IMG/VR virus record: IMGVR_UViG_3300033146_003076
Location: 1-64,000 of that record
From: a virus
Length of the DNA stretch: 64,000 nt
Strand: one strand, 5' to 3'
Below, one piece after another: positions 1 through 64,000 of this stretch; within the stretch, counting starts at the first letter, position 1, and every line of letters begins with the position of its first letter. The position numbers were made by a program, and so were the translations under genes. Below the pieces are notes generated by a model. That model was not told where the DNA came from, ran no database searches, and saw nothing but the letters and a program-made list of their open reading frames with translations.

Positions 1-2
1 AT

Positions 3-1364
3 ACTGATGACGAATTATGTGGTGTACAAAAATATCCTTGTAAGACTTTAACTAAAGCTATGAGTATTGCTTCAACACAAAGTTTCAAAAAGATTCAACT
101 TGCTGGTAATTTAACTCTTGACCAAAGTGTAAGTGGAATGGAATTTATAAGTTGGAAAAACGGTCAAGTTGATTTAAACAGTCAATTAAGTTATGGTACT
201 CTTTTTAGAAAAACATACTTAGAAGGAACTATGAATGGGATAATTATGGCTTATGGTTGTAGGATTGGAAATTTACAAAATATCCAAGGATATTTAGAAG
301 GGTGTCTTTTCTTAGAAGAAACTCCTTTAGTAATGAAAGCTAATGGTAGTATTCTTATGTTTAACTGTGCTTCGGCTATAGCAGGTAATGCCTCTCCTGT
401 ATTTGATTATTCTAATGGTGGTATTGACTTATCTATGAGAGCTTATTCAGGTGGTATTAAAATTATAAATTCTACAGATGCTGATAATGTTTCAACTTAT
501 GAATTTATTGCTGGTAAATTTAATTTTGATAATAGTAATACTGCTGGAGATTTTAGTGTGAGAGGAGTTGTTGATACATCTAATATTGATTTAACCGCTA
601 CTGCAAATGTACAATATACAGGTTCAGTTTCTACTAATCGTGTTGAAGAATATGGTGGAGTAATACATCTTGATACTGTTAATGGTACTGATGGTTCTTC
701 ATATCCTATTGGTTTATCTCATGGTTCGGAGGCTTGTAAAACTTTAGCAAATGCTTTATTATTAGCCGAGGAATTTAAATGTAATATTATTGAATTAGAT
801 GGTGCTTTAACTATTACTACCGGTCAAGATATAAGTAATAAAACTATAATAGCTGAACGAAGTTTGGGTAATACTGTTACTGTTGAAACTGGTGCTATTA
901 CCAATGGAACATATTTTGAGAATGTTACTGTTGGTGGTGTTATGAATGGGTCTGTTAGATATACAAATTGTGTTATTACTGGTGTTGCTAATTTTGATGG
1001 TGGTGCTAAGAACTCACTAATTGTTGGAGATATAACTATAAGTGGTACTGGTTCAAATAATTTCACTGAGTGTGATACTTATATAACTTCATCTACTAAT
1101 CTTAATATTACTGTTGGTTCTGGTAATTTAAACATTATTAAAGGACGGATGGGTATTAATCTTCTTGGTAAAACTGGTGCAGAAGCATTAGTTATAGATT
1201 TAATTGCTGGTAGAGTAAATGTAGAATCATCTTGTGTTGCAGGTACTGTTATGGTTGCAGGTAATGCTAGTGTTGTAGATAATAGTTCATCAGGTTGTAC
1301 TGTGGATATATCAGCTTTAACAACAAGAAGACAAGAAACTAATAATAATATTTTTGGAGCATAA
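3..1364 (+). CDS. Virion structural protein, beta-helix-like, 5'-truncated by the window edge
   Basis: The frame is open from position 3, upstream of the ATG at 60. The protein is G/T/N/S-rich and has an internal repeat (YPCKTLTKAM vs EACKTLANAL). Confidence 0.5.
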   Translation, partial: TDDELCGVQKYPCKTLTKAMSIASTQSFKKIQLAGNLTLDQSVSGMEFISWKNGQVDLNSQLSYGTLFRKTYLEGTMNGIIMAYGCRIGNLQNIQGYLEGCLFLEETPLVMKANGSILMFNCASAIAGNASPVFDYSNGGIDLSMRAYSGGIKIINSTDADNVSTYEFIAGKFNFDNSNTAGDFSVRGVVDTSNIDLTATANVQYTGSVSTNRVEEYGGVIHLDTVNGTDGSSYPIGLSHGSEACKTLANALLLAEEFKCNIIELDGALTITTGQDISNKTIIAERSLGNTVTVETGAITNGTYFENVTVGGVMNGSVRYTNCVITGVANFDGGAKNSLIVGDITISGTGSNNFTECDTYITSSTNLNITVGSGNLNIIKGRMGINLLGKTGAEALVIDLIAGRVNVESSCVAGTVMVAGNASVVDNSSSGCTVDISALTTRRQETNNNIFGA

Positions 1365-1677
1365 AAAAATGAAAGAGACGATAGAAAAACATCAATTAAA
1401 GATTACAATAGGAGTCGCTGTAGTGGTTTTATTATTTATTATTGGAGCGACCGTACAATTTTCAAGTTGGAAAGCTAATATGGAACAAGATATTACATTA
1501 CTTGAAAAAGGTATGGAGCATCATACTCGTGCTTATGCTGAGCATGACACTAGGTTAGATTTATTAGAAAGTGAAAATACAGATATACAGGTACGACTTG
1601 CAATGATTGAAACTAAACTAACAAATATCGAAACTATATTAATTGAAATTAAAGAAGATTTAAAAAAAGGTAGGTGA
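1354..1677 (+). CDS. Single-TM coiled-coil membrane protein (holin-like candidate)
   Basis: Hydrophobic ITIGVAVVVLLFIIGATV followed by a heptad coiled coil. The true start is probably the ATG at 1369. Confidence 0.45.
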   Translation: MEHKKMKETIEKHQLKITIGVAVVVLLFIIGATVQFSSWKANMEQDITLLEKGMEHHTRAYAEHDTRLDLLESENTDIQVRLAMIETKLTNIETILIEIKEDLKKGR

Positions 1678-1683
1678 ATTAAA

Positions 1684-2508
1684 TTGAGTTATCAAGACAA
1701 TGTACAACACAAAAATGATTGGTCCATTGAATTACAAGTGTCTGGGAGACAACCTCCTAAAATTATTACTTGGGATTTTCGTAATAGAGAAGTTTTACCT
1801 ACTTTCTGGTTTTCTGATGTACATTTAGGTCATCAACAATGCGATTTAGATTTGTTTAAAGCTAATGTTGATAGAGTTGGTGAGAAAGGAATACCTTGTG
1901 CAGATTTAGGAGATTTAATAGAAAATGCTACCAGAGATAGTGTTGGTAGTGGTGTTTATGACCAACAAGAAATAGCTCAGGAACAATTAGAACACGCTGT
2001 TGAATTATATAAACCATTAGCTGATGCAGGATTATTGAAAAGTATGCAACCAGGTAATCATGAGTTAAGATGTTATAATCAAGGTGGAATAAATCTCACC
2101 AGAGTCATGGCTAAAATGCTTGATGTTCAATATGGTGGTGTTGGTATTGTACATTATATTATGGTTGGTAAAGAAAGATATACAGTATATTCAACACATG
2201 GTGGCGGTGGTTCAACAACACCTGCTGGAAAACTTAATGCTATGTTAAGATTAGAAAAAATAGTAAACACAGATTTATATATACAAGGTCATGTTCACGA
2301 TACATTATATCAAGCAAGACAATTTTTTGATTTCAATAAAAGTGGTAGACATTTAGTAAAAAAGAAAAAACATTTCGTTTGTAATGGTGCTTACTTAGAT
2401 TATTGGGGTAGTTATGGACAAGTTAAAGCATACTCTCCAACTAATAAAGGTAATGCCCAGATAACTTTTGATGGAACAAAACATGAAACTAAGGTAAGTT
2501 TCGTTTAA
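1684..2508 (+). CDS. Calcineurin-like metallophosphoesterase
   Basis: Motifs SDVHLG, GDLIE, GNHE, THG and GHVH in canonical order. Confidence 0.9.
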   Translation: MSYQDNVQHKNDWSIELQVSGRQPPKIITWDFRNREVLPTFWFSDVHLGHQQCDLDLFKANVDRVGEKGIPCADLGDLIENATRDSVGSGVYDQQEIAQEQLEHAVELYKPLADAGLLKSMQPGNHELRCYNQGGINLTRVMAKMLDVQYGGVGIVHYIMVGKERYTVYSTHGGGGSTTPAGKLNAMLRLEKIVNTDLYIQGHVHDTLYQARQFFDFNKSGRHLVKKKKHFVCNGAYLDYWGSYGQVKAYSPTNKGNAQITFDGTKHETKVSFV

Positions 2509-2534
2509 AAATAAGAAATAATAGGTGAAAAAAT

Positions 2535-2954
2535 ATGGCATTAAAATTAGTAAAAGATTATAAAGGTTATGAAGCAGAATATTGGAAAATTAACGAGTTT
2601 CGTTACAATATTTTACAGGGTAGATGTGAAGTTATGTTAACTTTATATAAAGATAAATCTGTTCGTGATAGTTCCATTTCTGAGTTTATTTATAATGAAA
2701 CTTTAAGTTTTGATTATTCTTCAGAACCTACTTTGGCTTCACTTTATGTTAAGATCAAAGAACCAAACATGAAAATTGTTTATGATAATTTAAGGAATGT
2801 TACTTATATAAATGCAGATAATGAGGCTATTGATGCTACTGTGTTACAGAAAGAAGATGGTAGTTATTATTATGTTGATGATAATGATGCAGAAATTGTT
2901 GTTACTATTTTAAAAGAGAATGTGAACCCTTTTTCAGGTTCCGTTGATTGTTAG
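2535..2954 (+). CDS. Hypothetical virion/tail-fibre-associated protein
   Basis: ORF with GGTGA RBS in the structural module. Confidence 0.4.
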   Translation: MALKLVKDYKGYEAEYWKINEFRYNILQGRCEVMLTLYKDKSVRDSSISEFIYNETLSFDYSSEPTLASLYVKIKEPNMKIVYDNLRNVTYINADNEAIDATVLQKEDGSYYYVDDNDAEIVVTILKENVNPFSGSVDC

Positions 2955-3347
2955 GTGAATATTATGACTTGTGAAAATACTAAAGATTATATTACAGAAA
3001 CTGATAATGTTTTTATTACTTATGTTGGTGATACTTTTATTAGGGATGAGGTTGTTGTAGATTCTGATGGTAATGCTATCGATATTACTGGTTACACTAT
3101 TTATTTTACTGTAAAGAAAAGTTATTCTGATTCTGATACTAATGCTGTTATTAAGAATACTATAACTACTTTTACTTCTGATTCTGAGGGTAAATATCAA
3201 TTAGTTGTTTCTAGTACTCTTACTTCTGCAATGGTTCCTGGCATTTATGTTTGTGACATAAAGACTAAAGATGCTAGTGATAATATTACTACTATCAAAA
3301 ACGGTAACTTTATTGTAAAAAGTAGTGTAACTGATGATACTTCTTAA
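2955..3347 (+). CDS. BppU-N-like baseplate/adaptor protein
   Basis: Pattern GDTF...DSDGNAIDITGYTIYFTVK...PGIYVCDI...GNFIVK is typical of BppU N-terminal domains. Confidence 0.65.
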   Translation: MNIMTCENTKDYITETDNVFITYVGDTFIRDEVVVDSDGNAIDITGYTIYFTVKKSYSDSDTNAVIKNTITTFTSDSEGKYQLVVSSTLTSAMVPGIYVCDIKTKDASDNITTIKNGNFIVKSSVTDDTS

Positions 3348-3373
3348 TTTTTTCTTCTTTTTCTTTCTTTTTT
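3346..3373 (+). terminator. Oligo(T) terminator
   Basis: T-rich run directly after the stop codon and before the late promoter. Confidence 0.5.
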
Positions 3374-3386
3374 CTGGGATTTAACC

Positions 3387-3414
3387 GGAATCTTTATAAA
3401 TAAATTTAATCATA
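3387..3414 (+). promoter_or_regulatory. Archaeal-type late promoter, copy 1 (TTTATAAATAAATTTAATCATA)
   Basis: TATA box at 3393-3400, with the ATG at 3425 and no RBS (leaderless). 22 bp are identical to 16084-16105. Confidence 0.7.
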
Positions 3415-3424
3415 TTATATTAGT

Positions 3425-4981
3425 ATGGAAAAGAATATATCTGTACAAGAAATCATACATCATCCTGTTTTCAAGAAAATTGTATCTAAATTATCTGAGG
3501 GAACAAAATATTCTGGTTCTGATTTAGAGAAAGATGTAAAATTACCTTATGTTATTAAAGACAAAATTTTAATGAGTCCTGGTGTTTGGAATTCTTTTTT
3601 CTATTCAACTGATGCTATAATTTCTGCTTTTAAAAATACTGATTGGGAAGATAAAGAAGTACGTTCTTTATTTTTAGATCATGAAGACCGTAATGCCCGT
3701 GAATGGGTTGGTGAAGTAAATAATATTAGATTAAATGGTGAAAATCTTATTGGTGATTTGGTTATTGTTGATAAGAATACTGCGATTAAATTAGCTTATG
3801 GTGCTAAGATGGGTATTTCCCCTAAAGTCCATGGTGGTAATGATGATGGTAAGATGATTGATTTTTTATACGATAATTTTAGTGTTGTTATCAATCCTGC
3901 TATTAAAACTGCTTATATTAATAATAGTCAAAAAGAAGACTTAAAAAGTAAAAAACCTTATGGTGATGTTAGTTATGCTGACCCTGGTTATCAAAAAGAT
4001 GGTATGTTTCGTTATCCTTTGGATACTGTAAATCATGTCCGTTCTGCTTGGAATTATATTAATATGCCTAAAAATCAGAAATTTTATTCTGAGTCTGAAC
4101 TTGGTAAAATAAAATCTAAGATTAAACAGGCTGCTGAACGCCAAGATATTGAAATAAAAAATTCGGAGACAGAATTATCAGAATTACCTTTATTAGAAAG
4201 GGGTGCTGTAATAGAACGTCTTCATCATGATACTTATTTGTCATTAGTTAATTTTGTTAATGAACAGGGAGAATTACCTCCTGCACAATTTCTTTATGAA
4301 TCTCTTGCTAGAGATAATTTAAAGTATAACAAGAATTATTATGACAGAGAGGATAAATTAAAAAGTATATCAATAGATATTCAGGAGGTAACAAAAATGT
4401 CTGAAGAACAAACAGAAAATAAACCTGATGAGCAAGTTCAAGAAGTTAAAACTGAAGAAGTTAAAACTGAAGAAGTTAAAACTGAAGAAGTTAAAACTGA
4501 AGAAGTTAAAACAGAAGAAGTTAAGACTGAGGTTAAAGAGGAATCTGCAACTGAAGAAGTTAAAGCTGACGAAGTTAAGACTGAGGAAGTTAAAACAGAA
4601 GAACCTGCACAGGCAACAAACGAAATGAGCGATGTTATGGCTTTATTAAAAGACATACAATCAAAAATATCTGCTAATAGTGATGCAATTAAAGAAATGC
4701 AAGAAACAAAAAAAGAAAAAGCTGATGTTAAAAAAGACGATAAAAAGGAAGACGAAAAAGCTGAAAAAGTAGAAAAAGAAGTTATCAAGGATGATAAAAA
4801 GGAAGAAAAAAAGATGTCTGATAATGAAAAAACAATTCAAGAGATGTCCGAAAAGATTAATGTTTTAGAAGGTAAATTAAATGAACCTGAAAAACTAATA
4901 AAAAAAGTGGCTGAATTAAGTCAATCAACTGATACTGTTGATGCTGATGATTCATTTATGTCATTATTAAAATCATGCTAA
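3425..4981 (+). CDS. Prohead protease-scaffold fusion with DUF6582-like insert
   Basis: N-terminal FLDH...WVG...GISP...FSVVINPA protease-like motifs, then a YADPGYQ..RYPLDT..HVRSAW domain and an E/K-rich coiled-coil C-terminus. Directly upstream of the MCP. Confidence 0.8.
   Translation: MEKNISVQEIIHHPVFKKIVSKLSEGTKYSGSDLEKDVKLPYVIKDKILMSPGVWNSFFYSTDAIISAFKNTDWEDKEVRSLFLDHEDRNAREWVGEVNNIRLNGENLIGDLVIVDKNTAIKLAYGAKMGISPKVHGGNDDGKMIDFLYDNFSVVINPAIKTAYINNSQKEDLKSKKPYGDVSYADPGYQKDGMFRYPLDTVNHVRSAWNYINMPKNQKFYSESELGKIKSKIKQAAERQDIEIKNSETELSELPLLERGAVIERLHHDTYLSLVNFVNEQGELPPAQFLYESLARDNLKYNKNYYDREDKLKSISIDIQEVTKMSEEQTENKPDEQVQEVKTEEVKTEEVKTEEVKTEEVKTEEVKTEVKEESATEEVKADEVKTEEVKTEEPAQATNEMSDVMALLKDIQSKISANSDAIKEMQETKKEKADVKKDDKKEDEKAEKVEKEVIKDDKKEEKKMSDNEKTIQEMSEKINVLEGKLNEPEKLIKKVAELSQSTDTVDADDSFMSLLKSC
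4397..4981 (+). CDS. Putative nested in-frame scaffold protein
   Basis: Strong RBS GGAGGT 7 nt before the in-frame ATG at 4397 (codon 325). Confidence 0.55.
   Translation: MSEEQTENKPDEQVQEVKTEEVKTEEVKTEEVKTEEVKTEEVKTEVKEESATEEVKADEVKTEEVKTEEPAQATNEMSDVMALLKDIQSKISANSDAIKEMQETKKEKADVKKDDKKEDEKAEKVEKEVIKDDKKEEKKMSDNEKTIQEMSEKINVLEGKLNEPEKLIKKVAELSQSTDTVDADDSFMSLLKSC
4442..4603 (+). repeat. 15-bp tandem repeat encoding EEVKT
   Basis: GAAGTTAAAACTGAA repeated about 6 times in tandem, plus degenerate copies. Confidence 0.95.
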
Positions 4982-5002
4982 TAACATGGAGGTCAAAATA
5001 AA

Positions 5003-5941
5003 ATGAAACAAACAATACAAGAATTAGCTGGAGAAACAACAACTTCAACTACTGGAATTAATACAGTACAGGGAAAGGAATGGTTGGACTCTGTGTTAAG
5101 AACTGCTCAACAAAAGATGTACTTTCATCAATTTGCTAAGGTGGTTAATACTGGAAAAGGTAATAAAGAAATTGCTGTCCCTATAGCTACAACTAACAAA
5201 GTTTTCACATCTGTGTCAACTCAAGCTGCTCTTAGAACAATGACAGAAATTGACAATTTAAATGCTGTTGTATTTACACCAGTAACTGCTAAATTAGGTG
5301 CTATCATATCTAAAGACGCTATTGATACATCACGTGTAGATTTAATCTCTTTCGCTAGAGAACAAATTGCTTATGATGCTGCATTAATGATTGATCAATC
5401 ATTTGCAACTGCTATCGAAGCTGCTTCAAGTCCTGCTGCTACATTATATGGTGGTGCCGCTACAAGTACTGCTACACTTGCTGATGGAGACGTTATTACA
5501 ACTGCTTTACTTGCAAAATGTCAAAGATACTTAAAAGCTAATGGATGGATGCCTGAACCTGATAAACCATTTGTATGTTTTATCCCTGCTGTTGCTGAAG
5601 AAACTTTCTTAGGTGACACACAATTCACTAATGCCGAAAAATATGGTAGTAATGAAGTTGTAATGAACGGTGAAATTGGTAAATATCTTGGTATAAAAAT
5701 AATTGTAACTGAACAATGTCCTTCTCATTCCGATTGGGGAAGTGGAAGTGATGTAGATGGTCACAGTTGTTTCTTAGCTAAATCTAAAGTTTCCTATGGT
5801 ATTGGTTACAGAGAACAACCAAAATTAGATTGGGAATACAAAAAAGATGAAGCTGCTTACAAGATCTATTTAGATATGGCTTATCAATGTAAAACATTAC
5901 AAGAAAATGCTCTTGTAGTTTTAAAAGTAACAGATATTTAG
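5003..5941 (+). CDS. Major capsid protein (HK97 fold)
   Basis: 312 aa, follows the scaffold, contains the NGEIGKYLGIKIIVT motif, has a strong GGAGG RBS and is followed by a terminator. Confidence 0.9.
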   Translation: MKQTIQELAGETTTSTTGINTVQGKEWLDSVLRTAQQKMYFHQFAKVVNTGKGNKEIAVPIATTNKVFTSVSTQAALRTMTEIDNLNAVVFTPVTAKLGAIISKDAIDTSRVDLISFAREQIAYDAALMIDQSFATAIEAASSPAATLYGGAATSTATLADGDVITTALLAKCQRYLKANGWMPEPDKPFVCFIPAVAEETFLGDTQFTNAEKYGSNEVVMNGEIGKYLGIKIIVTEQCPSHSDWGSGSDVDGHSCFLAKSKVSYGIGYREQPKLDWEYKKDEAAYKIYLDMAYQCKTLQENALVVLKVTDI

Positions 5942-5950
5942 ATATATCTG

Positions 5951-5977
5951 ATTTTTTTATTTTTTATTTTTTATTTT
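5951..5977 (+). terminator. Oligo(T) terminator after the MCP
   Basis: ATTTTTTTATTTTTTATTTTTTATTTT; a near-identical run follows the tail tube gene. Confidence 0.7.
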
Positions 5978-5996
5978 AAATGTTAAGGTTTAAAAA

Positions 5997-6293
5997 ATGA
6001 ATATAAATGTTAAATTAAAAGAAGGCGTAAATGTTATTGCTAATAGTAAATTAACTATGCGTAATGGAAAAGAGTATTCTATTTCTGAAGATTTGTATGA
6101 TTCTTCTGTTATGGATAAAATCAAATCTGTTTTTGCTAAAGTTGAAAAACATATTGTTGATGAAATTCCAAAAGAAGAAGTTAAGGTAAAACCTGTTTCT
6201 TCTGGTATAACTACTACTGATAGTCTTTATAATATGGATAATGGTGTTGGTAATAACAAATATAAACAATCTTTGAAAAAAAAGAAATATTAA
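5997..6293 (+). CDS. Hypothetical head-associated protein
   Basis: ORF immediately after the MCP. Confidence 0.4.
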   Translation: MNINVKLKEGVNVIANSKLTMRNGKEYSISEDLYDSSVMDKIKSVFAKVEKHIVDEIPKEEVKVKPVSSGITTTDSLYNMDNGVGNNKYKQSLKKKKY

Positions 6294-6331
6294 TTTTTTT
6301 ATAAATATAAAATATGGGATGGTAATAAAAT

Positions 6332-6817
6332 ATGGCTGCAATTTTTACTTGGAAAGAATATAATGGTGCTGGAGGCACAGAAACCGATATTACTAATTTG
6401 AATATGGGTGATTTGGATCAAGCTAATATTGCTACCCCTTCTGATTATCCTATTATGGCTGGTTCTAATACTTTTGAAAAATATGTTAAAGGTGGTTTTA
6501 CTGGCACATTTTCTACAATAAATAATTTCCGATTTTATTTAAGTATCGGAACAATTCAAGCTAATGATCATATTTATTTCAATGGTCAAATTACTTCTTA
6601 TACTCAACCTATAAAAACTGATAGTACTATTGCTACTGTTGATATTCCTACTACTGAACCTGGTACTGCTAATGTTAGTATTGGGGGTAATTTATTGGGT
6701 AGTTTATCTGCTCCTGGAACAAGTGATTATATTGTTTTACAATATTCTTCTGCTTATGCTTCTGGTGTTGGTCAACAAGGCCCATTCACTTATACTTTTG
6801 TTTATGACGAGGCTTGA
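6332..6817 (+). CDS. Virion structural protein
   Basis: Beta-rich G/T/S protein ending FVYDEA, within the structural module. Confidence 0.5.
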   Translation: MAAIFTWKEYNGAGGTETDITNLNMGDLDQANIATPSDYPIMAGSNTFEKYVKGGFTGTFSTINNFRFYLSIGTIQANDHIYFNGQITSYTQPIKTDSTIATVDIPTTEPGTANVSIGGNLLGSLSAPGTSDYIVLQYSSAYASGVGQQGPFTYTFVYDEA

Positions 6818-6917
6818 GCACATCCTTTTTCCAAAAAAGCAAAAACTAAAAATTCAAATTCACAGACATTTTATGTCTTAATCAAACTAATACAATAGTT
6901 AAAAGGAATTCAATACA

Positions 6918-7295
6918 ATGTGGACAGCTTATTATAAAGATGGAAGTTTATTAACTCAATATCCTGATAATGGTAATGAGAATCTTTTTTCTGATATTGT
7001 CCAAGATAATTTGGTTGGATTTCTTGTTGAAACAAAAAACAATTATCGTGTTTATGTTGACATAAAGAGTAAATTTATTGAGGTTAATGGTAAAAAAACT
7101 ATTTTCCCTGAAATTGATACTCCTTTTAGGTTAATATATTTTCGTCGTAATTATGTTTCCATTGTGTTTGGCAGTAATAATAAAATACCTAAAAAAGTAT
7201 TTTCTCATGTTGGCTGGCAAACTACTACAAAAGATGGAAAAAACAAGAAATATGTTTTAGGTTTATATGATAACCATGTTGAGGTTGTTTTATAA
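6918..7295 (+). CDS. Conserved phage hypothetical protein
   Basis: Pattern W.A.Y.DG..L.QY...LIYFRR...GWQ. Confidence 0.45.
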   Translation: MWTAYYKDGSLLTQYPDNGNENLFSDIVQDNLVGFLVETKNNYRVYVDIKSKFIEVNGKKTIFPEIDTPFRLIYFRRNYVSIVFGSNNKIPKKVFSHVGWQTTTKDGKNKKYVLGLYDNHVEVVL

Positions 7296-7483
7296 TGTCT
7301 GAAAAAACAGAGTCTCTTTCTTTTGAAAGGACTGTAAAAATTGAGTTAACATCTCAAGCTAGAAAGGTATTAAGTTATACTGATATATCTGAAGAAGATG
7401 TTGTTAATGATTATATAAAAAAAAACAAATTTTCTATTGGTGGACACAATATTGTTGTTTACTTAGAAAATTTAAATAGGTGA
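7295..7483 (+). CDS. Hypothetical protein
   Basis: TAATG translational coupling with the upstream gene. Confidence 0.4.
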
Positions 7484-10407
7484 ATAAAAAAATGGCTGCT
7501 CCTTTAATTACAAGAAATATTGGGGATATAATTCCCTCTGAAGATCACAATGATATAATGCCTTATATTGAGGATGGTACTTATAGAGTTAATACTTTAT
7601 CTTTATCTTTGGGAGGTACTTCTGTTTTAACTTCTTCTTTATTATTAGAAAATGTTACTGTTGGTACTCCTTCTACTGATTTAGAAATAGCGAATAAAGC
7701 TTATGTTGATACTCAAATCTCAGGAGAAGATATTTGGGATAGAACTGGAACAACTGTCACATTTCATTATTCTGGTGACAATTTAAATTTGGGTGCGGGA
7801 AATATTATAACTTCTGGAACTGTTGATACTAGAAATGTTAGTGTTGATGGAAGTACATTAGATACACTTAAAACTAAGACTGATTTCGTTACCGTGACTC
7901 AAGCAGTAAATCTTGATACTATGGAAAGTGATATTACTGCTAATAATGCTAAAATAAGTTATACTGATTCGGCTGCTGTTGGGTTAAATACTACTCATAG
8001 AACAAGTGATGGTAAAAATCATTCAGATGTTGTTGCTAATAATGCTAAAATATCTTATACTGATTCCGCTGCCGTTGGATTGAATACAACTCATAGAGGT
8101 TTAAGTGATAATCCTCATACTGTAACAAAGTCTCAAGTATCTTTAGGTAATGTTCCTAATGTAGATTGTACTAATGCTAGTAATATTAGTTCTGGTACTT
8201 TACCAAGTTCGGTGTTACCACCTGTTGCATTAACTGAAGTTTCTGTTTATGCTGATGAGAGTGCTATGTTAGCAGCTACAACTCAAGAAGGAGACGTTGG
8301 TGTTAGAAGTGATCAAAATAAGTCTTATATGCATAATGGTGGTTCAGCTGGGACTATGGCTGATTGGACTGAGTTACAAACTCCGACTGATAGTGTTTTA
8401 AGTGTTAATGGTGAAACTGGTACTGTTGTTTTAAATCAAGATGAAGTATTGGATGGTTCTACTTATGTTCGAACTGAAAACAATTATACTAATACTGAGA
8501 AAAGTAATTTAAATAATCAAAGTGGTACTAATACTGGTGATCAAGATATAAGTGGCATTACTACTAATGCTTCTGATATTGATGATATTGAAACAAAAAC
8601 AGATTTTGTTACTGTAACTCAAGCAGTAAATCTTGATACTATGGAAAGTAACATTTCCACTAATAATGCTAAAATAAGTTATACTGATGGAACAAAAGTT
8701 GGGTTTATATCTGTTACACAAGCAGTAAATCTTGATACCATGGAAAGTAATATTACTACTAATAATGGTAAAATAAGTTATACTGACGCTGCTGCCGTAA
8801 CATTGAATACGGCTAAAATTACTAATCAAACACATACCGGTGATGTAACTGGTTCTACTGAATTAACAATAGCAGATAATGCTATTACTAATGTTAAAAT
8901 AGCTGATGATGCCGTTGGTCTTAATGAGTTAAGTGCTACAGGTACAGCGTCAAGTTCTAACTTCTTAAGAGGAGATAATACTTGGGCTACTCCTTCTGGT
9001 AGTGGGAATGTTTCTACAAGTGGAACTCCTGTTGATAATGATTGGGCTAGGTTTGTTGGTGCTACTGATATTGAAGGATTATCTGATAGTGAAATGAAAT
9101 CAGCTTTAGGTTTAGTTTCTGGCACAGATTTTTATAGTAAAAGTGCTGTTGATACTTGGAGAGATGGTGTAACTCAAACAGAGATGGGTTATGTAGCTGG
9201 TGTTTCTAGTGATATTCAAACTCAATTAAATAATAAACAATCTACTTTAACTTTTGGTATTTCTGATACTAATGCTGTTGATATCGATAGTGCTAGTGTT
9301 GTTGATAATGATTATGCAAAATTCACTGCTAATGGATTAGAAGGCAGAAGTTATACTGAAGTAAAAACAGATTTAAGTTTAAATAATGTACCTAATGTTG
9401 ATTGTACTAACGCAAGTAATATTACAACAGGTACTTTACCTAGTAGTGTGTTACCACCTGTTGCTTTAACTACTGTTGCGGTGTATGCTAATGAGGGTGC
9501 TATGTTAGCTGCTACAACGGAAGAAGGAGACGTTGGAGTTAGAAGTGACGAAGATAAAAGTTATATGCGTAATAGTGGTTCAGCTGGTACAATGGCAGAT
9601 TGGACTGAGTTACAAACTCCTACTGATAGTGTGTTGAGTGTTAATGGTGAAACAGGAACTGTTGTTTTAAATCAAGATGAAGTATTGGATGGTTCTACTT
9701 ATGTAAGAACTCATAATGATTTAACTGACACTTTGGCTGGGAATATTGCAACTAATAATGGTAAAATAAGTTATACTGATGCAACTGCCGTTGGATTAAA
9801 TACAGCTAAAATTACTAATGCTACCCATACCGGGGAAGTTACTGGTGCTACTACTTTAACTATTGCTGATAATATTATAGATGAAGCAAATTTAAAATTG
9901 GATGAAGCTGCTGTTAATGATTATGTCTTAACTGCTGATTCTAGTAAGACTGGCGGTATGAAATGGGCTGCAGCTGGTGCTGGTGGAAGTGGTACTGCTT
10001 ATACAGTAGAAAGGGTATTAGAGAATGAAATATTTACTAAAACATTTATGCAAATTCCTATCACAGATGAACTTAGTGGTAAAGATGTTAAAGAAGTAAG
10101 ACTAAGTTTAGGTGGATTACCAACTGGTCAAGCTGTTAAAGTGGACGTTCGGAAAAATGGGACAGCTACAACTGATAGTATATTTACAGGGGATGTTCCT
10201 ATTGAAATTGCTACTACTCAAACTGCTACTAATGGTGTGTACCAAAGTGGTTGTGATATAAGTGGTAGTACAACAGGTTCTGCTGGAACTACAATAGATT
10301 CTGCAAGAGATACTTTAGCTGCGGATGATGTATTGTGGGTAATAATTTCACAAGTAGGAAGTACTTTAACAGGTAGTGACTTAAATGTCCAGGTGGTAAT
10401 TAATTAA
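7480..10407 (+). CDS. Long fibre protein with internal repeats
   Basis: 975 aa and T/S/D/N-rich, with fibre motifs ([50 protein letters not shown]). The start is probably the ATG at 7492. Confidence 0.8.
8149..9711 (+). repeat. Duplicated ~109-codon block in the fibre gene (8149-8475 and 9385-9711)
   Basis: [13 protein letters not shown]...[38 protein letters not shown] occurs twice. Confidence 0.9.
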
Positions 10408-10408
10408 A

Positions 10409-11725
10409 ATGAATATAAGAACTAATTTAGAAGCTGAATATCTTTTTAATGGTAATGCTAATGATACTTCTGGTAATGGTAATAATGGTACTGTCACTGG
10501 TGCTACTTTAACTACTGATAAGTTTGGTAGATTAAATAGAGCTTATAGCTTTACTGGTACAAGTGGAGTAGACCAAGATATTATAGAAACAGATTTTACA
10601 TTTGCGACAGGTGATAAAACTGCTTCCTTTTGGTTTAAAACATCCCACACTGGTGCGTATCAACAAATGATGGCATCTAATTCGTTTGTAGGTAGTGCCG
10701 ATACTGGAATGGTAATTTTAATTACTTCTACAAATTATTTGGCTGTTTACATTGGTAATGCTGGTGGATCATCAGAACAATATTTAGACGCTAGTATTAA
10801 TGAAATTGTTACAGATAATGAATGGCATTTTGTTACAGCAACATTAAGTGGTACAACTTTATCATTAAATCTTGATAATGAACATTTTAATAGTTCTAGC
10901 ACAACTTCCGAATCAGAAGTTCAAACATACCCAGTTTCGTTTGGTGCGTCAACACAATCTACTAAATCATTTCCTTATACTGGACAATTAGCTTCACCTA
11001 TGCTTTGGTCAAGAGCATTATCAGCAGATGAAGTAACTCAGTTATATAATGATACAAAAACACAATACTCTTTATTCGATGATTGTGAATTATATTTAGA
11101 CTTTAAAGGTAATGCTAAAGATTGTAGTGGTAATGGTAATGATGGAACAGTTACAGGAGCTACTCTTACAACAGACCATTTAGATATAGCAAACCAAGCT
11201 TATGATTTTAACGGAAGTAGTTATTATATTGATTGTGGTGGAATAAGTACAGTACAAAGTATTAGTATTTGGATAAACCCTACAAGTGATATAACCACTT
11301 CCTCTGCCAATGGTGGAATTTTCGAAATGAGTGCGGGGAATGTATTATATTGTGGTGCTTATACTAGTGCTATACCTAACGAAATTTTAACCCTTCGTGC
11401 TGATAGTAATAAATATATATACTGGCAATCTTCCCAATTCACAGATAGTAAAATACCTGGTGGTGAATGGACTCATTTAGCTATAACTTTTCCAACAACT
11501 TCAACCGCTATATTATATGTTAATGGTGTTGCTAAAACTGCTAGTTATTATGATTCTCCTGTTGTTGATACAAATTGGGATGCTTTTTTAATTGGCGGGG
11601 GGAGTTACTATTTCAACGGTAAAATAGCTTCACCTATATTATGGTCCAGAGCTTTATCAACAGATGAAGTAACAAAATTATACGATTTAACAAAACATAA
11701 ATACATATATAAAAATGGGAATTAG
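10409..11725 (+). CDS. Tandem LamG/concanavalin-like domain virion protein
   Basis: Two units of F.GNA.D.SGNGN.GTV.GATLTTD...W.H/F...RALS.DEV..LY. Confidence 0.85.
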   Translation: MNIRTNLEAEYLFNGNANDTSGNGNNGTVTGATLTTDKFGRLNRAYSFTGTSGVDQDIIETDFTFATGDKTASFWFKTSHTGAYQQMMASNSFVGSADTGMVILITSTNYLAVYIGNAGGSSEQYLDASINEIVTDNEWHFVTATLSGTTLSLNLDNEHFNSSSTTSESEVQTYPVSFGASTQSTKSFPYTGQLASPMLWSRALSADEVTQLYNDTKTQYSLFDDCELYLDFKGNAKDCSGNGNDGTVTGATLTTDHLDIANQAYDFNGSSYYIDCGGISTVQSISIWINPTSDITTSSANGGIFEMSAGNVLYCGAYTSAIPNEILTLRADSNKYIYWQSSQFTDSKIPGGEWTHLAITFPTTSTAILYVNGVAKTASYYDSPVVDTNWDAFLIGGGSYYFNGKIASPILWSRALSTDEVTKLYDLTKHKYIYKNGN

Positions 11726-12365
11726 TCAAGACGATAATTTAAAATTGTATCTACCTATGAATGAAGGTAGTGGAACCACTTGTAATGATTACAGTGGAGA
11801 AGGTAATAATGGAACTATAACTGGTGCTAGTTGGACAAGTAAGAAGGATAGAGATAATGTACTGAGCTTTGATGGGACTGATGATTATGTTAATTGTGGC
11901 ACTAATATTTTGACAACAGCGGCAACATCTTTTAGTCTTTGGATAAAAAAATCTAGTGACACTATGAAACCATTTGCAGGATTAAAAATAGGGGGTGCTG
12001 GTGGTTCTATTTTTTATTGGGGTTCCACAGATGGAGGAACTGGTAGTGCTATGATGGGGTTTAGGGGTGAGCACGAGATTTATACCCCAACTAACTCATT
12101 AACTTCAGGGGTGTGGCAACATCTTATGTTTATTTATGATGGAAACAATGATGATTCTGTTACAAGTTACAAAATATATATTAATAATATAAATCAAATA
12201 TTAACCAGAAGGGGAGGTCTCATAACGGGGTCTACAACAACAAATTTTATTGGCTCAGAAAATGCAGGTTCCTTTGATGGTATTATTTCAGACGTACAAA
12301 TCTTTGACAAAGCTTTAACACAAGAACAAATAACACATATTTATAAAACAACTTACAGAGAATAA
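11715..12365 (+). CDS. LamG domain protein
   Basis: EGSGTT..DYSGEGNNGT, FDGTDDYV, WQHL, FDGIISDVQIFDKALT. Confidence 0.85.
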   Translation: MGISQDDNLKLYLPMNEGSGTTCNDYSGEGNNGTITGASWTSKKDRDNVLSFDGTDDYVNCGTNILTTAATSFSLWIKKSSDTMKPFAGLKIGGAGGSIFYWGSTDGGTGSAMMGFRGEHEIYTPTNSLTSGVWQHLMFIYDGNNDDSVTSYKIYINNINQILTRRGGLITGSTTTNFIGSENAGSFDGIISDVQIFDKALTQEQITHIYKTTYRE

Positions 12366-12377
12366 GGAGGAACAAAA

Positions 12378-12638
12378 ATGGCAACAAAACAAGAAGAATT
12401 TAATGCTTTTTTAGAAGCACAAGAAGTAGAAGGGTACAAATTAGGGGATATAGAAGGTACACCTGAAGCTGATATGATTAAATATACAGAACTTAAAATA
12501 GGAGTTAAACAAGAAGCTGCTAAATTAGAAGCGTTTAATAAAGTATGGGATTTAAAGTTTCAAGAATTATCAGAAGAACAAGACGCTGCTAGAATAGCTT
12601 TAGGAAAAGAAAAGCAAACAGCACAAGATTTATTGTAA
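12378..12638 (+). CDS. Hypothetical protein (possible fibre chaperone)
   Basis: AGGAGG RBS, helical, follows the LamG genes. Confidence 0.4.
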   Translation: MATKQEEFNAFLEAQEVEGYKLGDIEGTPEADMIKYTELKIGVKQEAAKLEAFNKVWDLKFQELSEEQDAARIALGKEKQTAQDLL

Positions 12639-12680
12639 ATAATTATTTTTTTATAATTTATTTTTGTCAAGGAAGAGAAA

Positions 12681-13406
12681 ATGTTAATAGAAAACTATAA
12701 TGAAAATATAACAAAAGAGTTAAGTAGTAGTAATATCTTAGAAGAGACTGATATGTTACTTTTGGAAAAGAATATGGGTTCCATAAAACATGCCTTAAAA
12801 CATTCACAGATTTTTAGGACTGATGTTGAGGCTAGAGTTAGTGTTTTAAATGATATAAAACATCCTGATGCTGATAGTAAATATTGGCAATCTATGCGTG
12901 AATTAAAAGTTCAAAGTGACCAAATGTTTTATTTAAATTTTGATTATAAAGAAAAGATTATTGATCAAGAAGAACTTGAACATTTCCTTTTAACAAAAGA
13001 TTATGAAAACAATTTTGATAAAAAGCGTGATAAGATAAAACTTGAAAAAGTTAAATATGAATTATTACAGATGGAATTAACAGCAAAAGACAGAATTCGT
13101 GAAATTGATATGTGGAGTAAGATTCAAAAAGAATTAGAACCTGTAATGAAATATAGTAAAGATGATGTTAATGAGCATCAATTATTAAGTTATGGTTCAA
13201 GGTTTATTAATGAATATATTACTTCCATAAATATGAAATCTAAACCTAGCCCTTCAGAAGCAAGAAATGCCCAGGGATTACTTTTAACCACTCTTAGCAA
13301 AATAGAAAAAGATGGAAAAATGGATTTGTTATGGGATAAATCATCTATTGAAGTGAGAGATTTTTTAATTAAAAATAATTTGGTTAAAAATAAAACAATT
13401 AGTTAA
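12681..13406 (+). CDS. Conserved phage coiled-coil protein
   Basis: RVSVLND.KHP...SKYWQ.MRE motif followed by a coiled coil. Confidence 0.45.
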   Translation: MLIENYNENITKELSSSNILEETDMLLLEKNMGSIKHALKHSQIFRTDVEARVSVLNDIKHPDADSKYWQSMRELKVQSDQMFYLNFDYKEKIIDQEELEHFLLTKDYENNFDKKRDKIKLEKVKYELLQMELTAKDRIREIDMWSKIQKELEPVMKYSKDDVNEHQLLSYGSRFINEYITSINMKSKPSPSEARNAQGLLLTTLSKIEKDGKMDLLWDKSSIEVRDFLIKNNLVKNKTIS

Positions 13407-13424
13407 TTATATTAAGGAGTTATT

Positions 13425-14033
13425 ATGTGTATAAAATTATGTAAAGTTAAACATTGTAATCATAAACATTATGCAAAAGGTTACTGTGCCAAACATTGGA
13501 AACAAATAAATAGGTATGGAAAAATATTAAACAGAACTAGATTTGATTTAAATGAAATAATTAATTACAAAAAACATGCTGAAATAGTTATTTATAATAA
13601 ACATAAAAAAGGTTGTGAACCCAAAGAAAAATGCAGGTCTATTATTGATTTAAAAAATGTTGATAAAGTTAAATCTTTTAAATGGTCATTAACAGCTTTG
13701 GGTTATGTAAAATGTGTTAATCAAAGAATATGGTTACATCGATTAATTACCACTTGCCCAGGTGGAAAGTATGTAGATCATATAAATCATAATCTTTTAG
13801 ATAATAGAAATATAAATTTAAGAATAGTTACTATCCAACAAAATAATCAAAATAATAGTGTATCAAAAGGATATAGTTGGGATAAGTCTAAAAAAAGTTT
13901 TGAAGTGTATATTAATATTAATGGAAGGAAAAAATATATTGCCTTAACAAAAACAGAAAAAGAAGCGATAATATTAAGAAAAAAAGCTGAAATAAAATAT
14001 TTTAAGGAATATAGGTATAAAAAAATAGAATAA
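13425..14033 (+). CDS. HNH homing endonuclease with C-terminal AP2-like domain
   Basis: N-terminal C..C..GYC.KH zinc motif, LHRLI...VDHINHNLLDNR..NLR, and an AP2-like KGYSWDK tail. Confidence 0.85.
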   Translation: MCIKLCKVKHCNHKHYAKGYCAKHWKQINRYGKILNRTRFDLNEIINYKKHAEIVIYNKHKKGCEPKEKCRSIIDLKNVDKVKSFKWSLTALGYVKCVNQRIWLHRLITTCPGGKYVDHINHNLLDNRNINLRIVTIQQNNQNNSVSKGYSWDKSKKSFEVYININGRKKYIALTKTEKEAIILRKKAEIKYFKEYRYKKIE

Positions 14034-14135
14034 AAAATATGATAGTAAAAGATTAGATGTGAACAACTGTATGGTTTGGTTGGATGTTGTTTGTGTTGAC
14101 ATAAACTTTACTTAATAAAAAAAGGTAAAAATAAA

Positions 14136-14426
14136 ATGGCACAATATTCAGCAGTATATGGAACAGCTCGTTATGGTATGTCTCGTTATGGCGTACTTTT
14201 AAATGAGCTTGAAGGAGAAGTTTGGATCAAGAAAAAAGTAATTCAAACTATATCTGGCAGTGTTTTTATTAAGGGGAAAAATGAAGAATCTATTTCTGGT
14301 TCTGTTTATATATTCGGTTCCGGAGAACATATTTCAGGTTCTATTTATATTTGTAATCCTGAACTTCCTTTGATGATAGATTTAGATTTAGAACCGCCAC
14401 AGCTTTTGTCTGTGTCTATAATGTGA
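14136..14426 (+). CDS. Virion protein
   Basis: YG.ARYG.SRYG start and ISGSV(F/Y)I repeats. Confidence 0.4.
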   Translation: MAQYSAVYGTARYGMSRYGVLLNELEGEVWIKKKVIQTISGSVFIKGKNEESISGSVYIFGSGEHISGSIYICNPELPLMIDLDLEPPQLLSVSIM

Positions 14427-14439
14427 GGAAAAATAAAAA

Positions 14440-15312
14440 ATGGCAGTACTTTTAAAATGGAAAAAACCATCCAGTGAATCTAACTATAATTCAGTTTATA
14501 TTTATAGGTCTGATACTGAGTTGGGTGTTTATGCAGAGGTTGGAAATCAACCTATTTGTGATGCCAGTTATTATGATATGGCTGGTTCTGGTGAATCTTG
14601 GTATAGAATTAGATTTTATGATAGTACTTCTGCTACATATTCTGATTATTCTGATGCTATGCAGGGTGGAGACTTTTATGCTTATTGTTCTCTTAATGAT
14701 ATTCGTGTTGCTACCAATATCACTTCAAATCAGGTTAATGATACAGATTTAGCCCAGATAATGAAATTTTCTTGTACTCAACTAAATAATGATATAAATA
14801 TTTTGGTTAATGATGAGAAAGTTTTAGAATTAGATGTTGAACGTGATAATACTATTAATGGTACAAATGTTACTTTTTATACTGTTAATCGTTTTATTGG
14901 TGATAAGAATAATGATTTCATTGTTAATACTGATGATGTTGTTGCTTATACTTTGAATGCTGATGGTACTCGTTTGAATTATGCAATTTCTAGTATTGAT
15001 GCTAATTTAGGTAAAATTGTTTTAGGTATTGCTCCTCCTTCTGGAGAACAATTATATTTTACTTATGTTTATGCTATGCGTAGAGTTGATGTTGTTGATT
15101 CTATGATCCGTGATGCTGCAATTTTATGTACTGCAATGTGGTGTTATCGTAAATTAAATACTGGTAAAGCTACTCGGTTTAAGATGGGCAGTTTAACAGT
15201 TTTCCGTGATATGAATTCCCCCAAAGATTTTAGATTGCTTTATTATGAAGCAATTACTAATATTAATGCTGGAGTTATTGCAAATATTGCTGAAACAGAT
15301 TTAATTATATAA
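14440..15312 (+). CDS. Head-tail adaptor with N-terminal Fn3-like domain
   Basis: N-terminal LKW...YIYRS...WYRIRF, then YCSLNDIR...IRDAAIL, typical of gp6-like adaptors; neck position. Confidence 0.55.
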   Translation: MAVLLKWKKPSSESNYNSVYIYRSDTELGVYAEVGNQPICDASYYDMAGSGESWYRIRFYDSTSATYSDYSDAMQGGDFYAYCSLNDIRVATNITSNQVNDTDLAQIMKFSCTQLNNDINILVNDEKVLELDVERDNTINGTNVTFYTVNRFIGDKNNDFIVNTDDVVAYTLNADGTRLNYAISSIDANLGKIVLGIAPPSGEQLYFTYVYAMRRVDVVDSMIRDAAILCTAMWCYRKLNTGKATRFKMGSLTVFRDMNSPKDFRLLYYEAITNINAGVIANIAETDLII

Positions 15313-15331
15313 GGAGAAAGGTATTGTAAAA

Positions 15332-15694
15332 ATGGTAGGAATAATATGTGATGGTACAATGATTGATGATATAATAGATGAATTTAGTATCCCTATAATT
15401 TGTCGTGTTGTTTCTAAATCTTTTGTTGATGAGTATGGTGATGCATCTGAATCTTATAAAGATTACAGTATTAATGTTGTGGTTCAATCTTGGTCTGCTG
15501 ATACTCAAGAGGTTAAAGAAGGAATGTTTCATGCTGGTGCTTTAACTTTAACTTTTCGTCAGGATGATCAATTTCTTGCTGTTGAAGGTAATAAGGTAAA
15601 ATACTTGGATGTTTGGTATAAGATTAATCGTGTAATTAAACAACCTATTGCTGGCACTTTATATTATGTGTATTGTTTACTTAAGAAGGGGTAA
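15332..15694 (+). CDS. Head closure protein
   Basis: Size, position and DEYGD...GNKVKY..VWYKI..V pattern. Confidence 0.55.
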   Translation: MVGIICDGTMIDDIIDEFSIPIICRVVSKSFVDEYGDASESYKDYSINVVVQSWSADTQEVKEGMFHAGALTLTFRQDDQFLAVEGNKVKYLDVWYKINRVIKQPIAGTLYYVYCLLKKG

Positions 15695-15705
15695 TTTATT
15701 ATAAT

Positions 15706-16074
15706 ATGAAAAAAGACATTTTGTTTTTTGTAATTTTAATTTCTCTACTTTTTTTCTTTTTTTATTCAACTTTTTCCAATATTTCTTATCTTGAGAAGGA
15801 GGTTAGGCATGAAGTTGATTCTGTTAAAAAGTTTTATTTTTATAATCATACTGATGATGGCCTTTTCCGTAATAAATCTGAATTAATTAAGTTTGGGGGG
15901 GATTGTGAAACTTGGGCTTTGTATTATAATTCTATATTTAGTGAGAAATATTATACTTCTTTGTTAGTGTTTCCTTTTGATGAATATAAGAATCATGCTG
16001 TTTTATCTGTTTCTGATGGTTCTGAATATTGTATAATTAATCAGGTGTATTATGATTGTTATCAGATTGAATGA
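15706..16074 (+). CDS. Membrane-anchored transglutaminase/papain-like protein
   Basis: N-terminal TM segment, GGDCETWA and NHAV (Cys-His pair). Confidence 0.45.
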   Translation: MKKDILFFVILISLLFFFFYSTFSNISYLEKEVRHEVDSVKKFYFYNHTDDGLFRNKSELIKFGGDCETWALYYNSIFSEKYYTSLLVFPFDEYKNHAVLSVSDGSEYCIINQVYYDCYQIE

Positions 16075-16077
16075 ATA

Positions 16078-16105
16078 GGAAGTTTTATAAATAAATTTAA
16101 TCATA
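16078..16105 (+). promoter_or_regulatory. Late promoter, copy 2, heading the tail operon
   Basis: 22-bp identity with 3393-3414, with GGAA upstream in both copies. Confidence 0.7.
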
Positions 16106-16218
16106 ATATACTATATAGATATAGTAATATAATCTATGTTAATCACATTTAATTGTGATTTATTATTATAAGAGATGATTGTTGTTGTCTCTTTTATACC
16201 GTTGTTGCGGAGCTTAGA

Positions 16219-16701
16219 ATGACAAATAAAACTATTACTTCAAAAATACATGTTTTAGGTCTAAATCCTTCTTCTCTTTACAGCGACATTTACAAAATAT
16301 TTTATAATGTTTTAAAACGTAATGTTTGTGTTGGCACCAAGCGTGTTTGGTTCAGTGCATTTCCTGATATTGATATTGATAATAAAGATGATTATCCTTT
16401 TTTCATTATTGATTCCCCTTCCTTAGAAGATAGTAAATTCACACAAATCCGTGAAAAAATAAATACTAGTATTGATATTGAGGTTAGTACAACAAGTTCT
16501 CGAACAAGAGATGAATATGCTTCAGATATTTTATATCAATTAAAATTAAATAAACATTATTTACGAAAACTTGGTATTACAAAATTAAAATTAGTTGGTG
16601 ATGATTCCAGTATGATTATGCGTGATGAAATTAAGATTCATACAAAATCATTAAGTTACACTTTTGAATTTGTTCAAACCAAGGTGTCACCATCATGGTA
16701 A
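16219..16701 (+). CDS. Tail terminator-like protein
   Basis: FPD...YPFFII pattern and position. Confidence 0.5.
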   Translation: MTNKTITSKIHVLGLNPSSLYSDIYKIFYNVLKRNVCVGTKRVWFSAFPDIDIDNKDDYPFFIIDSPSLEDSKFTQIREKINTSIDIEVSTTSSRTRDEYASDILYQLKLNKHYLRKLGITKLKLVGDDSSMIMRDEIKIHTKSLSYTFEFVQTKVSPSW

Positions 16702-17195
16702 CTTTACCCCCTGTTGGTTTAACAATAAAAACTAGCGTTAAAAAAATAAAAGGTAAACGTATTTTATTACCTTCAACTTGGAGAAAGTTTAGTGAAGAAT
16801 TGATGGATGATTATTCCAAAAAAACTTTACGTGCTATCAGGAAATACGCACCAAAGGGCCAGACTGGTTATTTCAAAAGTAATATTAAAATTGATAAAGG
16901 TGGAAAATTAATTAAAACTATAAGTTTTGGTGGAGTTCCATGGGTTGAGGCTTTAGAAAAAGGTTGGAAAGGTCATTGGATTCCACGTTATTGGGTGGAC
17001 CAATATACTAAATTTCCTGGAAATGCTCGTTTCAAACAATTAAGTAAAGCCGAAATTGCTAATACTGGCGGTTGGTTTTATTCAAATTCAGTAAATTATA
17101 AACATAAAGGTTTTATCAAAAAGGGTTTTCTTGCTGGTCAAAAGAACTTCCAAGGAACTGTTGATAAATCTTTTAACAAAACAATAAAACGGTGA
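16695..17195 (+). CDS. HK97 gp10-like tail completion protein
   Basis: AP...TGYFKSNI...VPW...LEKG...FIKKG. Confidence 0.55.
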   Translation: MVTLPPVGLTIKTSVKKIKGKRILLPSTWRKFSEELMDDYSKKTLRAIRKYAPKGQTGYFKSNIKIDKGGKLIKTISFGGVPWVEALEKGWKGHWIPRYWVDQYTKFPGNARFKQLSKAEIANTGGWFYSNSVNYKHKGFIKKGFLAGQKNFQGTVDKSFNKTIKR

Positions 17196-17452
17196 TTATA
17201 ATGACAAAGTATAAGATAACAAATGTTTCACGTTTAACAACACGAATTAAGTATGGTGATAATGATTTTGAGTTTATAAAAAATAAAGAAGTTATAGAGA
17301 CAGATAAAAAACCACTAAATAAAACATGTGGTATAACGATTGAAATCGTTCCTGAACAGATTATGAAAGAAGAGAAGAAAATTAAAGTTTCTTTTAAAGA
17401 GACTGTAAAAAAAGAATTAAAAAAAGAAAATAATAATCAGGAGGATGATTAA
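17192..17452 (+). CDS. Hypothetical protein
   Basis: ORF in the tail operon. Confidence 0.4.
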   Translation: MIIMTKYKITNVSRLTTRIKYGDNDFEFIKNKEVIETDKKPLNKTCGITIEIVPEQIMKEEKKIKVSFKETVKKELKKENNNQEDD

Positions 17453-17454
17453 AT

Positions 17455-18114
17455 ATGGGAGTAAGTGATTTAACAGTAGAACAATGGACTGAGATCGCAT
17501 TTGTAGAAATTGCAGATAATGCGGAAACCCCTAATGTGGTTCAGTTTGGTACAATAACAGATACATTAGATATTTCAATTGGTACACGAGATGTAGAGGC
17601 TATAGCTTTATTAAGTTCTGGTAGAGTTGCAAAGTTTACACCGGAAGATGTAACAGAAATAACATTAGAATTATATCCAATTGGTGTAACATCAATAGGA
17701 TCTTCACCAAATGGTATTTTAGCTTGGTATTGGGGACAAAATCCTGGAACTAATGCTGGAAGGAATGAATTTGGTAGAAAATATTTTAGGGTTAGTATGT
17801 TATGGACTAATACAATTACAGATTTGACCTCAGTTCCTTTGGTAAGTGCTGGGCAGGAGACTATTGGTGATTATTTGAGAATGTCATTTTGGATGAGTTA
17901 TATGACTGATGCTAAGATGGATTTCACAGATGATATTTTAAAACAAACTGTAACATTTAAATGTTTACCATTTGACCGTGCTGGTGCTTCAAGAATAGTT
18001 TTCGAAGAATACTATGTTGATGGTTCAACAGTAGAGTATATGCCTGTTATGCCCGCCTTTATCAGTGGAGTTGCACCAACAGATCCAACTACTTGGGCGA
18101 ACCCAACTCCTTAA
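17455..18114 (+). CDS. Major tail tube protein
   Basis: GGAGG RBS, 219 aa acidic beta-rich protein, followed by a terminator like that after the MCP, upstream of the chaperones and tape measure. Confidence 0.65.
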   Translation: MGVSDLTVEQWTEIAFVEIADNAETPNVVQFGTITDTLDISIGTRDVEAIALLSSGRVAKFTPEDVTEITLELYPIGVTSIGSSPNGILAWYWGQNPGTNAGRNEFGRKYFRVSMLWTNTITDLTSVPLVSAGQETIGDYLRMSFWMSYMTDAKMDFTDDILKQTVTFKCLPFDRAGASRIVFEEYYVDGSTVEYMPVMPAFISGVAPTDPTTWANPTP

Positions 18115-18116
18115 AC

Positions 18117-18145
18117 ATTTATTTTTTTATTTTTTATTTTTATTT
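18117..18145 (+). terminator. Oligo(T) terminator
   Basis: ATTTATTTTTTTATTTTTTATTTTTATTT. Confidence 0.65.
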
Positions 18146-18162
18146 CAAAGTGAGGTTGTATT

Positions 18163-18501
18163 ATGGAAGAAGAATTTCAAGATATAAAGAAGAGAATATT
18201 TAAACATAAAAACTCAGAGGAACTATTTCTAAAACGTGTTCCTGTAGGTACTGTTAAATTGTTTAAAGCTTATGCGAACGATGAGTTTGCTGGTGATTAT
18301 GGATTATGCCTTAAAAGTATGACTGATGAATTATTAGTTAAACCTCCTATTTATATGAATTTACAAGAACAATTATTTAAATTATTTGAAGAACTTGAAG
18401 AATTAAAAAAGAAGATTGAAGGTATTGACTCTCCTGAAACTGAGTCAAATAATATTGTTGAACGTGTTAATGGCGTTAGAATGATAAAAAGAAAAGATTG
18501 A
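18163..18501 (+). CDS. Hypothetical coiled-coil protein
   Basis: ORF with GAGG RBS. Confidence 0.4.
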   Translation: MEEEFQDIKKRIFKHKNSEELFLKRVPVGTVKLFKAYANDEFAGDYGLCLKSMTDELLVKPPIYMNLQEQLFKLFEELEELKKKIEGIDSPETESNNIVERVNGVRMIKRKD

Positions 18502-18899
18502 GGATTAAAAAAATGGGAATAGATATTGAAAAATTTAAAAGACACTGTAATATGGGTGTTGATGTTATTTTAGAAAATGATGATGGTGCGAAGGATACTT
18601 TTAAATTAAAACCTTTAAATCCAAAACAGTTAGTACAATTTAATATTTTGGCTGAAGGTTATGAAGCTGGAACTTTATCTGATAAAGATACAGAGTCTAT
18701 GTTTGATTTATTTACAGATGTTGTATTAAATTCATTTCCAGAATTAGACAAATCACTTGCCGAAAATTTCGCATTAAATAATTTAATTAATTTTATGAGT
18801 ATTATGGACAAATTGGCTCCTAAAGTTGATAAAAAGAAAATGGATCAATTAAAAAAAATGAAAGCATTACAACAATCTAAAGTTGCTTCCAATGAATGA
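18498..18899 (+). CDS. Tail assembly chaperone-like protein
   Basis: Lies between the tube and tape measure genes; F.LKPL motif. The start is probably the ATG at 18513. Confidence 0.5.
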   Translation: MRIKKMGIDIEKFKRHCNMGVDVILENDDGAKDTFKLKPLNPKQLVQFNILAEGYEAGTLSDKDTESMFDLFTDVVLNSFPELDKSLAENFALNNLINFMSIMDKLAPKVDKKKMDQLKKMKALQQSKVASNE

Positions 18900-19134
18900 A
18901 TTAACTAAAAAGTCAATTATGGGTCGTGTTTTAGGTGGAAATAACAATTCCCCTAAAGATGTTGCTGACCAATTTATCCAAATCCACCATATTTTTATGA
19001 AAGAGTATGGTTGGATACACCCTGATGTATTTTATTCATTACCTATTGATTTCATTAATAATATGGTAAAAGAAATAAATAATAGTCGAAAAGAAGAAAA
19101 TAAGAAAAATAAAAAAAAAGGTAGAAAAAGGTAA
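18892..19134 (+). CDS. Second tail chaperone-like protein
   Basis: ATG overlaps the upstream stop; MKEYGW..P..FYSLP pattern, directly before the tape measure. Confidence 0.5.
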   Translation: MNELTKKSIMGRVLGGNNNSPKDVADQFIQIHHIFMKEYGWIHPDVFYSLPIDFINNMVKEINNSRKEENKKNKKKGRKR

Positions 19135-20841
19135 ATGGCAGGAATTAAAGCAAAAGCAGATCTTGAAATAACTCTTAAAGTTAAAAATGAACTTTTAAAT
19201 AAACAGTTAGATCTAACTAAAAAGAAATTAGAACAATTAATTAAAACTAATGACAAATTAGGTCGTACTCGTCCCAGAACCCAAACTGGCAAAGACGCAA
19301 AAAAAACATCCCAAGATAAAAACGAAGAAAAGATATTGGCTGAAAAACGAAAAATTGCTAATATGGAAGTACAAAATGCAAGTTATATAGAAAGTAAAAA
19401 AAAGAAAAGAGCTCAAGCAGAACAGCAAAGAGTTCTTAAACCTGAAACCAACAAAAAAGATGCAAAACAACAAGAAAATAATTTTCAATCTATGCGTAAT
19501 GAATTAATGTTAAGTGGGATTTCTGAAAAGAAAGCTATTTCTGCAACAAATACTCTTAAAAAAAATATGAGTGATTTGGGTTTCACTATGAAAAAAAATG
19601 GGGATTTTTTTAATGAGTCTACTAACCAAACAATTGGTTTTAATAAAGCTGCTGGTTATCTTTCTCGTAGTGTAATGCCAAAATTCCATGGGCAATTCTT
19701 ATCTTTAATGTTTATTGGTCAAGGAATGTCTGCTACTTTTGGAGGTATGATTCAAAGTGCCTTACAATCAACAGGTATTTTTGAAGCATTTGGAGGTGTA
19801 TTACAAAGTATTTTATTACCTGTTTTGATGCCATTAATTATGAGATGGTTGCCAAAATTAATGAAGTGGTTAGAATCACCTGGTGCTAAAGAGTTTGCTG
19901 CACAAGTTATTATTATGGGTTCTGCTTTAGGTACCACATTGTCTATGATTTCACAAGTTGTATTATTATTGGGTTCTTTAGGATTTAGTTTAAAAGATAT
20001 AGGATTATGGTTTAAGAATGGCCCCTCAGTTATTTCTAGTTTTTTTAAAGGATTAAAAAATAGTTGGATTCTTATTAAGACTGCTTTTAAAAGTAAAGGT
20101 TTATTAGCTGGTTTAAAATTAGGATTTAAATCTGTTGGTCAAAGTATTGCAAAATGGTTGCCTTTAATAAATGGTGTTGTTGGTGGTTTAACTATTTTTT
20201 GGGGTATTTTAACTGACAATATTTGGCCTGTTTTAAAAGGGATAATTTTGGTTATTGGTGCTATTTTAACTGTTATTTTTGGTTGGCCTGCCGCTCTTGC
20301 CGCTGCGATTGTGGGTGTTGTTTTGATGTTTGATAAATTTGCTTTATTGAGAGGAATAATTTATTCTATTACAGCCGCCAGTGTAAGTTGGTTATCTGCA
20401 TTAGAATTAATTGGTCAGGCAGTTGGTAAAATATTTAAAGGAGATTGGAAAGGATTAAAAGAGGTTTTTAGTATGGACAATATGTTAAATAATACTTTGT
20501 CCGGAAAATTAGTTAAATCTGCCGCTTATCAGTTTCAAGCTGTTCAAAAAGAAGGTATTGGTGCTAAATCTACTGAAATAGATTTACAAGGGAATCTTAA
20601 AAATATACCTAAAATGGCTAGTGGTGGAATTGTTAATGACCCTACTTTAGCCGTTATTGGAGAAGCCGGCCCAGAAGCAGTTATTCCTTTAAGTTCTAAT
20701 AATAGTAATTTTGCTGGAAATAAAGAAATATATTATAATCCTACTATTAATGTTAATGTTAGTGGTGGTTCTTTTAATGAGCAGGATTTAGCCGATAAAA
20801 TAAATAAAGCATTATATGATGCGTTACAAAGAGGTATTTAA
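19135..20841 (+). CDS. Tape measure protein
   Basis: Amphipathic/hydrophobic helical repeats and the C-terminal MASGGIV..PTLAVIGEAGPEAVIPL motif. Confidence 0.9.
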   Translation: MAGIKAKADLEITLKVKNELLNKQLDLTKKKLEQLIKTNDKLGRTRPRTQTGKDAKKTSQDKNEEKILAEKRKIANMEVQNASYIESKKKKRAQAEQQRVLKPETNKKDAKQQENNFQSMRNELMLSGISEKKAISATNTLKKNMSDLGFTMKKNGDFFNESTNQTIGFNKAAGYLSRSVMPKFHGQFLSLMFIGQGMSATFGGMIQSALQSTGIFEAFGGVLQSILLPVLMPLIMRWLPKLMKWLESPGAKEFAAQVIIMGSALGTTLSMISQVVLLLGSLGFSLKDIGLWFKNGPSVISSFFKGLKNSWILIKTAFKSKGLLAGLKLGFKSVGQSIAKWLPLINGVVGGLTIFWGILTDNIWPVLKGIILVIGAILTVIFGWPAALAAAIVGVVLMFDKFALLRGIIYSITAASVSWLSALELIGQAVGKIFKGDWKGLKEVFSMDNMLNNTLSGKLVKSAAYQFQAVQKEGIGAKSTEIDLQGNLKNIPKMASGGIVNDPTLAVIGEAGPEAVIPLSSNNSNFAGNKEIYYNPTINVNVSGGSFNEQDLADKINKALYDALQRGI

Positions 20842-20843
20842 TA

Positions 20844-21368
20844 ATGACAACTATATTATTTCAAGGTACAGGAGATTATGTAAAAATATTTTCTGTAAAG
20901 GTTGATGAACAAATTGATAAATCCCCTGTTAGTTGGGCTGATTTAGTACCTAAGGCTCAGTGGGGAACTAAACCTGCTAAACGATATGTTATGGATTTCA
21001 AGAATGTTACTAATGCCTTTGTTATTACTGGCACAATTTGTGCTGATAGTTTAGGTGTAACTGGTTCTGTGTTAGATGCACGAGATTTATTAAAAAGTTT
21101 TATTGTTGGTGGTGGTACTGTAAATATGAAATATGGTCTTGCCGCTGAGTTAGCTGGTTTAGACCCCTCTTATTCTGCTACTTCTAATTCTTATTATGGT
21201 AGTGCTGGTTTTGAGGTTATAATTACACGATTACAATTTAGTGAGGACCCAAAAGGAGGGGACTCTGGGGCTAATATTAGTAGTTCAACTGCTGAGGCTA
21301 TTAAAGGAGTTCCAGAATTATTTAATGTTACTTTAACTTGTCAATGTGGTGTAGATTATTCTTCTTAG
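20844..21368 (+). CDS. Distal tail protein (putative)
   Basis: Position directly after the tape measure, and size. Confidence 0.45.
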   Translation: MTTILFQGTGDYVKIFSVKVDEQIDKSPVSWADLVPKAQWGTKPAKRYVMDFKNVTNAFVITGTICADSLGVTGSVLDARDLLKSFIVGGGTVNMKYGLAAELAGLDPSYSATSNSYYGSAGFEVIITRLQFSEDPKGGDSGANISSSTAEAIKGVPELFNVTLTCQCGVDYSS

Positions 21369-21392
21369 AATAATTGGATGGAATAGAAAAAA

Positions 21393-24300
21393 ATGGTAAA
21401 TATTAATTTAGTTGAAAATCATAGAGTCTATATTTTAAAGAAAGATAAAAACCCTAGTGTTGGTACCCCACTTGTTGCAGATTATTATGATTTTACTGAT
21501 TATTTAATGAATTTTAGTATTAATAAACAATTATGTAAACTTGCTACTCTTAATGTTACCATGGCTGGTATTGATACTCTCACCTTAAGAGATTATGTTA
21601 AAGCAGGGAATTATTTGTTTGTTATGACTGGTTATAATGATGGGTCTGTTCATAATAAATTAATTGGTAAATTTTTGTTAGAAAAACCAATATATGGAAA
21701 TAAAGGTTCTGTTAGTATAACTGGAATACAAAGTTCTGGGAAAAACACTAATAATAAACAATTGTCTCGTACTGATAATTCTTATAAGAAAACTTTTCAA
21801 ACTGAAACTTTAAATACTGTTTTTTTTGGTGCAACAGGAGTTTGTGTTGACAGTAACTCTGTTAATGTTTTAGATAATGGTCTTGATAGTTCTCTAGTAA
21901 ACAATAAAATATCTGTTGATGTCGATTATAATAAGCGAACTAATGTTGTTCAAAAGGTTTGTGAAAATGCTAATATTGAATGGGATATATTTCATGGGGT
22001 AAATGATTCAACAAATCCTTTTAGTGCTGGTGATTCTCTTATTATAAAAAGTAAGATTGGTACAACTTCTTCTAGTCAACATACTTTTTATTTAAGTGGA
22101 GAACATACAAATTGTTATGCTTCTTATGGTGTTAAAAGTGTTTCTAATTTATGTAATAATGTCATTATTAAAGGTACTGATTTAGCCGGAGATCCAATTG
22201 AAACAAATATGTTTGCTGGTGGCGTTGCCGATAGTTATATTGATACGTCTAAGTTAGGTGCATCTTATACTTCTTTTGATGGTTGGTTATATGATGATGT
22301 TCCTTCTTATCCTTGTGGTTTAATTAAAGATACTATGGATAATGGCGATACGAATATGTATCTTTTAGAAGGGGTAGACTATACTATAACTATTGTTACT
22401 GTTATTCCTGGTTCTCCAAACACTGTTAGAATAATGAATAATGGTCAAAATTCAACCGATTTAGAAGTTGGTGAAAGTTTCACTTATTTTAATGATTCTT
22501 ATATATATATAGATGCGATTGATGTATCTGGTTCACCTTATACTTGCACATTTACTTTATTTTCTTCTGAACCTGCTTCTATTAAAATTTCAAAAGGATC
22601 CGTTATTGGTTATCATGATGGGTCTATTGTTTTTGTGAAAATTGATAATGAAGTAATAAAAGGAACCGTTGATGATTCTTCTTCATTATATACTAAGATA
22701 TTTAATATAACTCGTGCTGTTAATACTACTACTGTGATGGGATCTTCAACATTCCCTTTTGACACAGAAAGGGCAACACATAGAAAGGGTTCAGATGTTG
22801 TATTTTTGAGAGATGGTGTTGCAAGTTCAGGTGTTTTAAGTGTTGATGTTCCACTTCTTAGTGTCACTGATTTACAAGCTAATGCAGGGACAATATATAT
22901 TGGTTCTGAAAGATGTGTAAATCTTGCTACAAATCATATAACTAATTGTGTTTCTGTTGTAAGAATTGACCAAACTAGTTCTTCTACTGAAGCTGATAGT
23001 TGGAAAGGTTGTTATGCACATAGTACTGGGATTAGAATTTTAAGAGCAAATAAAAGTGGAGGAGGTTATTATACACCTGATGATCCTTATCCTACTTCAA
23101 ATATTGATAATGATGGTTTATTTAGTGAGGTTTTTACTGATGAAAATTCTGTTACTAAAGATGGATTGGATAAGAAATGTCAATTATTATTAATAAATCG
23201 TGCTGATATTGATGATGTTGTTGAAATTGAACCAGATAATGTTGGTGCTTGGTTTACTGATATAAATTTGGGTGATGCCGTTTCTATTTCTGGTTCGAGT
23301 ATAATTAATTTAGAAGATGTGACTGAGTATCGTTTTGTTGAGTATGATTATAGTTGGCCTGCTGCAAAATGTAAAATTTATTTGAATAAAATTGAGAAAA
23401 TAAATTCCTTTAATACAAAAGATAATTTTACTGAAAATTTTGCTTCAATGTCTAATAAAATGTCTAATAATAGTATAAGGAAAAATGAATTTAATAATTA
23501 TACAGATATTTCTTCTGCTGGTGAAAAATTAGGCTTTGACTTTTTTAATAAAGAAGTTAATGGTATTAATATTGATTCAGATATTTCTAATTTGGGTGAT
23601 GATGATACTGATAAGGCTGTAAATGTTGGTTTATTAAAACAAAGTCTTAGCGATAGTGGGGCTAATTTATGGGCGGAAAGTGGAAGTAATTTAAGACCTA
23701 CTTCTTCCGGCAAATCTATTTTTCCTAATGGTTCTGGTAATGTTGGTACTTCTTCTGAATATTGGGATAAATCTTATATTTCTGAAATGTATTTACATGA
23801 AAATTATTATTTTAAACATGTGGCTGGAACTAATGATTATTTAGAATTATTTTGTAATGAAGAAAATCTGAGTGGTTCTAATCCTGCAACACTATTACAA
23901 TTTGATAAAGGAAATTTAAGTTTAAGTAGTGGTTATAAAATTCCTCGTAGTTATTTTAAGGATAGTTTTATTATTCCTTTAACTGATGAGTCTGCTAATG
24001 TTGAGACTGTTTTACAAGATACTTTTACACAGGAAGGTTCAATTTATTATGATACTGCCACTGATAAGTTAAGATTAATGACTGAAAGTGGATGGGAAGA
24101 TGTTGGTGGAGACAATTCCCCTTTAACAACGAGAGGTGATATTTATATTTATTCAACTACTAATGCTAGACTTGCTGCTGGCTCCAACGGTCAAGTTTTA
24201 ACGGCTGATAATACTATCGCAGACGGTTTAAAATGGGCTACTCCTTCCAGTGGTTTTACAGATCCTATGACTCATGTAGGAGATATTATTTATAAAGATT

Positions 24301-25229
24301 CTTCAAATATTACAACTCGTTTGCCACTTGGATCTTCTGGAAAAGTATTAAAAAGTGATGGTAGTAATTTAATTTGGGGGGATGAACAAACAAATTATTG
24401 GGAATTAGACACTGGCGTTACTCCTGGATTATTATCCCCCATAAGTAATTATGATGTTCATTTAAAAAATATTTTAAATGATTCTTCTGCTCCAACAATT
24501 TCTTTTTATAAATGTAGAGAGAATGTTGGAGTAAAACAAAATCTAACTGTTAGTGATACAATCTGTGCTATATCTTCCAACTTTGAACAATCATCAGGTG
24601 GTGTAAAAAATGGTTTTTCTTTTGCTGCTAAAATGTTGGATGTTGCTATTGGTAGTGAATTAGTAGGATTATATTTAAATACATGGGATTCTAGTACAAG
24701 TGCATTAACAGAAAGGTTACGTTTGGATGGTAATGGTTTTACTATAAATTCTAGTAAAATGTTAAATTCTTTAAGTTTATACTCTAATAGTTCTGTTGTT
24801 CCTCAGTGTGTAATTGATACTGATGGGGCACATGCAAATGGCGGAAAAATTTATTTTAAAAAAGAAAGAAGTGGTGGGTCTATATCTGATTCAGATGTTG
24901 TATCTCAAATTCAAAGTGTTTTTAAAAATAGTGCAAGTGAACTTATAACTGCATCAACCATAGAAGTTAAAGTTGATGATGTAACTGATGGTACTGAGGA
25001 TACTTCTGTTTTTATTAGTAATATGAATAATGGTATTTACAAAAATCAATTCAAAATTGCTGCCAATGAAGTTTATTTAGGGGATGTTGATAATACAAAT
25101 CGTACAACCATATCCTCTACAACAGGGCATATAAAAGTTAATAATGGTTCTGCTTATGGTAAACTTACTGTTAGCACTTCTTCCCCTTCTGGAGGGGCAT
25201 CAGGAGATATTTGGTTTAAATATAGTTAA
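21393..25229 (+). CDS. Tail hub/central fibre protein
   Basis: 1278 aa, with a hub-like N-terminus, IDNE.I...TRA...ATH..G repeats, TT.GDI..RL..GSNGQVL fibre repeats and a C-terminal PSGGASGDIWF. Confidence 0.7.
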   Translation: MVNINLVENHRVYILKKDKNPSVGTPLVADYYDFTDYLMNFSINKQLCKLATLNVTMAGIDTLTLRDYVKAGNYLFVMTGYNDGSVHNKLIGKFLLEKPIYGNKGSVSITGIQSSGKNTNNKQLSRTDNSYKKTFQTETLNTVFFGATGVCVDSNSVNVLDNGLDSSLVNNKISVDVDYNKRTNVVQKVCENANIEWDIFHGVNDSTNPFSAGDSLIIKSKIGTTSSSQHTFYLSGEHTNCYASYGVKSVSNLCNNVIIKGTDLAGDPIETNMFAGGVADSYIDTSKLGASYTSFDGWLYDDVPSYPCGLIKDTMDNGDTNMYLLEGVDYTITIVTVIPGSPNTVRIMNNGQNSTDLEVGESFTYFNDSYIYIDAIDVSGSPYTCTFTLFSSEPASIKISKGSVIGYHDGSIVFVKIDNEVIKGTVDDSSSLYTKIFNITRAVNTTTVMGSSTFPFDTERATHRKGSDVVFLRDGVASSGVLSVDVPLLSVTDLQANAGTIYIGSERCVNLATNHITNCVSVVRIDQTSSSTEADSWKGCYAHSTGIRILRANKSGGGYYTPDDPYPTSNIDNDGLFSEVFTDENSVTKDGLDKKCQLLLINRADIDDVVEIEPDNVGAWFTDINLGDAVSISGSSIINLEDVTEYRFVEYDYSWPAAKCKIYLNKIEKINSFNTKDNFTENFASMSNKMSNNSIRKNEFNNYTDISSAGEKLGFDFFNKEVNGINIDSDISNLGDDDTDKAVNVGLLKQSLSDSGANLWAESGSNLRPTSSGKSIFPNGSGNVGTSSEYWDKSYISEMYLHENYYFKHVAGTNDYLELFCNEENLSGSNPATLLQFDKGNLSLSSGYKIPRSYFKDSFIIPLTDESANVETVLQDTFTQEGSIYYDTATDKLRLMTESGWEDVGGDNSPLTTRGDIYIYSTTNARLAAGSNGQVLTADNTIADGLKWATPSSGFTDPMTHVGDIIYKDSSNITTRLPLGSSGKVLKSDGSNLIWGDEQTNYWELDTGVTPGLLSPISNYDVHLKNILNDSSAPTISFYKCRENVGVKQNLTVSDTICAISSNFEQSSGGVKNGFSFAAKMLDVAIGSELVGLYLNTWDSSTSALTERLRLDGNGFTINSSKMLNSLSLYSNSSVVPQCVIDTDGAHANGGKIYFKKERSGGSISDSDVVSQIQSVFKNSASELITASTIEVKVDDVTDGTEDTSVFISNMNNGIYKNQFKIAANEVYLGDVDNTNRTTISSTTGHIKVNNGSAYGKLTVSTSSPSGGASGDIWFKYS

Positions 25230-25256
25230 ATAATGTAAGGGGGATGTGAATAGAAA

Positions 25257-27341
25257 ATGGCTTTTTCAACAAGTGAAAAATTTGCAGCATCAAAAATTGC
25301 TTATGCTTCCTCTTCTTCCGTAAATAATTGGGCTGTTTATACTTCAGGCAATTATTATGCTAAACTCGTTGGTGCCGCAGCAAGAGCTAGTTCAGGATAT
25401 TTAAGAATATATGGTTTTGGTTTTTCAACTTCTGATTTTACATCAAGAAGTATTGATTTTATTTCTTATTCTTCAAGAATAGTAGGGGTAACATTTACAC
25501 TTAATTGTAAGACTTATTCTGGTAATATTGTTTATGATGAAGAAGTATACTTAAAAACAGATTCAGGGACTGGCCATTCAGGTAATAATAAAGCAAGTGG
25601 TAGTTCTTGGGGTACTAGTTATTATGATAAAAATTATGGGTCTAGTAGTGATACATGGGGACATTCTCTTGATATAGGTGATGTTACTGGATTAAATTTT
25701 GGAGTTTTATTAAAAATACAACTTGGACCTGTTGGTGCTGGAGATAATCATAGAGGGAATGTTCGTATGACTACTGAGGGTAGTGATGAAAAAACACGTT
25801 CTACAGTTTATTATAAAAAACCCGCATATTACCCTGATATTAGTATAAGGTCTGCTACTAATATAGATTATGAATCCGCTACTATAAGAGGTGATATTGA
25901 TATTTTACAAGATTATGATGAAGTAGATACCCAATTTTGTTATAGAGAATATAATTTTGGTAGTGCAGATTTTAGTCCTTCCCAAACAATTGCAGATGGA
26001 GTTCAAACATATAATGTTTCTGGTAATAGTTATGAGATAACTCTTAAAGAAATTAATGTTTCTTTGGGTGCAAGATTTATGGTTAATGGCCAAGTTACTT
26101 GTCATTTAGATGAAGATGAAGGAAGCAGATTAGATGTTGGAAGTGGTAATGCATTTATTGAGGTTACAAATATTTCTGGAAATACAGTTAGTTTTAAATT
26201 ATGGGATAATGTTGGGGCTTGGACTACAACTAGTTCAATTACTAGAGATTCAACAGGAACATATTCTGAAAATATTTCTTCTTTGGATAGTGAAACAGAT
26301 TATATTTATTATTTTAAACAAATTACTTCTGACTCAGGGGTTGATAGTGATTATTATTCTTTGGAAACAGAGCATAATAGTCGTGTTACAACATTTACAA
26401 CATCTGCCCCACCTAGTTCAGGAGTACATTATAATGTTGGTGGTCTTTGGAAAGATATTGGAGAAGTACATTATAAAATAGGTTCTACTTGGGAAAAGAT
26501 TGATGAAGTTTATTATAATCTTTTTTCTTGGTCTGTAGGAGGTAATTTATCTGTTGCAAAACATGCTTTAGGTGGGGCTGGAACTCAGTCTGCTGGTTTA
26601 TCTTTTGGAGGTTTTACTGGTTCTTATTCTAATGCCACGGAGGAATATAATGGTACTTCTTGGTCTGGAGGGGGCAATTTAACTAGTGCCCGGTATATGT
26701 TAGGTGGATGTGGTACTCAAACAGCTGGTTTAAGTTTTGGGGGATATAATCCAAGTTATTCTTCTGTTACTGAAGAGTATGATGGTTCTAGTTGGAGTGG
26801 TGGTGGTAATTTGAATACTGCTCGTTATGGTTTAGCCGGTTGTGGCACTCAATCTTCTGGTTTATCTTTTGGTGGAACTACTGGTAGTAGAAGTAATATT
26901 ACTGAGGAGTATGATGGTTCTAGTTGGAGTAGTGGTGGTAATTTGTCTACTGCCAGATTTGGTTTAGCTGGGTGTGGGACCCAATCTTCTGCCTTATCTT
27001 TTGGTGGAACTAATGGTGCTTCTTCTTATAATATTACCGAAGAGTATGATAGTGGTTCTTGGAGTAGTGGGGGAACTTTAAATACTGCTAGATTTGGTTT
27101 AGCTGGTTGTGGTACTCAAAGTTCTGGTTTAAGTTTTGGAGGAACTTCTGGTGGTCCTTCTAATGTTACCGAAGAATATGATGGTGGTTCATGGAGTATT
27201 TGTTCTAATTTAAATACCGCTAGATATGATCTGGGTGGTGTTGGATTAAGTGCGAGTGGGTTATCTTTTGGTGGTCATGAGGGAAGTGGATATTCACAAG
27301 CTACCGAAGAATATAATCTTTCTTGGAAATTATTAGAATAA
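25257..27341 (+). CDS. Receptor-binding protein with Fn3-like domain and Kelch-type beta-propeller
   Basis: Six 43-aa repeats W.GG.LNTAR.GL.GCGTQ..GLSFGG....TEEYDG. Confidence 0.75.
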   Translation: MAFSTSEKFAASKIAYASSSSVNNWAVYTSGNYYAKLVGAAARASSGYLRIYGFGFSTSDFTSRSIDFISYSSRIVGVTFTLNCKTYSGNIVYDEEVYLKTDSGTGHSGNNKASGSSWGTSYYDKNYGSSSDTWGHSLDIGDVTGLNFGVLLKIQLGPVGAGDNHRGNVRMTTEGSDEKTRSTVYYKKPAYYPDISIRSATNIDYESATIRGDIDILQDYDEVDTQFCYREYNFGSADFSPSQTIADGVQTYNVSGNSYEITLKEINVSLGARFMVNGQVTCHLDEDEGSRLDVGSGNAFIEVTNISGNTVSFKLWDNVGAWTTTSSITRDSTGTYSENISSLDSETDYIYYFKQITSDSGVDSDYYSLETEHNSRVTTFTTSAPPSSGVHYNVGGLWKDIGEVHYKIGSTWEKIDEVYYNLFSWSVGGNLSVAKHALGGAGTQSAGLSFGGFTGSYSNATEEYNGTSWSGGGNLTSARYMLGGCGTQTAGLSFGGYNPSYSSVTEEYDGSSWSGGGNLNTARYGLAGCGTQSSGLSFGGTTGSRSNITEEYDGSSWSSGGNLSTARFGLAGCGTQSSALSFGGTNGASSYNITEEYDSGSWSSGGTLNTARFGLAGCGTQSSGLSFGGTSGGPSNVTEEYDGGSWSICSNLNTARYDLGGVGLSASGLSFGGHEGSGYSQATEEYNLSWKLLE
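26530..27318 (+). repeat. Six 129-bp Kelch-like repeats
   Basis: Periodicity visible in both DNA and protein. Confidence 0.9.
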
Positions 27342-27366
27342 AAATAAAATAAAAAAAATAAAATAG
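27340..27366. terminator. Convergence point of the two gene blocks; oligo(T) terminator on the - strand
   Basis: A-rich run between converging stop codons. Confidence 0.55.
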
Positions 27367-27708
27367 TTATTTTCCTTGTTCAATTGTTGCTAAATGTTTA
27401 TCAATATTTAATAATGCTATTTCTAAACCTTTAATGTTTTTTGTTAATGCTTCTTTTTCTTTTAACTGTTCAGATTTTTTACTCATTTCAACAAACTTTT
27501 TTACTTCTTCGTCGTCTTCCAAATCCATTACTTTCACAAGTTTTGATTTTGCATCATTTAATTGTGATGTTATTTGATTTTTGTATGCTTTTCTTTCATA
27601 AATATTTTGTTGTAATTCTTGTTCAGTCATTGTTTGTGTTTCCACTATTTCTAAAACATAATTATCTTCTTTTTTCTTTAATGTTGTGTTTACATCTACT
27701 TGTGCCAT
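27367..27708 (-). CDS. Hypothetical coiled-coil protein
   Basis: GAGGT RBS. Confidence 0.5.
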   Translation of the reverse strand: MAQVDVNTTLKKKEDNYVLEIVETQTMTEQELQQNIYERKAYKNQITSQLNDAKSKLVKVMDLEDDEEVKKFVEMSKKSEQLKEKEALTKNIKGLEIALLNIDKHLATIEQGK

Positions 27709-27721
27709 TTTTTCTTTTACC

Positions 27722-28804
27722 TCATATCTCCTTATCTTTTTCAGAAAAGATAATTTCTTTTAGGAACTTGTCCCATTTTTTAAAAAATTTGTTTAAGCTC
27801 CAATCAATATTATTACATTTTTTTTGGAGTGTATTGTAAATATCTTTTTGTATTAGTAATGTTTTTGTGTATGATAAAAATTGCATATTATAATACTCTG
27901 ACCCCGGTTCTCCTTCTATTAATATGCCTGGTGGTTGATTTGTCATGGTATTAACTAATGCTGCTTTCTTTGATGTTATTACTGGTGTACCACACATTAA
28001 ACTTTGCATTATACTTGTACAACATGTTTCATCGTATGTGTTTGGGTATACCATTAATACACTTTCTTTCATATGTCTTGCTAGTTCTTCTTGTGGTACA
28101 GTTCCGTGATACACAACCTGTTTCATTTTTTTTGCTCTTGAATATAATTTTTCATATTCATCTTTTTCTCCTGTTGCGTACATATCCATCCCACTAAATA
28201 TGTGTAATTCTGTGTAAGGTATTTTCCTTAATTTTGGAAACATGTCCAGTAATTCTTTTAATCCTCTGTATGGTGCTGATGCGTATATAATTTTCCTGTG
28301 TACTTTTTCTAAGTTCACCATATTAAATATTGTTCCGTCTACTCCTAATGGTATTGGTACAATTTTATTTTTTACTTCTGGAAACTTTGTACAAATGTTT
28401 TCTTTGTGCCATTCTGATACAGAAACAATTTTATCAATTTTGTTTATTGCTTCTCCAATTTTATCCATCGCCGGTGTATCCACAAAATCATGGCACCATA
28501 ATACAACTTTACAGTTATGTTTTTTTATGTCAAAGAAATTAATAAAATATGAATCTCTTAATACTATTAGGATGTCTGGTTTATGATCATATAATCCATC
28601 ATGAACATTTTCTGCAAATTTATATTTAACTCCATTATATTCTTTTTCTTCTATGGTATTACAATATACACTTACATCATTAGTTTTTGCTAAGTGTTTT
28701 GCTAAATGGATTAATACTGTTTCTGTTCCACCCATCCCTTTTATTTTAAGATCGTTTGGACTAAATAATGCTTGTGCTGTTGTTAGGAAAAATATCTTTA
28801 CCAT
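27722..28804 (-). CDS. GT-B (family 4-like) glycosyltransferase
   Basis: MGGTE, VSVSEWHK, IPLGVD, YASAPYRGL, YP..Y.ET.C....SL.CGTPVI. Confidence 0.9.
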   Translation of the reverse strand: MVKIFFLTTAQALFSPNDLKIKGMGGTETVLIHLAKHLAKTNDVSVYCNTIEEKEYNGVKYKFAENVHDGLYDHKPDILIVLRDSYFINFFDIKKHNCKVVLWCHDFVDTPAMDKIGEAINKIDKIVSVSEWHKENICTKFPEVKNKIVPIPLGVDGTIFNMVNLEKVHRKIIYASAPYRGLKELLDMFPKLRKIPYTELHIFSGMDMYATGEKDEYEKLYSRAKKMKQVVYHGTVPQEELARHMKESVLMVYPNTYDETCCTSIMQSLMCGTPVITSKKAALVNTMTNQPPGILIEGEPGSEYYNMQFLSYTKTLLIQKDIYNTLQKKCNNIDWSLNKFFKKWDKFLKEIIFSEKDKEI

Positions 28805-29469
28805 CCGCTATCCTCCACGCTGGTTACTTTAACATTCTCTTTTTTGATAGGTTCTTCTATGATTTCTTTTTCAGGTTCCTTTTCTTCAACAACTTCTGGT
28901 TCTATTACTTCTTTTTCAAACATTGCTGCTTTTCTTTTTGGTGTTGGAACTTCTTTATCTTTATTCATTTCTTCGATGTCAATTGGTTCATCCATTTTCC
29001 TGTTAATAGTTATTAAACCTTGTTTTTCTAATTCTTTAAGATTATTGACGCTAACTTTTATGTATTCAATTTTACTTATTTTTGTTGGATTTAATGCTTC
29101 TGTCATTCTTGTTAATATTTTTTCTTGTAAATCTAGTTGTCCTCTTATTTCTTTTATTGCTTTAAGTTTTATTGTATCTTCTATTTCAATGTTATCCATC
29201 ATTCTCCATGTGATGTCATTAATTTTTTTAAGTTGATCAGCTGTGTTAAGTATTGGTTCTATTAATTGTTGTTTAACTTTTTCATCTCCTGCAATAATTT
29301 CAGAAGTTTTATTAACAAATTTATTGTATGCTGTTGTAACAGAATTGGCAGTAATGTTCATTTCAAATTCTGTGTTAAGTTTTTCTGCTACCATTGTGTT
29401 TGGCATGTTTAATCCTTTCAGTTCACCCATTCTCATTAACACTTCTGGTTCATATAATTTATCTTCCAT
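28798..29469 (-). CDS. Helical protein, possible terminase small subunit
   Basis: N-terminal HTH-like segment, coiled coil and acidic tail; function uncertain. Confidence 0.25.
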   Translation of the reverse strand: MEDKLYEPEVLMRMGELKGLNMPNTMVAEKLNTEFEMNITANSVTTAYNKFVNKTSEIIAGDEKVKQQLIEPILNTADQLKKINDITWRMMDNIEIEDTIKLKAIKEIRGQLDLQEKILTRMTEALNPTKISKIEYIKVSVNNLKELEKQGLITINRKMDEPIDIEEMNKDKEVPTPKRKAAMFEKEVIEPEVVEEKEPEKEIIEEPIKKENVKVTSVEDSGW

Positions 29470-29490
29470 ATTATTTTCCTCTTTTCCCTA

Positions 29491-29724
29491 TTATTGGTTA
29501 AACCATTTTTTTTCAAGTATATAATAATTTGAACTACTCATTTTCCTTTTGAATACATATCCTTTTTCAATTGCCATTTTACCATAATTTTTTATTGTTG
29601 CCGCTGGAATTTTACTTTTTTCTTCCATCTCTACAGCATTTAATCCTTCTGGATATTTACGCAATAGTTCGCAAATTATATCGACTTTTTCTCTTTTCGT
29701 AAGTAAATGTAGGTTTATCGACAT
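29491..29724 (-). CDS. Winged-HTH protein
   Basis: I.ELLRKYPEGL...EM......ATIKNY....EKGYV. Confidence 0.6.
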   Translation of the reverse strand: MSINLHLLTKREKVDIICELLRKYPEGLNAVEMEEKSKIPAATIKNYGKMAIEKGYVFKRKMSSSNYYILEKKWFNQ

Positions 29725-30019
29725 AGTATACTTTTTGATTTCCTCTTATTCTTTTCTTCACACTTCCTTCTTCAATAAGTTTTGCTAATAGATCCATAAC
29801 ATAAATCACATTTTTTGTTTGTATTAAATTCATTATTTGTGTTAATCCTAAATCACTTGAATCGTATAATACTTTTTTTATTGCTAATTCTCTGTTATGA
29901 ACCCAAATTGTGTGATAATAATTTCCTCTTTTCTGAAGTGCGGGTTCATTTTTATGTTTATTAATATATCTTTTCATATAATAATAATAAGCAATCTTAG
30001 TTATGAATACTCCAGACAT
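29657..30019 (-). CDS. Putative winged-HTH protein
   Basis: LGLTQI...LAKLIEEGSVKK....KVYY. Confidence 0.45.
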   Translation of the reverse strand: MSGVFITKIAYYYYMKRYINKHKNEPALQKRGNYYHTIWVHNRELAIKKVLYDSSDLGLTQIMNLIQTKNVIYVMDLLAKLIEEGSVKKRIRGNQKVYYVDKPTFTYEKRKSRYNLRTIA

Positions 30020-30576
30020 TATATTTTATCTTCATCATCATCAAGATTAACATACAATAATGCTCCAACTGGTCCATCTTCCACACTTAATGAATCCACA
30101 ATAAATTCGTATTCTCTGTTTAAGTTAATAAATTTATCTTTGAATTCTTTACTTAATGCTTTACATAACATCTTTTTTGTATATTCTCTTATCTGTGATA
30201 TTTTACTTAATGTTTTATCTCTTATAATGAGTTTATTTCCTAAGAAGTTTTTCCCATCATATAATGGTTTTGTTAATTCATTTGAACTACTTTCTGTCAT
30301 AAATTTTACAACTTTCTCTCTTATCCTTCTATTTCTTATGGAATATTTTTCTTCTCTCAAATTAACATCTGCTAATACTTCCAACAATTTACTTGATGAA
30401 TATCCTTTGTATGGATTAATTTGATATATTTTTCCTAATTCTTTTTCAGTTTCTTTTTTCACTAATTCATAACCTAATTGTTTTGCCATATCTTTAACTA
30501 ATTCTAATGTTTTATTTACTTTTTCTTTTGCCATTTTATTTCCTCTCATGTATCCCTTTTTCTTCTGGATATACAT
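30019..30576 (-). CDS. Hypothetical protein
   Basis: ORF; start probably MAKEK after a GAGG RBS. Confidence 0.45.
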   Translation of the reverse strand: MYIQKKKGYMRGNKMAKEKVNKTLELVKDMAKQLGYELVKKETEKELGKIYQINPYKGYSSSKLLEVLADVNLREEKYSIRNRRIREKVVKFMTESSSNELTKPLYDGKNFLGNKLIIRDKTLSKISQIREYTKKMLCKALSKEFKDKFINLNREYEFIVDSLSVEDGPVGALLYVNLDDDEDKI

Positions 30577-31039
30577 TTTTTAACATTCTTATTTCTGTAT
30601 CATAATAAAGTCCATGAATATAATCTACTAATTTGTATAGCTTTTTATTAAAACTTCTTTTTGCATATCTTATTTGTGTACTATCTAAAAGATGTTTTAT
30701 CTCGTCGCTGATATTAAGTAGTTCAAATTTAGGTTCTGACTTTGTGTCAACATAAACCTTTGTATCCCAAAATTTATGGTATGAATTAATACATTCAAAT
30801 ACTAAATTTGCCACATCTGTTTTTACATCTTTTACATCTTTTGCATCATATTTTTTTATGTAGTAATGTTTAAGTAAAGAGTGTTTATCTCCCATATCTT
30901 CAAAGAAGTTTTTACATCCACTTTTTATAATAAGGTCTATATTAAAATTCCTTAATACATTATTATCTACTGCTATAATACAACAACTTATTGGTCCAAA
31001 CTTTGCTTCTGCTCCTTTAACTGTTACTAATAGTTTCAT
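30536..31039 (-). CDS. Divergent, probably inactive RNase HII-like protein
   Basis: FGPISCCIIAV, SGCK, VYVD and YYDTEI..LK..Y are colinear with RNase HII motifs, but the GIDEAGRG acidic residues are missing. Confidence 0.45.
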   Translation of the reverse strand: MKLLVTVKGAEAKFGPISCCIIAVDNNVLRNFNIDLIIKSGCKNFFEDMGDKHSLLKHYYIKKYDAKDVKDVKTDVANLVFECINSYHKFWDTKVYVDTKSEPKFELLNISDEIKHLLDSTQIRYAKRSFNKKLYKLVDYIHGLYYDTEIRMLKNVYPEEKGIHERK

Positions 31040-31386
31040 CTTGTTTTCCTCATATCTTCAGGGATCATATTAATTATTCTTGCTGATGATGTTAAGTAGG
31101 TCATTGTCCCTTTAGTACATTTAGCACTGAATGTTATTTTGTTTAATTTAAATAAATGTCCTTCTAAAAATATATCTTTTTTACGTAAATCTTCAAGTGA
31201 TAATACAAACTCTTTTTTACAGTATTTACACCATACTTTAATATTTTTATTATTCTTTCTATAATTAATAACTAATCTACAATGCCTATTTTTCATAGGG
31301 TCAATTTTTTTATCTAACGCCATTTTCTCGTTAAATTGTATTGCTGTTTTGTTTGTGTTTATCTTAAAATATTTTTTCTCAGACAT
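31036..31386 (-). CDS. Hypothetical protein
   Basis: ORF with CKYC. Confidence 0.4.
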   Translation of the reverse strand: MSEKKYFKINTNKTAIQFNEKMALDKKIDPMKNRHCRLVINYRKNNKNIKVWCKYCKKEFVLSLEDLRKKDIFLEGHLFKLNKITFSAKCTKGTMTYLTSSARIINMIPEDMRKTR

Positions 31387-31861
31387 TTTCTAGTATTTCC
31401 TCTCTTCTTTTTTTGTTTGCATCCACAATCCTAACTTCTAAATTTGGTGGATATTTCTTTTTTTTCTCTTCTAACATTTCAATTGTTTCACTTTTTATTA
31501 CTTCAAATATTATCCCTCTTGTAATGTCTAAAATATCTGCTCTTCCATTATTAATAAATATTGGTTCAACTAAAACATCGTATCCTTTTTTTCTTAATTC
31601 TTTGAATACTTCAAATTTAGTATCTTCGTGCAAATCTGTATTATTTGGATAATAAATGAAATGATTAATATAACTTCCACTTTTGTTTGAAAATCTTATC
31701 AATCTTAATATTTCGTTTTGTTTGAATTGTTTTGTTTCTTTTTTTCTGTTAACCATTCTTTCATAAGATTTTTGTTTAGCAAGTTTTGCTTTTTCTAATC
31801 TTTTGTTGAATAGTTCTTGGTTCAAATTATTCCTCCTATGTGTCCAACATGGAACGAACAA
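31379..31861 (-). CDS. PD-(D/E)xK-like nuclease
   Basis: HE..K...GY...VE...GRADI....IFEV..SE. Confidence 0.55.
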   Translation of the reverse strand: MFVPCWTHRRNNLNQELFNKRLEKAKLAKQKSYERMVNRKKETKQFKQNEILRLIRFSNKSGSYINHFIYYPNNTDLHEDTKFEVFKELRKKGYDVLVEPIFINNGRADILDITRGIIFEVIKSETIEMLEEKKKKYPPNLEVRIVDANKKRREEILENV

Positions 31862-32460
31862 TCTATTGCTACTGTGTATTTGTTTTCTTTCATTACTTTA
31901 AAGAAGAAATATGTGTCCTCTCCAATAATGTTTCCATCAATGTTTTCACATCTGAATGCGAATGAATGTTTTTCTCTTATTAAAGAAGGGATTGTTGTAG
32001 GCATTAAACACATACCTAATCCTGGACAACCACATTCCAAATACTTTTCTTCTTTTTTTACTAATTCAGGATTAATTTTAGTCATAATAGGGATAGAGAT
32101 TTCTTCATTAAAGTTATATGCTACAACTTGTCCTGGTTCTGTTCTACTATTATACCAACCCCCAACAATATCAAATTCAGAGAACATTGCTTTTCTAACA
32201 AAATTTTCTAATTCAATTACATCAAATTGGTGATCAGAATCAATCCACAGTATATAATCACATTTCTTTTTTATTGCTTCATCAACGATCATGTTTCTTG
32301 CTGTATCAACAAAACAGCTATCAATTGTAATAATTTCATAATCATCAAATTTATCTGCAAATAAATCTTTAATGTGTAAGTGTCTTTGTAGTCCCATGAT
32401 TGATGTAACTGCTTGTGTTGGCACTTGTTTATACATTGGTATCCCTATTGCAATTTTCAT
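31822..32460 (-). CDS. GT-A (family 2-like) glycosyltransferase
   Basis: IAIGIP, ARN, ILWIDSD (DxD), GED..F, VGHIG. Confidence 0.85.
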   Translation of the reverse strand: MKIAIGIPMYKQVPTQAVTSIMGLQRHLHIKDLFADKFDDYEIITIDSCFVDTARNMIVDEAIKKKCDYILWIDSDHQFDVIELENFVRKAMFSEFDIVGGWYNSRTEPGQVVAYNFNEEISIPIMTKINPELVKKEEKYLECGCPGLGMCLMPTTIPSLIREKHSFAFRCENIDGNIIGEDTYFFFKVMKENKYTVAIDCSFHVGHIGGII

Positions 32461-32462
32461 TT

Positions 32463-32663
32463 TTATTCTTTAATTTCTTGAACTTCTACTGCTTCAACTG
32501 GTCCGTCTTCTTCTGGATTATTTTGTGCTTCTTGTTCTTGTTTTGCTCGTTCAACTAATACTTTATACAATTCTTGATGTTGATTTTGTTTGTATCTTAT
32601 TTCTTCGTTTAAATCAAATAATAATACTTTAATATCTTTTGTTTCTAATTTATTTACGTCCAT
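32463..32663 (-). CDS. Hypothetical protein
   Basis: GAGGT RBS. Confidence 0.45.
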   Translation of the reverse strand: MDVNKLETKDIKVLLFDLNEEIRYKQNQHQELYKVLVERAKQEQEAQNNPEEDGPVEAVEVQEIKE

Positions 32664-32685
32664 TTTCTTTTTACCTCACTTGTTT

Positions 32686-33408
32686 TTAATTTTGAATTCC
32701 ACGTTGTAGATCTGATGTGTCTTGGTTTCTTAATGCGAATAATAATTTTTCTGCATTGATTACTTTATCTAATGGTAATGTTTTTAGTATTGTTATACAT
32801 CTTCCTATTGTTTCTTCTTTCATTCCTTTTTTTATGTATGGATTACCTTTTGATACAAGTTCATCTTTTCTATCTTGAATATGTTCTCTTAATTGTTTAC
32901 AAGTCCATCTTTCATCAATACCTTCTTTTTCCAGCATTTCTCTTTCTAATGGATTAAGTCCGTGTTTTTCTAATTCGAAATAATATTCCCAGAAAATACT
33001 TCCATCTTTCTTTTTGTATGGTTTAATTTGTGTTTCTATATTATCTTCTTGAGAATTAATATATTCAATTAATTCTGGTCGTCTATTAATTAATCTCATA
33101 CCTTGCCAGATTCTATCAATTGAAACGAATTGTTTTAAGTCAGGGTGTTGTCTAACTTTATTTAATATATCCTTAATACTTTCTTTTGGAAAATCACTTG
33201 TTATTCCTTTAATCATCATACACAATTTAATTGTATTATTCTGAATTAATTCTACATGTTTATTCCATTCAACAATTATCTTTTCAACAACTTCATTAAT
33301 TTCTGTTGTTGTTATTTCTCTTGTTTGTTTTTTGTTATAAATTACTGCTTCTTTCACTGGTTGTTCTTCGACTATTTGTTGTCCTGTTGTTGGTTGTTCT
33401 TCTTCCAT
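32686..33408 (-). CDS. DUF1016/YhcG N-terminal-like helical protein
   Basis: IFWEYYFEL...ERE.....E.WT.KQLR.HI resembles the YhcG_N signature. Confidence 0.4.
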   Translation of the reverse strand: MEEEQPTTGQQIVEEQPVKEAVIYNKKQTREITTTEINEVVEKIIVEWNKHVELIQNNTIKLCMMIKGITSDFPKESIKDILNKVRQHPDLKQFVSIDRIWQGMRLINRRPELIEYINSQEDNIETQIKPYKKKDGSIFWEYYFELEKHGLNPLEREMLEKEGIDERWTCKQLREHIQDRKDELVSKGNPYIKKGMKEETIGRCITILKTLPLDKVINAEKLLFALRNQDTSDLQRGIQN

Positions 33409-33411
33409 TTT

Positions 33412-33975
33412 TTAGTATCCCTCAATTTCCATCCTGACTTCTTTTTGTGCTTTATATAATTTCTTTGTTATTTCTTTTAATGCATCGCACCAATTATCAT
33501 CAAAACTTGCTCCTTTGTTTAATGATGCTAATGCGTATGATTCTGCTATAATCCCACAAGCATTATTGAAAGCCATTCCAAAAGAAAATTTATCTGCTTC
33601 CATTGCTTTATAATCTGGGTTTATTTTTGGTTTGAATGCAGGTTTCTGTGTAATTTGTGTTTCTTCTTTTTTTACTGGCATTGTAACCCCATTGTCTAAA
33701 GTATCTTGTTTATCTGTATCACTACTCATACTAACAGATTCAACTATTGATTCTACGTTTCTAAATATTGTGGGATTTCCATTATATACACTTTCTGTTT
33801 CTTTGTAAACTACTTGAACAGTGCTTCCTACATTTATTTCTATACCCATTTCATAATCCCAACAAGAATATTTATGTCCATCTATTGTGAATTTGATATA
33901 TTTTGCTCCTTTCTTGTTAAGTTTTTCTTCTTTTTCTTGTACAATTCCACTCATTTGTTTTACAATTTGTTCCAT
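33412..33975 (-). CDS. OB-fold ssDNA-binding-like protein
   Basis: K..KKG..Y.KF.IDG..YS.WD...G..V.V.YKE...FRN. Confidence 0.45.
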   Translation of the reverse strand: MEQIVKQMSGIVQEKEEKLNKKGAKYIKFTIDGHKYSCWDYEMGIEINVGSTVQVVYKETESVYNGNPTIFRNVESIVESVSMSSDTDKQDTLDNGVTMPVKKEETQITQKPAFKPKINPDYKAMEADKFSFGMAFNNACGIIAESYALASLNKGASFDDNWCDALKEITKKLYKAQKEVRMEIEGY

Positions 33976-33987
33976 TTTATTGACCTC

Positions 33988-34308
33988 TTAACCCATATAA
34001 CTTGGGGTTAGTTTATTTTCTTTTTCAACTTTATTTTGATTTTTTATAAAATAATTTGCATCTTTCTTTTCTACTTTAATTTTTCTACTATTTAATTTAC
34101 CATGGTATACTCCTGATAATAAACTCATAGCAAATATTGTTTCCAGTTTTTTCTGATCTTCTGGATCTAATTGTGCTTCAATGTTCCCATAATATTTCCA
34201 GAAATCTTTTATTTTGAATGGTGTTTGTTCCATGTAATCTGTAACAATTTTAGTAAAATCTGTTACATTTTTTAATACAATATACTTCTCTTCTTTTTTC
34301 TTTTCCAT
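33988..34308 (-). CDS. Hypothetical protein
   Basis: Start reassigned to the ATG at 34308, after GAGG. Confidence 0.45.
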   Translation of the reverse strand: MEKKKEEKYIVLKNVTDFTKIVTDYMEQTPFKIKDFWKYYGNIEAQLDPEDQKKLETIFAMSLLSGVYHGKLNSRKIKVEKKDANYFIKNQNKVEKENKLTPSYMG

Positions 34309-34317
34309 TTTTGCCTC

Positions 34318-34366
34318 AACTGGTGTCAACACCAACTACATAAATCTCTATCTATATAAATGTTTT
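34318..34366 (-). promoter_or_regulatory. TATA promoter (34353-34360) with Box A palindrome just downstream (34318-34337)
   Basis: The - strand reads AAAACATTTATATA...AGTTGGTGTTGACACCAGTT. Confidence 0.6.
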
Positions 34367-34654
34367 GATTTTTTCGGAGTTGGCACAACTTGAGCAAAGG
34401 AATTGTGTAACTTTTATTTTCCTTCCTTTCTTAGTCTCTTCACTATTATATATCTCCCTTACAGTCTTTTTACCACATTTAGGACATATAGAGGGTTTAT
34501 CTTGATTAAATGTGTTGAATATTGTCACATTATAATGTTCTTTTAAACAGTACTTGCATACTTTCACATCTTTATTTTTATATTTTAAACAGTATGTTAA
34601 TGTTTCTTTTCCACAGTTATCACATTTCCTAATAATTGATCCGTGTATTTCCAT
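34352..34654 (-). CDS. Double zinc-ribbon protein
   Basis: Four CxxC pairs. Confidence 0.6.
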   Translation of the reverse strand: MEIHGSIIRKCDNCGKETLTYCLKYKNKDVKVCKYCLKEHYNVTIFNTFNQDKPSICPKCGKKTVREIYNSEETKKGRKIKVTQFLCSSCANSEKIKTFI

Positions 34655-34657
34655 TTT

Positions 34658-34900
34658 TTATTTCCATGCTTCTCTTATTGTTTTCAGACATTTTGTTAAT
34701 CTTATTAATTCTTTTGCTTGATAATTATTTTTTTTAGTTAGTTTATCTCTTGATACTTTTAATCTATTAAATATCTTTTTACTTATACTTTCTTCTTGTA
34801 TTATTTCTAATAATATTTTAATATCTTTTTTTATATTTTCATCTATTGTTGTGTATTTCAATATTCTTTCTATTTTTCCTTTATTTCTTGCTGTAGTCAT
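34658..34900 (-). CDS. Hypothetical protein
   Basis: ORF; start probably MTTAR. Confidence 0.4.
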   Translation of the reverse strand: MTTARNKGKIERILKYTTIDENIKKDIKILLEIIQEESISKKIFNRLKVSRDKLTKKNNYQAKELIRLTKCLKTIREAWK

Positions 34901-35060
34901 TTTTCTGAAAATAAAAACCAAAAGACAAGAGACAATCAAATAAGAGAGAGGGGTTTTTTTTATTGTCTTTTGGTCATCTCTTTATTAAAGAGTATAAAGG
35001 GAAGGATAAGGTAAAGAGGTCTAAACCCTACCCTTCCTGATGATGAATGAGTTTTTTAAA

Positions 35061-35912
35061 TTATATTTTACTTATTCTTGTTTTAAACAATCTTGCTGTT
35101 AATTTACCAATAGCTTTTATTGCTGCTTGACTTTCTACTATTTCTCCTTTTGCTTCTCTTAATACATCTTCCATCATTGCTTTAATGACTTTTCCTGTAT
35201 CTTCAATTTTATCAGTGTTATCTAACTTATCAAGAACATGTGTTAATCTCATTGGAGTGACCCATTCTTCAGCAATTTCTTCTGCTTCTTTTAATATTTT
35301 AAGTTGTTCTGGGTCAACTTCTCGAGGAGTTTTAGTTTCCATGAATTCATTTCTTTTATGTTTTGTAATAACCCTATTACCTCTTTTATCAGTAAATTCT
35401 TCCAAAGGTTTAATCACAATCCCTTCTCTTATTTTATCAGTTCCACAACCCCTTTTCATAGCTACAATTGATGGTGAATCTTTTTCTTTGTTTAATAATT
35501 CTAAACTTGTTGATATTTTTTTATATGGTACAAATTCAAGATTTAACTTATTTGCAACATCTTTAGCATTAGGAACATTTAACCAAGCAGTATCTATTTT
35601 AACTTCAAACACAATAAACATTGGTTCTTTACCATAGGTTCCACTCATGGCTTGTTGCTTTCCACCGTATTGTTCTCCATAAATTGTAACATTTATATCT
35701 TCAAATTGTTCCATAAAACAGTTGTGTAATTCAGTGGTATTAAAAATACTCACAAATGTTTCATATTTACATCCACCAGAATGAAAAAATATAGTGTTGT
35801 TTTTCCACTGGAGTCTTGCTGAAGTACCATGAACCTTTTCCATAGCATAACATTCTTTAAAATTAAAAATTCTATCATCTTTGTACAAATTTTGGATATG
35901 GAGGTAACCCAT
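35061..35912 (-). CDS. RNA ligase, Rnl2 family
   Basis: Motif I EKVHGT, IYGE, FEV, motif IV EGIVIKP, motif V KHKRNEF.E and an RL..VL.K C-domain. Confidence 0.85.
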   Translation of the reverse strand: MGYLHIQNLYKDDRIFNFKECYAMEKVHGTSARLQWKNNTIFFHSGGCKYETFVSIFNTTELHNCFMEQFEDINVTIYGEQYGGKQQAMSGTYGKEPMFIVFEVKIDTAWLNVPNAKDVANKLNLEFVPYKKISTSLELLNKEKDSPSIVAMKRGCGTDKIREGIVIKPLEEFTDKRGNRVITKHKRNEFMETKTPREVDPEQLKILKEAEEIAEEWVTPMRLTHVLDKLDNTDKIEDTGKVIKAMMEDVLREAKGEIVESQAAIKAIGKLTARLFKTRISKI

Positions 35913-35978
35913 TTTATTTCACCTTTTTTTTGTATGAATTTACTTCTTTCCATAAATGTTCACATTTATTCATTTTTA

Positions 35979-36191
35979 TTAACCTCTTGTAATATTTTGT
36001 AAAGGACTGTGTATTATTTTCTCAATATGATTAACCGAGTTATTATAATGATGATAATAAGAAGTATTATAATGGTCAACCACTACAACCTCTTTACAAT
36101 CAATTTCTGTTGTCTTAATATTCATAATGAATAAAGACTGAAAAATAATAAAAAGTGTTAAACATAAGATTATAATTTTATCAAAGTTCAT
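35979..36191 (-). CDS. Small membrane protein
   Basis: N-terminal TM segment. Confidence 0.4.
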   Translation of the reverse strand: MNFDKIIILCLTLFIIFQSLFIMNIKTTEIDCKEVVVVDHYNTSYYHHYNNSVNHIEKIIHSPLQNITRG

Positions 36192-37072
36192 TTTAACTCC
36201 TTGTTTATGAATTCATTAAAATATTCAATACCTATATGGAATCCTGCTGCATTTTTATGCCCACCACCACCAAATTCTTTTGCAATAATACTAACATCCA
36301 ATTCACCAATACTGTTTAATCCAAATATTACTTTATCTTTATTAAAACCATATTTTAAGGCAATATCATAACCATTATTACAAATCATATTTCCTAATAA
36401 TGATCCATCATATATATTACTATTATTAATAAATAATGTTTTTTTGTTTCTAAATGTTACGGGTAATCCAGTACTAATAATTTTTTCAATTCTTTCTTTT
36501 TTTAGTTCAAATAACATTTTACCTTTTTCAAGTAATGGTTCCATCTTATTTGTATCACTATTAGTTATTAATTCAATCCATCTTTCAATGGACCAGTTTT
36601 TGTTTAGTTCTGCAAACCAGTGTGTTTTTTCTCCTAGTTTATGTTGCCACCTATCATAATCATCAACCAAGTTTATTTCTTTTGTGCTGGTCCTCGTTTT
36701 ATACAAATATTCATATGTTAATAACGCTCCACACCGATCTAAATTTCTTATTCCTGGTTGGTTAATATCTTCCCACATTTCTTCTAATTTTTCTTTTGCT
36801 GATTTATGATGATCACACCATACTAAATAATAATTATTTTTTATTGTTTCCATTTCTTCTTTTTCTAATGAAAAATCAACAATAAAAACCATATCATAAT
36901 GAGGCACTGTTTCATTTACTAATAAATGTTTTAATTTATCTTTATAATTAGTATATCCCACTTCTATTAATTCACAAGTATGGTTTTCTATATTCATATA
37001 ATTCTTAACTATTGCTCCGGCTAATTTCCCATCAGAATCGTTATGATGTATACATAGTATCTTTTTATTCAT
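36188..37072 (-). CDS. DHH/DHHA1 phosphoesterase
   Basis: H..D.DG, VDFS, CDHH, DYDRW, GGGGHKNAAGF. Confidence 0.92.
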   Translation of the reverse strand: MNKKILCIHHNDSDGKLAGAIVKNYMNIENHTCELIEVGYTNYKDKLKHLLVNETVPHYDMVFIVDFSLEKEEMETIKNNYYLVWCDHHKSAKEKLEEMWEDINQPGIRNLDRCGALLTYEYLYKTRTSTKEINLVDDYDRWQHKLGEKTHWFAELNKNWSIERWIELITNSDTNKMEPLLEKGKMLFELKKERIEKIISTGLPVTFRNKKTLFINNSNIYDGSLLGNMICNNGYDIALKYGFNKDKVIFGLNSIGELDVSIIAKEFGGGGHKNAAGFHIGIEYFNEFINKELK

Positions 37073-37272
37073 TTTTTCCCTCTTATTTCTTCAATGGTGT
37101 CGTAAACAGCTTTTTGCAATTTATTATTACACTCACAACAAACATCTCTGTATTGTTGTTTATCCACACCTACAATAAATTCACTATAACCTGGTTGATT
37201 AAAATATATTTCTACAAATACCATGCCATCTCCCATTTTCTTCCCACATAAATCACATGTTATTACTTTCAT
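37069..37272 (-). CDS. Zinc-finger protein
   Basis: CDLCG...CCEC. Confidence 0.5.
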   Translation of the reverse strand: MKVITCDLCGKKMGDGMVFVEIYFNQPGYSEFIVGVDKQQYRDVCCECNNKLQKAVYDTIEEIRGKK

Positions 37273-37547
37273 TTTCTGTCCAACGCAGCAGTACCTTTTC
37301 TGCTCAACAATCCATCTTGTTGTAATGTTTCCATTACCATCTGTAATGTTTCTTTATCAACAGATTTCATAAATGATGCTTGACTGTGTTGTTTCATAAT
37401 TGGATATCTTTGTCCTAATAATTCTAACGCTGCAGCACCTTTTAATTCTTCTGAAGTCTTAGAATATGGGTCAATCCCTAAAGCATCTAACACATCACTT
37501 ATTGCTCTTGCTTTGTCCACTAATGTATCTTTTTTAAACCATACCAT
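37269..37547 (-). CDS. Hypothetical protein
   Basis: ORF with GAGGT RBS. Confidence 0.45.
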   Translation of the reverse strand: MVWFKKDTLVDKARAISDVLDALGIDPYSKTSEELKGAAALELLGQRYPIMKQHSQASFMKSVDKETLQMVMETLQQDGLLSRKGTAALDRK

Positions 37548-37549
37548 TT

Positions 37550-37831
37550 TTATTTTACCTCTTGATTATTTAATTTATTCAGCTTGTAAGAAAACATACT
37601 AGCATATCTGTTCCATGTTTGATGTTTAACAGCCAAATATCCTAATCTTTCATAATTAGGTTGTTCATGTAACTGTTCGTGTGCGTGTTTCTTTGCATAC
37701 TTCTGTTCAAAATCATAATATATTTGAGATATATCTAACTCTGGTGCTGCTGTTAATAATCTCTCAATCCCATCTACTCTTCCTTGTCTCATTCTAATTT
37801 TCCTCAATCCATTCTCTAAAAATATCTTCAA
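37550..37831 (-). CDS. Hypothetical protein
   Basis: ORF only. Confidence 0.4.
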   Translation of the reverse strand: MKIFLENGLRKIRMRQGRVDGIERLLTAAPELDISQIYYDFEQKYAKKHAHEQLHEQPNYERLGYLAVKHQTWNRYASMFSYKLNKLNNQEVK

Positions 37832-38124
37832 TTGTCATTCTTGATTATTTCTAATATTTTTTTCTTTAAAATCACTCTATCATTTTTCCTTTGATTGATA
37901 ACTGCTTTAAGTTCGTGATATTCTGTATATGCTAAAACCCTTGATGTAAGTTTTGATAAATTAAACATATCTAACATACTAATTTTTAAAGTTACCTTAG
38001 GGTTTTTAATATCAAATGCTGGTAAAACAGTATCAATAAATTTATCTACTGTAAAACTTTCATTCTTTCTGATACGACCTTTAGACCGTTCACCTACTTG
38101 TACAAATTTTGTTGTATTAACCAT
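37828..38124 (-). CDS. Hypothetical protein
   Basis: Start probably MVNTT after GGAGG. Confidence 0.4.
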   Translation of the reverse strand: MVNTTKFVQVGERSKGRIRKNESFTVDKFIDTVLPAFDIKNPKVTLKISMLDMFNLSKLTSRVLAYTEYHELKAVINQRKNDRVILKKKILEIIKNDN

Positions 38125-38125
38125 T

Positions 38126-38308
38126 TTATTTTTCCTCCAATTCATTATCATCCATATAATTGTATTTCCAGTCTCCTTTAGCTTCTGCTTGAACAGCTTG
38201 CCTAAAGAAATATGTCAAATTAATTCCTCTCTTATTTAATTTATCTTTCATAGATTTTTCTAAGTCCATTGAAATTTTTATTAAGTTTTTAAATATTTTT
38301 GTTACCAT
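38126..38308 (-). CDS. Ribbon-helix-helix-like regulator
   Basis: IKISMDL...KL...GIN....FRQAV. Confidence 0.45.
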   Translation of the reverse strand: MVTKIFKNLIKISMDLEKSMKDKLNKRGINLTYFFRQAVQAEAKGDWKYNYMDDNELEEK

Positions 38309-38559
38309 GTTTTTCTTTCTTCCATATATTTAACTAACATATCATCAACATCATCTTCTGGATTTTCTTCTATGTATTCTTCCTTTTCTTCTCTTAATAT
38401 TTCTTCTTTTTGTCTTAAAAGTGAATGTTCATAATGCATTGTTTCCAGCGTGTCTATTATGTCATCTGCGTTATCTTCTGTTATGAAATATAGATCTGCC
38501 ATTGTATTAACTAAACATTGGACTTGCTTTTTTAAGTGTTTTAAAATAATTTCTTCCAT
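38302..38559 (-). CDS. Hypothetical protein (leaderless)
   Basis: TATA box about 21 nt upstream of the ATG. Confidence 0.5.
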   Translation of the reverse strand: MEEIILKHLKKQVQCLVNTMADLYFITEDNADDIIDTLETMHYEHSLLRQKEEILREEKEEYIEENPEDDVDDMLVKYMEERKTW

Positions 38560-38580
38560 ACCAACCCTATATATAGCCTA

Positions 38581-38626
38581 TATATAAATGTTTCGTTTTT
38601 AGAATTTGTTGATGTTAACACTAACT
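38581..38626 (-). promoter_or_regulatory. BRE/TATA promoter with upstream Box A palindrome
   Basis: CGAAACATTTATATA on the - strand; palindrome variant at 38607-38626. Confidence 0.6.
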
Positions 38627-38804
38627 TTCAAAAATAAAAAGAAAAAAAAGAAAAAAAAGTTAGCCAGAATTGATTAATTTGGCCCAGACTATTTAAAGGT
38701 TTTGTTAATTATCATTAAATTCTATTTCCACATCTGACAAATCTGTTTCTTCTCTAACAAGTTCACCTTGTTTGTAATATAAATTTATACTTTTCATTTT
38801 TAAA

Positions 38805-39080
38805 TCACCTGTTAAATCTTTTATTATAAGCGTCACAATCATTATTGTATTCTATATGTCTATGGGTACAATCATGTTTAGTTATTGCACAGTAGCCATA
38901 GTAACTCTTATTATCATAATGTGGTTCTCTAAGGTATCCACACATGTTCATATCTTTCTGTGCATGTTTTAACATTTCTCCAACATCTACCTTATGTCCA
39001 GGGTATGATTCTTTAACTATATCATTAAGATGTTGATTATGTTTTCTATCCTTGTTTGCTTTTCTTCTATTCTTTGTCAT
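38805..39080 (-). CDS. Cys-rich hypothetical protein
   Basis: ORF only. Confidence 0.4.
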   Translation of the reverse strand: MTKNRRKANKDRKHNQHLNDIVKESYPGHKVDVGEMLKHAQKDMNMCGYLREPHYDNKSYYGYCAITKHDCTHRHIEYNNDCDAYNKRFNR

Positions 39081-39259
39081 CTCTTAACACCCATTCTAAT
39101 AATGCCACAGCACGTTCTACTAACTCTGTGAAACTTTCTTCATAATCAATAGGATTTTTATTATGTCTTTTTAATTCTTCTTGATACATCACTAATCTTT
39201 CAGTTATTTCAGTTTTAGTTTTCATCTTCTATTCTTTCTACATATATTATTTTATAAGT

Positions 39260-39652
39260 TTAGTTACAATTTCTTTTTTTTACATCTTTTATTAATTCTT
39301 TTATATCAAAATCTTTTTTTAAATTAATATAAATTTTATCTATTATTTTATCTTTTGTTTCTGGGTTAAAATTTATTCCCTCAAAAGAAGCATAAAAACC
39401 ACCTGTATTAGATTTCATTCCAAAACTCCTTCTACATGAATCATCTGATAATTTTTCTATTTGTCTTTTAATACTATCTCTAAACAAATGGGGTGACTCT
39501 TCAACTACTCTATTAATCTTAATTTTTAATTCTTTTTCTAATATTTCCTGATACTTTTCTTGAAATATTTCTCTAATAGTAGATTTTATTTCATCATCCA
39601 TTATAGAATTAATTAATTCTTTTCTTTCTGGTTTTGTTAATTTAATATTCAT
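39260..39652 (-). CDS. Hypothetical protein
   Basis: GAGGT RBS. Confidence 0.45.
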   Translation of the reverse strand: MNIKLTKPERKELINSIMDDEIKSTIREIFQEKYQEILEKELKIKINRVVEESPHLFRDSIKRQIEKLSDDSCRRSFGMKSNTGGFYASFEGINFNPETKDKIIDKIYINLKKDFDIKELIKDVKKRNCN

Positions 39653-39739
39653 TTTCTACCTCTTCTAATACATCATAATATTTCTTTATACATTTCAAAG
39701 TTAATTCTTTATCAAATTCTACGAACTCTATATTTTTAT

Positions 39740-39955
39740 TCATCTTTTATAGCACCCACATCTTCTCATTATTTCTTTAACAGTATCAATTTTATGCATA
39801 CTAATCTCATCATAATCCTCACCCATACTTTCATAATCTTTACATAATGTAATTAATTCTTCGTTTAAAGATTTCACTGAAATAAACATATTATCCTTTT
39901 TAAAACCTTCATGATTTGCCAATTTATTTAGTTCAGATAGGTTATATAATTTCAT
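39740..39955 (-). CDS. Hypothetical protein
   Basis: Coupled to the upstream ORF. Confidence 0.4.
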   Translation of the reverse strand: MKLYNLSELNKLANHEGFKKDNMFISVKSLNEELITLCKDYESMGEDYDEISMHKIDTVKEIMRRCGCYKR

Positions 39956-40257
39956 TATTTATTCCTCTTCAAATTATAATACATCGCCGTTAAATGATGA
40001 GTTGATATATCATTGTCCCAGTTATCTGCATACTTCTTAGCATAGCCCATTTCTATCCATTTATCCATGGCTTTATCATAACCTATATCATAACCTGCTT
40101 CTTCTGAAAACTCGTACTTAAACTTGTCTATAAGCTTAACTTGCATAGCTTGTCTATCACTTAATGGATTATGTAACATAAGATATTTAAGGAAACAACT
40201 ATCTTTAGTGCAACCATCTTCAGCACAGATTTCTTGTAAAAGTTTTCTATCTTTCAT
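39955..40257 (-). CDS. DUF4032-like protein
   Basis: KFKY..SE.AG.DIG...A...W...GYAKKYA. Confidence 0.45.
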   Translation of the reverse strand: MKDRKLLQEICAEDGCTKDSCFLKYLMLHNPLSDRQAMQVKLIDKFKYEFSEEAGYDIGYDKAMDKWIEMGYAKKYADNWDNDISTHHLTAMYYNLKRNK

Positions 40258-40559
40258 TCTATTTAATCTACAACATAATCTATTTCATCGACACAATCAC
40301 AAGATTTTATATGTCTCAAAAGTCTTATTATCTCAATACTTTGCCCATTTTCATTTAAAGTTATTTCAATCTTTGCAAAACTCATTTTCTCTTACCTCAT
40401 CTTTCATTTTATCTTACTAATGTAAAGTACACCACATCTTGAACACATGGCTATAGTGTATTCAATATCTATTAATATAAATTTTGCATTTATTTTCTTA
40501 AATGTTTTATCTTCTCTATGATGAAAAAAATAACATATTATTTTATTTAACATTTTCTC

Positions 40560-40745
40560 TTACTCCTCTTGACTATATTTATCAAATCTTTCTCTAGCTT
40601 TGTTAAGTTCTTTCGGTGTGAATAAGTATTCATTTATTCTTTCGCCTCTTGACCTATTAATATAGATATATGTTTTTTTATCAAATATAACTGTTTTTAT
40701 GTTTTTCATTTTATATAATGCCCTCCCCCCTACTTCATCTTTCAT
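40560..40745 (-). CDS. Hypothetical protein
   Basis: ORF only. Confidence 0.35.
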   Translation of the reverse strand: MKDEVGGRALYKMKNIKTVIFDKKTYIYINRSRGERINEYLFTPKELNKARERFDKYSQEE

Positions 40746-40808
40746 TTTATATGACCTTCTTCCAGATGTTAGGAAAAAGGTTTTTCTTTCTCCGATTCAG
40801 TACCATTT

Positions 40809-41285
40809 TTAATTACCCTTCCTAATTCTTAATCTTATACAAACTTCTTCGTTGAATATTTTATTCCAATTACCCACATAATAATAGTTTTGTAATATTC
40901 TAACTTCTGCCATTTTTAACCCAGTAACAGTATTATAAGATTGTAGTATTGTTTTTTTATAATTTAAAGGATTTGTTTTTATTAGTTCTTGTACTATTTT
41001 TGAAGAACCAATATAATTCTCCCAATCAGAACTAACTTTTTTATGTATCTTTAATTTCCTTGTACTAACAATCCTTTTTCCCTTTTTATCTTTAATATGT
41101 TTACCATCTTTCATTTTAAATTTTGGTGGTTTAGTTTTGTTTGTTTTCCAATATTTTTTTATACCAAAATATTTCATACCGGAAGAAATTTCTTTTATTT
41201 CATATAAAAATCCTATATACTCATCAATATTTTCTGGAACATTTTTCCATACAATTCCTTTATATTGTGATTCTTTATTTGACAT
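40809..41285 (-). CDS. GIY-YIG family endonuclease
   Basis: GFLYEI....GMKYFG.K...W.NY.GSS...E....FN. Confidence 0.65.
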   Translation of the reverse strand: MSNKESQYKGIVWKNVPENIDEYIGFLYEIKEISSGMKYFGIKKYWKTNKTKPPKFKMKDGKHIKDKKGKRIVSTRKLKIHKKVSSDWENYIGSSKIVQELIKTNPLNYKKTILQSYNTVTGLKMAEVRILQNYYYVGNWNKIFNEEVCIRLRIRKGN

Positions 41286-41469
41286 TTTTTAATTTAACGA
41301 ATAGTTTTATTATTTGTTTTTCTCTTGGTTTGAGATTTTTATTTTTTATTAGCATATCTAAATCTTTTTGTAATTCTTTTGGATGTACTTGTTGAATATG
41401 TATTTTTGCATTCCTATGTAACCTTTTACAGTATGGACATTTACTCAATAGTTCTTCTTTTATTTCCAT
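41275..41469 (-). CDS. C2H2 zinc-finger protein
   Basis: CPYC...HIQQVH. Confidence 0.6.
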   Translation of the reverse strand: MEIKEELLSKCPYCKRLHRNAKIHIQQVHPKELQKDLDMLIKNKNLKPREKQIIKLFVKLKNVK

Positions 41470-41554
41470 TTTATTTAAATCTTTTGTTTCTAGTTAGTGT
41501 CAACTCCAAGTTCAAAAGGGCTTTGATTAGACTGTCCCCCTTGAAGATGAAATT

Positions 41555-41974
41555 TTACCAAATACCATTTCCAGTTTTATTGAATCTACTTTCTAAATGG
41601 TTCCATTTGTTGTTGTAAAAATATTCCAATGTGTCGTGCTTGTCTCCGTTTCCATCATATCCTCGGACTAACCTTGACCAAACTCCTTGTTTGTATAACA
41701 TGTATTGTTTTAACATTGCTTTATCTGTACAATCTCCTTTGAGTTCTTCCCAAGTAATATCTATTCCTCTTTGAAACCAATGAAATTCATACATAACAGA
41801 CATTTCTACCCACGATGATATTTGGTATACTTTTGCTTCTGTGTTGTTTCCTAATTTGCTAACAATATTATCTGAGAACATTTCTATTCTTGGATCATAT
41901 CCTTCAACAAACAATGGCATTAATAATAAAAAAAAGAAAAAAAGAGTAAAGGATTTGTATCTCTTACTTTTCAT
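41555..41974 (-). CDS. Secreted/anchored transglutaminase-like cysteine protease
   Basis: N-terminal hydrophobic segment and GDCTDKA...SRLVRG...H..LEY....W core. Confidence 0.7.
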   Translation of the reverse strand: MKSKRYKSFTLFFFFLLLMPLFVEGYDPRIEMFSDNIVSKLGNNTEAKVYQISSWVEMSVMYEFHWFQRGIDITWEELKGDCTDKAMLKQYMLYKQGVWSRLVRGYDGNGDKHDTLEYFYNNKWNHLESRFNKTGNGIW

Positions 41975-41975
41975 C

Positions 41976-42425
41976 TTAATCTTTCCACGGATTAATTTCA
42001 CCTATACTACTTGCTAATTCTGTAGATTTAACTCCTGCTTGATCAGTGTATTCGTAGTTATAATCTTTTACCAATACTTCTGCTTCTGCTCCAATAAGAT
42101 TATCTGTTTCGATTCCATTCTCAGAGAATTCCCAACCTAAGTTTTTGAATACTTTTGTTGAGTTTGAGTTTGGTGTTAATGCTGTGTTATAAGTTCCATC
42201 TTCATTCTTATATTTGTAATATGTTTCGAATGCTAATGTTAAATATTCACCGTTTTCTTCTTTGTATGCTTCGTCCAATATACTAAACAACAATACTAAT
42301 TTATAACCAAATTTACTTTCTGTTTTCTTTGGTTTAATTTCGTTTAGTCTTGCTTTGTAGTACCCTTTCTTTGTGTACGGTCTTTTCATTTTCACAGCCA
42401 CTTTATCACTTACTTCTAATTTCAT
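41976..42425 (-). CDS. Putative ssDNA-binding protein (OB-like)
   Basis: G.Y.A.L..I.....KFG...F.I...LIG...EV.V, in the replication module. Confidence 0.45.
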   Translation of the reverse strand: MKLEVSDKVAVKMKRPYTKKGYYKARLNEIKPKKTESKFGYKLVLLFSILDEAYKEENGEYLTLAFETYYKYKNEDGTYNTALTPNSNSTKVFKNLGWEFSENGIETDNLIGAEAEVLVKDYNYEYTDQAGVKSTELASSIGEINPWKD

Positions 42426-42501
42426 TTTCTATTTACCTCGTTTTATTTATTTTTTATTTATTATTTATTTATTTTGGCAATAATGGTAATTTAACCCAAT
42501 C

Positions 42502-42846
42502 TTATTTACCATAAACACTATTTTTTTCAACCAAATGTATTATTGAAACAGTTCCATGTGTTATACCTTTCCTTTTAAATTCCGTAGTTAATAAACCTTC
42601 CTCTTTTATCCACTTAATATCTCTATCAAATGTTTTTCTACAATGTGAATATCCTTTTGTTCTTAATCTTCTGTATAACCTTTCTTTTGAAATACCTTCT
42701 TCTACATGTTTCATAATTAGGTTTCTTCTCAGATCTAAACTATGTGTTGACGCTGGTTGTACTTCTACTAAAATATTTTGTTTCTTTAATATTGGCATTA
42801 TCTTTTTAAGTTCATCTGTTGAACATATTATTTTTATTTCTACCAT
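42502..42846 (-). CDS. Winged-HTH protein
   Basis: RKTFDRDI..I.EEGLL. Confidence 0.5.
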   Translation of the reverse strand: MVEIKIICSTDELKKIMPILKKQNILVEVQPASTHSLDLRRNLIMKHVEEGISKERLYRRLRTKGYSHCRKTFDRDIKWIKEEGLLTTEFKRKGITHGTVSIIHLVEKNSVYGK

Positions 42847-42954
42847 TTTTCTTTACCTCTTATTTTTTTAATATTTTTATCGGACCAGATACGAAATCTA
42901 GAAATAGTACATTTGAGGTGAAATAAATCAAAATCACACCTGGTCTTTCGATAA

Positions 42955-45783
42955 TTATATAGTTTTGTAAAATCCTGGTCTTGGTCTTATTATATCTCCT
43001 CTATGGACTAAAATATTAATTATCCCATCAAAATCTATTTCTTTTTCTCCTGTTAAGTTACTCCATTTCTCTAATACTTCTTCATGTGGACTTATTCCAA
43101 TTTCATTTTTACATGAGTCTATACATTCCCTTAATACATACATCTTATCTCTTTTCTTTTTAGGGACAATTTGTTCTATTGCATTAATATTTAATCTTCC
43201 ATCGGCAATATCATTAGTCATTATACCTTGTGCTTTAAATGATTCAACAAATATTTCTATTGCTTCTTCTGCGTCTTGTACTTCTATAATTTTACTTAAC
43301 CTTGATTTCGCACATGCTGTTGAAACTCTTATTATATTTGTAATTAATCTACTAGAAAAATATGCTTGTTCATCACCTGGATTTGCTGGTTTTGTTAATT
43401 TTATATATTCATTAGTTATATGTTTTATTGCTTCATTACTCATAACTGGTTTAACATAATTTTTAACATAAGCTAAATATTTTAATATTTTCTCATTGTT
43501 ATAATTAACATCAACCTCATCATCTTCATTATACTTATTGAATATTGTTTTGATTATTTTTCTTTGATGTTCTTCTGTTTCTATTGCATGCATTGGAAAT
43601 ACTAAATCAAACCTATCCATAAAGTCTTTAGGGAACCCAATTTGTTTCCATACTGCTTCATACTTATCAAAGACTCTATTAACTGGGTTTGCTGTTGCTA
43701 AAACTGTTGTTTCTGTTCTTATTATACTATGAATATTTGCTTTGTCAAATGGTACTTCTAAGTCCATTAATGCATTATTAAGTTTAGCCATATCATCTTT
43801 TTCTAATTTATCACATTCATCAAGAACAACTAAACTTCCTGTTGATAATGCTAACACCCCTGCTTCTAATACCCAACATCCTAATTCTTCATCTTTTGTT
43901 ATTGCCGCAACTAATCCAACTCCTGTTGTTGATGATCCACTAGATAATCTACTATTAGGCAGATAATGTAATGAACATTTTGCTAATTTTGTTTTACCAG
44001 AATTATGCGTGATTACACCATTATCTAAAATAAAATTATGGGTGTCCGGCACAATTAAGTCCCACATTTCTTTTTTTTCCTTGCTCTTGTATAATTGTGT
44101 AATTTTGCATGGCATGATTGACAAAGAATTGTTAAATTGTCCAGAACATTGTTTTTGTTGTTCCCATCTATGTGATGAATAACCAAGTCCATTTTTGTAT
44201 TGTTTTTTCCACAAGTGTGACAAATCCAGTACAAATATTCTTTTGCTATTTTTACATACTTTTTTCTGTTTTTGCTTAAACCCACGCTTAACCCATTTTT
44301 GTAAGCCGGATTTTTTTCTCCTTCTTTTCCTTTGAATTTGTATAAATTTTGAGAAATTCCTAAACTTACTTGTTCTTTGAAGGACCTCATAGGTATGCCC
44401 ATCATTTTTAACCTTCTTATTATTACATGATGATCGTGCCCCACTATTTTTCCTATTTGTGTTGCAGATAATTGTTTTTCTTGATATAACCTTTTTATTA
44501 AGTTTAAATCCAAATTTACCCACATATTGTTTTTTTCTAATGTTTGATCTCGTTGCATATTTTTCATCATTTTTAACCACCCTTAATAATAAATCTGTTA
44601 TTTTTAATTCATTTGTTTTTATTTCCATGATGATCTTATTTCTTATTACTATCCATATATGGTCTTTTGAACATTTTAATTCCTCTTTCTCTGTACAAAT
44701 AATATATACATCTTTTTGGCCTGTGCATTTCGGGATGCACATACTTTCAACTTTTTCAAATTTATCATTAATTGTTAAACAAGTTTTTGCTTCTGATATT
44801 TTTTTTAATCCATCTTTTGTTTGGATTAATTGGTCTTTTAACATACATCCTGGATTTCCACATATTAATACATGGATTAAACCTCTTTCTTCTAATTTAT
44901 TATTGATGTATAAATGTTCTCCACCAATTAGCTGTAAGAATAATGCTTTTTTAATTATATCATGTCCATAAATAGTTCCATAAATCTCTTGGATAATATT
45001 TTCTCTAAAGTTTGTTTGTGTTGACATTAACTTTATTTCTTCAATATCATCTTCAGATAATTTTACAGTTCCTATTCCTTCTTCAATCATTTCTATGTTA
45101 TTTGCTTCAACATATTTAATTTGATCTACACTATTATCTTTTCTTGGTTTTTCTTTTAATATTCCTGTAACTTTAATTTTTTTACTTGGTTGAACATTTT
45201 TATCTATGTTCTCATGACATAATGAACCTTTCAATGATATTAACATTGTTCGTGGTTTTTGTGCAGGGTCAATCATATTAATATCTTCTTCGATAACTAA
45301 CTTTTGTAAATCTTCTAAATCTCTTGTTGTTTCTTTGAATCTTGTTTTATTTCCACATTGACATATTTGTGGTTTTGTTATTTTTTCAGAGAGTTGTACG
45401 AGAGGTATTGTATTTCCACATGAAGGACAATCATAGTGTATTACTTTTGGGAAATGTGTAACTTCTGTTGTCTTTCTTATATATCCTGTTATAGATACTA
45501 ATTTTGAAACATCTTTTGCTCTTAGTTTCCAAATATCTTTATGTTCTGACTGTGGTATGTTTGTAAATCTGATAGAAGTATTTTTCTTTCCGGATATACC
45601 TTCGTATGCTATTTCACATACTTTAATTGCTTCTTCAAAATCATCTAAGATATAATCTCCTAGTTCTGGTGATACTTGGATAATTTTCCCAAAATCCACG
45701 TATAAAGAATTATTTATTATTACATTATCACTTTTATTAAAAAAGGTTTTTGCTGAATCGATTAGTTTTGCTATTTCACTCAT
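42955..45783 (-). CDS. mcm: MCM replicative helicase containing an intein
   Basis: Zn finger CPSC..CQC, Walker A GNPG|SGKT split by the intein, GVGL.A, LEAG.L, Walker B VVLDECDK, ATANP and the DRFD arginine finger. Confidence 0.95.
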   Translation of the reverse strand: MSEIAKLIDSAKTFFNKSDNVIINNSLYVDFGKIIQVSPELGDYILDDFEEAIKVCEIAYEGISGKKNTSIRFTNIPQSEHKDIWKLRAKDVSKLVSITGYIRKTTEVTHFPKVIHYDCPSCGNTIPLVQLSEKITKPQICQCGNKTRFKETTRDLEDLQKLVIEEDINMIDPAQKPRTMLISLKGSLCHENIDKNVQPSKKIKVTGILKEKPRKDNSVDQIKYVEANNIEMIEEGIGTVKLSEDDIEEIKLMSTQTNFRENIIQEIYGTIYGHDIIKKALFLQLIGGEHLYINNKLEERGLIHVLICGNPGCMLKDQLIQTKDGLKKISEAKTCLTINDKFEKVESMCIPKCTGQKDVYIICTEKEELKCSKDHIWIVIRNKIIMEIKTNELKITDLLLRVVKNDEKYATRSNIRKKQYVGKFGFKLNKKVISRKTIICNTNRKNSGARSSCNNKKVKNDGHTYEVLQRTSKFRNFSKFIQIQRKRRRKKSGLQKWVKRGFKQKQKKVCKNSKRIFVLDLSHLWKKQYKNGLGYSSHRWEQQKQCSGQFNNSLSIMPCKITQLYKSKEKKEMWDLIVPDTHNFILDNGVITHNSGKTKLAKCSLHYLPNSRLSSGSSTTGVGLVAAITKDEELGCWVLEAGVLALSTGSLVVLDECDKLEKDDMAKLNNALMDLEVPFDKANIHSIIRTETTVLATANPVNRVFDKYEAVWKQIGFPKDFMDRFDLVFPMHAIETEEHQRKIIKTIFNKYNEDDEVDVNYNNEKILKYLAYVKNYVKPVMSNEAIKHITNEYIKLTKPANPGDEQAYFSSRLITNIIRVSTACAKSRLSKIIEVQDAEEAIEIFVESFKAQGIMTNDIADGRLNINAIEQIVPKKKRDKMYVLRECIDSCKNEIGISPHEEVLEKWSNLTGEKEIDFDGIINILVHRGDIIRPRPGFYKTI
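44002..44847 (-). mobile_element. Intein (282 aa) in the MCM P-loop
   Basis: Starts with Cys (CMLKDQLI), has block B CSKDH, block F WDLIV..THNF and terminal THN, followed by Ser+1. Confidence 0.92.
44055..44570 (-). CDS. HNH homing endonuclease encoded in the +1 frame inside the intein
   Basis: HTH (LY.EKQLS..QIGKIVG...IRRL...GI), NUMOD-like KNPAYKNG, and CHTC...HHIDGNNKNN..DNL..LCQSCH..H. It has its own RBS-like AGGGTGG, ATG and stop. Confidence 0.85.
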   Translation of the reverse strand: MMKNMQRDQTLEKNNMWVNLDLNLIKRLYQEKQLSATQIGKIVGHDHHVIIRRLKMMGIPMRSFKEQVSLGISQNLYKFKGKEGEKNPAYKNGLSVGLSKNRKKYVKIAKEYLYWICHTCGKNNTKMDLVIHHIDGNNKNNVLDNLTILCQSCHAKLHNYTRARKKKKCGT

Positions 45784-45789
45784 CTTTCT

Positions 45790-45915
45790 TCACCTTTTAT
45801 CCTTTTTTGTTAATATTAGTAATCTGTTGATAACTTCATCATAACTTTCTCTGTTAGTTATTCTTCTCTCTTTTAATTCCTCTCTTGTTGTTTTTTCAAT
45901 TTGTATCGTTGTCAT
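45790..45915 (-). CDS. Small archaeal-type ribbon-helix-helix regulator (not in the ORF track)
   Basis: MTTIQIEKTTREELKERRITNRESYDEVINRLL..., 41 aa, with GAGGTG RBS, directly upstream of mcm. Confidence 0.6.
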   Translation of the reverse strand: MTTIQIEKTTREELKERRITNRESYDEVINRLLILTKKDKR

Positions 45916-45930
45916 TTTACACCTCTTCTT

Positions 45931-46854
45931 TTATTTTGTTTTTACATTATGATATTTTAATAATTTACCCATATTACCATCACACCAAACATTTAATATA
46001 GTATTATGAAGTTTAGGGTTTTCAATTTTCATTCTTTGAAATCTGTTTGGTTCTTTTTCTAAGTGAACTCCAAAACCACAACCAACACATCCTGTACGTT
46101 TTGCTTTTGTTGTTTCCCATTTACCTTCAACTTTAATTATTTCTCCATAAGCATCACAATAATCTAGATCATATTGTTTAATATATTCTAGTATGTCCTG
46201 TTCTGTCCAGAAACCTAAAGGAGTACATTGTCCTTTTTCCCAATCGATACACCCATTTTGAAGATATTGTTTTTTTCTTTGTTGTCCGTCACTAGCCATG
46301 GTTGCAATAAATCCTTTCATGCCTGATTTTTTATTAAATCTTTTTATTGGTTCTTTCTTTAAATAATGGCAGCACATATCACTTACTTCTATATCTGAAG
46401 TAATTATATCTTTCCATTTATTAGATATTTTAAACATTGTTTTACTTCCATCCTTCATTATCCCTGTTATTAACCTACTTCTTAAGTAATCTGACTTTGT
46501 ATGTTTTGCTTGATAAATAAAATGTGCTTGTTGTTTAGTTGGGAATGGTATACCATATTTATTCCACACTTCCAACATACTCTTTTTTGGTTTTAAAACA
46601 ATGTTTGCTTTTTTTAATGCGTGATCTCTTGTGTGTAGTTCAGTTCCTGTATCTACAAATAATACTTTAACATCTGGAAAAAAGGATTTTATTAAATGTA
46701 ACATAACTTCCGAATCTTTACCCCCACTATAAGAGATATAAACCTCTCCATTATATTCTTGATAGAACTTTCTAATCTTAATTAACGAAAGATTAATCTT
46801 TACATTTAAAGATAATTTCTGTCTTTGTTCTAATTGCCATTTTTCCATCTTCAT
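45931..46854 (-). CDS. PAPS reductase family (adenine-nucleotide alpha-hydrolase) protein
   Basis: SYSGGKDS, VDTG.E, CC..LKKEP, PLGFWTEQDI, RTGCVGC. Confidence 0.88.
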   Translation of the reverse strand: MKMEKWQLEQRQKLSLNVKINLSLIKIRKFYQEYNGEVYISYSGGKDSEVMLHLIKSFFPDVKVLFVDTGTELHTRDHALKKANIVLKPKKSMLEVWNKYGIPFPTKQQAHFIYQAKHTKSDYLRSRLITGIMKDGSKTMFKISNKWKDIITSDIEVSDMCCHYLKKEPIKRFNKKSGMKGFIATMASDGQQRKKQYLQNGCIDWEKGQCTPLGFWTEQDILEYIKQYDLDYCDAYGEIIKVEGKWETTKAKRTGCVGCGFGVHLEKEPNRFQRMKIENPKLHNTILNVWCDGNMGKLLKYHNVKTK

Positions 46855-46878
46855 TATACCCAATCTATATACAACCTG

Positions 46879-46892
46879 TATATAAACCTTTG
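46879..46892 (-). promoter_or_regulatory. BRE/TATA promoter for the replication operon
   Basis: CAAAGGTTTATATA, 24 nt upstream of the ATG at 46854. Confidence 0.6.
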
Positions 46893-47050
46893 TTTTACTT
46901 TTCAGTAGTTATCTAACAATCTCTAACTTCACAAGGAGAAAAGAATTAGACTGTCCCCCTTTGGATAAAGAAAATAAAGGAAAGGAAGATTTTAGTTTTC
47001 ATTTAAACGGAGATAAAAATGGATTGTTTCCTTCCCTTTATTTTTTGTGA

Positions 47051-48085
47051 TTAAGATCGTCTGTTGATATTTACTGAATAGTTTCTTTGTTCTTCTGATA
47101 CTTTAAATAATTCTTCAATGAATAACATCTTTTTAATGAATCTTTCTGATGTCCTTATTGTGTTTACAATTCCTTTTTTAATTAAAATCTTTTTAAGTTC
47201 TGTTGTTGTTATATCTTTTGTTCCTATAAGAGAATGTAATAATACTCTCTCTCTACTTGATACTTTTAGTTCTGATTTTAATTCTTTCTTCCAGTCTAAA
47301 TCATTTTGTTTACAGAAGTTATATGTTTTGAATGCTTTGTATTGTGTTCTTAAGTTTATGTCGACACAAACTTCTTTTTTTATTAATTCAATTAAATGTT
47401 TTGTTACTTCTTTTTCAAATGTTTTTGTTGCTATTAGTCGCATTATATTTATTATTTCTTCTTTCGTGAAAAATACTTCAATATAATCCCCTCTTGATTG
47501 TAATGCGTTTAAGTCTTCTTGTAATCCCTTTATAGCTATTGCATTATAATCAAATATAAATTTACAATTACATTCAAACTTGTCTGGTAAATCTTCTTGA
47601 ACTTTTGAATAATTGTTTTTTGTTAATAAACATTTATCCTCACTTTCTGTTGCTGCTTTTAATAAGTTTAATGCATCTTGCATCTTTAACAATTTAACAA
47701 AATCTTTCAACCAGATAATCTTCCCATTATTTTCATACAATAATCTGTATAAATATGCTGATGAAATATCTCCAGATAATTCTACAAATTCTGCATTATC
47801 ATTATTTAATACTGTTCTTATTTGTTTACTTTTCCCAACGCCTGCAGTTCCTTTAACAAATAAAATTTTACTATATCCTTGAGTAACTTTCTTTATTGCA
47901 TTACCTAATTTATAATAATACTTTTTTGTTATTTCTTCTTCATTCATTTTTTTTCTTGCAAGGGTCTTGTTTTCCAAATATGTTAAGTCTGGGTTATACA
48001 ATTCCATTGGGTCTAAATCTGGTCTTAAATGTTTTAACCATTCAACGTAGTTATCATACGTTGTTATCTCTTTTTGTGTTATCAT
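47051..48085 (-). CDS. AAA-type P-loop ATPase with C-terminal wHTH-like domain
   Basis: Walker A GTAGVGKS, atypical Walker B IIWLKD and ALQSR arginine finger. Confidence 0.7.
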   Translation of the reverse strand: MITQKEITTYDNYVEWLKHLRPDLDPMELYNPDLTYLENKTLARKKMNEEEITKKYYYKLGNAIKKVTQGYSKILFVKGTAGVGKSKQIRTVLNNDNAEFVELSGDISSAYLYRLLYENNGKIIWLKDFVKLLKMQDALNLLKAATESEDKCLLTKNNYSKVQEDLPDKFECNCKFIFDYNAIAIKGLQEDLNALQSRGDYIEVFFTKEEIINIMRLIATKTFEKEVTKHLIELIKKEVCVDINLRTQYKAFKTYNFCKQNDLDWKKELKSELKVSSRERVLLHSLIGTKDITTTELKKILIKKGIVNTIRTSERFIKKMLFIEELFKVSEEQRNYSVNINRRS

Positions 48086-48554
48086 TTTCTTCTTGCCCCA
48101 CTTCTAGTTCATAGTATTTTTTATTCTCTTCTACAAACTCTTTAACTTCTTTTATTACATTCTCTACTAAAGACACATATCTCACGCACTTATTATCTTT
48201 TTGTATAGATATGTAACCTTGATATTTTAACAGGTTTACTATTGCATAATACTGATGGTCATTTGACCCTAATTCTTTTTTTATTTCTTTTGCTGTTGTA
48301 AATCTTTTCTTCAATAATATACAAAACAATTTATATCTTTTTCTTGACGGTTTTATTCCTATCCTTTTCTTCATTAACCCTGATGGTATTTGTCCTGTTT
48401 TATGTATTCTTTCTAGTTCTGTTCTTACTATTTTCTTAATGTTTATTTCTGAAAACATTGCCACCATATCCCTTATTCCTGTTTTAAATATATATTTCCT
48501 TAATATTTCTTCAACTTTTTCTTCAATAATTATTTGTGTTTTCTCTTCTAACAT
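48054..48554 (-). CDS. Putative HTH protein
   Basis: TAKEIKKELG....Y...NLLK.QGY.I. Confidence 0.45.
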   Translation of the reverse strand: MLEEKTQIIIEEKVEEILRKYIFKTGIRDMVAMFSEINIKKIVRTELERIHKTGQIPSGLMKKRIGIKPSRKRYKLFCILLKKRFTTAKEIKKELGSNDHQYYAIVNLLKYQGYISIQKDNKCVRYVSLVENVIKEVKEFVEENKKYYELEVGQEENDNTKRDNNV

Positions 48555-48710
48555 AATTCTTCACCTTTTTTTATTTGTCCATAAAAATTAATTTAAATCC
48601 TTCATAACGGAATTTGCATCCACACTCTTTACACTCATAATGGGTTGGGTGTGTTATTAATCTCATCTTTCTACATTTAGCACATTTTCTTATTACCATT
48701 ATATCACCTT

Positions 48711-49172
48711 TCAATATTTGTGAGCATTATCCATATTATTTGTATGTTTGTTTAATGCATTCTCAATCTTTAAAATCATATCTATCACATCATCAATTCT
48801 TTTATTTGTTGAAACAAACATTTCTTCGGTAGATTCTTTTACTTTTTTTATTTTCATTATTCTATCCATATCTTTTGGTTCAATAATATGTCCTGTTGTT
48901 TGATGGTTTTCTTTTATTCCATTAGTGACTGCATCATTTGTTGATATTTCTGAATCAACCTTGAAATTTTTATTTATAAATTTATCACTTCCCCCCACTA
49001 AACTAACTCTTGCAAGTTCTAAACCATTATATGCTCCTTGCCCATAATCATCTTTAGAACCACATTCTAATTGTATTTGTTTTAAATCTTTTAGTGCCAT
49101 TTCAATCGTTTGTTTTACTATTCCTGAAAATATGTCACTTCTTTTTACTTTTTTTAATTCTTCTTCATCCAT
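48711..49172 (-). CDS. Hypothetical protein
   Basis: Y..G.YNGLELA motif and AGGAGG RBS. Confidence 0.45.
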   Translation of the reverse strand: MDEEELKKVKRSDIFSGIVKQTIEMALKDLKQIQLECGSKDDYGQGAYNGLELARVSLVGGSDKFINKNFKVDSEISTNDAVTNGIKENHQTTGHIIEPKDMDRIMKIKKVKESTEEMFVSTNKRIDDVIDMILKIENALNKHTNNMDNAHKY

Positions 49173-49704
49173 TTTTCTTTTCCTCCTTAACCGGTTCAGC
49201 AGAGATTAGTGCGTCCCCTTTATCTTCTTTAAAATTAGCATAATATGTTTTCATTATTTCTGTTGTTTCTTTGATTGCGTTTAATTCGTTAATTAAATCT
49301 TTACACAAGTCCATTACTTCAATAATATATAAATTTATTGTTTCCAGTGTTGCCTCTGGTTCGTTATGTTTTCTTCCTTCATTAGTGTGTTTAATCTTAT
49401 TAATATAATTATAAATCTCTATTAACCTTACACTATTCTTACCATACTTTTCAAGAACCATATCTTGGGATATAATATTATTGGTTATTAATTCAATCAT
49501 CTTGTTATACTTTTGTTTATTCTTTTCTTCTTTACTGATAACAATAATCCTTTCATCAAATAATGTTCCTATCTCTCCTTTTAGTATAACTTTAGATGGT
49601 GGATAATTTAATGGATTGTCTATTCTACAAAAACAATCATTATCCAAATATAATTTTATATCTTTCTCGTCAATATACTTTAATTTAACTTCTTCTTCTC
49701 CCAT
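49165..49704 (-). CDS. Hypothetical protein
   Basis: ORF whose 3' end contains Box B. Confidence 0.45.
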   Translation of the reverse strand: MGEEEVKLKYIDEKDIKLYLDNDCFCRIDNPLNYPPSKVILKGEIGTLFDERIIVISKEEKNKQKYNKMIELITNNIISQDMVLEKYGKNSVRLIEIYNYINKIKHTNEGRKHNEPEATLETINLYIIEVMDLCKDLINELNAIKETTEIMKTYYANFKEDKGDALISAEPVKEEKKNG

Positions 49705-49715
49705 TTTTTCTTCCT

Positions 49716-50300
49716 CTAATGTTTATTAAAACAAACATTTCCTTTCTTCATACAATATTTACATTCAATACATGTTAACCCTTTTGTTTGATTAAGACAT
49801 TGCACAAACTTTTTTGGTAAAGGATCTTGTTTAAGTTTCATTTTAGATACTCCATCAAATTGTTTATATTTAGTTTTCCATATTCCTTTATCATCACTAA
49901 TGTATAATGTAAAGTTCTTAGGTCTTTTTACTTTGATGTCTACATTTTTAGTGTATGTGTAAAAGATTATGTCTGGGAATGTTTTACATATCTTAACCCA
50001 TTTATCAAAATATTCTTGACTATAAAATTCTCCACATGTGTGTATTCTAAAATATTTTATGTTTTGTTTTTTTATTAGTTTACTTATTTCTTCCACAAAA
50101 TCTTTTCTTCTTGATGCTCTTAGATTATTATTAAGGAAAGGTGTCTGTGCAGGATATAATCTTTTAAACTTATTATAGTAACAGTGTTTAAGGCATCCTT
50201 GTTCTTTACATCCTTTAATCTTTTTGCATATTGTGTTGTTAATATTAAATGATACTATCTTTGTTTTACTATTTGGTGGACTTAACTTTAGTTGATTCAT
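49716..50300 (-). CDS. Gp88-like Cys-rich (Fe-S-like) protein
   Basis: C..C..CY, FRIH..GEFYSQEY..KW, YTYTK and a C-terminal C..C..C...H. Start reassigned to the ATG at 50300. Confidence 0.7.
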   Translation of the reverse strand: MNQLKLSPPNSKTKIVSFNINNTICKKIKGCKEQGCLKHCYYNKFKRLYPAQTPFLNNNLRASRRKDFVEEISKLIKKQNIKYFRIHTCGEFYSQEYFDKWVKICKTFPDIIFYTYTKNVDIKVKRPKNFTLYISDDKGIWKTKYKQFDGVSKMKLKQDPLPKKFVQCLNQTKGLTCIECKYCMKKGNVCFNKH

Positions 50301-50364
50301 TATCTTTACCTCTTGTTTAAAAAATAAAATGGTTGGTGTTGCCACCAACTTTTAAAGAACTCTT

Positions 50365-50733
50365 TTACAAATTGTTTTTTTCTCTAATGATTGCTTCCAT
50401 TGTTACTACTAATTTTGTTGCTTGTTCCATCGCTTCGTCTGGTGTTAGTGCATAACATTTAACTTCCCCTGAGAATTGTCCTTTTGCATTAACAGAGATT
50501 TTAACACTATCTTTTGGGTCTACTACTACTTCTGCTGCTTTTGTTTTCTCTTCTTCTACTTTACCATTTGGTTTTTTTACTGTTTTCTTTTCTTTAAGTT
50601 CCTGTATAAGAAGTGAGTTCTTTAACACTTTTGTTTTGATGTCTTGTAATAACATAATAACATCACCCATTTCTTCTTTTGTTTGTTCCATTTTAACTTC
50701 TTCAATTTCAATTTTTTCTATGTCTTGTTCCAT
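50365..50733 (-). CDS. Early protein with scaffold-like coiled coil
   Basis: EMGDVIMLLQDIKTKVLKNSLLIQELKEKK aligns to the scaffold; C-terminal SVKISVNAKGQFSGEVKCY domain. Confidence 0.55.
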   Translation of the reverse strand: MEQDIEKIEIEEVKMEQTKEEMGDVIMLLQDIKTKVLKNSLLIQELKEKKTVKKPNGKVEEEKTKAAEVVVDPKDSVKISVNAKGQFSGEVKCYALTPDEAMEQATKLVVTMEAIIREKNNL

Positions 50734-50754
50734 TTTCTATTTACCTCATTTAAT

Positions 50755-51084
50755 TTATTCTTCTTCGTTGTGAAAGTTTTCGTACCAATCTGCATCTTTT
50801 AATGTTGTGTCTAATATTGACCATATAAAGATCGCTAAATTAGGGATACATAAAAAGAATACACCAATTATACATGCTGATAATCCTACCCAAAACTTCC
50901 ATAAATCTCTCTTTGCTGTGTATAACCAAGTCCAATAACTAAACAGTACTGCTAAAATTACTGCTGTTGATTTCTTCTTTGTTTTACCAACTGAAATTGT
51001 TTTAACTCTACATCCACAACCAGGACAGATTTCACAATTCTCTACTACTTTTTTCCCACATTCTCTACAATATTTTTCATTCAT
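50755..51084 (-). CDS. Zinc-ribbon plus TM2-like membrane protein
   Basis: YCRECG...CPGCG, K.K.TAVILAVLF and two TM segments. Confidence 0.7.
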   Translation of the reverse strand: MNEKYCRECGKKVVENCEICPGCGCRVKTISVGKTKKKSTAVILAVLFSYWTWLYTAKRDLWKFWVGLSACIIGVFFLCIPNLAIFIWSILDTTLKDADWYENFHNEEE

Positions 51085-51096
51085 TTTTTCTTAACC

Positions 51097-51515
51097 TCAT
51101 TCTATTTTTATTTTAGAAGGGAATGTCACAATAACATTTTCTTCTATATCTACTATATCTACTTCATTACTCTTAGCAAAACTTTCAAATACTTTTTTAT
51201 CTAACATTTCCTTTATACAAACTGGCATGTTTTCTTTAGCCCATGTAATTGCAGTTTTAGAATCGTATATCAATTTTTTCCTAACTTGAATACCAATTCC
51301 TCCATAATGTTTTTTATTTCCTGTTTGATAATATTCTTTTTTAACTTGTTCTTTTATTATATCTTTCCTTTCTTCTATTACTTTATTATGGTTACTTATT
51401 TCTTCAATTAATATCTTGTTTTCTTCATCAAATTGTTCTTGTTTTTGTTTTAATTTGTTTGTTAATTCTTCTTTCTGTTCTATCTTTTCTTTTAATTTTT
51501 TTATCTGTTCTTCCA
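51097..51515 (-). CDS. Gam/Gp157-like coiled-coil protein
   Basis: Long coiled coil followed by A..WAKE...LDKK.F. Confidence 0.4.
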
Positions 51516-51535
51516 TTTTTAACCTCATTCTATAT

Positions 51536-51790
51536 TTAATCTGTTATTATTGCTAATTCTTCTCCAAGAATACTTCCAATAATTATACATTTTTTATTTT
51601 CTATTTCTCCAAAATCTTTTTTATATCTGTCCGCAGAAGCAAATATATTTACATTCTCTTTAAGCAATTTTATGATTTCAAACAGGTTTGTTTTATTATT
51701 TTCTATTATAAAACAATCTTTCTCTGAGTCATATCTTGCATTTTTTAACATTTCAATTATTTCATTTTTAGTAAATCTTTTCTCACTCAT
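51536..51790 (-). CDS. Hypothetical protein
   Basis: Start reassigned to MSEKRF, after Box B, Box A and GAGGT. Confidence 0.45.
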   Translation of the reverse strand: MSEKRFTKNEIIEMLKNARYDSEKDCFIIENNKTNLFEIIKLLKENVNIFASADRYKKDFGEIENKKCIIIGSILGEELAIITD

Positions 51791-51978
51791 TGTTGTTACC
51801 TCATTCAATTTGGTGTTATCACTAACGATTAGTGCGTCCCCTTTACTTCTCATGTTCAGGGTATTTGTCTGCACTTCTAATATATCTTAACATTCTATCA
51901 TGTTTAGTTTCTAAGTTTAATTCTCCTAACATTCTTATTTCCCATTCTGGCAATTCACTTAATGGTGGTCTTTCCATT

Positions 51979-52242
51979 TTAGTTTTCCCCCTCCATGGCC
52001 AAATTATATCTTTCACTAATATAATCATTTGGAACATCTTTTATTTTTAAGTTTTCAATGTATTGTTCTTCTGCGTCTTCATAATCATCTTTAACTAAAC
52101 CTTCATATAATTCATTTGGAAATTCATCTATATCATTTCTGTATGATTCTAATATATTTTCTTCATTAGATTCAATCCAACTATTATATTCATCTGCTTC
52201 ATCTCCTCTTCTTTCTGCTTCTTTAACCCACGCATCACTCAT
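51979..52242 (-). CDS. Acidic hypothetical protein
   Basis: Very D/E-rich. Confidence 0.45.
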   Translation of the reverse strand: MSDAWVKEAERRGDEADEYNSWIESNEENILESYRNDIDEFPNELYEGLVKDDYEDAEEQYIENLKIKDVPNDYISERYNLAMEGEN

Positions 52243-52243
52243 T

Positions 52244-52453
52244 TTACAACCCTCTACTCTCTAATTTTTCATGTAATTCTATTGATTCTTCTTTTGTTAA
52301 TTCATCTGTATAACTTCTTACAATCTCTTTTAATCTTAAAACCACTTCATCTGGTTGTGTTGATTCATACAATCCAAACTCTGCTGTTGCCCATACTTCC
52401 TCTAATAGATCAACCATTGTCATTTTAAATTTATCTTGTTTTTCTTTTTCCAT
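52244..52453 (-). CDS. Hypothetical protein
   Basis: ORF only. Confidence 0.4.
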   Translation of the reverse strand: MEKEKQDKFKMTMVDLLEEVWATAEFGLYESTQPDEVVLRLKEIVRSYTDELTKEESIELHEKLESRGL

Positions 52454-52460
52454 TTTATCT

Positions 52461-52898
52461 TCACCAACTGGAATGATATTCAAAATACCAGTCCTTATTT
52501 AATTTTAAACATTTATCAATAAACTTAATTGTTAGTTTTAGATTATCAAAATACCATTCATTATATTTAACACCACCATAAAAGAATCCTTCTTTTGTTG
52601 GTAATAAATCTTCTGCTCTTCCTTTTTCTTTTAATACTGTTTCACATAGATTCTTTAGCTCTTCTAATTCATCTCCCGATACTTCATAATTACCACAATC
52701 ATCTTTTCCATTCTGGCAATTTTCCACAAACCATAAATGAATTGCATTAGCTTTTCTCCAATACCCTGCTTCAAAAGATATTGTTTTTAATTTCATCCCT
52801 TTCATTTCTGGAAATAATTTGTTTACTTGTTTTGTTTCGCTTTCTTTTTTACCTGACCAAAAATATTGTTTCGCATATAAATACATATCTAATCCCAT
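52461..52898 (-). CDS. Conserved phage protein (MGLDMYL...YWRKANAIH.WF family)
   Basis: Recognisable family motifs LLPT..GFF.G and Y.SSW. Confidence 0.7.
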   Translation of the reverse strand: MGLDMYLYAKQYFWSGKKESETKQVNKLFPEMKGMKLKTISFEAGYWRKANAIHLWFVENCQNGKDDCGNYEVSGDELEELKNLCETVLKEKGRAEDLLPTKEGFFYGGVKYNEWYFDNLKLTIKFIDKCLKLNKDWYFEYHSSW

Positions 52899-52899
52899 T

Positions 52900-53442
52900 T
52901 TAATCCCTCCGTATTGATTTTGGATAATCAATACATTCTAATTGATTGAATGTTTTCATCCCATCTTCAAATTCTTTCATTTGTTTTTTATTATACCCTT
53001 TCTTGTCTGAGTACCATTCTTTTGTTGTAAGGTATTGTTTTGCATTATGTTTAATAAATTCTCCATTATCATTTCTTGTAATAAAACAATATTGAATATT
53101 ATTTTTTTCATCAAACTTCAAATACAAAAACCCATCATTATTATCTAATGTCTTTAGGAATGTTTCAAATCTTCCTATTCTTTTTTTATCTAAGATATAT
53201 TCATTATCTCTGTTTTCAGTTACTGCATCATAATAATCACAAAAAGAATTCATATCATTAAACTTTCCGTAACAACTCCCATAAAGATATTCTTTGAACT
53301 CATAAAATTTATGTTTTTGTTTCATGTATCCTCTTATTGCTGTTCCTATTCTTCTTATCGCATACATACCATATAACCATTGGAAATGTATTACCTTTAA
53401 GTCTCCTCTACGATTTAAGATTATTTGAAATCTTTGTCCCAT
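52900..53442 (-). CDS. Conserved phage protein (MGQR...DNNDG)
   Basis: Motifs MGQR.QI, QW.YG and DNNDG; GGAGG RBS. Confidence 0.55.
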   Translation of the reverse strand: MGQRFQIILNRRGDLKVIHFQWLYGMYAIRRIGTAIRGYMKQKHKFYEFKEYLYGSCYGKFNDMNSFCDYYDAVTENRDNEYILDKKRIGRFETFLKTLDNNDGFLYLKFDEKNNIQYCFITRNDNGEFIKHNAKQYLTTKEWYSDKKGYNKKQMKEFEDGMKTFNQLECIDYPKSIRRD

Positions 53443-53613
53443 TTTAATTTGCCTCCAATTTATAATTCTTAATTTGTTTTGTTGCTTTTAATGCAGCATT
53501 ATTTAATATCTCTCTTAGGTCTGAAGTTGATATAGTAAATGTTTCCCCTTTACTATTCTTCAAGTATATTGTGTTATGACTTATCCATAACATTTTGAAA
53601 TCTTTTTCCATTT

Positions 53614-54135
53614 TTATTCCTCCTTCACATTATCTTTTTCATATTTCTTATTAGATGGTAATTTGTTTAATTTATATTCTGATAATAAATTTTCTCCATC
53701 ATAATTACAATATGATTCAAATTTCATTTTGTCTAAATCAATAACATAATAATATTCACAGAACAATGTGTCTTTAATAAATTCAGATGAATCAACCATT
53801 ATTCCAATATCTCCATTCATATATTCTGTGATTTCTCCTTGCAGGTTTCTTAATAATTGATAATACGTATTAATCTTTATGTTATCCATGCTACCTCCAA
53901 CAGCAGTGTTTGCATATTTAGAATATTTTTTTATATGTTCTTTTGTTGGTTTAGATTCTTCATCTTTAATCAACTCAATATTATTTATGTTTTCTTTTAC
54001 ATCTTTCCAATCAATCATTTTTCTTAATTCTTCAAGAATATTTATTCCTAATCCTTCCGGATATGAATCGTAATGATTATACATACCAAAAAACTTTTCA
54101 TTAACTTTAAAACATACGCATCCTCTTGTTCCCAT
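53614..54135 (-). CDS. Conserved phage protein (MGTR...YNHYDSYPEGLG)
   Basis: Family motifs, including EYYYVIDLD. Confidence 0.65.
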   Translation of the reverse strand: MGTRGCVCFKVNEKFFGMYNHYDSYPEGLGINILEELRKMIDWKDVKENINNIELIKDEESKPTKEHIKKYSKYANTAVGGSMDNIKINTYYQLLRNLQGEITEYMNGDIGIMVDSSEFIKDTLFCEYYYVIDLDKMKFESYCNYDGENLLSEYKLNKLPSNKKYEKDNVKEE

Positions 54136-54368
54136 TATAATCTACCTCCATAGATTTATTTTAATTAATTTGCAGGGTTACACAGAAATTAGACTGTCCT
54201 CTTTCTTTACTTTGTGTTGACTCTAACTTTACTTTTCCCAACTAAATTTGTCTCTTACTTCTAAGACTTCTATTCTTTCTCTTTTACAATCCCATTCCAT
54301 CCCAGTCATTAAACATAATTTATTAATATCCATTATGTTCCACTCAACTGTGTTTATTACATACTTAG

Positions 54369-54599
54369 TCATTTTTTCTTTTTCTTTTCTTTTGTTGAAG
54401 GGTCTTGTTTATTTATTATCTCGTTAAGTATATCTTCATCTATAATGTATAGTTCTCTTTCTGTCCTACCCATTATTCCTTTCAATCTTATTCTGTTTAC
54501 TTCTCCTGTTTTCTTACTCTTTATTATTTTGTTTACAAACTCTTTACCTTTTGTTGTTAATTTTCTTTCTTTGGTGTATCCCAATTTTTCTAGTGTCAT
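54369..54599 (-). CDS. Hypothetical basic protein
   Basis: GAGGT RBS. Confidence 0.4.
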   Translation of the reverse strand: MTLEKLGYTKERKLTTKGKEFVNKIIKSKKTGEVNRIRLKGIMGRTERELYIIDEDILNEIINKQDPSTKEKKKKK

Positions 54600-54796
54600 T
54601 CTTCTTCTACCTCTCCTATTAATCCTACTGTCATGTGTTTACAATCTTTATGTCCAAACTCTCCAAAAAATAAACTGTTTGCTAGGTTAATATTCATTTC
54701 ATCTAATGATGTTCTGTCTATTTCTTCTCCATTTTCAAATAATCCATATATGTATGCCTTCATTTTATCCTCTTATTATTTTGTCGTTTGTGTCGT

Positions 54797-55216
54797 TTAA
54801 TTTCTTTTTTTAAGATAATTAATAATTAAATCAAATTGTTTTGTACTTAGTATTGTATTACCCCATGTAGATTTGTATCTTCTAAATACTGTGTGTTTAC
54901 TTTCTTTTCTTAATGAGGGTATTGAATATGTTTTAATCCATCTTAATTCTGTTTCAGAAACAATCTTTAATATTTTATCTTCATAACTTTCTAATTTTAT
55001 TTTATCTAATTTTTCATTTATTATTTCTATTTGTTTTTCGTATTCTTTTTTTCTTTTAATTAATGCAGATCTATTATTGTGTGCATAATATAATTCTTCA
55101 ATGAATTCTGAAACATTATACACTTCTGGATCTTCTTTAATTTCTTTTATAAAAAATTCATTAAATCTTTCGTTTAATCTATCTTTCATTTTTATTTTTT
55201 TATCTTTCATTTTCAT
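54797..55216 (-). CDS. Hypothetical protein adjacent to the putative origin
   Basis: ORF with N-terminal RHH-like segment and coiled coil. Confidence 0.4.
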   Translation of the reverse strand: MKMKDKKIKMKDRLNERFNEFFIKEIKEDPEVYNVSEFIEELYYAHNNRSALIKRKKEYEKQIEIINEKLDKIKLESYEDKILKIVSETELRWIKTYSIPSLRKESKHTVFRRYKSTWGNTILSTKQFDLIINYLKKRN

Positions 55217-55253
55217 TTTTTTTATTACCTATATCTATTTATATCTTCTCTTT

Positions 55254-55579
55254 TTCTTTGGCGTCAACTTGGCCCTTTTACGCACACTTCAGAAATAATG
55301 GTTTTTGAAACCTTTTACAAAAGGGTCAACTTGGCCCTTTTACGCACACTTGTTTGCTCTTTTTTCTTTAATCTCTAACTCAACTCTTCTTTTTTTGTTA
55401 TTACTAAGAAAAGACTACACTTATAAATATAGGGTATATATATATATATATAAATATATTAATATAGTTATATATATACTGTGTTGTGCGTAATGGCACC
55501 ACTTTGGCCCTTTTGTAAAAGTATAGGTAAACAGTTTTTTCCAAAGTGTGCGTAATTACCCTTTTTTAGTGCCAAAGAA
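55254..55579. other. Putative replication origin
   Basis: Two ~97-bp inverted arms with identically spaced boxes flank an AT-rich (TA)n core; 27-bp direct repeat at 55263 and 55325. Confidence 0.7.
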
Positions 55580-55800
55580 TTAAAGGTCTTTTTAGAACTT
55601 TTTTTGTAAAGTTTGTGTTAACATTAACTAATCTTGATCATAAAGAATTTGTATTAAATCATATTTAATTTCTTCTAGTTTTCCAATTAATTCAAATGTT
55701 TCTTTTTTAGATAAGTTATGTATTCCATTTGTTCTATGTTCACATTTCCCAAACTCATAATATATTTTTATTAATTCATCTTCCATTTTATTTTACCTCC

Positions 55801-56013
55801 TTAAAAGAATATCATCTCATCATAATCTATTATTTTAATAAACCATTCAAAATTATTTAATATATTAATAAAGCCATCTATGTTATGTGCTTCATTCTTT
55901 TGGTATAACTTTAATAGGTTTTTAAATTCTTTAATACTTTCTTCTTTAATAATGATGATTGGGTATTCACTTGCTTCATTATCATATAATTTAATTGTTC
56001 TTATTTTTTCCAT
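55801..56013 (-). CDS. Hypothetical protein
   Basis: ORF with GAGG RBS. Confidence 0.4.
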   Translation of the reverse strand: MEKIRTIKLYDNEASEYPIIIIKEESIKEFKNLLKLYQKNEAHNIDGFINILNNFEWFIKIIDYDEMIFF

Positions 56014-56238
56014 TTTCTTTTCCTCTTAACTTTTCAATTAATCTTAAGACATCTTCATCTTTTGTTCTTTGGTATAACCTATTTAATATTTCTAATTCTT
56101 CTTCATTCATCATCGTCTCTCCAATCTAAAACAATAATGTGTGGACAACCTTCACAAGTATATTTATCATAAACATAATTATCATATTTTGTTTTTCCAG
56201 CGTATTCTAATGGTTTTATACAATTTGGACATATCATT

Positions 56239-56694
56239 TTATTGCACCTCTTTTCTTAATTCTTTAATATCAATTTCTATATTATCAAATAAGAAAACAA
56301 CAAAATCATTATTTGTAAGTTTAATAATTTCTTCTTCTGTTGCTTCTTTTAATTTCTCTTTTAATAAATCTAAATCAGTATCCTTATAATTATAACTTGT
56401 ATAACTATAATTCTCACAAGTATGAAATCCTCCCTGTACATCATTACGAATATCAAATTTTAATATTTTATTAATTTCATTTCTGGCCATTTGTAATATA
56501 TGATCATAAATAATATAACAAATATCTAAATCTTTAAATGGTGCTTCTGTTTTTTTTGCCCATTCTTCACATAAATCATAAAATTTTGAAACAGTTATAT
56601 TTACTTCTCTTGCTACTCTTATTGCCTCATAGATATTGCTACTACCAAAAGGACAACAATAATGTTTAAATTCATTAATACTATCTAATCCCAT
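56239..56694 (-). CDS. Hypothetical protein
   Basis: GGAGG RBS. Confidence 0.5.
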   Translation of the reverse strand: MGLDSINEFKHYCCPFGSSNIYEAIRVAREVNITVSKFYDLCEEWAKKTEAPFKDLDICYIIYDHILQMARNEINKILKFDIRNDVQGGFHTCENYSYTSYNYKDTDLDLLKEKLKEATEEEIIKLTNNDFVVFLFDNIEIDIKELRKEVQ

Positions 56695-56877
56695 TTTATT
56701 GCCCCCTCCCTTCGTAAACTTCTTTTAAAAACTCATCATATTTTATCCAAAATTTACATTCTTTTTTAACAGAACATAAATTACAATCTTCTTTTTCTAA
56801 ATATTCACATTTCATCTTTTCCTCCTTAACTCTCTCAAGCAGTGATTAGTGCGACCCCCTTTGTATTAAAGGGATTG

Positions 56878-57207
56878 TTAATATTCTCCACTTAACATAA
56901 ATACATTATCAGTAAAGAAACATTTAACATTTCTTTTTGCGTCTGTCCATTTGTATTCCTGTTTGTATAATTCTTTTGTATCTCCATCTGTTATGATCAT
57001 CATTGCCATTTCTTCTTCTACTTCTAGTTTAACTGTACAGAATGGTTCTTTTATTTTATTTTTTAGTATTACAAGAGCGTCTGTTACAAACCATGAGTAA
57101 CCATTCTCCATTAGGTATTTAATTCCATCTGTGCATTTAGCGTTTAATATATCATAGTATTTTTCTGTTCCGTTGAATATGTGTAATTCTTTTAGTTCTT
57201 TATCCAT
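56878..57207 (-). CDS. DUF6876-like protein
   Basis: FNGTE.YY, TDG.KYL...SW, DGD......Q...TD, ML.GEY. Confidence 0.65.
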   Translation of the reverse strand: MDKELKELHIFNGTEKYYDILNAKCTDGIKYLMENGYSWFVTDALVILKNKIKEPFCTVKLEVEEEMAMMIITDGDTKELYKQEYKWTDAKRNVKCFFTDNVFMLSGEY

Positions 57208-57208
57208 T

Positions 57209-57400
57209 TTACAATCCCCACTGTGTTAGTTGATTACTAACTTGTATTTTTTCTTCATCATTAATGCTATCAAAATACTGCATTAACAATTTATATCCTG
57301 CTTCGTAGTTACCGCTGCATTGATTTCTATTATTTAATTCTCTTGTTATAACTTTAATCTTATGTTTCAAGAACTCTGTTGATATTTCTTTTACATCCAT
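57209..57400 (-). CDS. Hypothetical protein
   Basis: GAGGT RBS. Confidence 0.4.
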   Translation of the reverse strand: MDVKEISTEFLKHKIKVITRELNNRNQCSGNYEAGYKLLMQYFDSINDEEKIQVSNQLTQWGL

Positions 57401-57596
57401 TTTATTTTACCTCTTATTTATCATTCTTTATAACTTCTAAATAAGTTTCAATATTTTGAATAACATCATAATAACATGCGTCTATTAACATATTACTATC
57501 TTCTGGTATCTTTATATTTCTATTTTTCAAAAATACCATTAGTAAAATATTTAATTTTTCTTCTTCTTCCTCATTCATTTCCATTTTATTTTACCT

Positions 57597-57971
57597 CTAA
57601 CATTCTGCTTCGAATCTACATTCTCCTTGTGCTTCTACACATTCTAATATTTTCTTACCTAATCCTTCTCTCGCATACCATGTTAATAATTCTTTAACTT
57701 TACTTTCATTTACTTTAAAATATTCAGCCAACTTTTCATAAGTATAACCACATTTTCCTTTAAAATAATTATCTAATTTACTTTTGAACCCTTTTAGATT
57801 TTCTTTACATTCCTTTAATCCTTTCCTAATATCTTTTAAGTTGTCTTCATCAAAATAATATTCTATGTATGCTGGTTCAAATCCTTTTGATCCAAAAAAC
57901 TCAGCATCATCACTGGATTGTATTCCAAATCAGAACTTTCCTTCTATGTCTCCTGAAAAATATCTTCCCAT
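57597..57971 (-). pseudogene. Conserved phage gene interrupted by one in-frame TGA at codon 14
   Basis: Reads MGRYFSGDIEGKF*FGIQSSDDAEFFG...LGKKILECVEAQGECRFEAEC. GAGGT RBS; missing from the ORF track. Confidence 0.75.
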
Positions 57972-57972
57972 T

Positions 57973-58272
57973 TTAATTACCTCTAAATTGTTTTATTATT
58001 TTATTTATTGCATACCTTTGTGAATCTATGATCCTTGTGCTTAAAGGGTCTGTAAAATCAAGATAACAATTCCTTTTCTTAATATACATCATTTGGTTAT
58101 AGTCTTTGTTAAATCCCCCTGGTGCGTTTAAGTATCCATCCATATCTATGTTAATTGTTTCTATTGTCTTTCTTCCATGTCTGTTTGTTATTAGTATTTG
58201 TTTTGTTTCTGTGTTTAATTCTGCTGTTTGGTTGTTATCTCTTACAGATTTGTTTGTTTCTTTAATCATCAT
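57973..58272 (-). CDS. Hypothetical protein
   Basis: GAGGTGA RBS. Confidence 0.45.
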   Translation of the reverse strand: MMIKETNKSVRDNNQTAELNTETKQILITNRHGRKTIETINIDMDGYLNAPGGFNKDYNQMMYIKKRNCYLDFTDPLSTRIIDSQRYAINKIIKQFRGN

Positions 58273-58273
58273 T

Positions 58274-58555
58274 TTAATTCACCTCAAAATTAAACTCTGT
58301 AATTAAGATCATGTTTCTTCTATCGTATAAAAAATATAAATCTAAATCTATAAGAAAATTTCCTTCATTTTTTATTTCCACTACAATTTCATAATCGCTG
58401 GGGAAATAATCATCCTCTGCATAACTTTTAAAACTTAAATCTATTTTTGCTTCTGAAAAAAGTTCTTTTAGTTTTCTTTTAATATCTTTTAAATCATTAA
58501 ATCTCATTCCTTCCATCATTGAAAAAAATATATCCATGTTGTTTATGTGCATCAT
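58274..58555 (-). CDS. Hypothetical protein
   Basis: Preceded by the full bipartite element and AGGAGG. Confidence 0.5.
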   Translation of the reverse strand: MMHINNMDIFFSMMEGMRFNDLKDIKRKLKELFSEAKIDLSFKSYAEDDYFPSDYEIVVEIKNEGNFLIDLDLYFLYDRRNMILITEFNFEVN

Positions 58556-58566
58556 TTTCTTTTCCT

Positions 58567-58610
58567 CCTTTGAGTTGGTGTTGACACCAACGATTAGTCT
58601 GTCCCCTTTA
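58567..58610 (-). repeat. 44-bp bipartite element (Box B + Box A + RBS start), copy 1
   Basis: Identical to 59385-59428. Confidence 0.95.
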
Positions 58611-59021
58611 ATTATCTTCTTCCATACATTTCAAATAATCTTTTTTTGCTTTTTTAAAGGACTGTAAATATTTCTCTTTTAATTCTTCTTCTGTTATCCC
58701 TATTGCTTCTAGTGTTTCATCAATATCATAAGTAATACAATATTCATGGTTAGCTAATTCATATCTAAACATTTGAAATTGATATTCTTTATCTTTCCTT
58801 AGTTCTTCTTCTCTTTTGTGTTGTTTCTCCATTAGTTCTGAATAGTCTTTTTCATTTTCCTTTTTAATAAATCCACAATAACCTATTGTTACTATTTCTT
58901 TTTTTGTGCAATTAAATTTCTTTAATCCTTCGTTCATTTGTTCTTCTGAGAATGCAAAGAATATTGGAAATTCATTTATTTCTTTTTGCACTAATTCTTG
59001 ATTCATAATATATTTATTCAT
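58608..59021 (-). CDS. Conserved hypothetical protein
   Basis: FFAFS.EQ..EG...F.YELANHEYCIT. Confidence 0.6.
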   Translation of the reverse strand: MNKYIMNQELVQKEINEFPIFFAFSEEQMNEGLKKFNCTKKEIVTIGYCGFIKKENEKDYSELMEKQHKREEELRKDKEYQFQMFRYELANHEYCITYDIDETLEAIGITEEELKEKYLQSFKKAKKDYLKCMEEDN

Positions 59022-59034
59022 TTTATTAGCTCCT

Positions 59035-59379
59035 TTATTTTATTAATAAACCTTTTTGATATAATTTTTGTCTTTTTATTCTTGTTTCTTGTGATGCCTT
59101 AACTTGTGTTTCCCTATCATAATATATCATACTGCCACCTCTTTCTTTTCTTCTTAATAGGTTTTGTTCATGTTTATCTGGATCACCTATCCATCTAATT
59201 AAACTTCTTGATACATTAAATCTTTTTGCTAATTTTCTTTGCGATATTTCTCCATACAATCTCTTTATCATTTTTCTATCTTCTAAAGATAATTTAACCC
59301 TTTTATCTTTATTTCTGGGTATTTTAAGATGTGTGTATTCACTTTTATAAGGCATATTACTCACGCTCCATTTATTCAT
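59035..59379 (-). CDS. HTH DNA-binding protein
   Basis: DKRVKLS......I..LY...SQRKLAKRFNVSRSLI. Start reassigned to MNKW, after the repeat element. Confidence 0.7.
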   Translation of the reverse strand: MNKWSVSNMPYKSEYTHLKIPRNKDKRVKLSLEDRKMIKRLYGEISQRKLAKRFNVSRSLIRWIGDPDKHEQNLLRRKERGGSMIYYDRETQVKASQETRIKRQKLYQKGLLIK

Positions 59380-59384
59380 TTTCC

Positions 59385-59428
59385 CCTTTGAGTTGGTGTT
59401 GACACCAACGATTAGTCTGTCCCCTTTA
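59385..59428 (-). repeat. 44-bp bipartite element, copy 2
   Basis: Identical to 58567-58610. Confidence 0.95.
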
Positions 59429-59830
59429 TTATAAAAGGTCTTGTTCACGAAAGGAATAATATTCTTCTTTAGTTACTATAATATGATCTATTAGTTTAAT
59501 ATCTATTATTTCTCCTGCTTCCTTAATTTTCTTTGTAACTTCTTTATCTTGTGTTGATGGTTTGTTATTTCCGCTTGGGTGGTTGTGAGCCATTATTATT
59601 GCGTTACAGCTCATTGTTATTGCTTTCTTAAATATTTCTCTTGGTGCAATAATTGTGGCGTTAAGAGTACCTATTGCCACGATTTCTCTATATATTGGGT
59701 TGTTTGCTGTGTTTAATCCTATTACTATCACAAACTCCCTATCTTCTTCTTCAAATTCTCTTAGATATTTCTTTAAGATCTTTGGTGAATTTATTTTTTT
59801 GTTTGTTTCTATTTCTTTTAACAGTTTCAT
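59429..59830 (-). CDS. radC: RadC-like JAB/MPN domain protein
   Basis: E.F..I.L, GTLN....PREIF, HNHPSG...PS..D, LIDHII. Confidence 0.92.
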   Translation of the reverse strand: MKLLKEIETNKKINSPKILKKYLREFEEEDREFVIVIGLNTANNPIYREIVAIGTLNATIIAPREIFKKAITMSCNAIIMAHNHPSGNNKPSTQDKEVTKKIKEAGEIIDIKLIDHIIVTKEEYYSFREQDLL

Positions 59831-59831
59831 T

Positions 59832-60014
59832 TTATCCCATATATGAGTTTTTTACTTCGTACAATTCTTTTACTTCATACTTCTTATAAATTAATTCTAA
59901 TTGGTAATCTATAACTGCGTCTGTTTCTTGTTCTTCCATTCCTGGTTCAACTTTATTTAATATTTCTAATATCTGTTCCAACATTTTCTTTCCCTCAATA
60001 TTCAAAAAATACAT
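59832..60014 (-). CDS. Hypothetical protein
   Basis: ORF only. Confidence 0.35.
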   Translation of the reverse strand: MYFLNIEGKKMLEQILEILNKVEPGMEEQETDAVIDYQLELIYKKYEVKELYEVKNSYMG

Positions 60015-60184
60015 TATTTCCCATTTGGAAGTCGTATTCTTTATTATTTAAATTGGGTAATTTCCAGTTAAATGTTTCTCCTTTACAGTGCAAATTTATT
60101 CCTTCTACTAAATAAGGGTATTTTTTATTTTTTGACCTAATAGTCATTTTCTTTATAATCCAATGTTTCATTTTGTTTTCCTCC

Positions 60185-60565
60185 TTATTCTAATACAACT
60201 CTTTCATGTTTACACCAAGAATCTTTTTGAAATTCCTCAAAATCTTTGTAGGTTATTCCTTTTGTTCCTTTAAATCTATCAAATGTTTCTTCAATATGTT
60301 TTAATTTTGGGTTTTCAATTTGTTCAAACCTTTGAGATCCCTTTCCTGTTTCTATTGTTGGTTTACAAACACTGGCAAAATCAATTCCAAAGAAGTATCC
60401 TATTTGAATGTATGCAATTTGGTTCTTCTTATTTAGTACATGAACCCAAGAATAGTCTTTTGTTACTGGGATATATACTTTATATCCATTTTCTATTAAT
60501 ACTTTGACATATTTTTTTAATGTTTCTTTATCTCTTCCCTTAAAATTTAAATCTTTTTGTTTCAT
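60185..60565 (-). CDS. Hypothetical protein
   Basis: Preceded by the bipartite element and AGGTGA. Confidence 0.5.
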   Translation of the reverse strand: MKQKDLNFKGRDKETLKKYVKVLIENGYKVYIPVTKDYSWVHVLNKKNQIAYIQIGYFFGIDFASVCKPTIETGKGSQRFEQIENPKLKHIEETFDRFKGTKGITYKDFEEFQKDSWCKHERVVLE

Positions 60566-60572
60566 TTTATCA

Positions 60573-60616
60573 CCTTTGAGTTGGTGTCAACACCAACAAT
60601 TAGTTTGTCCCCTTTT
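60573..60616 (-). repeat. 44-bp bipartite element, copy 3
   Basis: 39/44 identical to copies 1 and 2, with the palindrome core inverted (CA instead of TG). Confidence 0.9.
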
Positions 60617-61859
60617 TATTTGTTAAAGGATTGTGAATTTCTTGTTCCTTCAAGAGTATCACATAAGGGTGTGTAGTGTTCCATTAATATTATCATATCT
60701 TTCATTTTCTTTTACCTCTTTTTTATTTTCTCGAAGTTCCTATCAAAACTCCTACTAATGCTCCATTTACCATACATCCTACTAAAGGTATGTAATCTGT
60801 GTAATCCGCCCCAAATTGTATCATTGAGTTACCTATAATCACTATTGTTATGCCTATTAATAATTTTATATTTTGGTTCATTTTCTTTTACCTCTCATTA
60901 ATTTTTCGTAATCATTATTTTTATCGCATAAGATCTTTAATCTTGATGCTAACATTTCTTCTCCTGCTTCTGGGTATCTTTCTGCGATCCATTTTGCTTT
61001 CCTTAAAAATGCTTTATTCATTTTCTGTTTGATTCTGGGTTTTTCCCAGAATTTAATCTGTTGTTATAAGTTGGATTAACAACTTTAAACATCAATTTAC
61101 TTATGTTATCTAAATATTCTTTTTTGTATTTCATTTTCTTTTCCTCTTTGATTCTGGGTTAATCCCCTAATCTTATCTTCATTTGGTTGTGTCAACACCA
61201 TCCACTTTAAACTTAAAGTTAATGTTGACACCAACTCTAGTGATTAGTGCGTCCCCTTTAATCTGTTAAAAAAAATAGTTCCTTCAGTTAGGGGTTAAGA
61301 AGGAACTTAGAATAAGTGTGATTCTGGGTTAATCCCTTAATAGCCTGCAGGTATTCACCTGAATATTATTATGGGATTATTCCCTAATTTGTTTAAGTTG
61401 GAGTTAATGTCAACACCAACTCTTAAAAGGAGGTGTTTGGGAAAAGGGACTTCTCCTTTTCCCATTTAAGTATGAAGAGAGAATGTAAAGGAATTACCAC
61501 AAGGGGATCTATACCTTTAACCTTATTAATCTTTAATCTAATTAACTATAACTATTATAATTAATTATTTAGAATTTTATTTATTTAATTTATTTTAAAA
61601 TAATTTAAACTAAATAAATATAGAAATATAAATAAGTAGAATACTTTAAAAGGTTATTCTTCTAAAACCTTTTATACTTTTTTAAAACTACAATTTTAAT
61701 ATAGTTGATTTAAGTTGTTATACTTTTTTTCAACTATCTTATTTGAATATAGTTTTATTAAGTAAATTACTTATTTGTTTTGTGTTATGACTAGGCATAA
61801 TCACACAAATAAATTTGTGAAAACAACATTAATTTGTCGCTTGAGTGGTTTATTCTAAC

Positions 61860-62654
61860 TTAATTTAAATGATTCATAAATAAATCATTTAATACTCTTT
61901 GTTGTGATTTCTTAATACTTTTTAGTATTAAGTTTGAGAAGTTATAATTTAAACTATAACTTCTCTTTTGGACCTTATTACATATAAAAAAAGCATATAA
62001 TTGTTTTGCTTTATTTGTTATTATTCCACTTCTTAATAGGTTTAATTCCCTATTATAAAGTGGTTTTAAGTAAGTTTTAAACTTAATATCCTTTTTAATG
62101 TTCTTTATTTGGATATTAATATATTTAATTAATTCTTTAAAATATTGATGCTTTGCTTTATAGCCATCAATTTTATTTAAAAATGAAATATCAAAAGAAT
62201 ATTTATTTAAGATTTCTGTTTTAATCTTTTCGATTAATTCAACAGAATTATTATTGTTATTATCATTATCATTAGGAATATAATTATAATTAGAAATATT
62301 ATTATTGAAATCTTTAAAAAAAGATATTCTTTTTTTCTGTTCTTTAAAAGAAATATCAATTTTTTTGTTATTAATTGAAAACTTTTTAAGGTTTTCAAGA
62401 TAATTATATCTTTTCTTTTGTTGTTCAAAAGAAAAAACATTGTTTACTTTAGTTTTAAGAATACTTTTAAACTCAAGTATCCTTTTTTTATGTCCTTGCA
62501 ACTGTGCAAGAACTTTAAAAGCAACACTAGGGTATACTTTGTTATAATTAGTATTAAAACTATTCTTATATAGTAATAATACTTTATAATCCTTTAAAGA
62601 AGTGTTGCTTATTACTTCCTTAATATCTTTTTTAATAGTAATTCTGTTTTCCAT
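61860..62654 (-). CDS. Very basic, K/N/I-rich hypothetical protein
   Basis: 264-codon ORF in extremely AT-rich DNA. Confidence 0.45.
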   Translation of the reverse strand: MENRITIKKDIKEVISNTSLKDYKVLLLYKNSFNTNYNKVYPSVAFKVLAQLQGHKKRILEFKSILKTKVNNVFSFEQQKKRYNYLENLKKFSINNKKIDISFKEQKKRISFFKDFNNNISNYNYIPNDNDNNNNNSVELIEKIKTEILNKYSFDISFLNKIDGYKAKHQYFKELIKYINIQIKNIKKDIKFKTYLKPLYNRELNLLRSGIITNKAKQLYAFFICNKVQKRSYSLNYNFSNLILKSIKKSQQRVLNDLFMNHLN

Positions 62655-62712
62655 TTTCTTGACTTATTTTTTAAATTTAATTCAAATAAAAAAAATAAAA
62701 TAATAGTCTAAT

Positions 62713-63036
62713 TTATAGACTAAAATTTTTATACTCGCTCTCTAATTCAGTTTTATTTGATTTTCTAACTAATCCAATAACTGAATTTTTCACAAGAAAT
62801 TTTTCTACATTATCTTTTAAAGTTTCAATTTCTTTTAAACTTTCTGTTGAAACTTTTGTTTTAAAATTAGTTTCTTTTGAAATTTTAACTTCATTTCCTT
62901 TGGTATCTTCCAAAGTAATTGTTGATTTAATTGCTTTTGTACTTGCAATTATTTCTTTTTGTGTGTTGATTCTTTTAATTGCTTTTTCTTGCAATTCTTT
63001 TAATTCAAATTCAATATATTTATTTTTGTTTTCCAT
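62713..63036 (-). CDS. Hypothetical protein
   Basis: GGAG RBS. Confidence 0.45.
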   Translation of the reverse strand: MENKNKYIEFELKELQEKAIKRINTQKEIIASTKAIKSTITLEDTKGNEVKISKETNFKTKVSTESLKEIETLKDNVEKFLVKNSVIGLVRKSNKTELESEYKNFSL

Positions 63037-63244
63037 TTTTTGTCTCCAATATAACTTTTAAAGTTATATTTATTTTGTTGGTTTAAACGGCATTTAATCC
63101 TCTTTAAACCTTTAAATAATCCCTTTTCAGGCATTAATTGGTTTATATCCTTTGTGTTGTCCTTTGCTTATTCTTATGGGTCTTTTGTTCCTTTGATAAT
63201 TTGTGTTTAATTCTTTTATTGTTTTCATTTTGTCACCTTTTTTT

Positions 63245-63463
63245 TTAAATATCTTTTTTATGTACCCATAACTTAAAAGAAAACCTATTAAATGGTTTCT
63301 TTATTAATGGTATTAACCAATTTGTAAATGGTAAACATAATAAAATAATACTCACAATTATAAATAAATATGGTATATTAATTGATTTACCATATTGTTT
63401 ATATGTTTCTCTTTTACAATTCATTTTTTTAAGCATTTTGTTAATACTTTTTTGGTTTGTCAT
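63245..63463 (-). CDS. Small membrane protein, first gene of the early block (leaderless)
   Basis: TM segment; TATA box 21 nt upstream. Confidence 0.5.
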   Translation of the reverse strand: MTNQKSINKMLKKMNCKRETYKQYGKSINIPYLFIIVSIILLCLPFTNWLIPLIKKPFNRFSFKLWVHKKDI

Positions 63464-63484
63464 ATATAGATAATAGTGTAGTGG

Positions 63485-63500
63485 TATATAAACCTTTTGG
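63485..63500 (-). promoter_or_regulatory. BRE/TATA early promoter
   Basis: CCAAAAGGTTTATATA on the - strand. Confidence 0.6.
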
Positions 63501-63504
63501 TTGT

Positions 63505-63696
63505 TTCTGACATTATCCCGTAATCTTTTTTTGTATTCTGGTATTATTCCATAATTTGGTGGTTTTTTATACTTTTTTGTGTCGTTTGTGTCGGTTATTT
63601 GTTATTATGGGATAATACCAGAACGTGAGGATCAGGATTCTTGTCGGAATGATACCAGAATATACCTGCATGGCTTCTGTTGGGATTATACCAGAA
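63505..63696. repeat. Cluster of five 15-bp GGRATNATACCAGAA-like boxes (two inverted, three direct)
   Basis: Copies at 63505 and 63536 (-) and at 63609, 63646 and 63682 (+). Confidence 0.8.
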
Positions 63697-64000
63697 CGTA
63701 TGTCGGGATATACCCCCCATCGTTTTTATTCAATAGGAAGTAATAACTGCTATAGTCACTTGTTATTATTGCTTATACATTTTTGAGAATTCTTACTGCT
63801 TTTCACTGTTTTCCTGTTGATTCTTACTGTTTTCCACTAATTCCGAATTTCGTTTTCTCCGTATTTCGTACTTTTGAGAAACCTATTTCCTGTGGAACTC
63901 TGTTATTTGGGTTGGTGAGTATGGGGATTAGGCTATTCTTCCTTATGAAATGAAAGGGTTATCCTTTATTATGGGTTATTGGCTACTACCCTACTTTTTA

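Follow-up and report, generated by a model that had tools for sequence, protein, structure and literature searches.

Does a stretch of DNA inside a helicase intein encode two proteins at once, and is the second of them the homing endonuclease of that intein? This question is raised by the MCM gene of an uncultured tailed virus, probably archaeal, whose P-loop is interrupted by an intein while the same nucleotides read as an HNH endonuclease in another frame. We analysed the 64,000-nt stretch of viral DNA that carries the gene (the window), together with related loci.

The intein and the nested HNH gene

The original prediction described a 282-residue intein with intact splicing blocks in the MCM P-loop and a complete HTH and HNH gene in the +1 frame of the same DNA (44570–44055). 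The coordinates proved correct, and both assignments were supported by profile matches. The parts of the locus are as follows.

42955..45783, minus strand: MCM helicase gene, 942 codons, a single open frame through the intein (ORF list; Pfam MCM_OB, MCM P-loop, MCM_lid, Intein_splicing)
44848..45783, minus strand: N-extein, whose C-terminal end ...VLICGNPG is the first half of Walker A (aligns to uninterrupted GSPGTGKT; P0155, P0159)
44002..44847, minus strand: intein, 282 codons in the MCM frame, from Cys1 to His-Asn, followed by Ser+1 (Pfam; model compared with solved inteins)
44569..44847, minus strand: N-terminal splicing lobe, intein residues 1–93, blocks A and B (pLDDT 82–93, all-beta)
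44125..44568, minus strand: host-frame linker, intein residues 94–241, 148 residues, domain-free (pLDDT 28–43; composition; pN ≥ pS)
44002..44124, minus strand: C-terminal splicing lobe, intein residues 242–282, blocks F and G (pLDDT 71–93; IntC HMM match, 1e-23)
44055..44570, minus strand: HTH+HNH endonuclease gene, 171 codons plus TAA, +1 relative to MCM (ORF list; Pfam; PHROG; family alignment)
44376..44507, minus strand: predicted helix-turn-helix DNA-binding region, approximately residues 22–65 of the HNH protein (weak Pfam HTH-type matches; helices; homologue alignment)
44097..44222, minus strand: HNH catalytic and zinc-finger core (Pfam HNH, residues 117–159; 33-sequence family alignment)
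44577..44583, minus strand: Shine-Dalgarno-like AGGGTGG, 6 nt 5' of the HNH ATG; R-V-V in the MCM frame
44583..44585, minus strand: TAA closing the HNH frame four codons upstream of its ATG
42955..44001, minus strand: C-extein SGKTKLAKC..., with the second half of Walker A, Walker B, the arginine finger region, the lid, and the stop

The intein occupies MCM residues 313–594, inside Walker A (GNPG|SGKT). At the insertion point, the intein-free homologues P0155 and P0159 (43–48% identity) have an intact Walker A (GSPGTGKT / GSPGSGKS); joining GNPG to SGKT restores this motif on intein removal. The insert starts with Cys1 (CMLKD...), contains S-K-D-H as block B and W-D-L-I-V-P-D-T-H-N-F as block F, and ends in ...DNGVITHN|S. 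The pattern S-x-[DE]-H is common to the aligned relatives L009, L013, L017, and L011, and the terminal HN|S is invariant in the alignment of the window intein and its relatives. Pfam Intein_splicing (PF14890) gave 48.4 bits against a cut-off of 35.8. Structure comparison of the confident parts of the intein model yielded approximately 40 solved inteins at a probability of 1.00 and target-normalised TM values of up to 0.79, including NpuDnaB (4o1r), Ssp DnaB, and PhoCDC21-1 (6rpq). By its blocks, profile, and predicted fold, the insert is a class 1 intein with a HINT splicing domain, and it is predicted to splice.

The two lobes are shared with the relatives described below. The N-lobe is homologous to those of P0012, P0017, P0047, and loci L002–L019, and the C-lobe start E-M-[WYF]-D-L is kept in all relatives, including an HNH-less mini-intein. 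The HNH gene runs at its 3' end into the C-lobe, over roughly the first 23 codons of the latter (44055–44124). Between the lobes, pLDDT fell to 28–43 at an alignment depth that gave values above 80 for the splicing lobes. The central region had been described as K/R-rich and lacking an endonuclease motif. In agreement with this, the linker is basic (~28% K+R, net charge approximately +39), and the frame-0 translation of the HNH-overlap region returned no domain match. The linker is what the HNH gene gives when read out of frame, and, judging from the model, these 148 residues are probably disordered.

The HNH gene starts 1213 nt from the MCM start, that is, in the +1 phase. The 171-residue product matched Pfam HNH (PF01844) with 25.1 bits (cut-off 21.4) and PHROG HNH families at 3e-14 to 1e-12. 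In a representative protein library, 4982 homologues were found at E ≤ 1e-3, the best being free-standing proteins of 150–285 residues that aligned over the full length and retained all catalytic and zinc residues. An alignment of 33 family members was used to judge conservation: C117, C120, H132, H133, N145, C150, C153, H154, and H158 fall in columns that are invariant or at least 90% conserved, and every family-invariant residue (CxxC, HH, N, CxxCH, H) is present in the window protein. Its HTH region aligns to HTH_38-type regions of homologues. A single-sequence AlphaFold model was poor (mean pLDDT 49.8), with helices 22–56 nonetheless confident. Sequence matches in the PDB were weak (McrA, 0.09; HNH 5h0m, 0.006 with a profile), and a scan of viral contigs with the HNH as a single protein gave no match. 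The ORF sits at the canonical endonuclease insertion point of inteins. This is nevertheless not a canonical in-frame HNH intein: the HNH lies in the +1 frame and is closed by a TAA upstream.

The closing TAA and the AGGGTGG motif expected before the HNH ATG were both located (44583–44585 and 44577–44583). Cores of the GGTG or GAGG type at the same spacing precede 24 of the 42 long ORFs of the window (among them MCM), as compared with only 7.8% of the internal out-of-frame ATGs; AGGGTGG agrees with the RBS consensus of the window itself. Sequence upstream of the HNH was read frame by frame at four loci, and in each the HNH frame is closed by stops 0–8 codons before the ATG. A convincing Shine-Dalgarno sequence precedes the HNH ATG only in the window and L013. 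Since L009 and L017 are devoid of it, initiation may not be uniform, or it may be leaderless or driven by an internal promoter. A hairpin masking the start, such as has been reported ahead of the endonuclease genes of fractured genes, was sought, and the RNA structure at the HNH start did not exceed that of shuffled sequences (z = −0.07).

Stop avoidance and selection in two frames

To assess the host frame, the HNH protein was held fixed, codons were redrawn from usage tables, and MCM-frame stops were counted. The window has none, against 21 expected with window usage or 15 with MCM-gene usage, and not one of 20,000 draws was stop-free. The chance argument of the original prediction is thus stronger than it had claimed to be. 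The proposed check of stop avoidance in homologues was run on the window and five independent loci, and all six behaved in the same way: 0 host-frame stops as compared with 15–26 expected at each, and no stop-free draw among 5000–20000 resamples. In the converse test, with the host-frame protein fixed, 4.6–6 stops were expected in the HNH frame, the probability of none being ~5e-5 to 6e-4. Homologues of the contiguous type have no stop in either frame.

The codon junctions revealed how the host frame is kept open. For a host-frame stop to arise, an HNH codon must have T as its third base and be followed by one that begins with AA, AG, or GA. Pooled over the six loci, T occurs at 0 of 421 such stop-sensitive junctions, as opposed to 219 of 645 elsewhere, while C rises to 25% from 8% elsewhere. 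A T-to-C change at the end of an HNH codon is always synonymous; therefore, the host frame stays open with the HNH residues unchanged. The +1 phase makes the overprint cheap.

The frame-specific substitution test, also proposed beforehand as dN/dS in both frames, was carried out as NG86 pN/pS on six pairs. In all six pairs, pN was below pS for the HNH frame and equal to or above it for the host frame. For L013 versus L017, the values were pN 0.25 and pS 0.74 in the HNH frame, and pN 0.35 and pS 0.29 in the host frame. These estimates are rough because pS is saturated in most of the pairs, which are distant. Purifying selection acts on the HNH frame; in the host frame, what is maintained over most of the overlap is just the absence of stops. 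The expectation that both frames are under selection therefore stood for the HNH amino acids, and for the host frame it held as the avoidance of stops, not as amino-acid constraint.

Related loci, mechanism and alternatives

The two-frame layout recurs at five further independent loci (L009/L010, L013, L017, L025, and L026), whose HNH proteins are 37–44% identical to that of the window. The intein of L009/L010 occupies the same MCM P-loop site, and the other four lie at the MCM zinc-finger site FECPS|CG. Two of the five are in archaeal genome bins (L025, Nanoarchaeota MAG; L026, archaeon MAG). These relatives were reached through the HNH search, which revealed N-lobe fusions; a word-indexed search with the frame-0 intein returned the window's own protein as the sole match, and a sequence search with the intein found no close allele (>60% identical). 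Other members of the family are organised differently. L011 is an HNH-less mini-intein of 134 residues. In L004, P0012, P0017, P0047, P0019, and P0063, the HNH is fused in frame to one intein half, to the N-half in some and to the C-half in others. In L002, L003, L006–L008, and L012, the intein is split and the HNH gene lies between the halves. The host-frame stop counts are bimodal, with 11–52 in the gap of the split relatives and none in the contiguous forms. The window, having a host frame that is continuous over 942 codons, is not a fractured gene with a split intein. The intein and HNH unit occurs at no fewer than two MCM sites as well as in other P-loop ATPases, and intein-free MCM homologues exist.

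We consider it likely that the window holds a mobile intein whose homing endonuclease is overprinted as a separate gene. From the two ORFs, the selection pattern, its recurrence, the HINT model, and the intein-free alleles, we infer splicing, separate initiation, the nuclease target, and a homing role. Frame 0 of the mcm mRNA would be translated through the entire insert. The two HINT lobes (residues 1–93 and 242–282), tethered by the basic linker, would fold and excise the 282-residue intein, and the joining of GNPG to SGKT would yield a 660-residue MCM with its Walker A loop restored. A second start on the same mRNA, the ATG at 44570 behind AGGGTGG, would give a free 171-residue HTH+HNH protein. 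This protein may cut or nick intein-less mcm alleles near the P-loop codons, and recombinational repair would then copy the intein and the nuclease gene into the cut alleles. A precursor that splices in cis and an HNH translated separately as the homing nuclease are the most likely description of the locus.

The alternative that survives best, although we regard it as unlikely, is that the intein still splices while the HNH ORF is no longer a homing nuclease at work: it would be inactive and carried along, or would now serve a different viral DNA transaction. HNH proteins of tailed viruses also serve in packaging, a role discussed in PMC11855218. The window HNH has lost the N-terminal zinc ribbon carried by the other five overprinted copies, which could reduce DNA binding (several free-standing homologues are likewise devoid of it), and a near-identical allele that would indicate recent spread was not found. 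Against these points, the ORF remains unbroken and encodes every catalytic and zinc ligand, and pN < pS was obtained in the HNH frame for every pair that includes the window, as for the others. Without use, 171 codons would not stay open for long; 4.6–6 stops are expected in the HNH frame, and none is present. Its exact placement at the canonical insertion point favours a role linked to the intein.

Ribosomal frameshifting or transcriptional slippage at A-runs could produce an in-frame HNH intein or an HNH–IntC–extein fusion. An A8 tract lies just 5' of the window HNH stop, A6–A9 tracts are found in L009, L025, and L026, and the half-fused relatives show that in-frame forms exist; nevertheless, we hold recoding to be very improbable. 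L013 and L017 have no homopolymer at that place, the HNH frame is closed shortly before its ATG, the loci have no slippery motif in common, and the window HNH has an RBS-like motif of its own. The A-rich tract codes for K-T-K-E-E-V-E-M, a C-lobe segment conserved even in the mini-intein that has no HNH, so the tract is explained without slippage. As a slippery site, it was rejected as the main reading.

An assembly artefact, in which an in-frame HNH domain was displaced by two sequencing or assembly indels, might be suspected from the A-rich runs flanking the ORF (A5 near 44571–44575 and A8 near 44075–44082) and from the in-frame fusions of the HNH to an intein half in P0012, P0017, P0047, P0019, and P0063. 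An unselected MCM frame should carry ~15–21 stops across the HNH, whereas it has none, and the +1 relation with upstream closing stops recurs in five other independent assemblies. At the level of the sequence, the stop statistics and this recurrence effectively refute compensating indels, and we give the artefact hardly any credence. It is just as hard to credit that MCM is made as two trans-spliced pieces with an incidentally continuous frame: the close relatives L002, L003, L006, L008, and L012 are truly split around an HNH gene, and the window has an ATG directly before the C-lobe (E-M-W-D-L), as in the split forms, yet 171 stop-free codons against 15–21 expected stops, in a pattern found at six loci, are not incidental, the N-half is not ended by a stop, and the C-lobe ATG has no RBS-like motif upstream.

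With a separately translated homing nuclease as the preferred reading, the family suggests a wider one, which we offer tentatively and rate at slightly below an even chance. One intein/HNH lineage of DPANN-type archaea and their viruses may keep every stage of endonuclease capture, from the mini-intein through the +1-overprinted contiguous form and the half-fused form to the fractured gene with a split intein. The overprint would be long-lived and selected, its stability owed to the fact that T-to-C synonymous changes alone avoid host-frame stops. The unit would also have been mobile among sites, namely the Walker A loop and zinc finger of MCM and P-loops in other ATPases.

Known systems and implications

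The two-frame layout is confirmed as real and under selection, and the general design was already described in 2025–2026 for other nucleases. The precedent that the original prediction suspected in phage inteins indeed exists (bioRxiv 10.1101/2025.01.02.630785; bioRxiv 10.64898/2026.09.14.751524; PMC11855218). In the 'non-canonical' inteins of actinobacteriophages, an endonuclease VII-like HEN occupies intein frame 3 (Gosselin, Arsenault & Gogarten, bioRxiv 10.1101/2025.01.02.630785). They are proposed to have originated when a free-standing endonuclease gene invaded an intein, and the favoured sites are nucleotide-binding loops. These inteins and the window share a same-strand, out-of-frame endonuclease between the splicing lobes with an open host frame. 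They differ in the nuclease (HTH+HNH in the window), the phase (+1 versus their 'frame 3'), the host gene (MCM here), and the carriers (here DPANN-type archaeal bins and a virus that is probably archaeal, there actinophages).

The cyanobacterial dnaX intein contains an out-of-frame LAGLIDADG endonuclease, for which secondary invasion of a mini-intein was proposed (Phillips, DeSimone & Gogarten, bioRxiv 10.64898/2026.09.14.751524); according to the preprints that cite it, the case was first noted by Gorbalenya 1998 (10.1101/2025.01.02.630785, 10.64898/2026.09.14.751524). In dnaX, as in the window, the endonuclease ORF lies over an intein segment that is disordered and modelled with low confidence, and purifying selection on the endonuclease frame is accompanied by relaxed or raised dN/dS in the host frame. 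The dnaX system is bacterial, with a LAGLIDADG enzyme in a +2 ORF and many close alleles that allowed population analysis, whereas the alleles here are 37–60% identical. In the ShiLan type, an HNH is hidden in mycobacteriophage DNA methylase genes (Arsenault, Gosselin & Gogarten 2025, PMC11855218). It resembles the window in the nested out-of-frame HNH gene, the stop-free host frame, and the questioned route of HNH translation. Splicing domains are absent from ShiLan, whose insert is therefore retained in the protein, and an RBS was not found there; the window has a complete intein as the insert and an RBS-like motif.

In fractured genes, split-intein halves surround a free-standing endonuclease gene (Dassa et al. 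2009, PMC2677866). The endonucleases described were GIY-YIG and Vsr-like, HNH being merely predicted as possible (PMC2677866). Our split relatives L002, L003, L006–L008, and L012 are arranged in this way, even to the point that the endonuclease gene runs at its 3' end into the beginning of the C-half. By analogy, the window looks like the unbroken stage of the gene-breaking model of Dassa et al.; its continuous host frame points to a cis-splicing intein, unlike the fractured genes. The Pyrococcus MCM P-loop mini-inteins PabCDC21-1 and PhoCDC21-1 (164–168 residues; Beyer et al. 2019, PMC6801210; 6rpp, 6rpq) share the MCM P-loop location, compared at the level of the P-loop, and the HINT fold with the window intein, and 6rpq is among the top structural matches to its model. 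They are endonuclease-free, whereas the window has an HNH ORF at the canonical insertion point.

These findings take candidate shifted-frame homing-endonuclease genes in inteins beyond actinophages and cyanobacteria, into the replicative helicase of archaea and of a probable archaeal virus, and to the HNH type. The nested gene escapes gene callers, and what they leave is an apparently large intein devoid of an endonuclease; endonucleases of this kind are therefore under-counted in intein surveys and in virus annotation. The window copy has a recognisable RBS-like motif, which makes it a convenient construct for studying the translation of a nested endonuclease. A basic, unstructured linker of 148 residues tolerated in a working intein would interest intein engineers. 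Contiguous, fused, and split relatives within one family provide material for testing the origins of split inteins. If the capture series is true, it would give a natural set of stages on which two models of how inteins evolve, 'splicing first, endonuclease later' and gene breaking, could be tested.

The MCM intein and its out-of-frame HNH gene

The window belongs to a virus record of 78.9 kb with ~28% G+C (IMG/VR). Its mcm gene contains an intein, within which a second gene lies in the +1 frame.

42955-45783, minus strand: MCM ORF, 942 codons; MCM_OB, MCM P-loop and MCM lid domains, Intein_splicing match
44002-44847, minus strand: intein, MCM residues 313-594
ATG 44570 to TAA 44055-44057, minus strand: HNH ORF, 171 codons

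The intein starts with Cys, contains S-K-D-H as block B and W-D-L-I-V-P-D-T-H-N-F as block F, and ends in His-Asn, followed by Ser. It interrupts the Walker A motif (GNPG|SGKT). Intein-free MCM homologues with 43-48% identity (P0155, P0159, and others) showed an unbroken GSPGTGKT or GSPGSGKS at this position. The original prediction of an MCM intein with splicing blocks and a split P-loop was thus borne out by the ORF, the domain match, and the residues. Relatives of this MCM in the phage collection came only from archaeal viruses, at identities of ≤30%. A PAPS-reductase-like gene (45931-46863, minus strand; PHROG 424, 1e-38) lies immediately upstream of mcm, separated from it by a 41-codon ORF.

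The intein in the MCM frame was modelled from a five-sequence alignment, and the model was searched with Foldseek. Residues 1-93 and 242-282 were confidently predicted to form beta structure (block-mean pLDDT 71-93), and residues 94-241 had block means of 28-43. All matches were inteins or HINT domains, with alignments spanning across the insert. They included NpuDnaB, the Ssp DnaB mini-intein, gp41-1, and PhoCDC21-1, which is the Pyrococcus MCM P-loop intein (PMC6801210). The linker contains about 28% K+R, with a net charge of about +39.

The HNH ORF is offset by 1213 nt from the MCM start, which confirms the proposed +1 phase. It scored above the Pfam HNH threshold, matched PHROG HNH families (best 3e-14), and retained every invariant family residue (two CxxC pairs, HH, N, and H). 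In a library of 1.8 billion proteins, 4982 homologues were found at E≤1e-3; the top ones were free-standing, 150-285 residues long, and covered by the alignment in full. As originally described, a TAA closes the HNH frame four codons upstream of the ATG, and AGGGTGG precedes it by 6 nt. The genes neighbouring mcm use ribosome-binding sites of the GGTG/GAGG type. An equivalent core occurs at the same position in 24 of the 42 long window ORFs, as compared with only 7.8% of internal out-of-frame ATGs. The HNH ATG coincides with the exact end of the intein N-lobe, where endonucleases are canonically inserted.

Constraints on the two reading frames

To quantify the MCM-frame opening, the HNH protein was kept fixed, and its codons were redrawn from window or MCM-gene usage. 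These yielded 21 and 15 expected MCM-frame stops, respectively; none was observed, and none of 20,000 resamples was stop-free. The chance argument of the original prediction therefore held. At this phase, a host-frame stop forms only when an HNH codon has T as its third base and the next codon begins with AA, AG, or GA. The MCM frame across the overlap is free of stops because T occurs at 0 of the 64 stop-prone junctions, although it is the last base of 47% of window codons. Pooling six loci, we found third-base T at 0/421 sensitive junctions versus 219/645 others, and third-base C rose from 8% to 25% at the sensitive ones. The third-position T-to-C change is always synonymous; therefore, keeping the host frame open costs the HNH protein nothing. 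An artefact of two compensating indel errors fails as an explanation, since with such errors the host frame would not be under selection and would contain many stops.

Nei-Gojobori counts were obtained on HNH-codon alignments, with the same nucleotides also read in the host frame. The HNH frame had pN<pS in all six pairs, and the host frame had pN≥pS. For L013 versus L017, two loci with the window layout, pN/pS values were 0.25/0.74 and 0.35/0.29, respectively. Selection thus conserves the sequence of the nuclease; over most of the overlap, it demands no more than the existence of the intein-frame product. The claim that both frames are under selection stood for the HNH amino acids, whereas the host frame is merely kept open. 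A relic nuclease was given low weight.

The last ~20 codons are an exception to the relaxed host frame. Here, the HNH tail lies over the conserved C-lobe start K-x-K-E-x-x-E-M-[WYF]-D-L, which also occurs in the HNH-less mini-intein L011 (134 residues). Because of this overlap, all six HNH ORFs (window 44055-44124, L009, L013, L017, L025, and L026) have a lysine-rich tail encoded by A-rich sequence (a run of A8 in the window and of A9 in L009). All terminate within or just ahead of the E-M-[WYF]-D-L codons. These sequences can be read as dominance of the intein frame in this segment. A role of the A-rich tract in slippage is less probable.

Recurrence and relatives of the layout

Homologous proteins included HNH domains fused to an N-lobe homologous to that of the window (P0012, P0017, and P0047) or to a C-lobe and C-extein (P0019 and P0063). 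Viral, metagenome, and genome collections were scanned with the fusion alignments, and N-lobe, HNH, and C-lobe HMMs were then mapped per frame. Of the 20-odd loci recovered, five independent ones exactly repeated the window layout, with an unbroken host frame and the HNH in +1. Each had 0 host-frame stops versus 17-26 expected, so stop avoidance extended to the homologous MCM inteins.

L009/L010: MCM, insert at the window's Walker A position (GSPG|SGKS)
L013, L017, L025 (Nanoarchaeota genome bin), L026 (archaeon bin): MCM, insert in the N-terminal zinc finger (FECPS|CG)

The MCM frame of L009 (2038-6858) is open for >1600 codons, including the overprinted P-loop intein. Downstream, it apparently has at least two further in-frame inserts: weak second N-lobe/C-lobe matches at 4066-5223 and another long insert thereafter. 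Among close MCM homologues, P0156 (968 aa) is interrupted at a third MCM site, within the second zinc-finger pair (CQ|CG), by a K/R-rich intein; its translation in frame 0 reads L-M-S-H-E-V-T, a signature of an overprinted HNH. In P0158 (1030 aa), the P-loop site used in the window is occupied by a LAGLIDADG intein. Both P0157 and P0170 (about 1000 aa) carry a big insert following ...KASIH.

Other relatives are split or lack the endonuclease:

L002:3794-5789, L003:3761-5792, L012:2526-3843: viral AAA-type ATPase gene broken after GTGKTY
L004:2468-4167, L005:2656-4759, L006:822-2978 (=L007), L008:2-1608: further split layouts before SGKS of P-loop proteins
L011:49-450: 134-residue mini-intein of the same family without endonuclease ORF, inserted before SGKS

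In each of the first three loci, three ORFs overlap, each in a frame of its own: N-extein with N-lobe, a shortened HNH (C-terminal half of the family only), and C-lobe with C-extein. In the second group, L004 has an in-frame fusion of the HNH to the N-half, and in L005 a single stop lies between the two; the remaining layouts place the HNH in a third frame. Judged from their sequences, both groups are genuine fractured genes rather than errors, because the host frame across the gap holds 11-52 stops. Most split relatives are inserted ahead of the P-loop SGK[ST], like the window intein. Their layout is that of the fractured genes in Dassa et al. 2009 (PMC2677866); the endonuclease genes found there were GIY-YIG and Vsr-like, and HNH genes were predicted to be capable of the same. 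L011 is a candidate for an uninvaded or post-loss state.

L014 (583-2585), L015 (140-1241), and L016 (3-1588) have the same intein halves around a middle ORF of about 320 codons. In this ORF, only the HTH portion of the HNH family is matched, and the nuclease core is not; it may encode another kind of endonuclease or a degenerate one. In L024 (1549-4062), a viral contig with 51% G+C, a weak HNH-core match shares its frame with an intein C-lobe; the contig may hold a distant relative of the window family, with the HNH in frame as in canonical inteins.

Proposed mechanism and precedents

In the best reading, the precursor would splice in cis, with its lobes joined by a long disordered tether, the HNH gene would be translated by separate initiation on the same mRNA, and its product would home into empty mcm alleles. 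The weakest of these steps is initiation. A plausible Shine-Dalgarno sequence precedes the HNH ATG in the window and L013 only, L009 and L017 being without one, and RNA structure was not detected at the window HNH start. HNH expression by frameshift received low weight, as did functional trans-splicing of the MCM.

The precedent suspected in phage inteins exists: actinophage inteins contain endonuclease VII-like ORFs in 'frame 3', plus antisense LAGLIDADG and Vsr-like ORFs (bioRxiv 10.1101/2025.01.02.630785). Cyanobacterial dnaX inteins carry a +2 LAGLIDADG ORF and have the same disorder and dN/dS signatures as the window family (bioRxiv 10.64898/2026.09.14.751524). A phage methylase has an out-of-frame HNH without any intein (PMC11855218), whereas the window HNH is nested inside one. 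Within the journals covered, a full-text literature search revealed no MCM case, archaeal case, or HNH at such a position.

Stop avoidance, recurrence, and frame-specific selection support the original interpretation overall: the architecture is real, selected, and recurrent. It is not categorically new, since out-of-frame endonucleases in inteins are a recently described kind, of which this is a new member distinguished by its HNH, +1 phase, MCM host gene, and archaeal setting. The related loci provide useful family context around the window intein.
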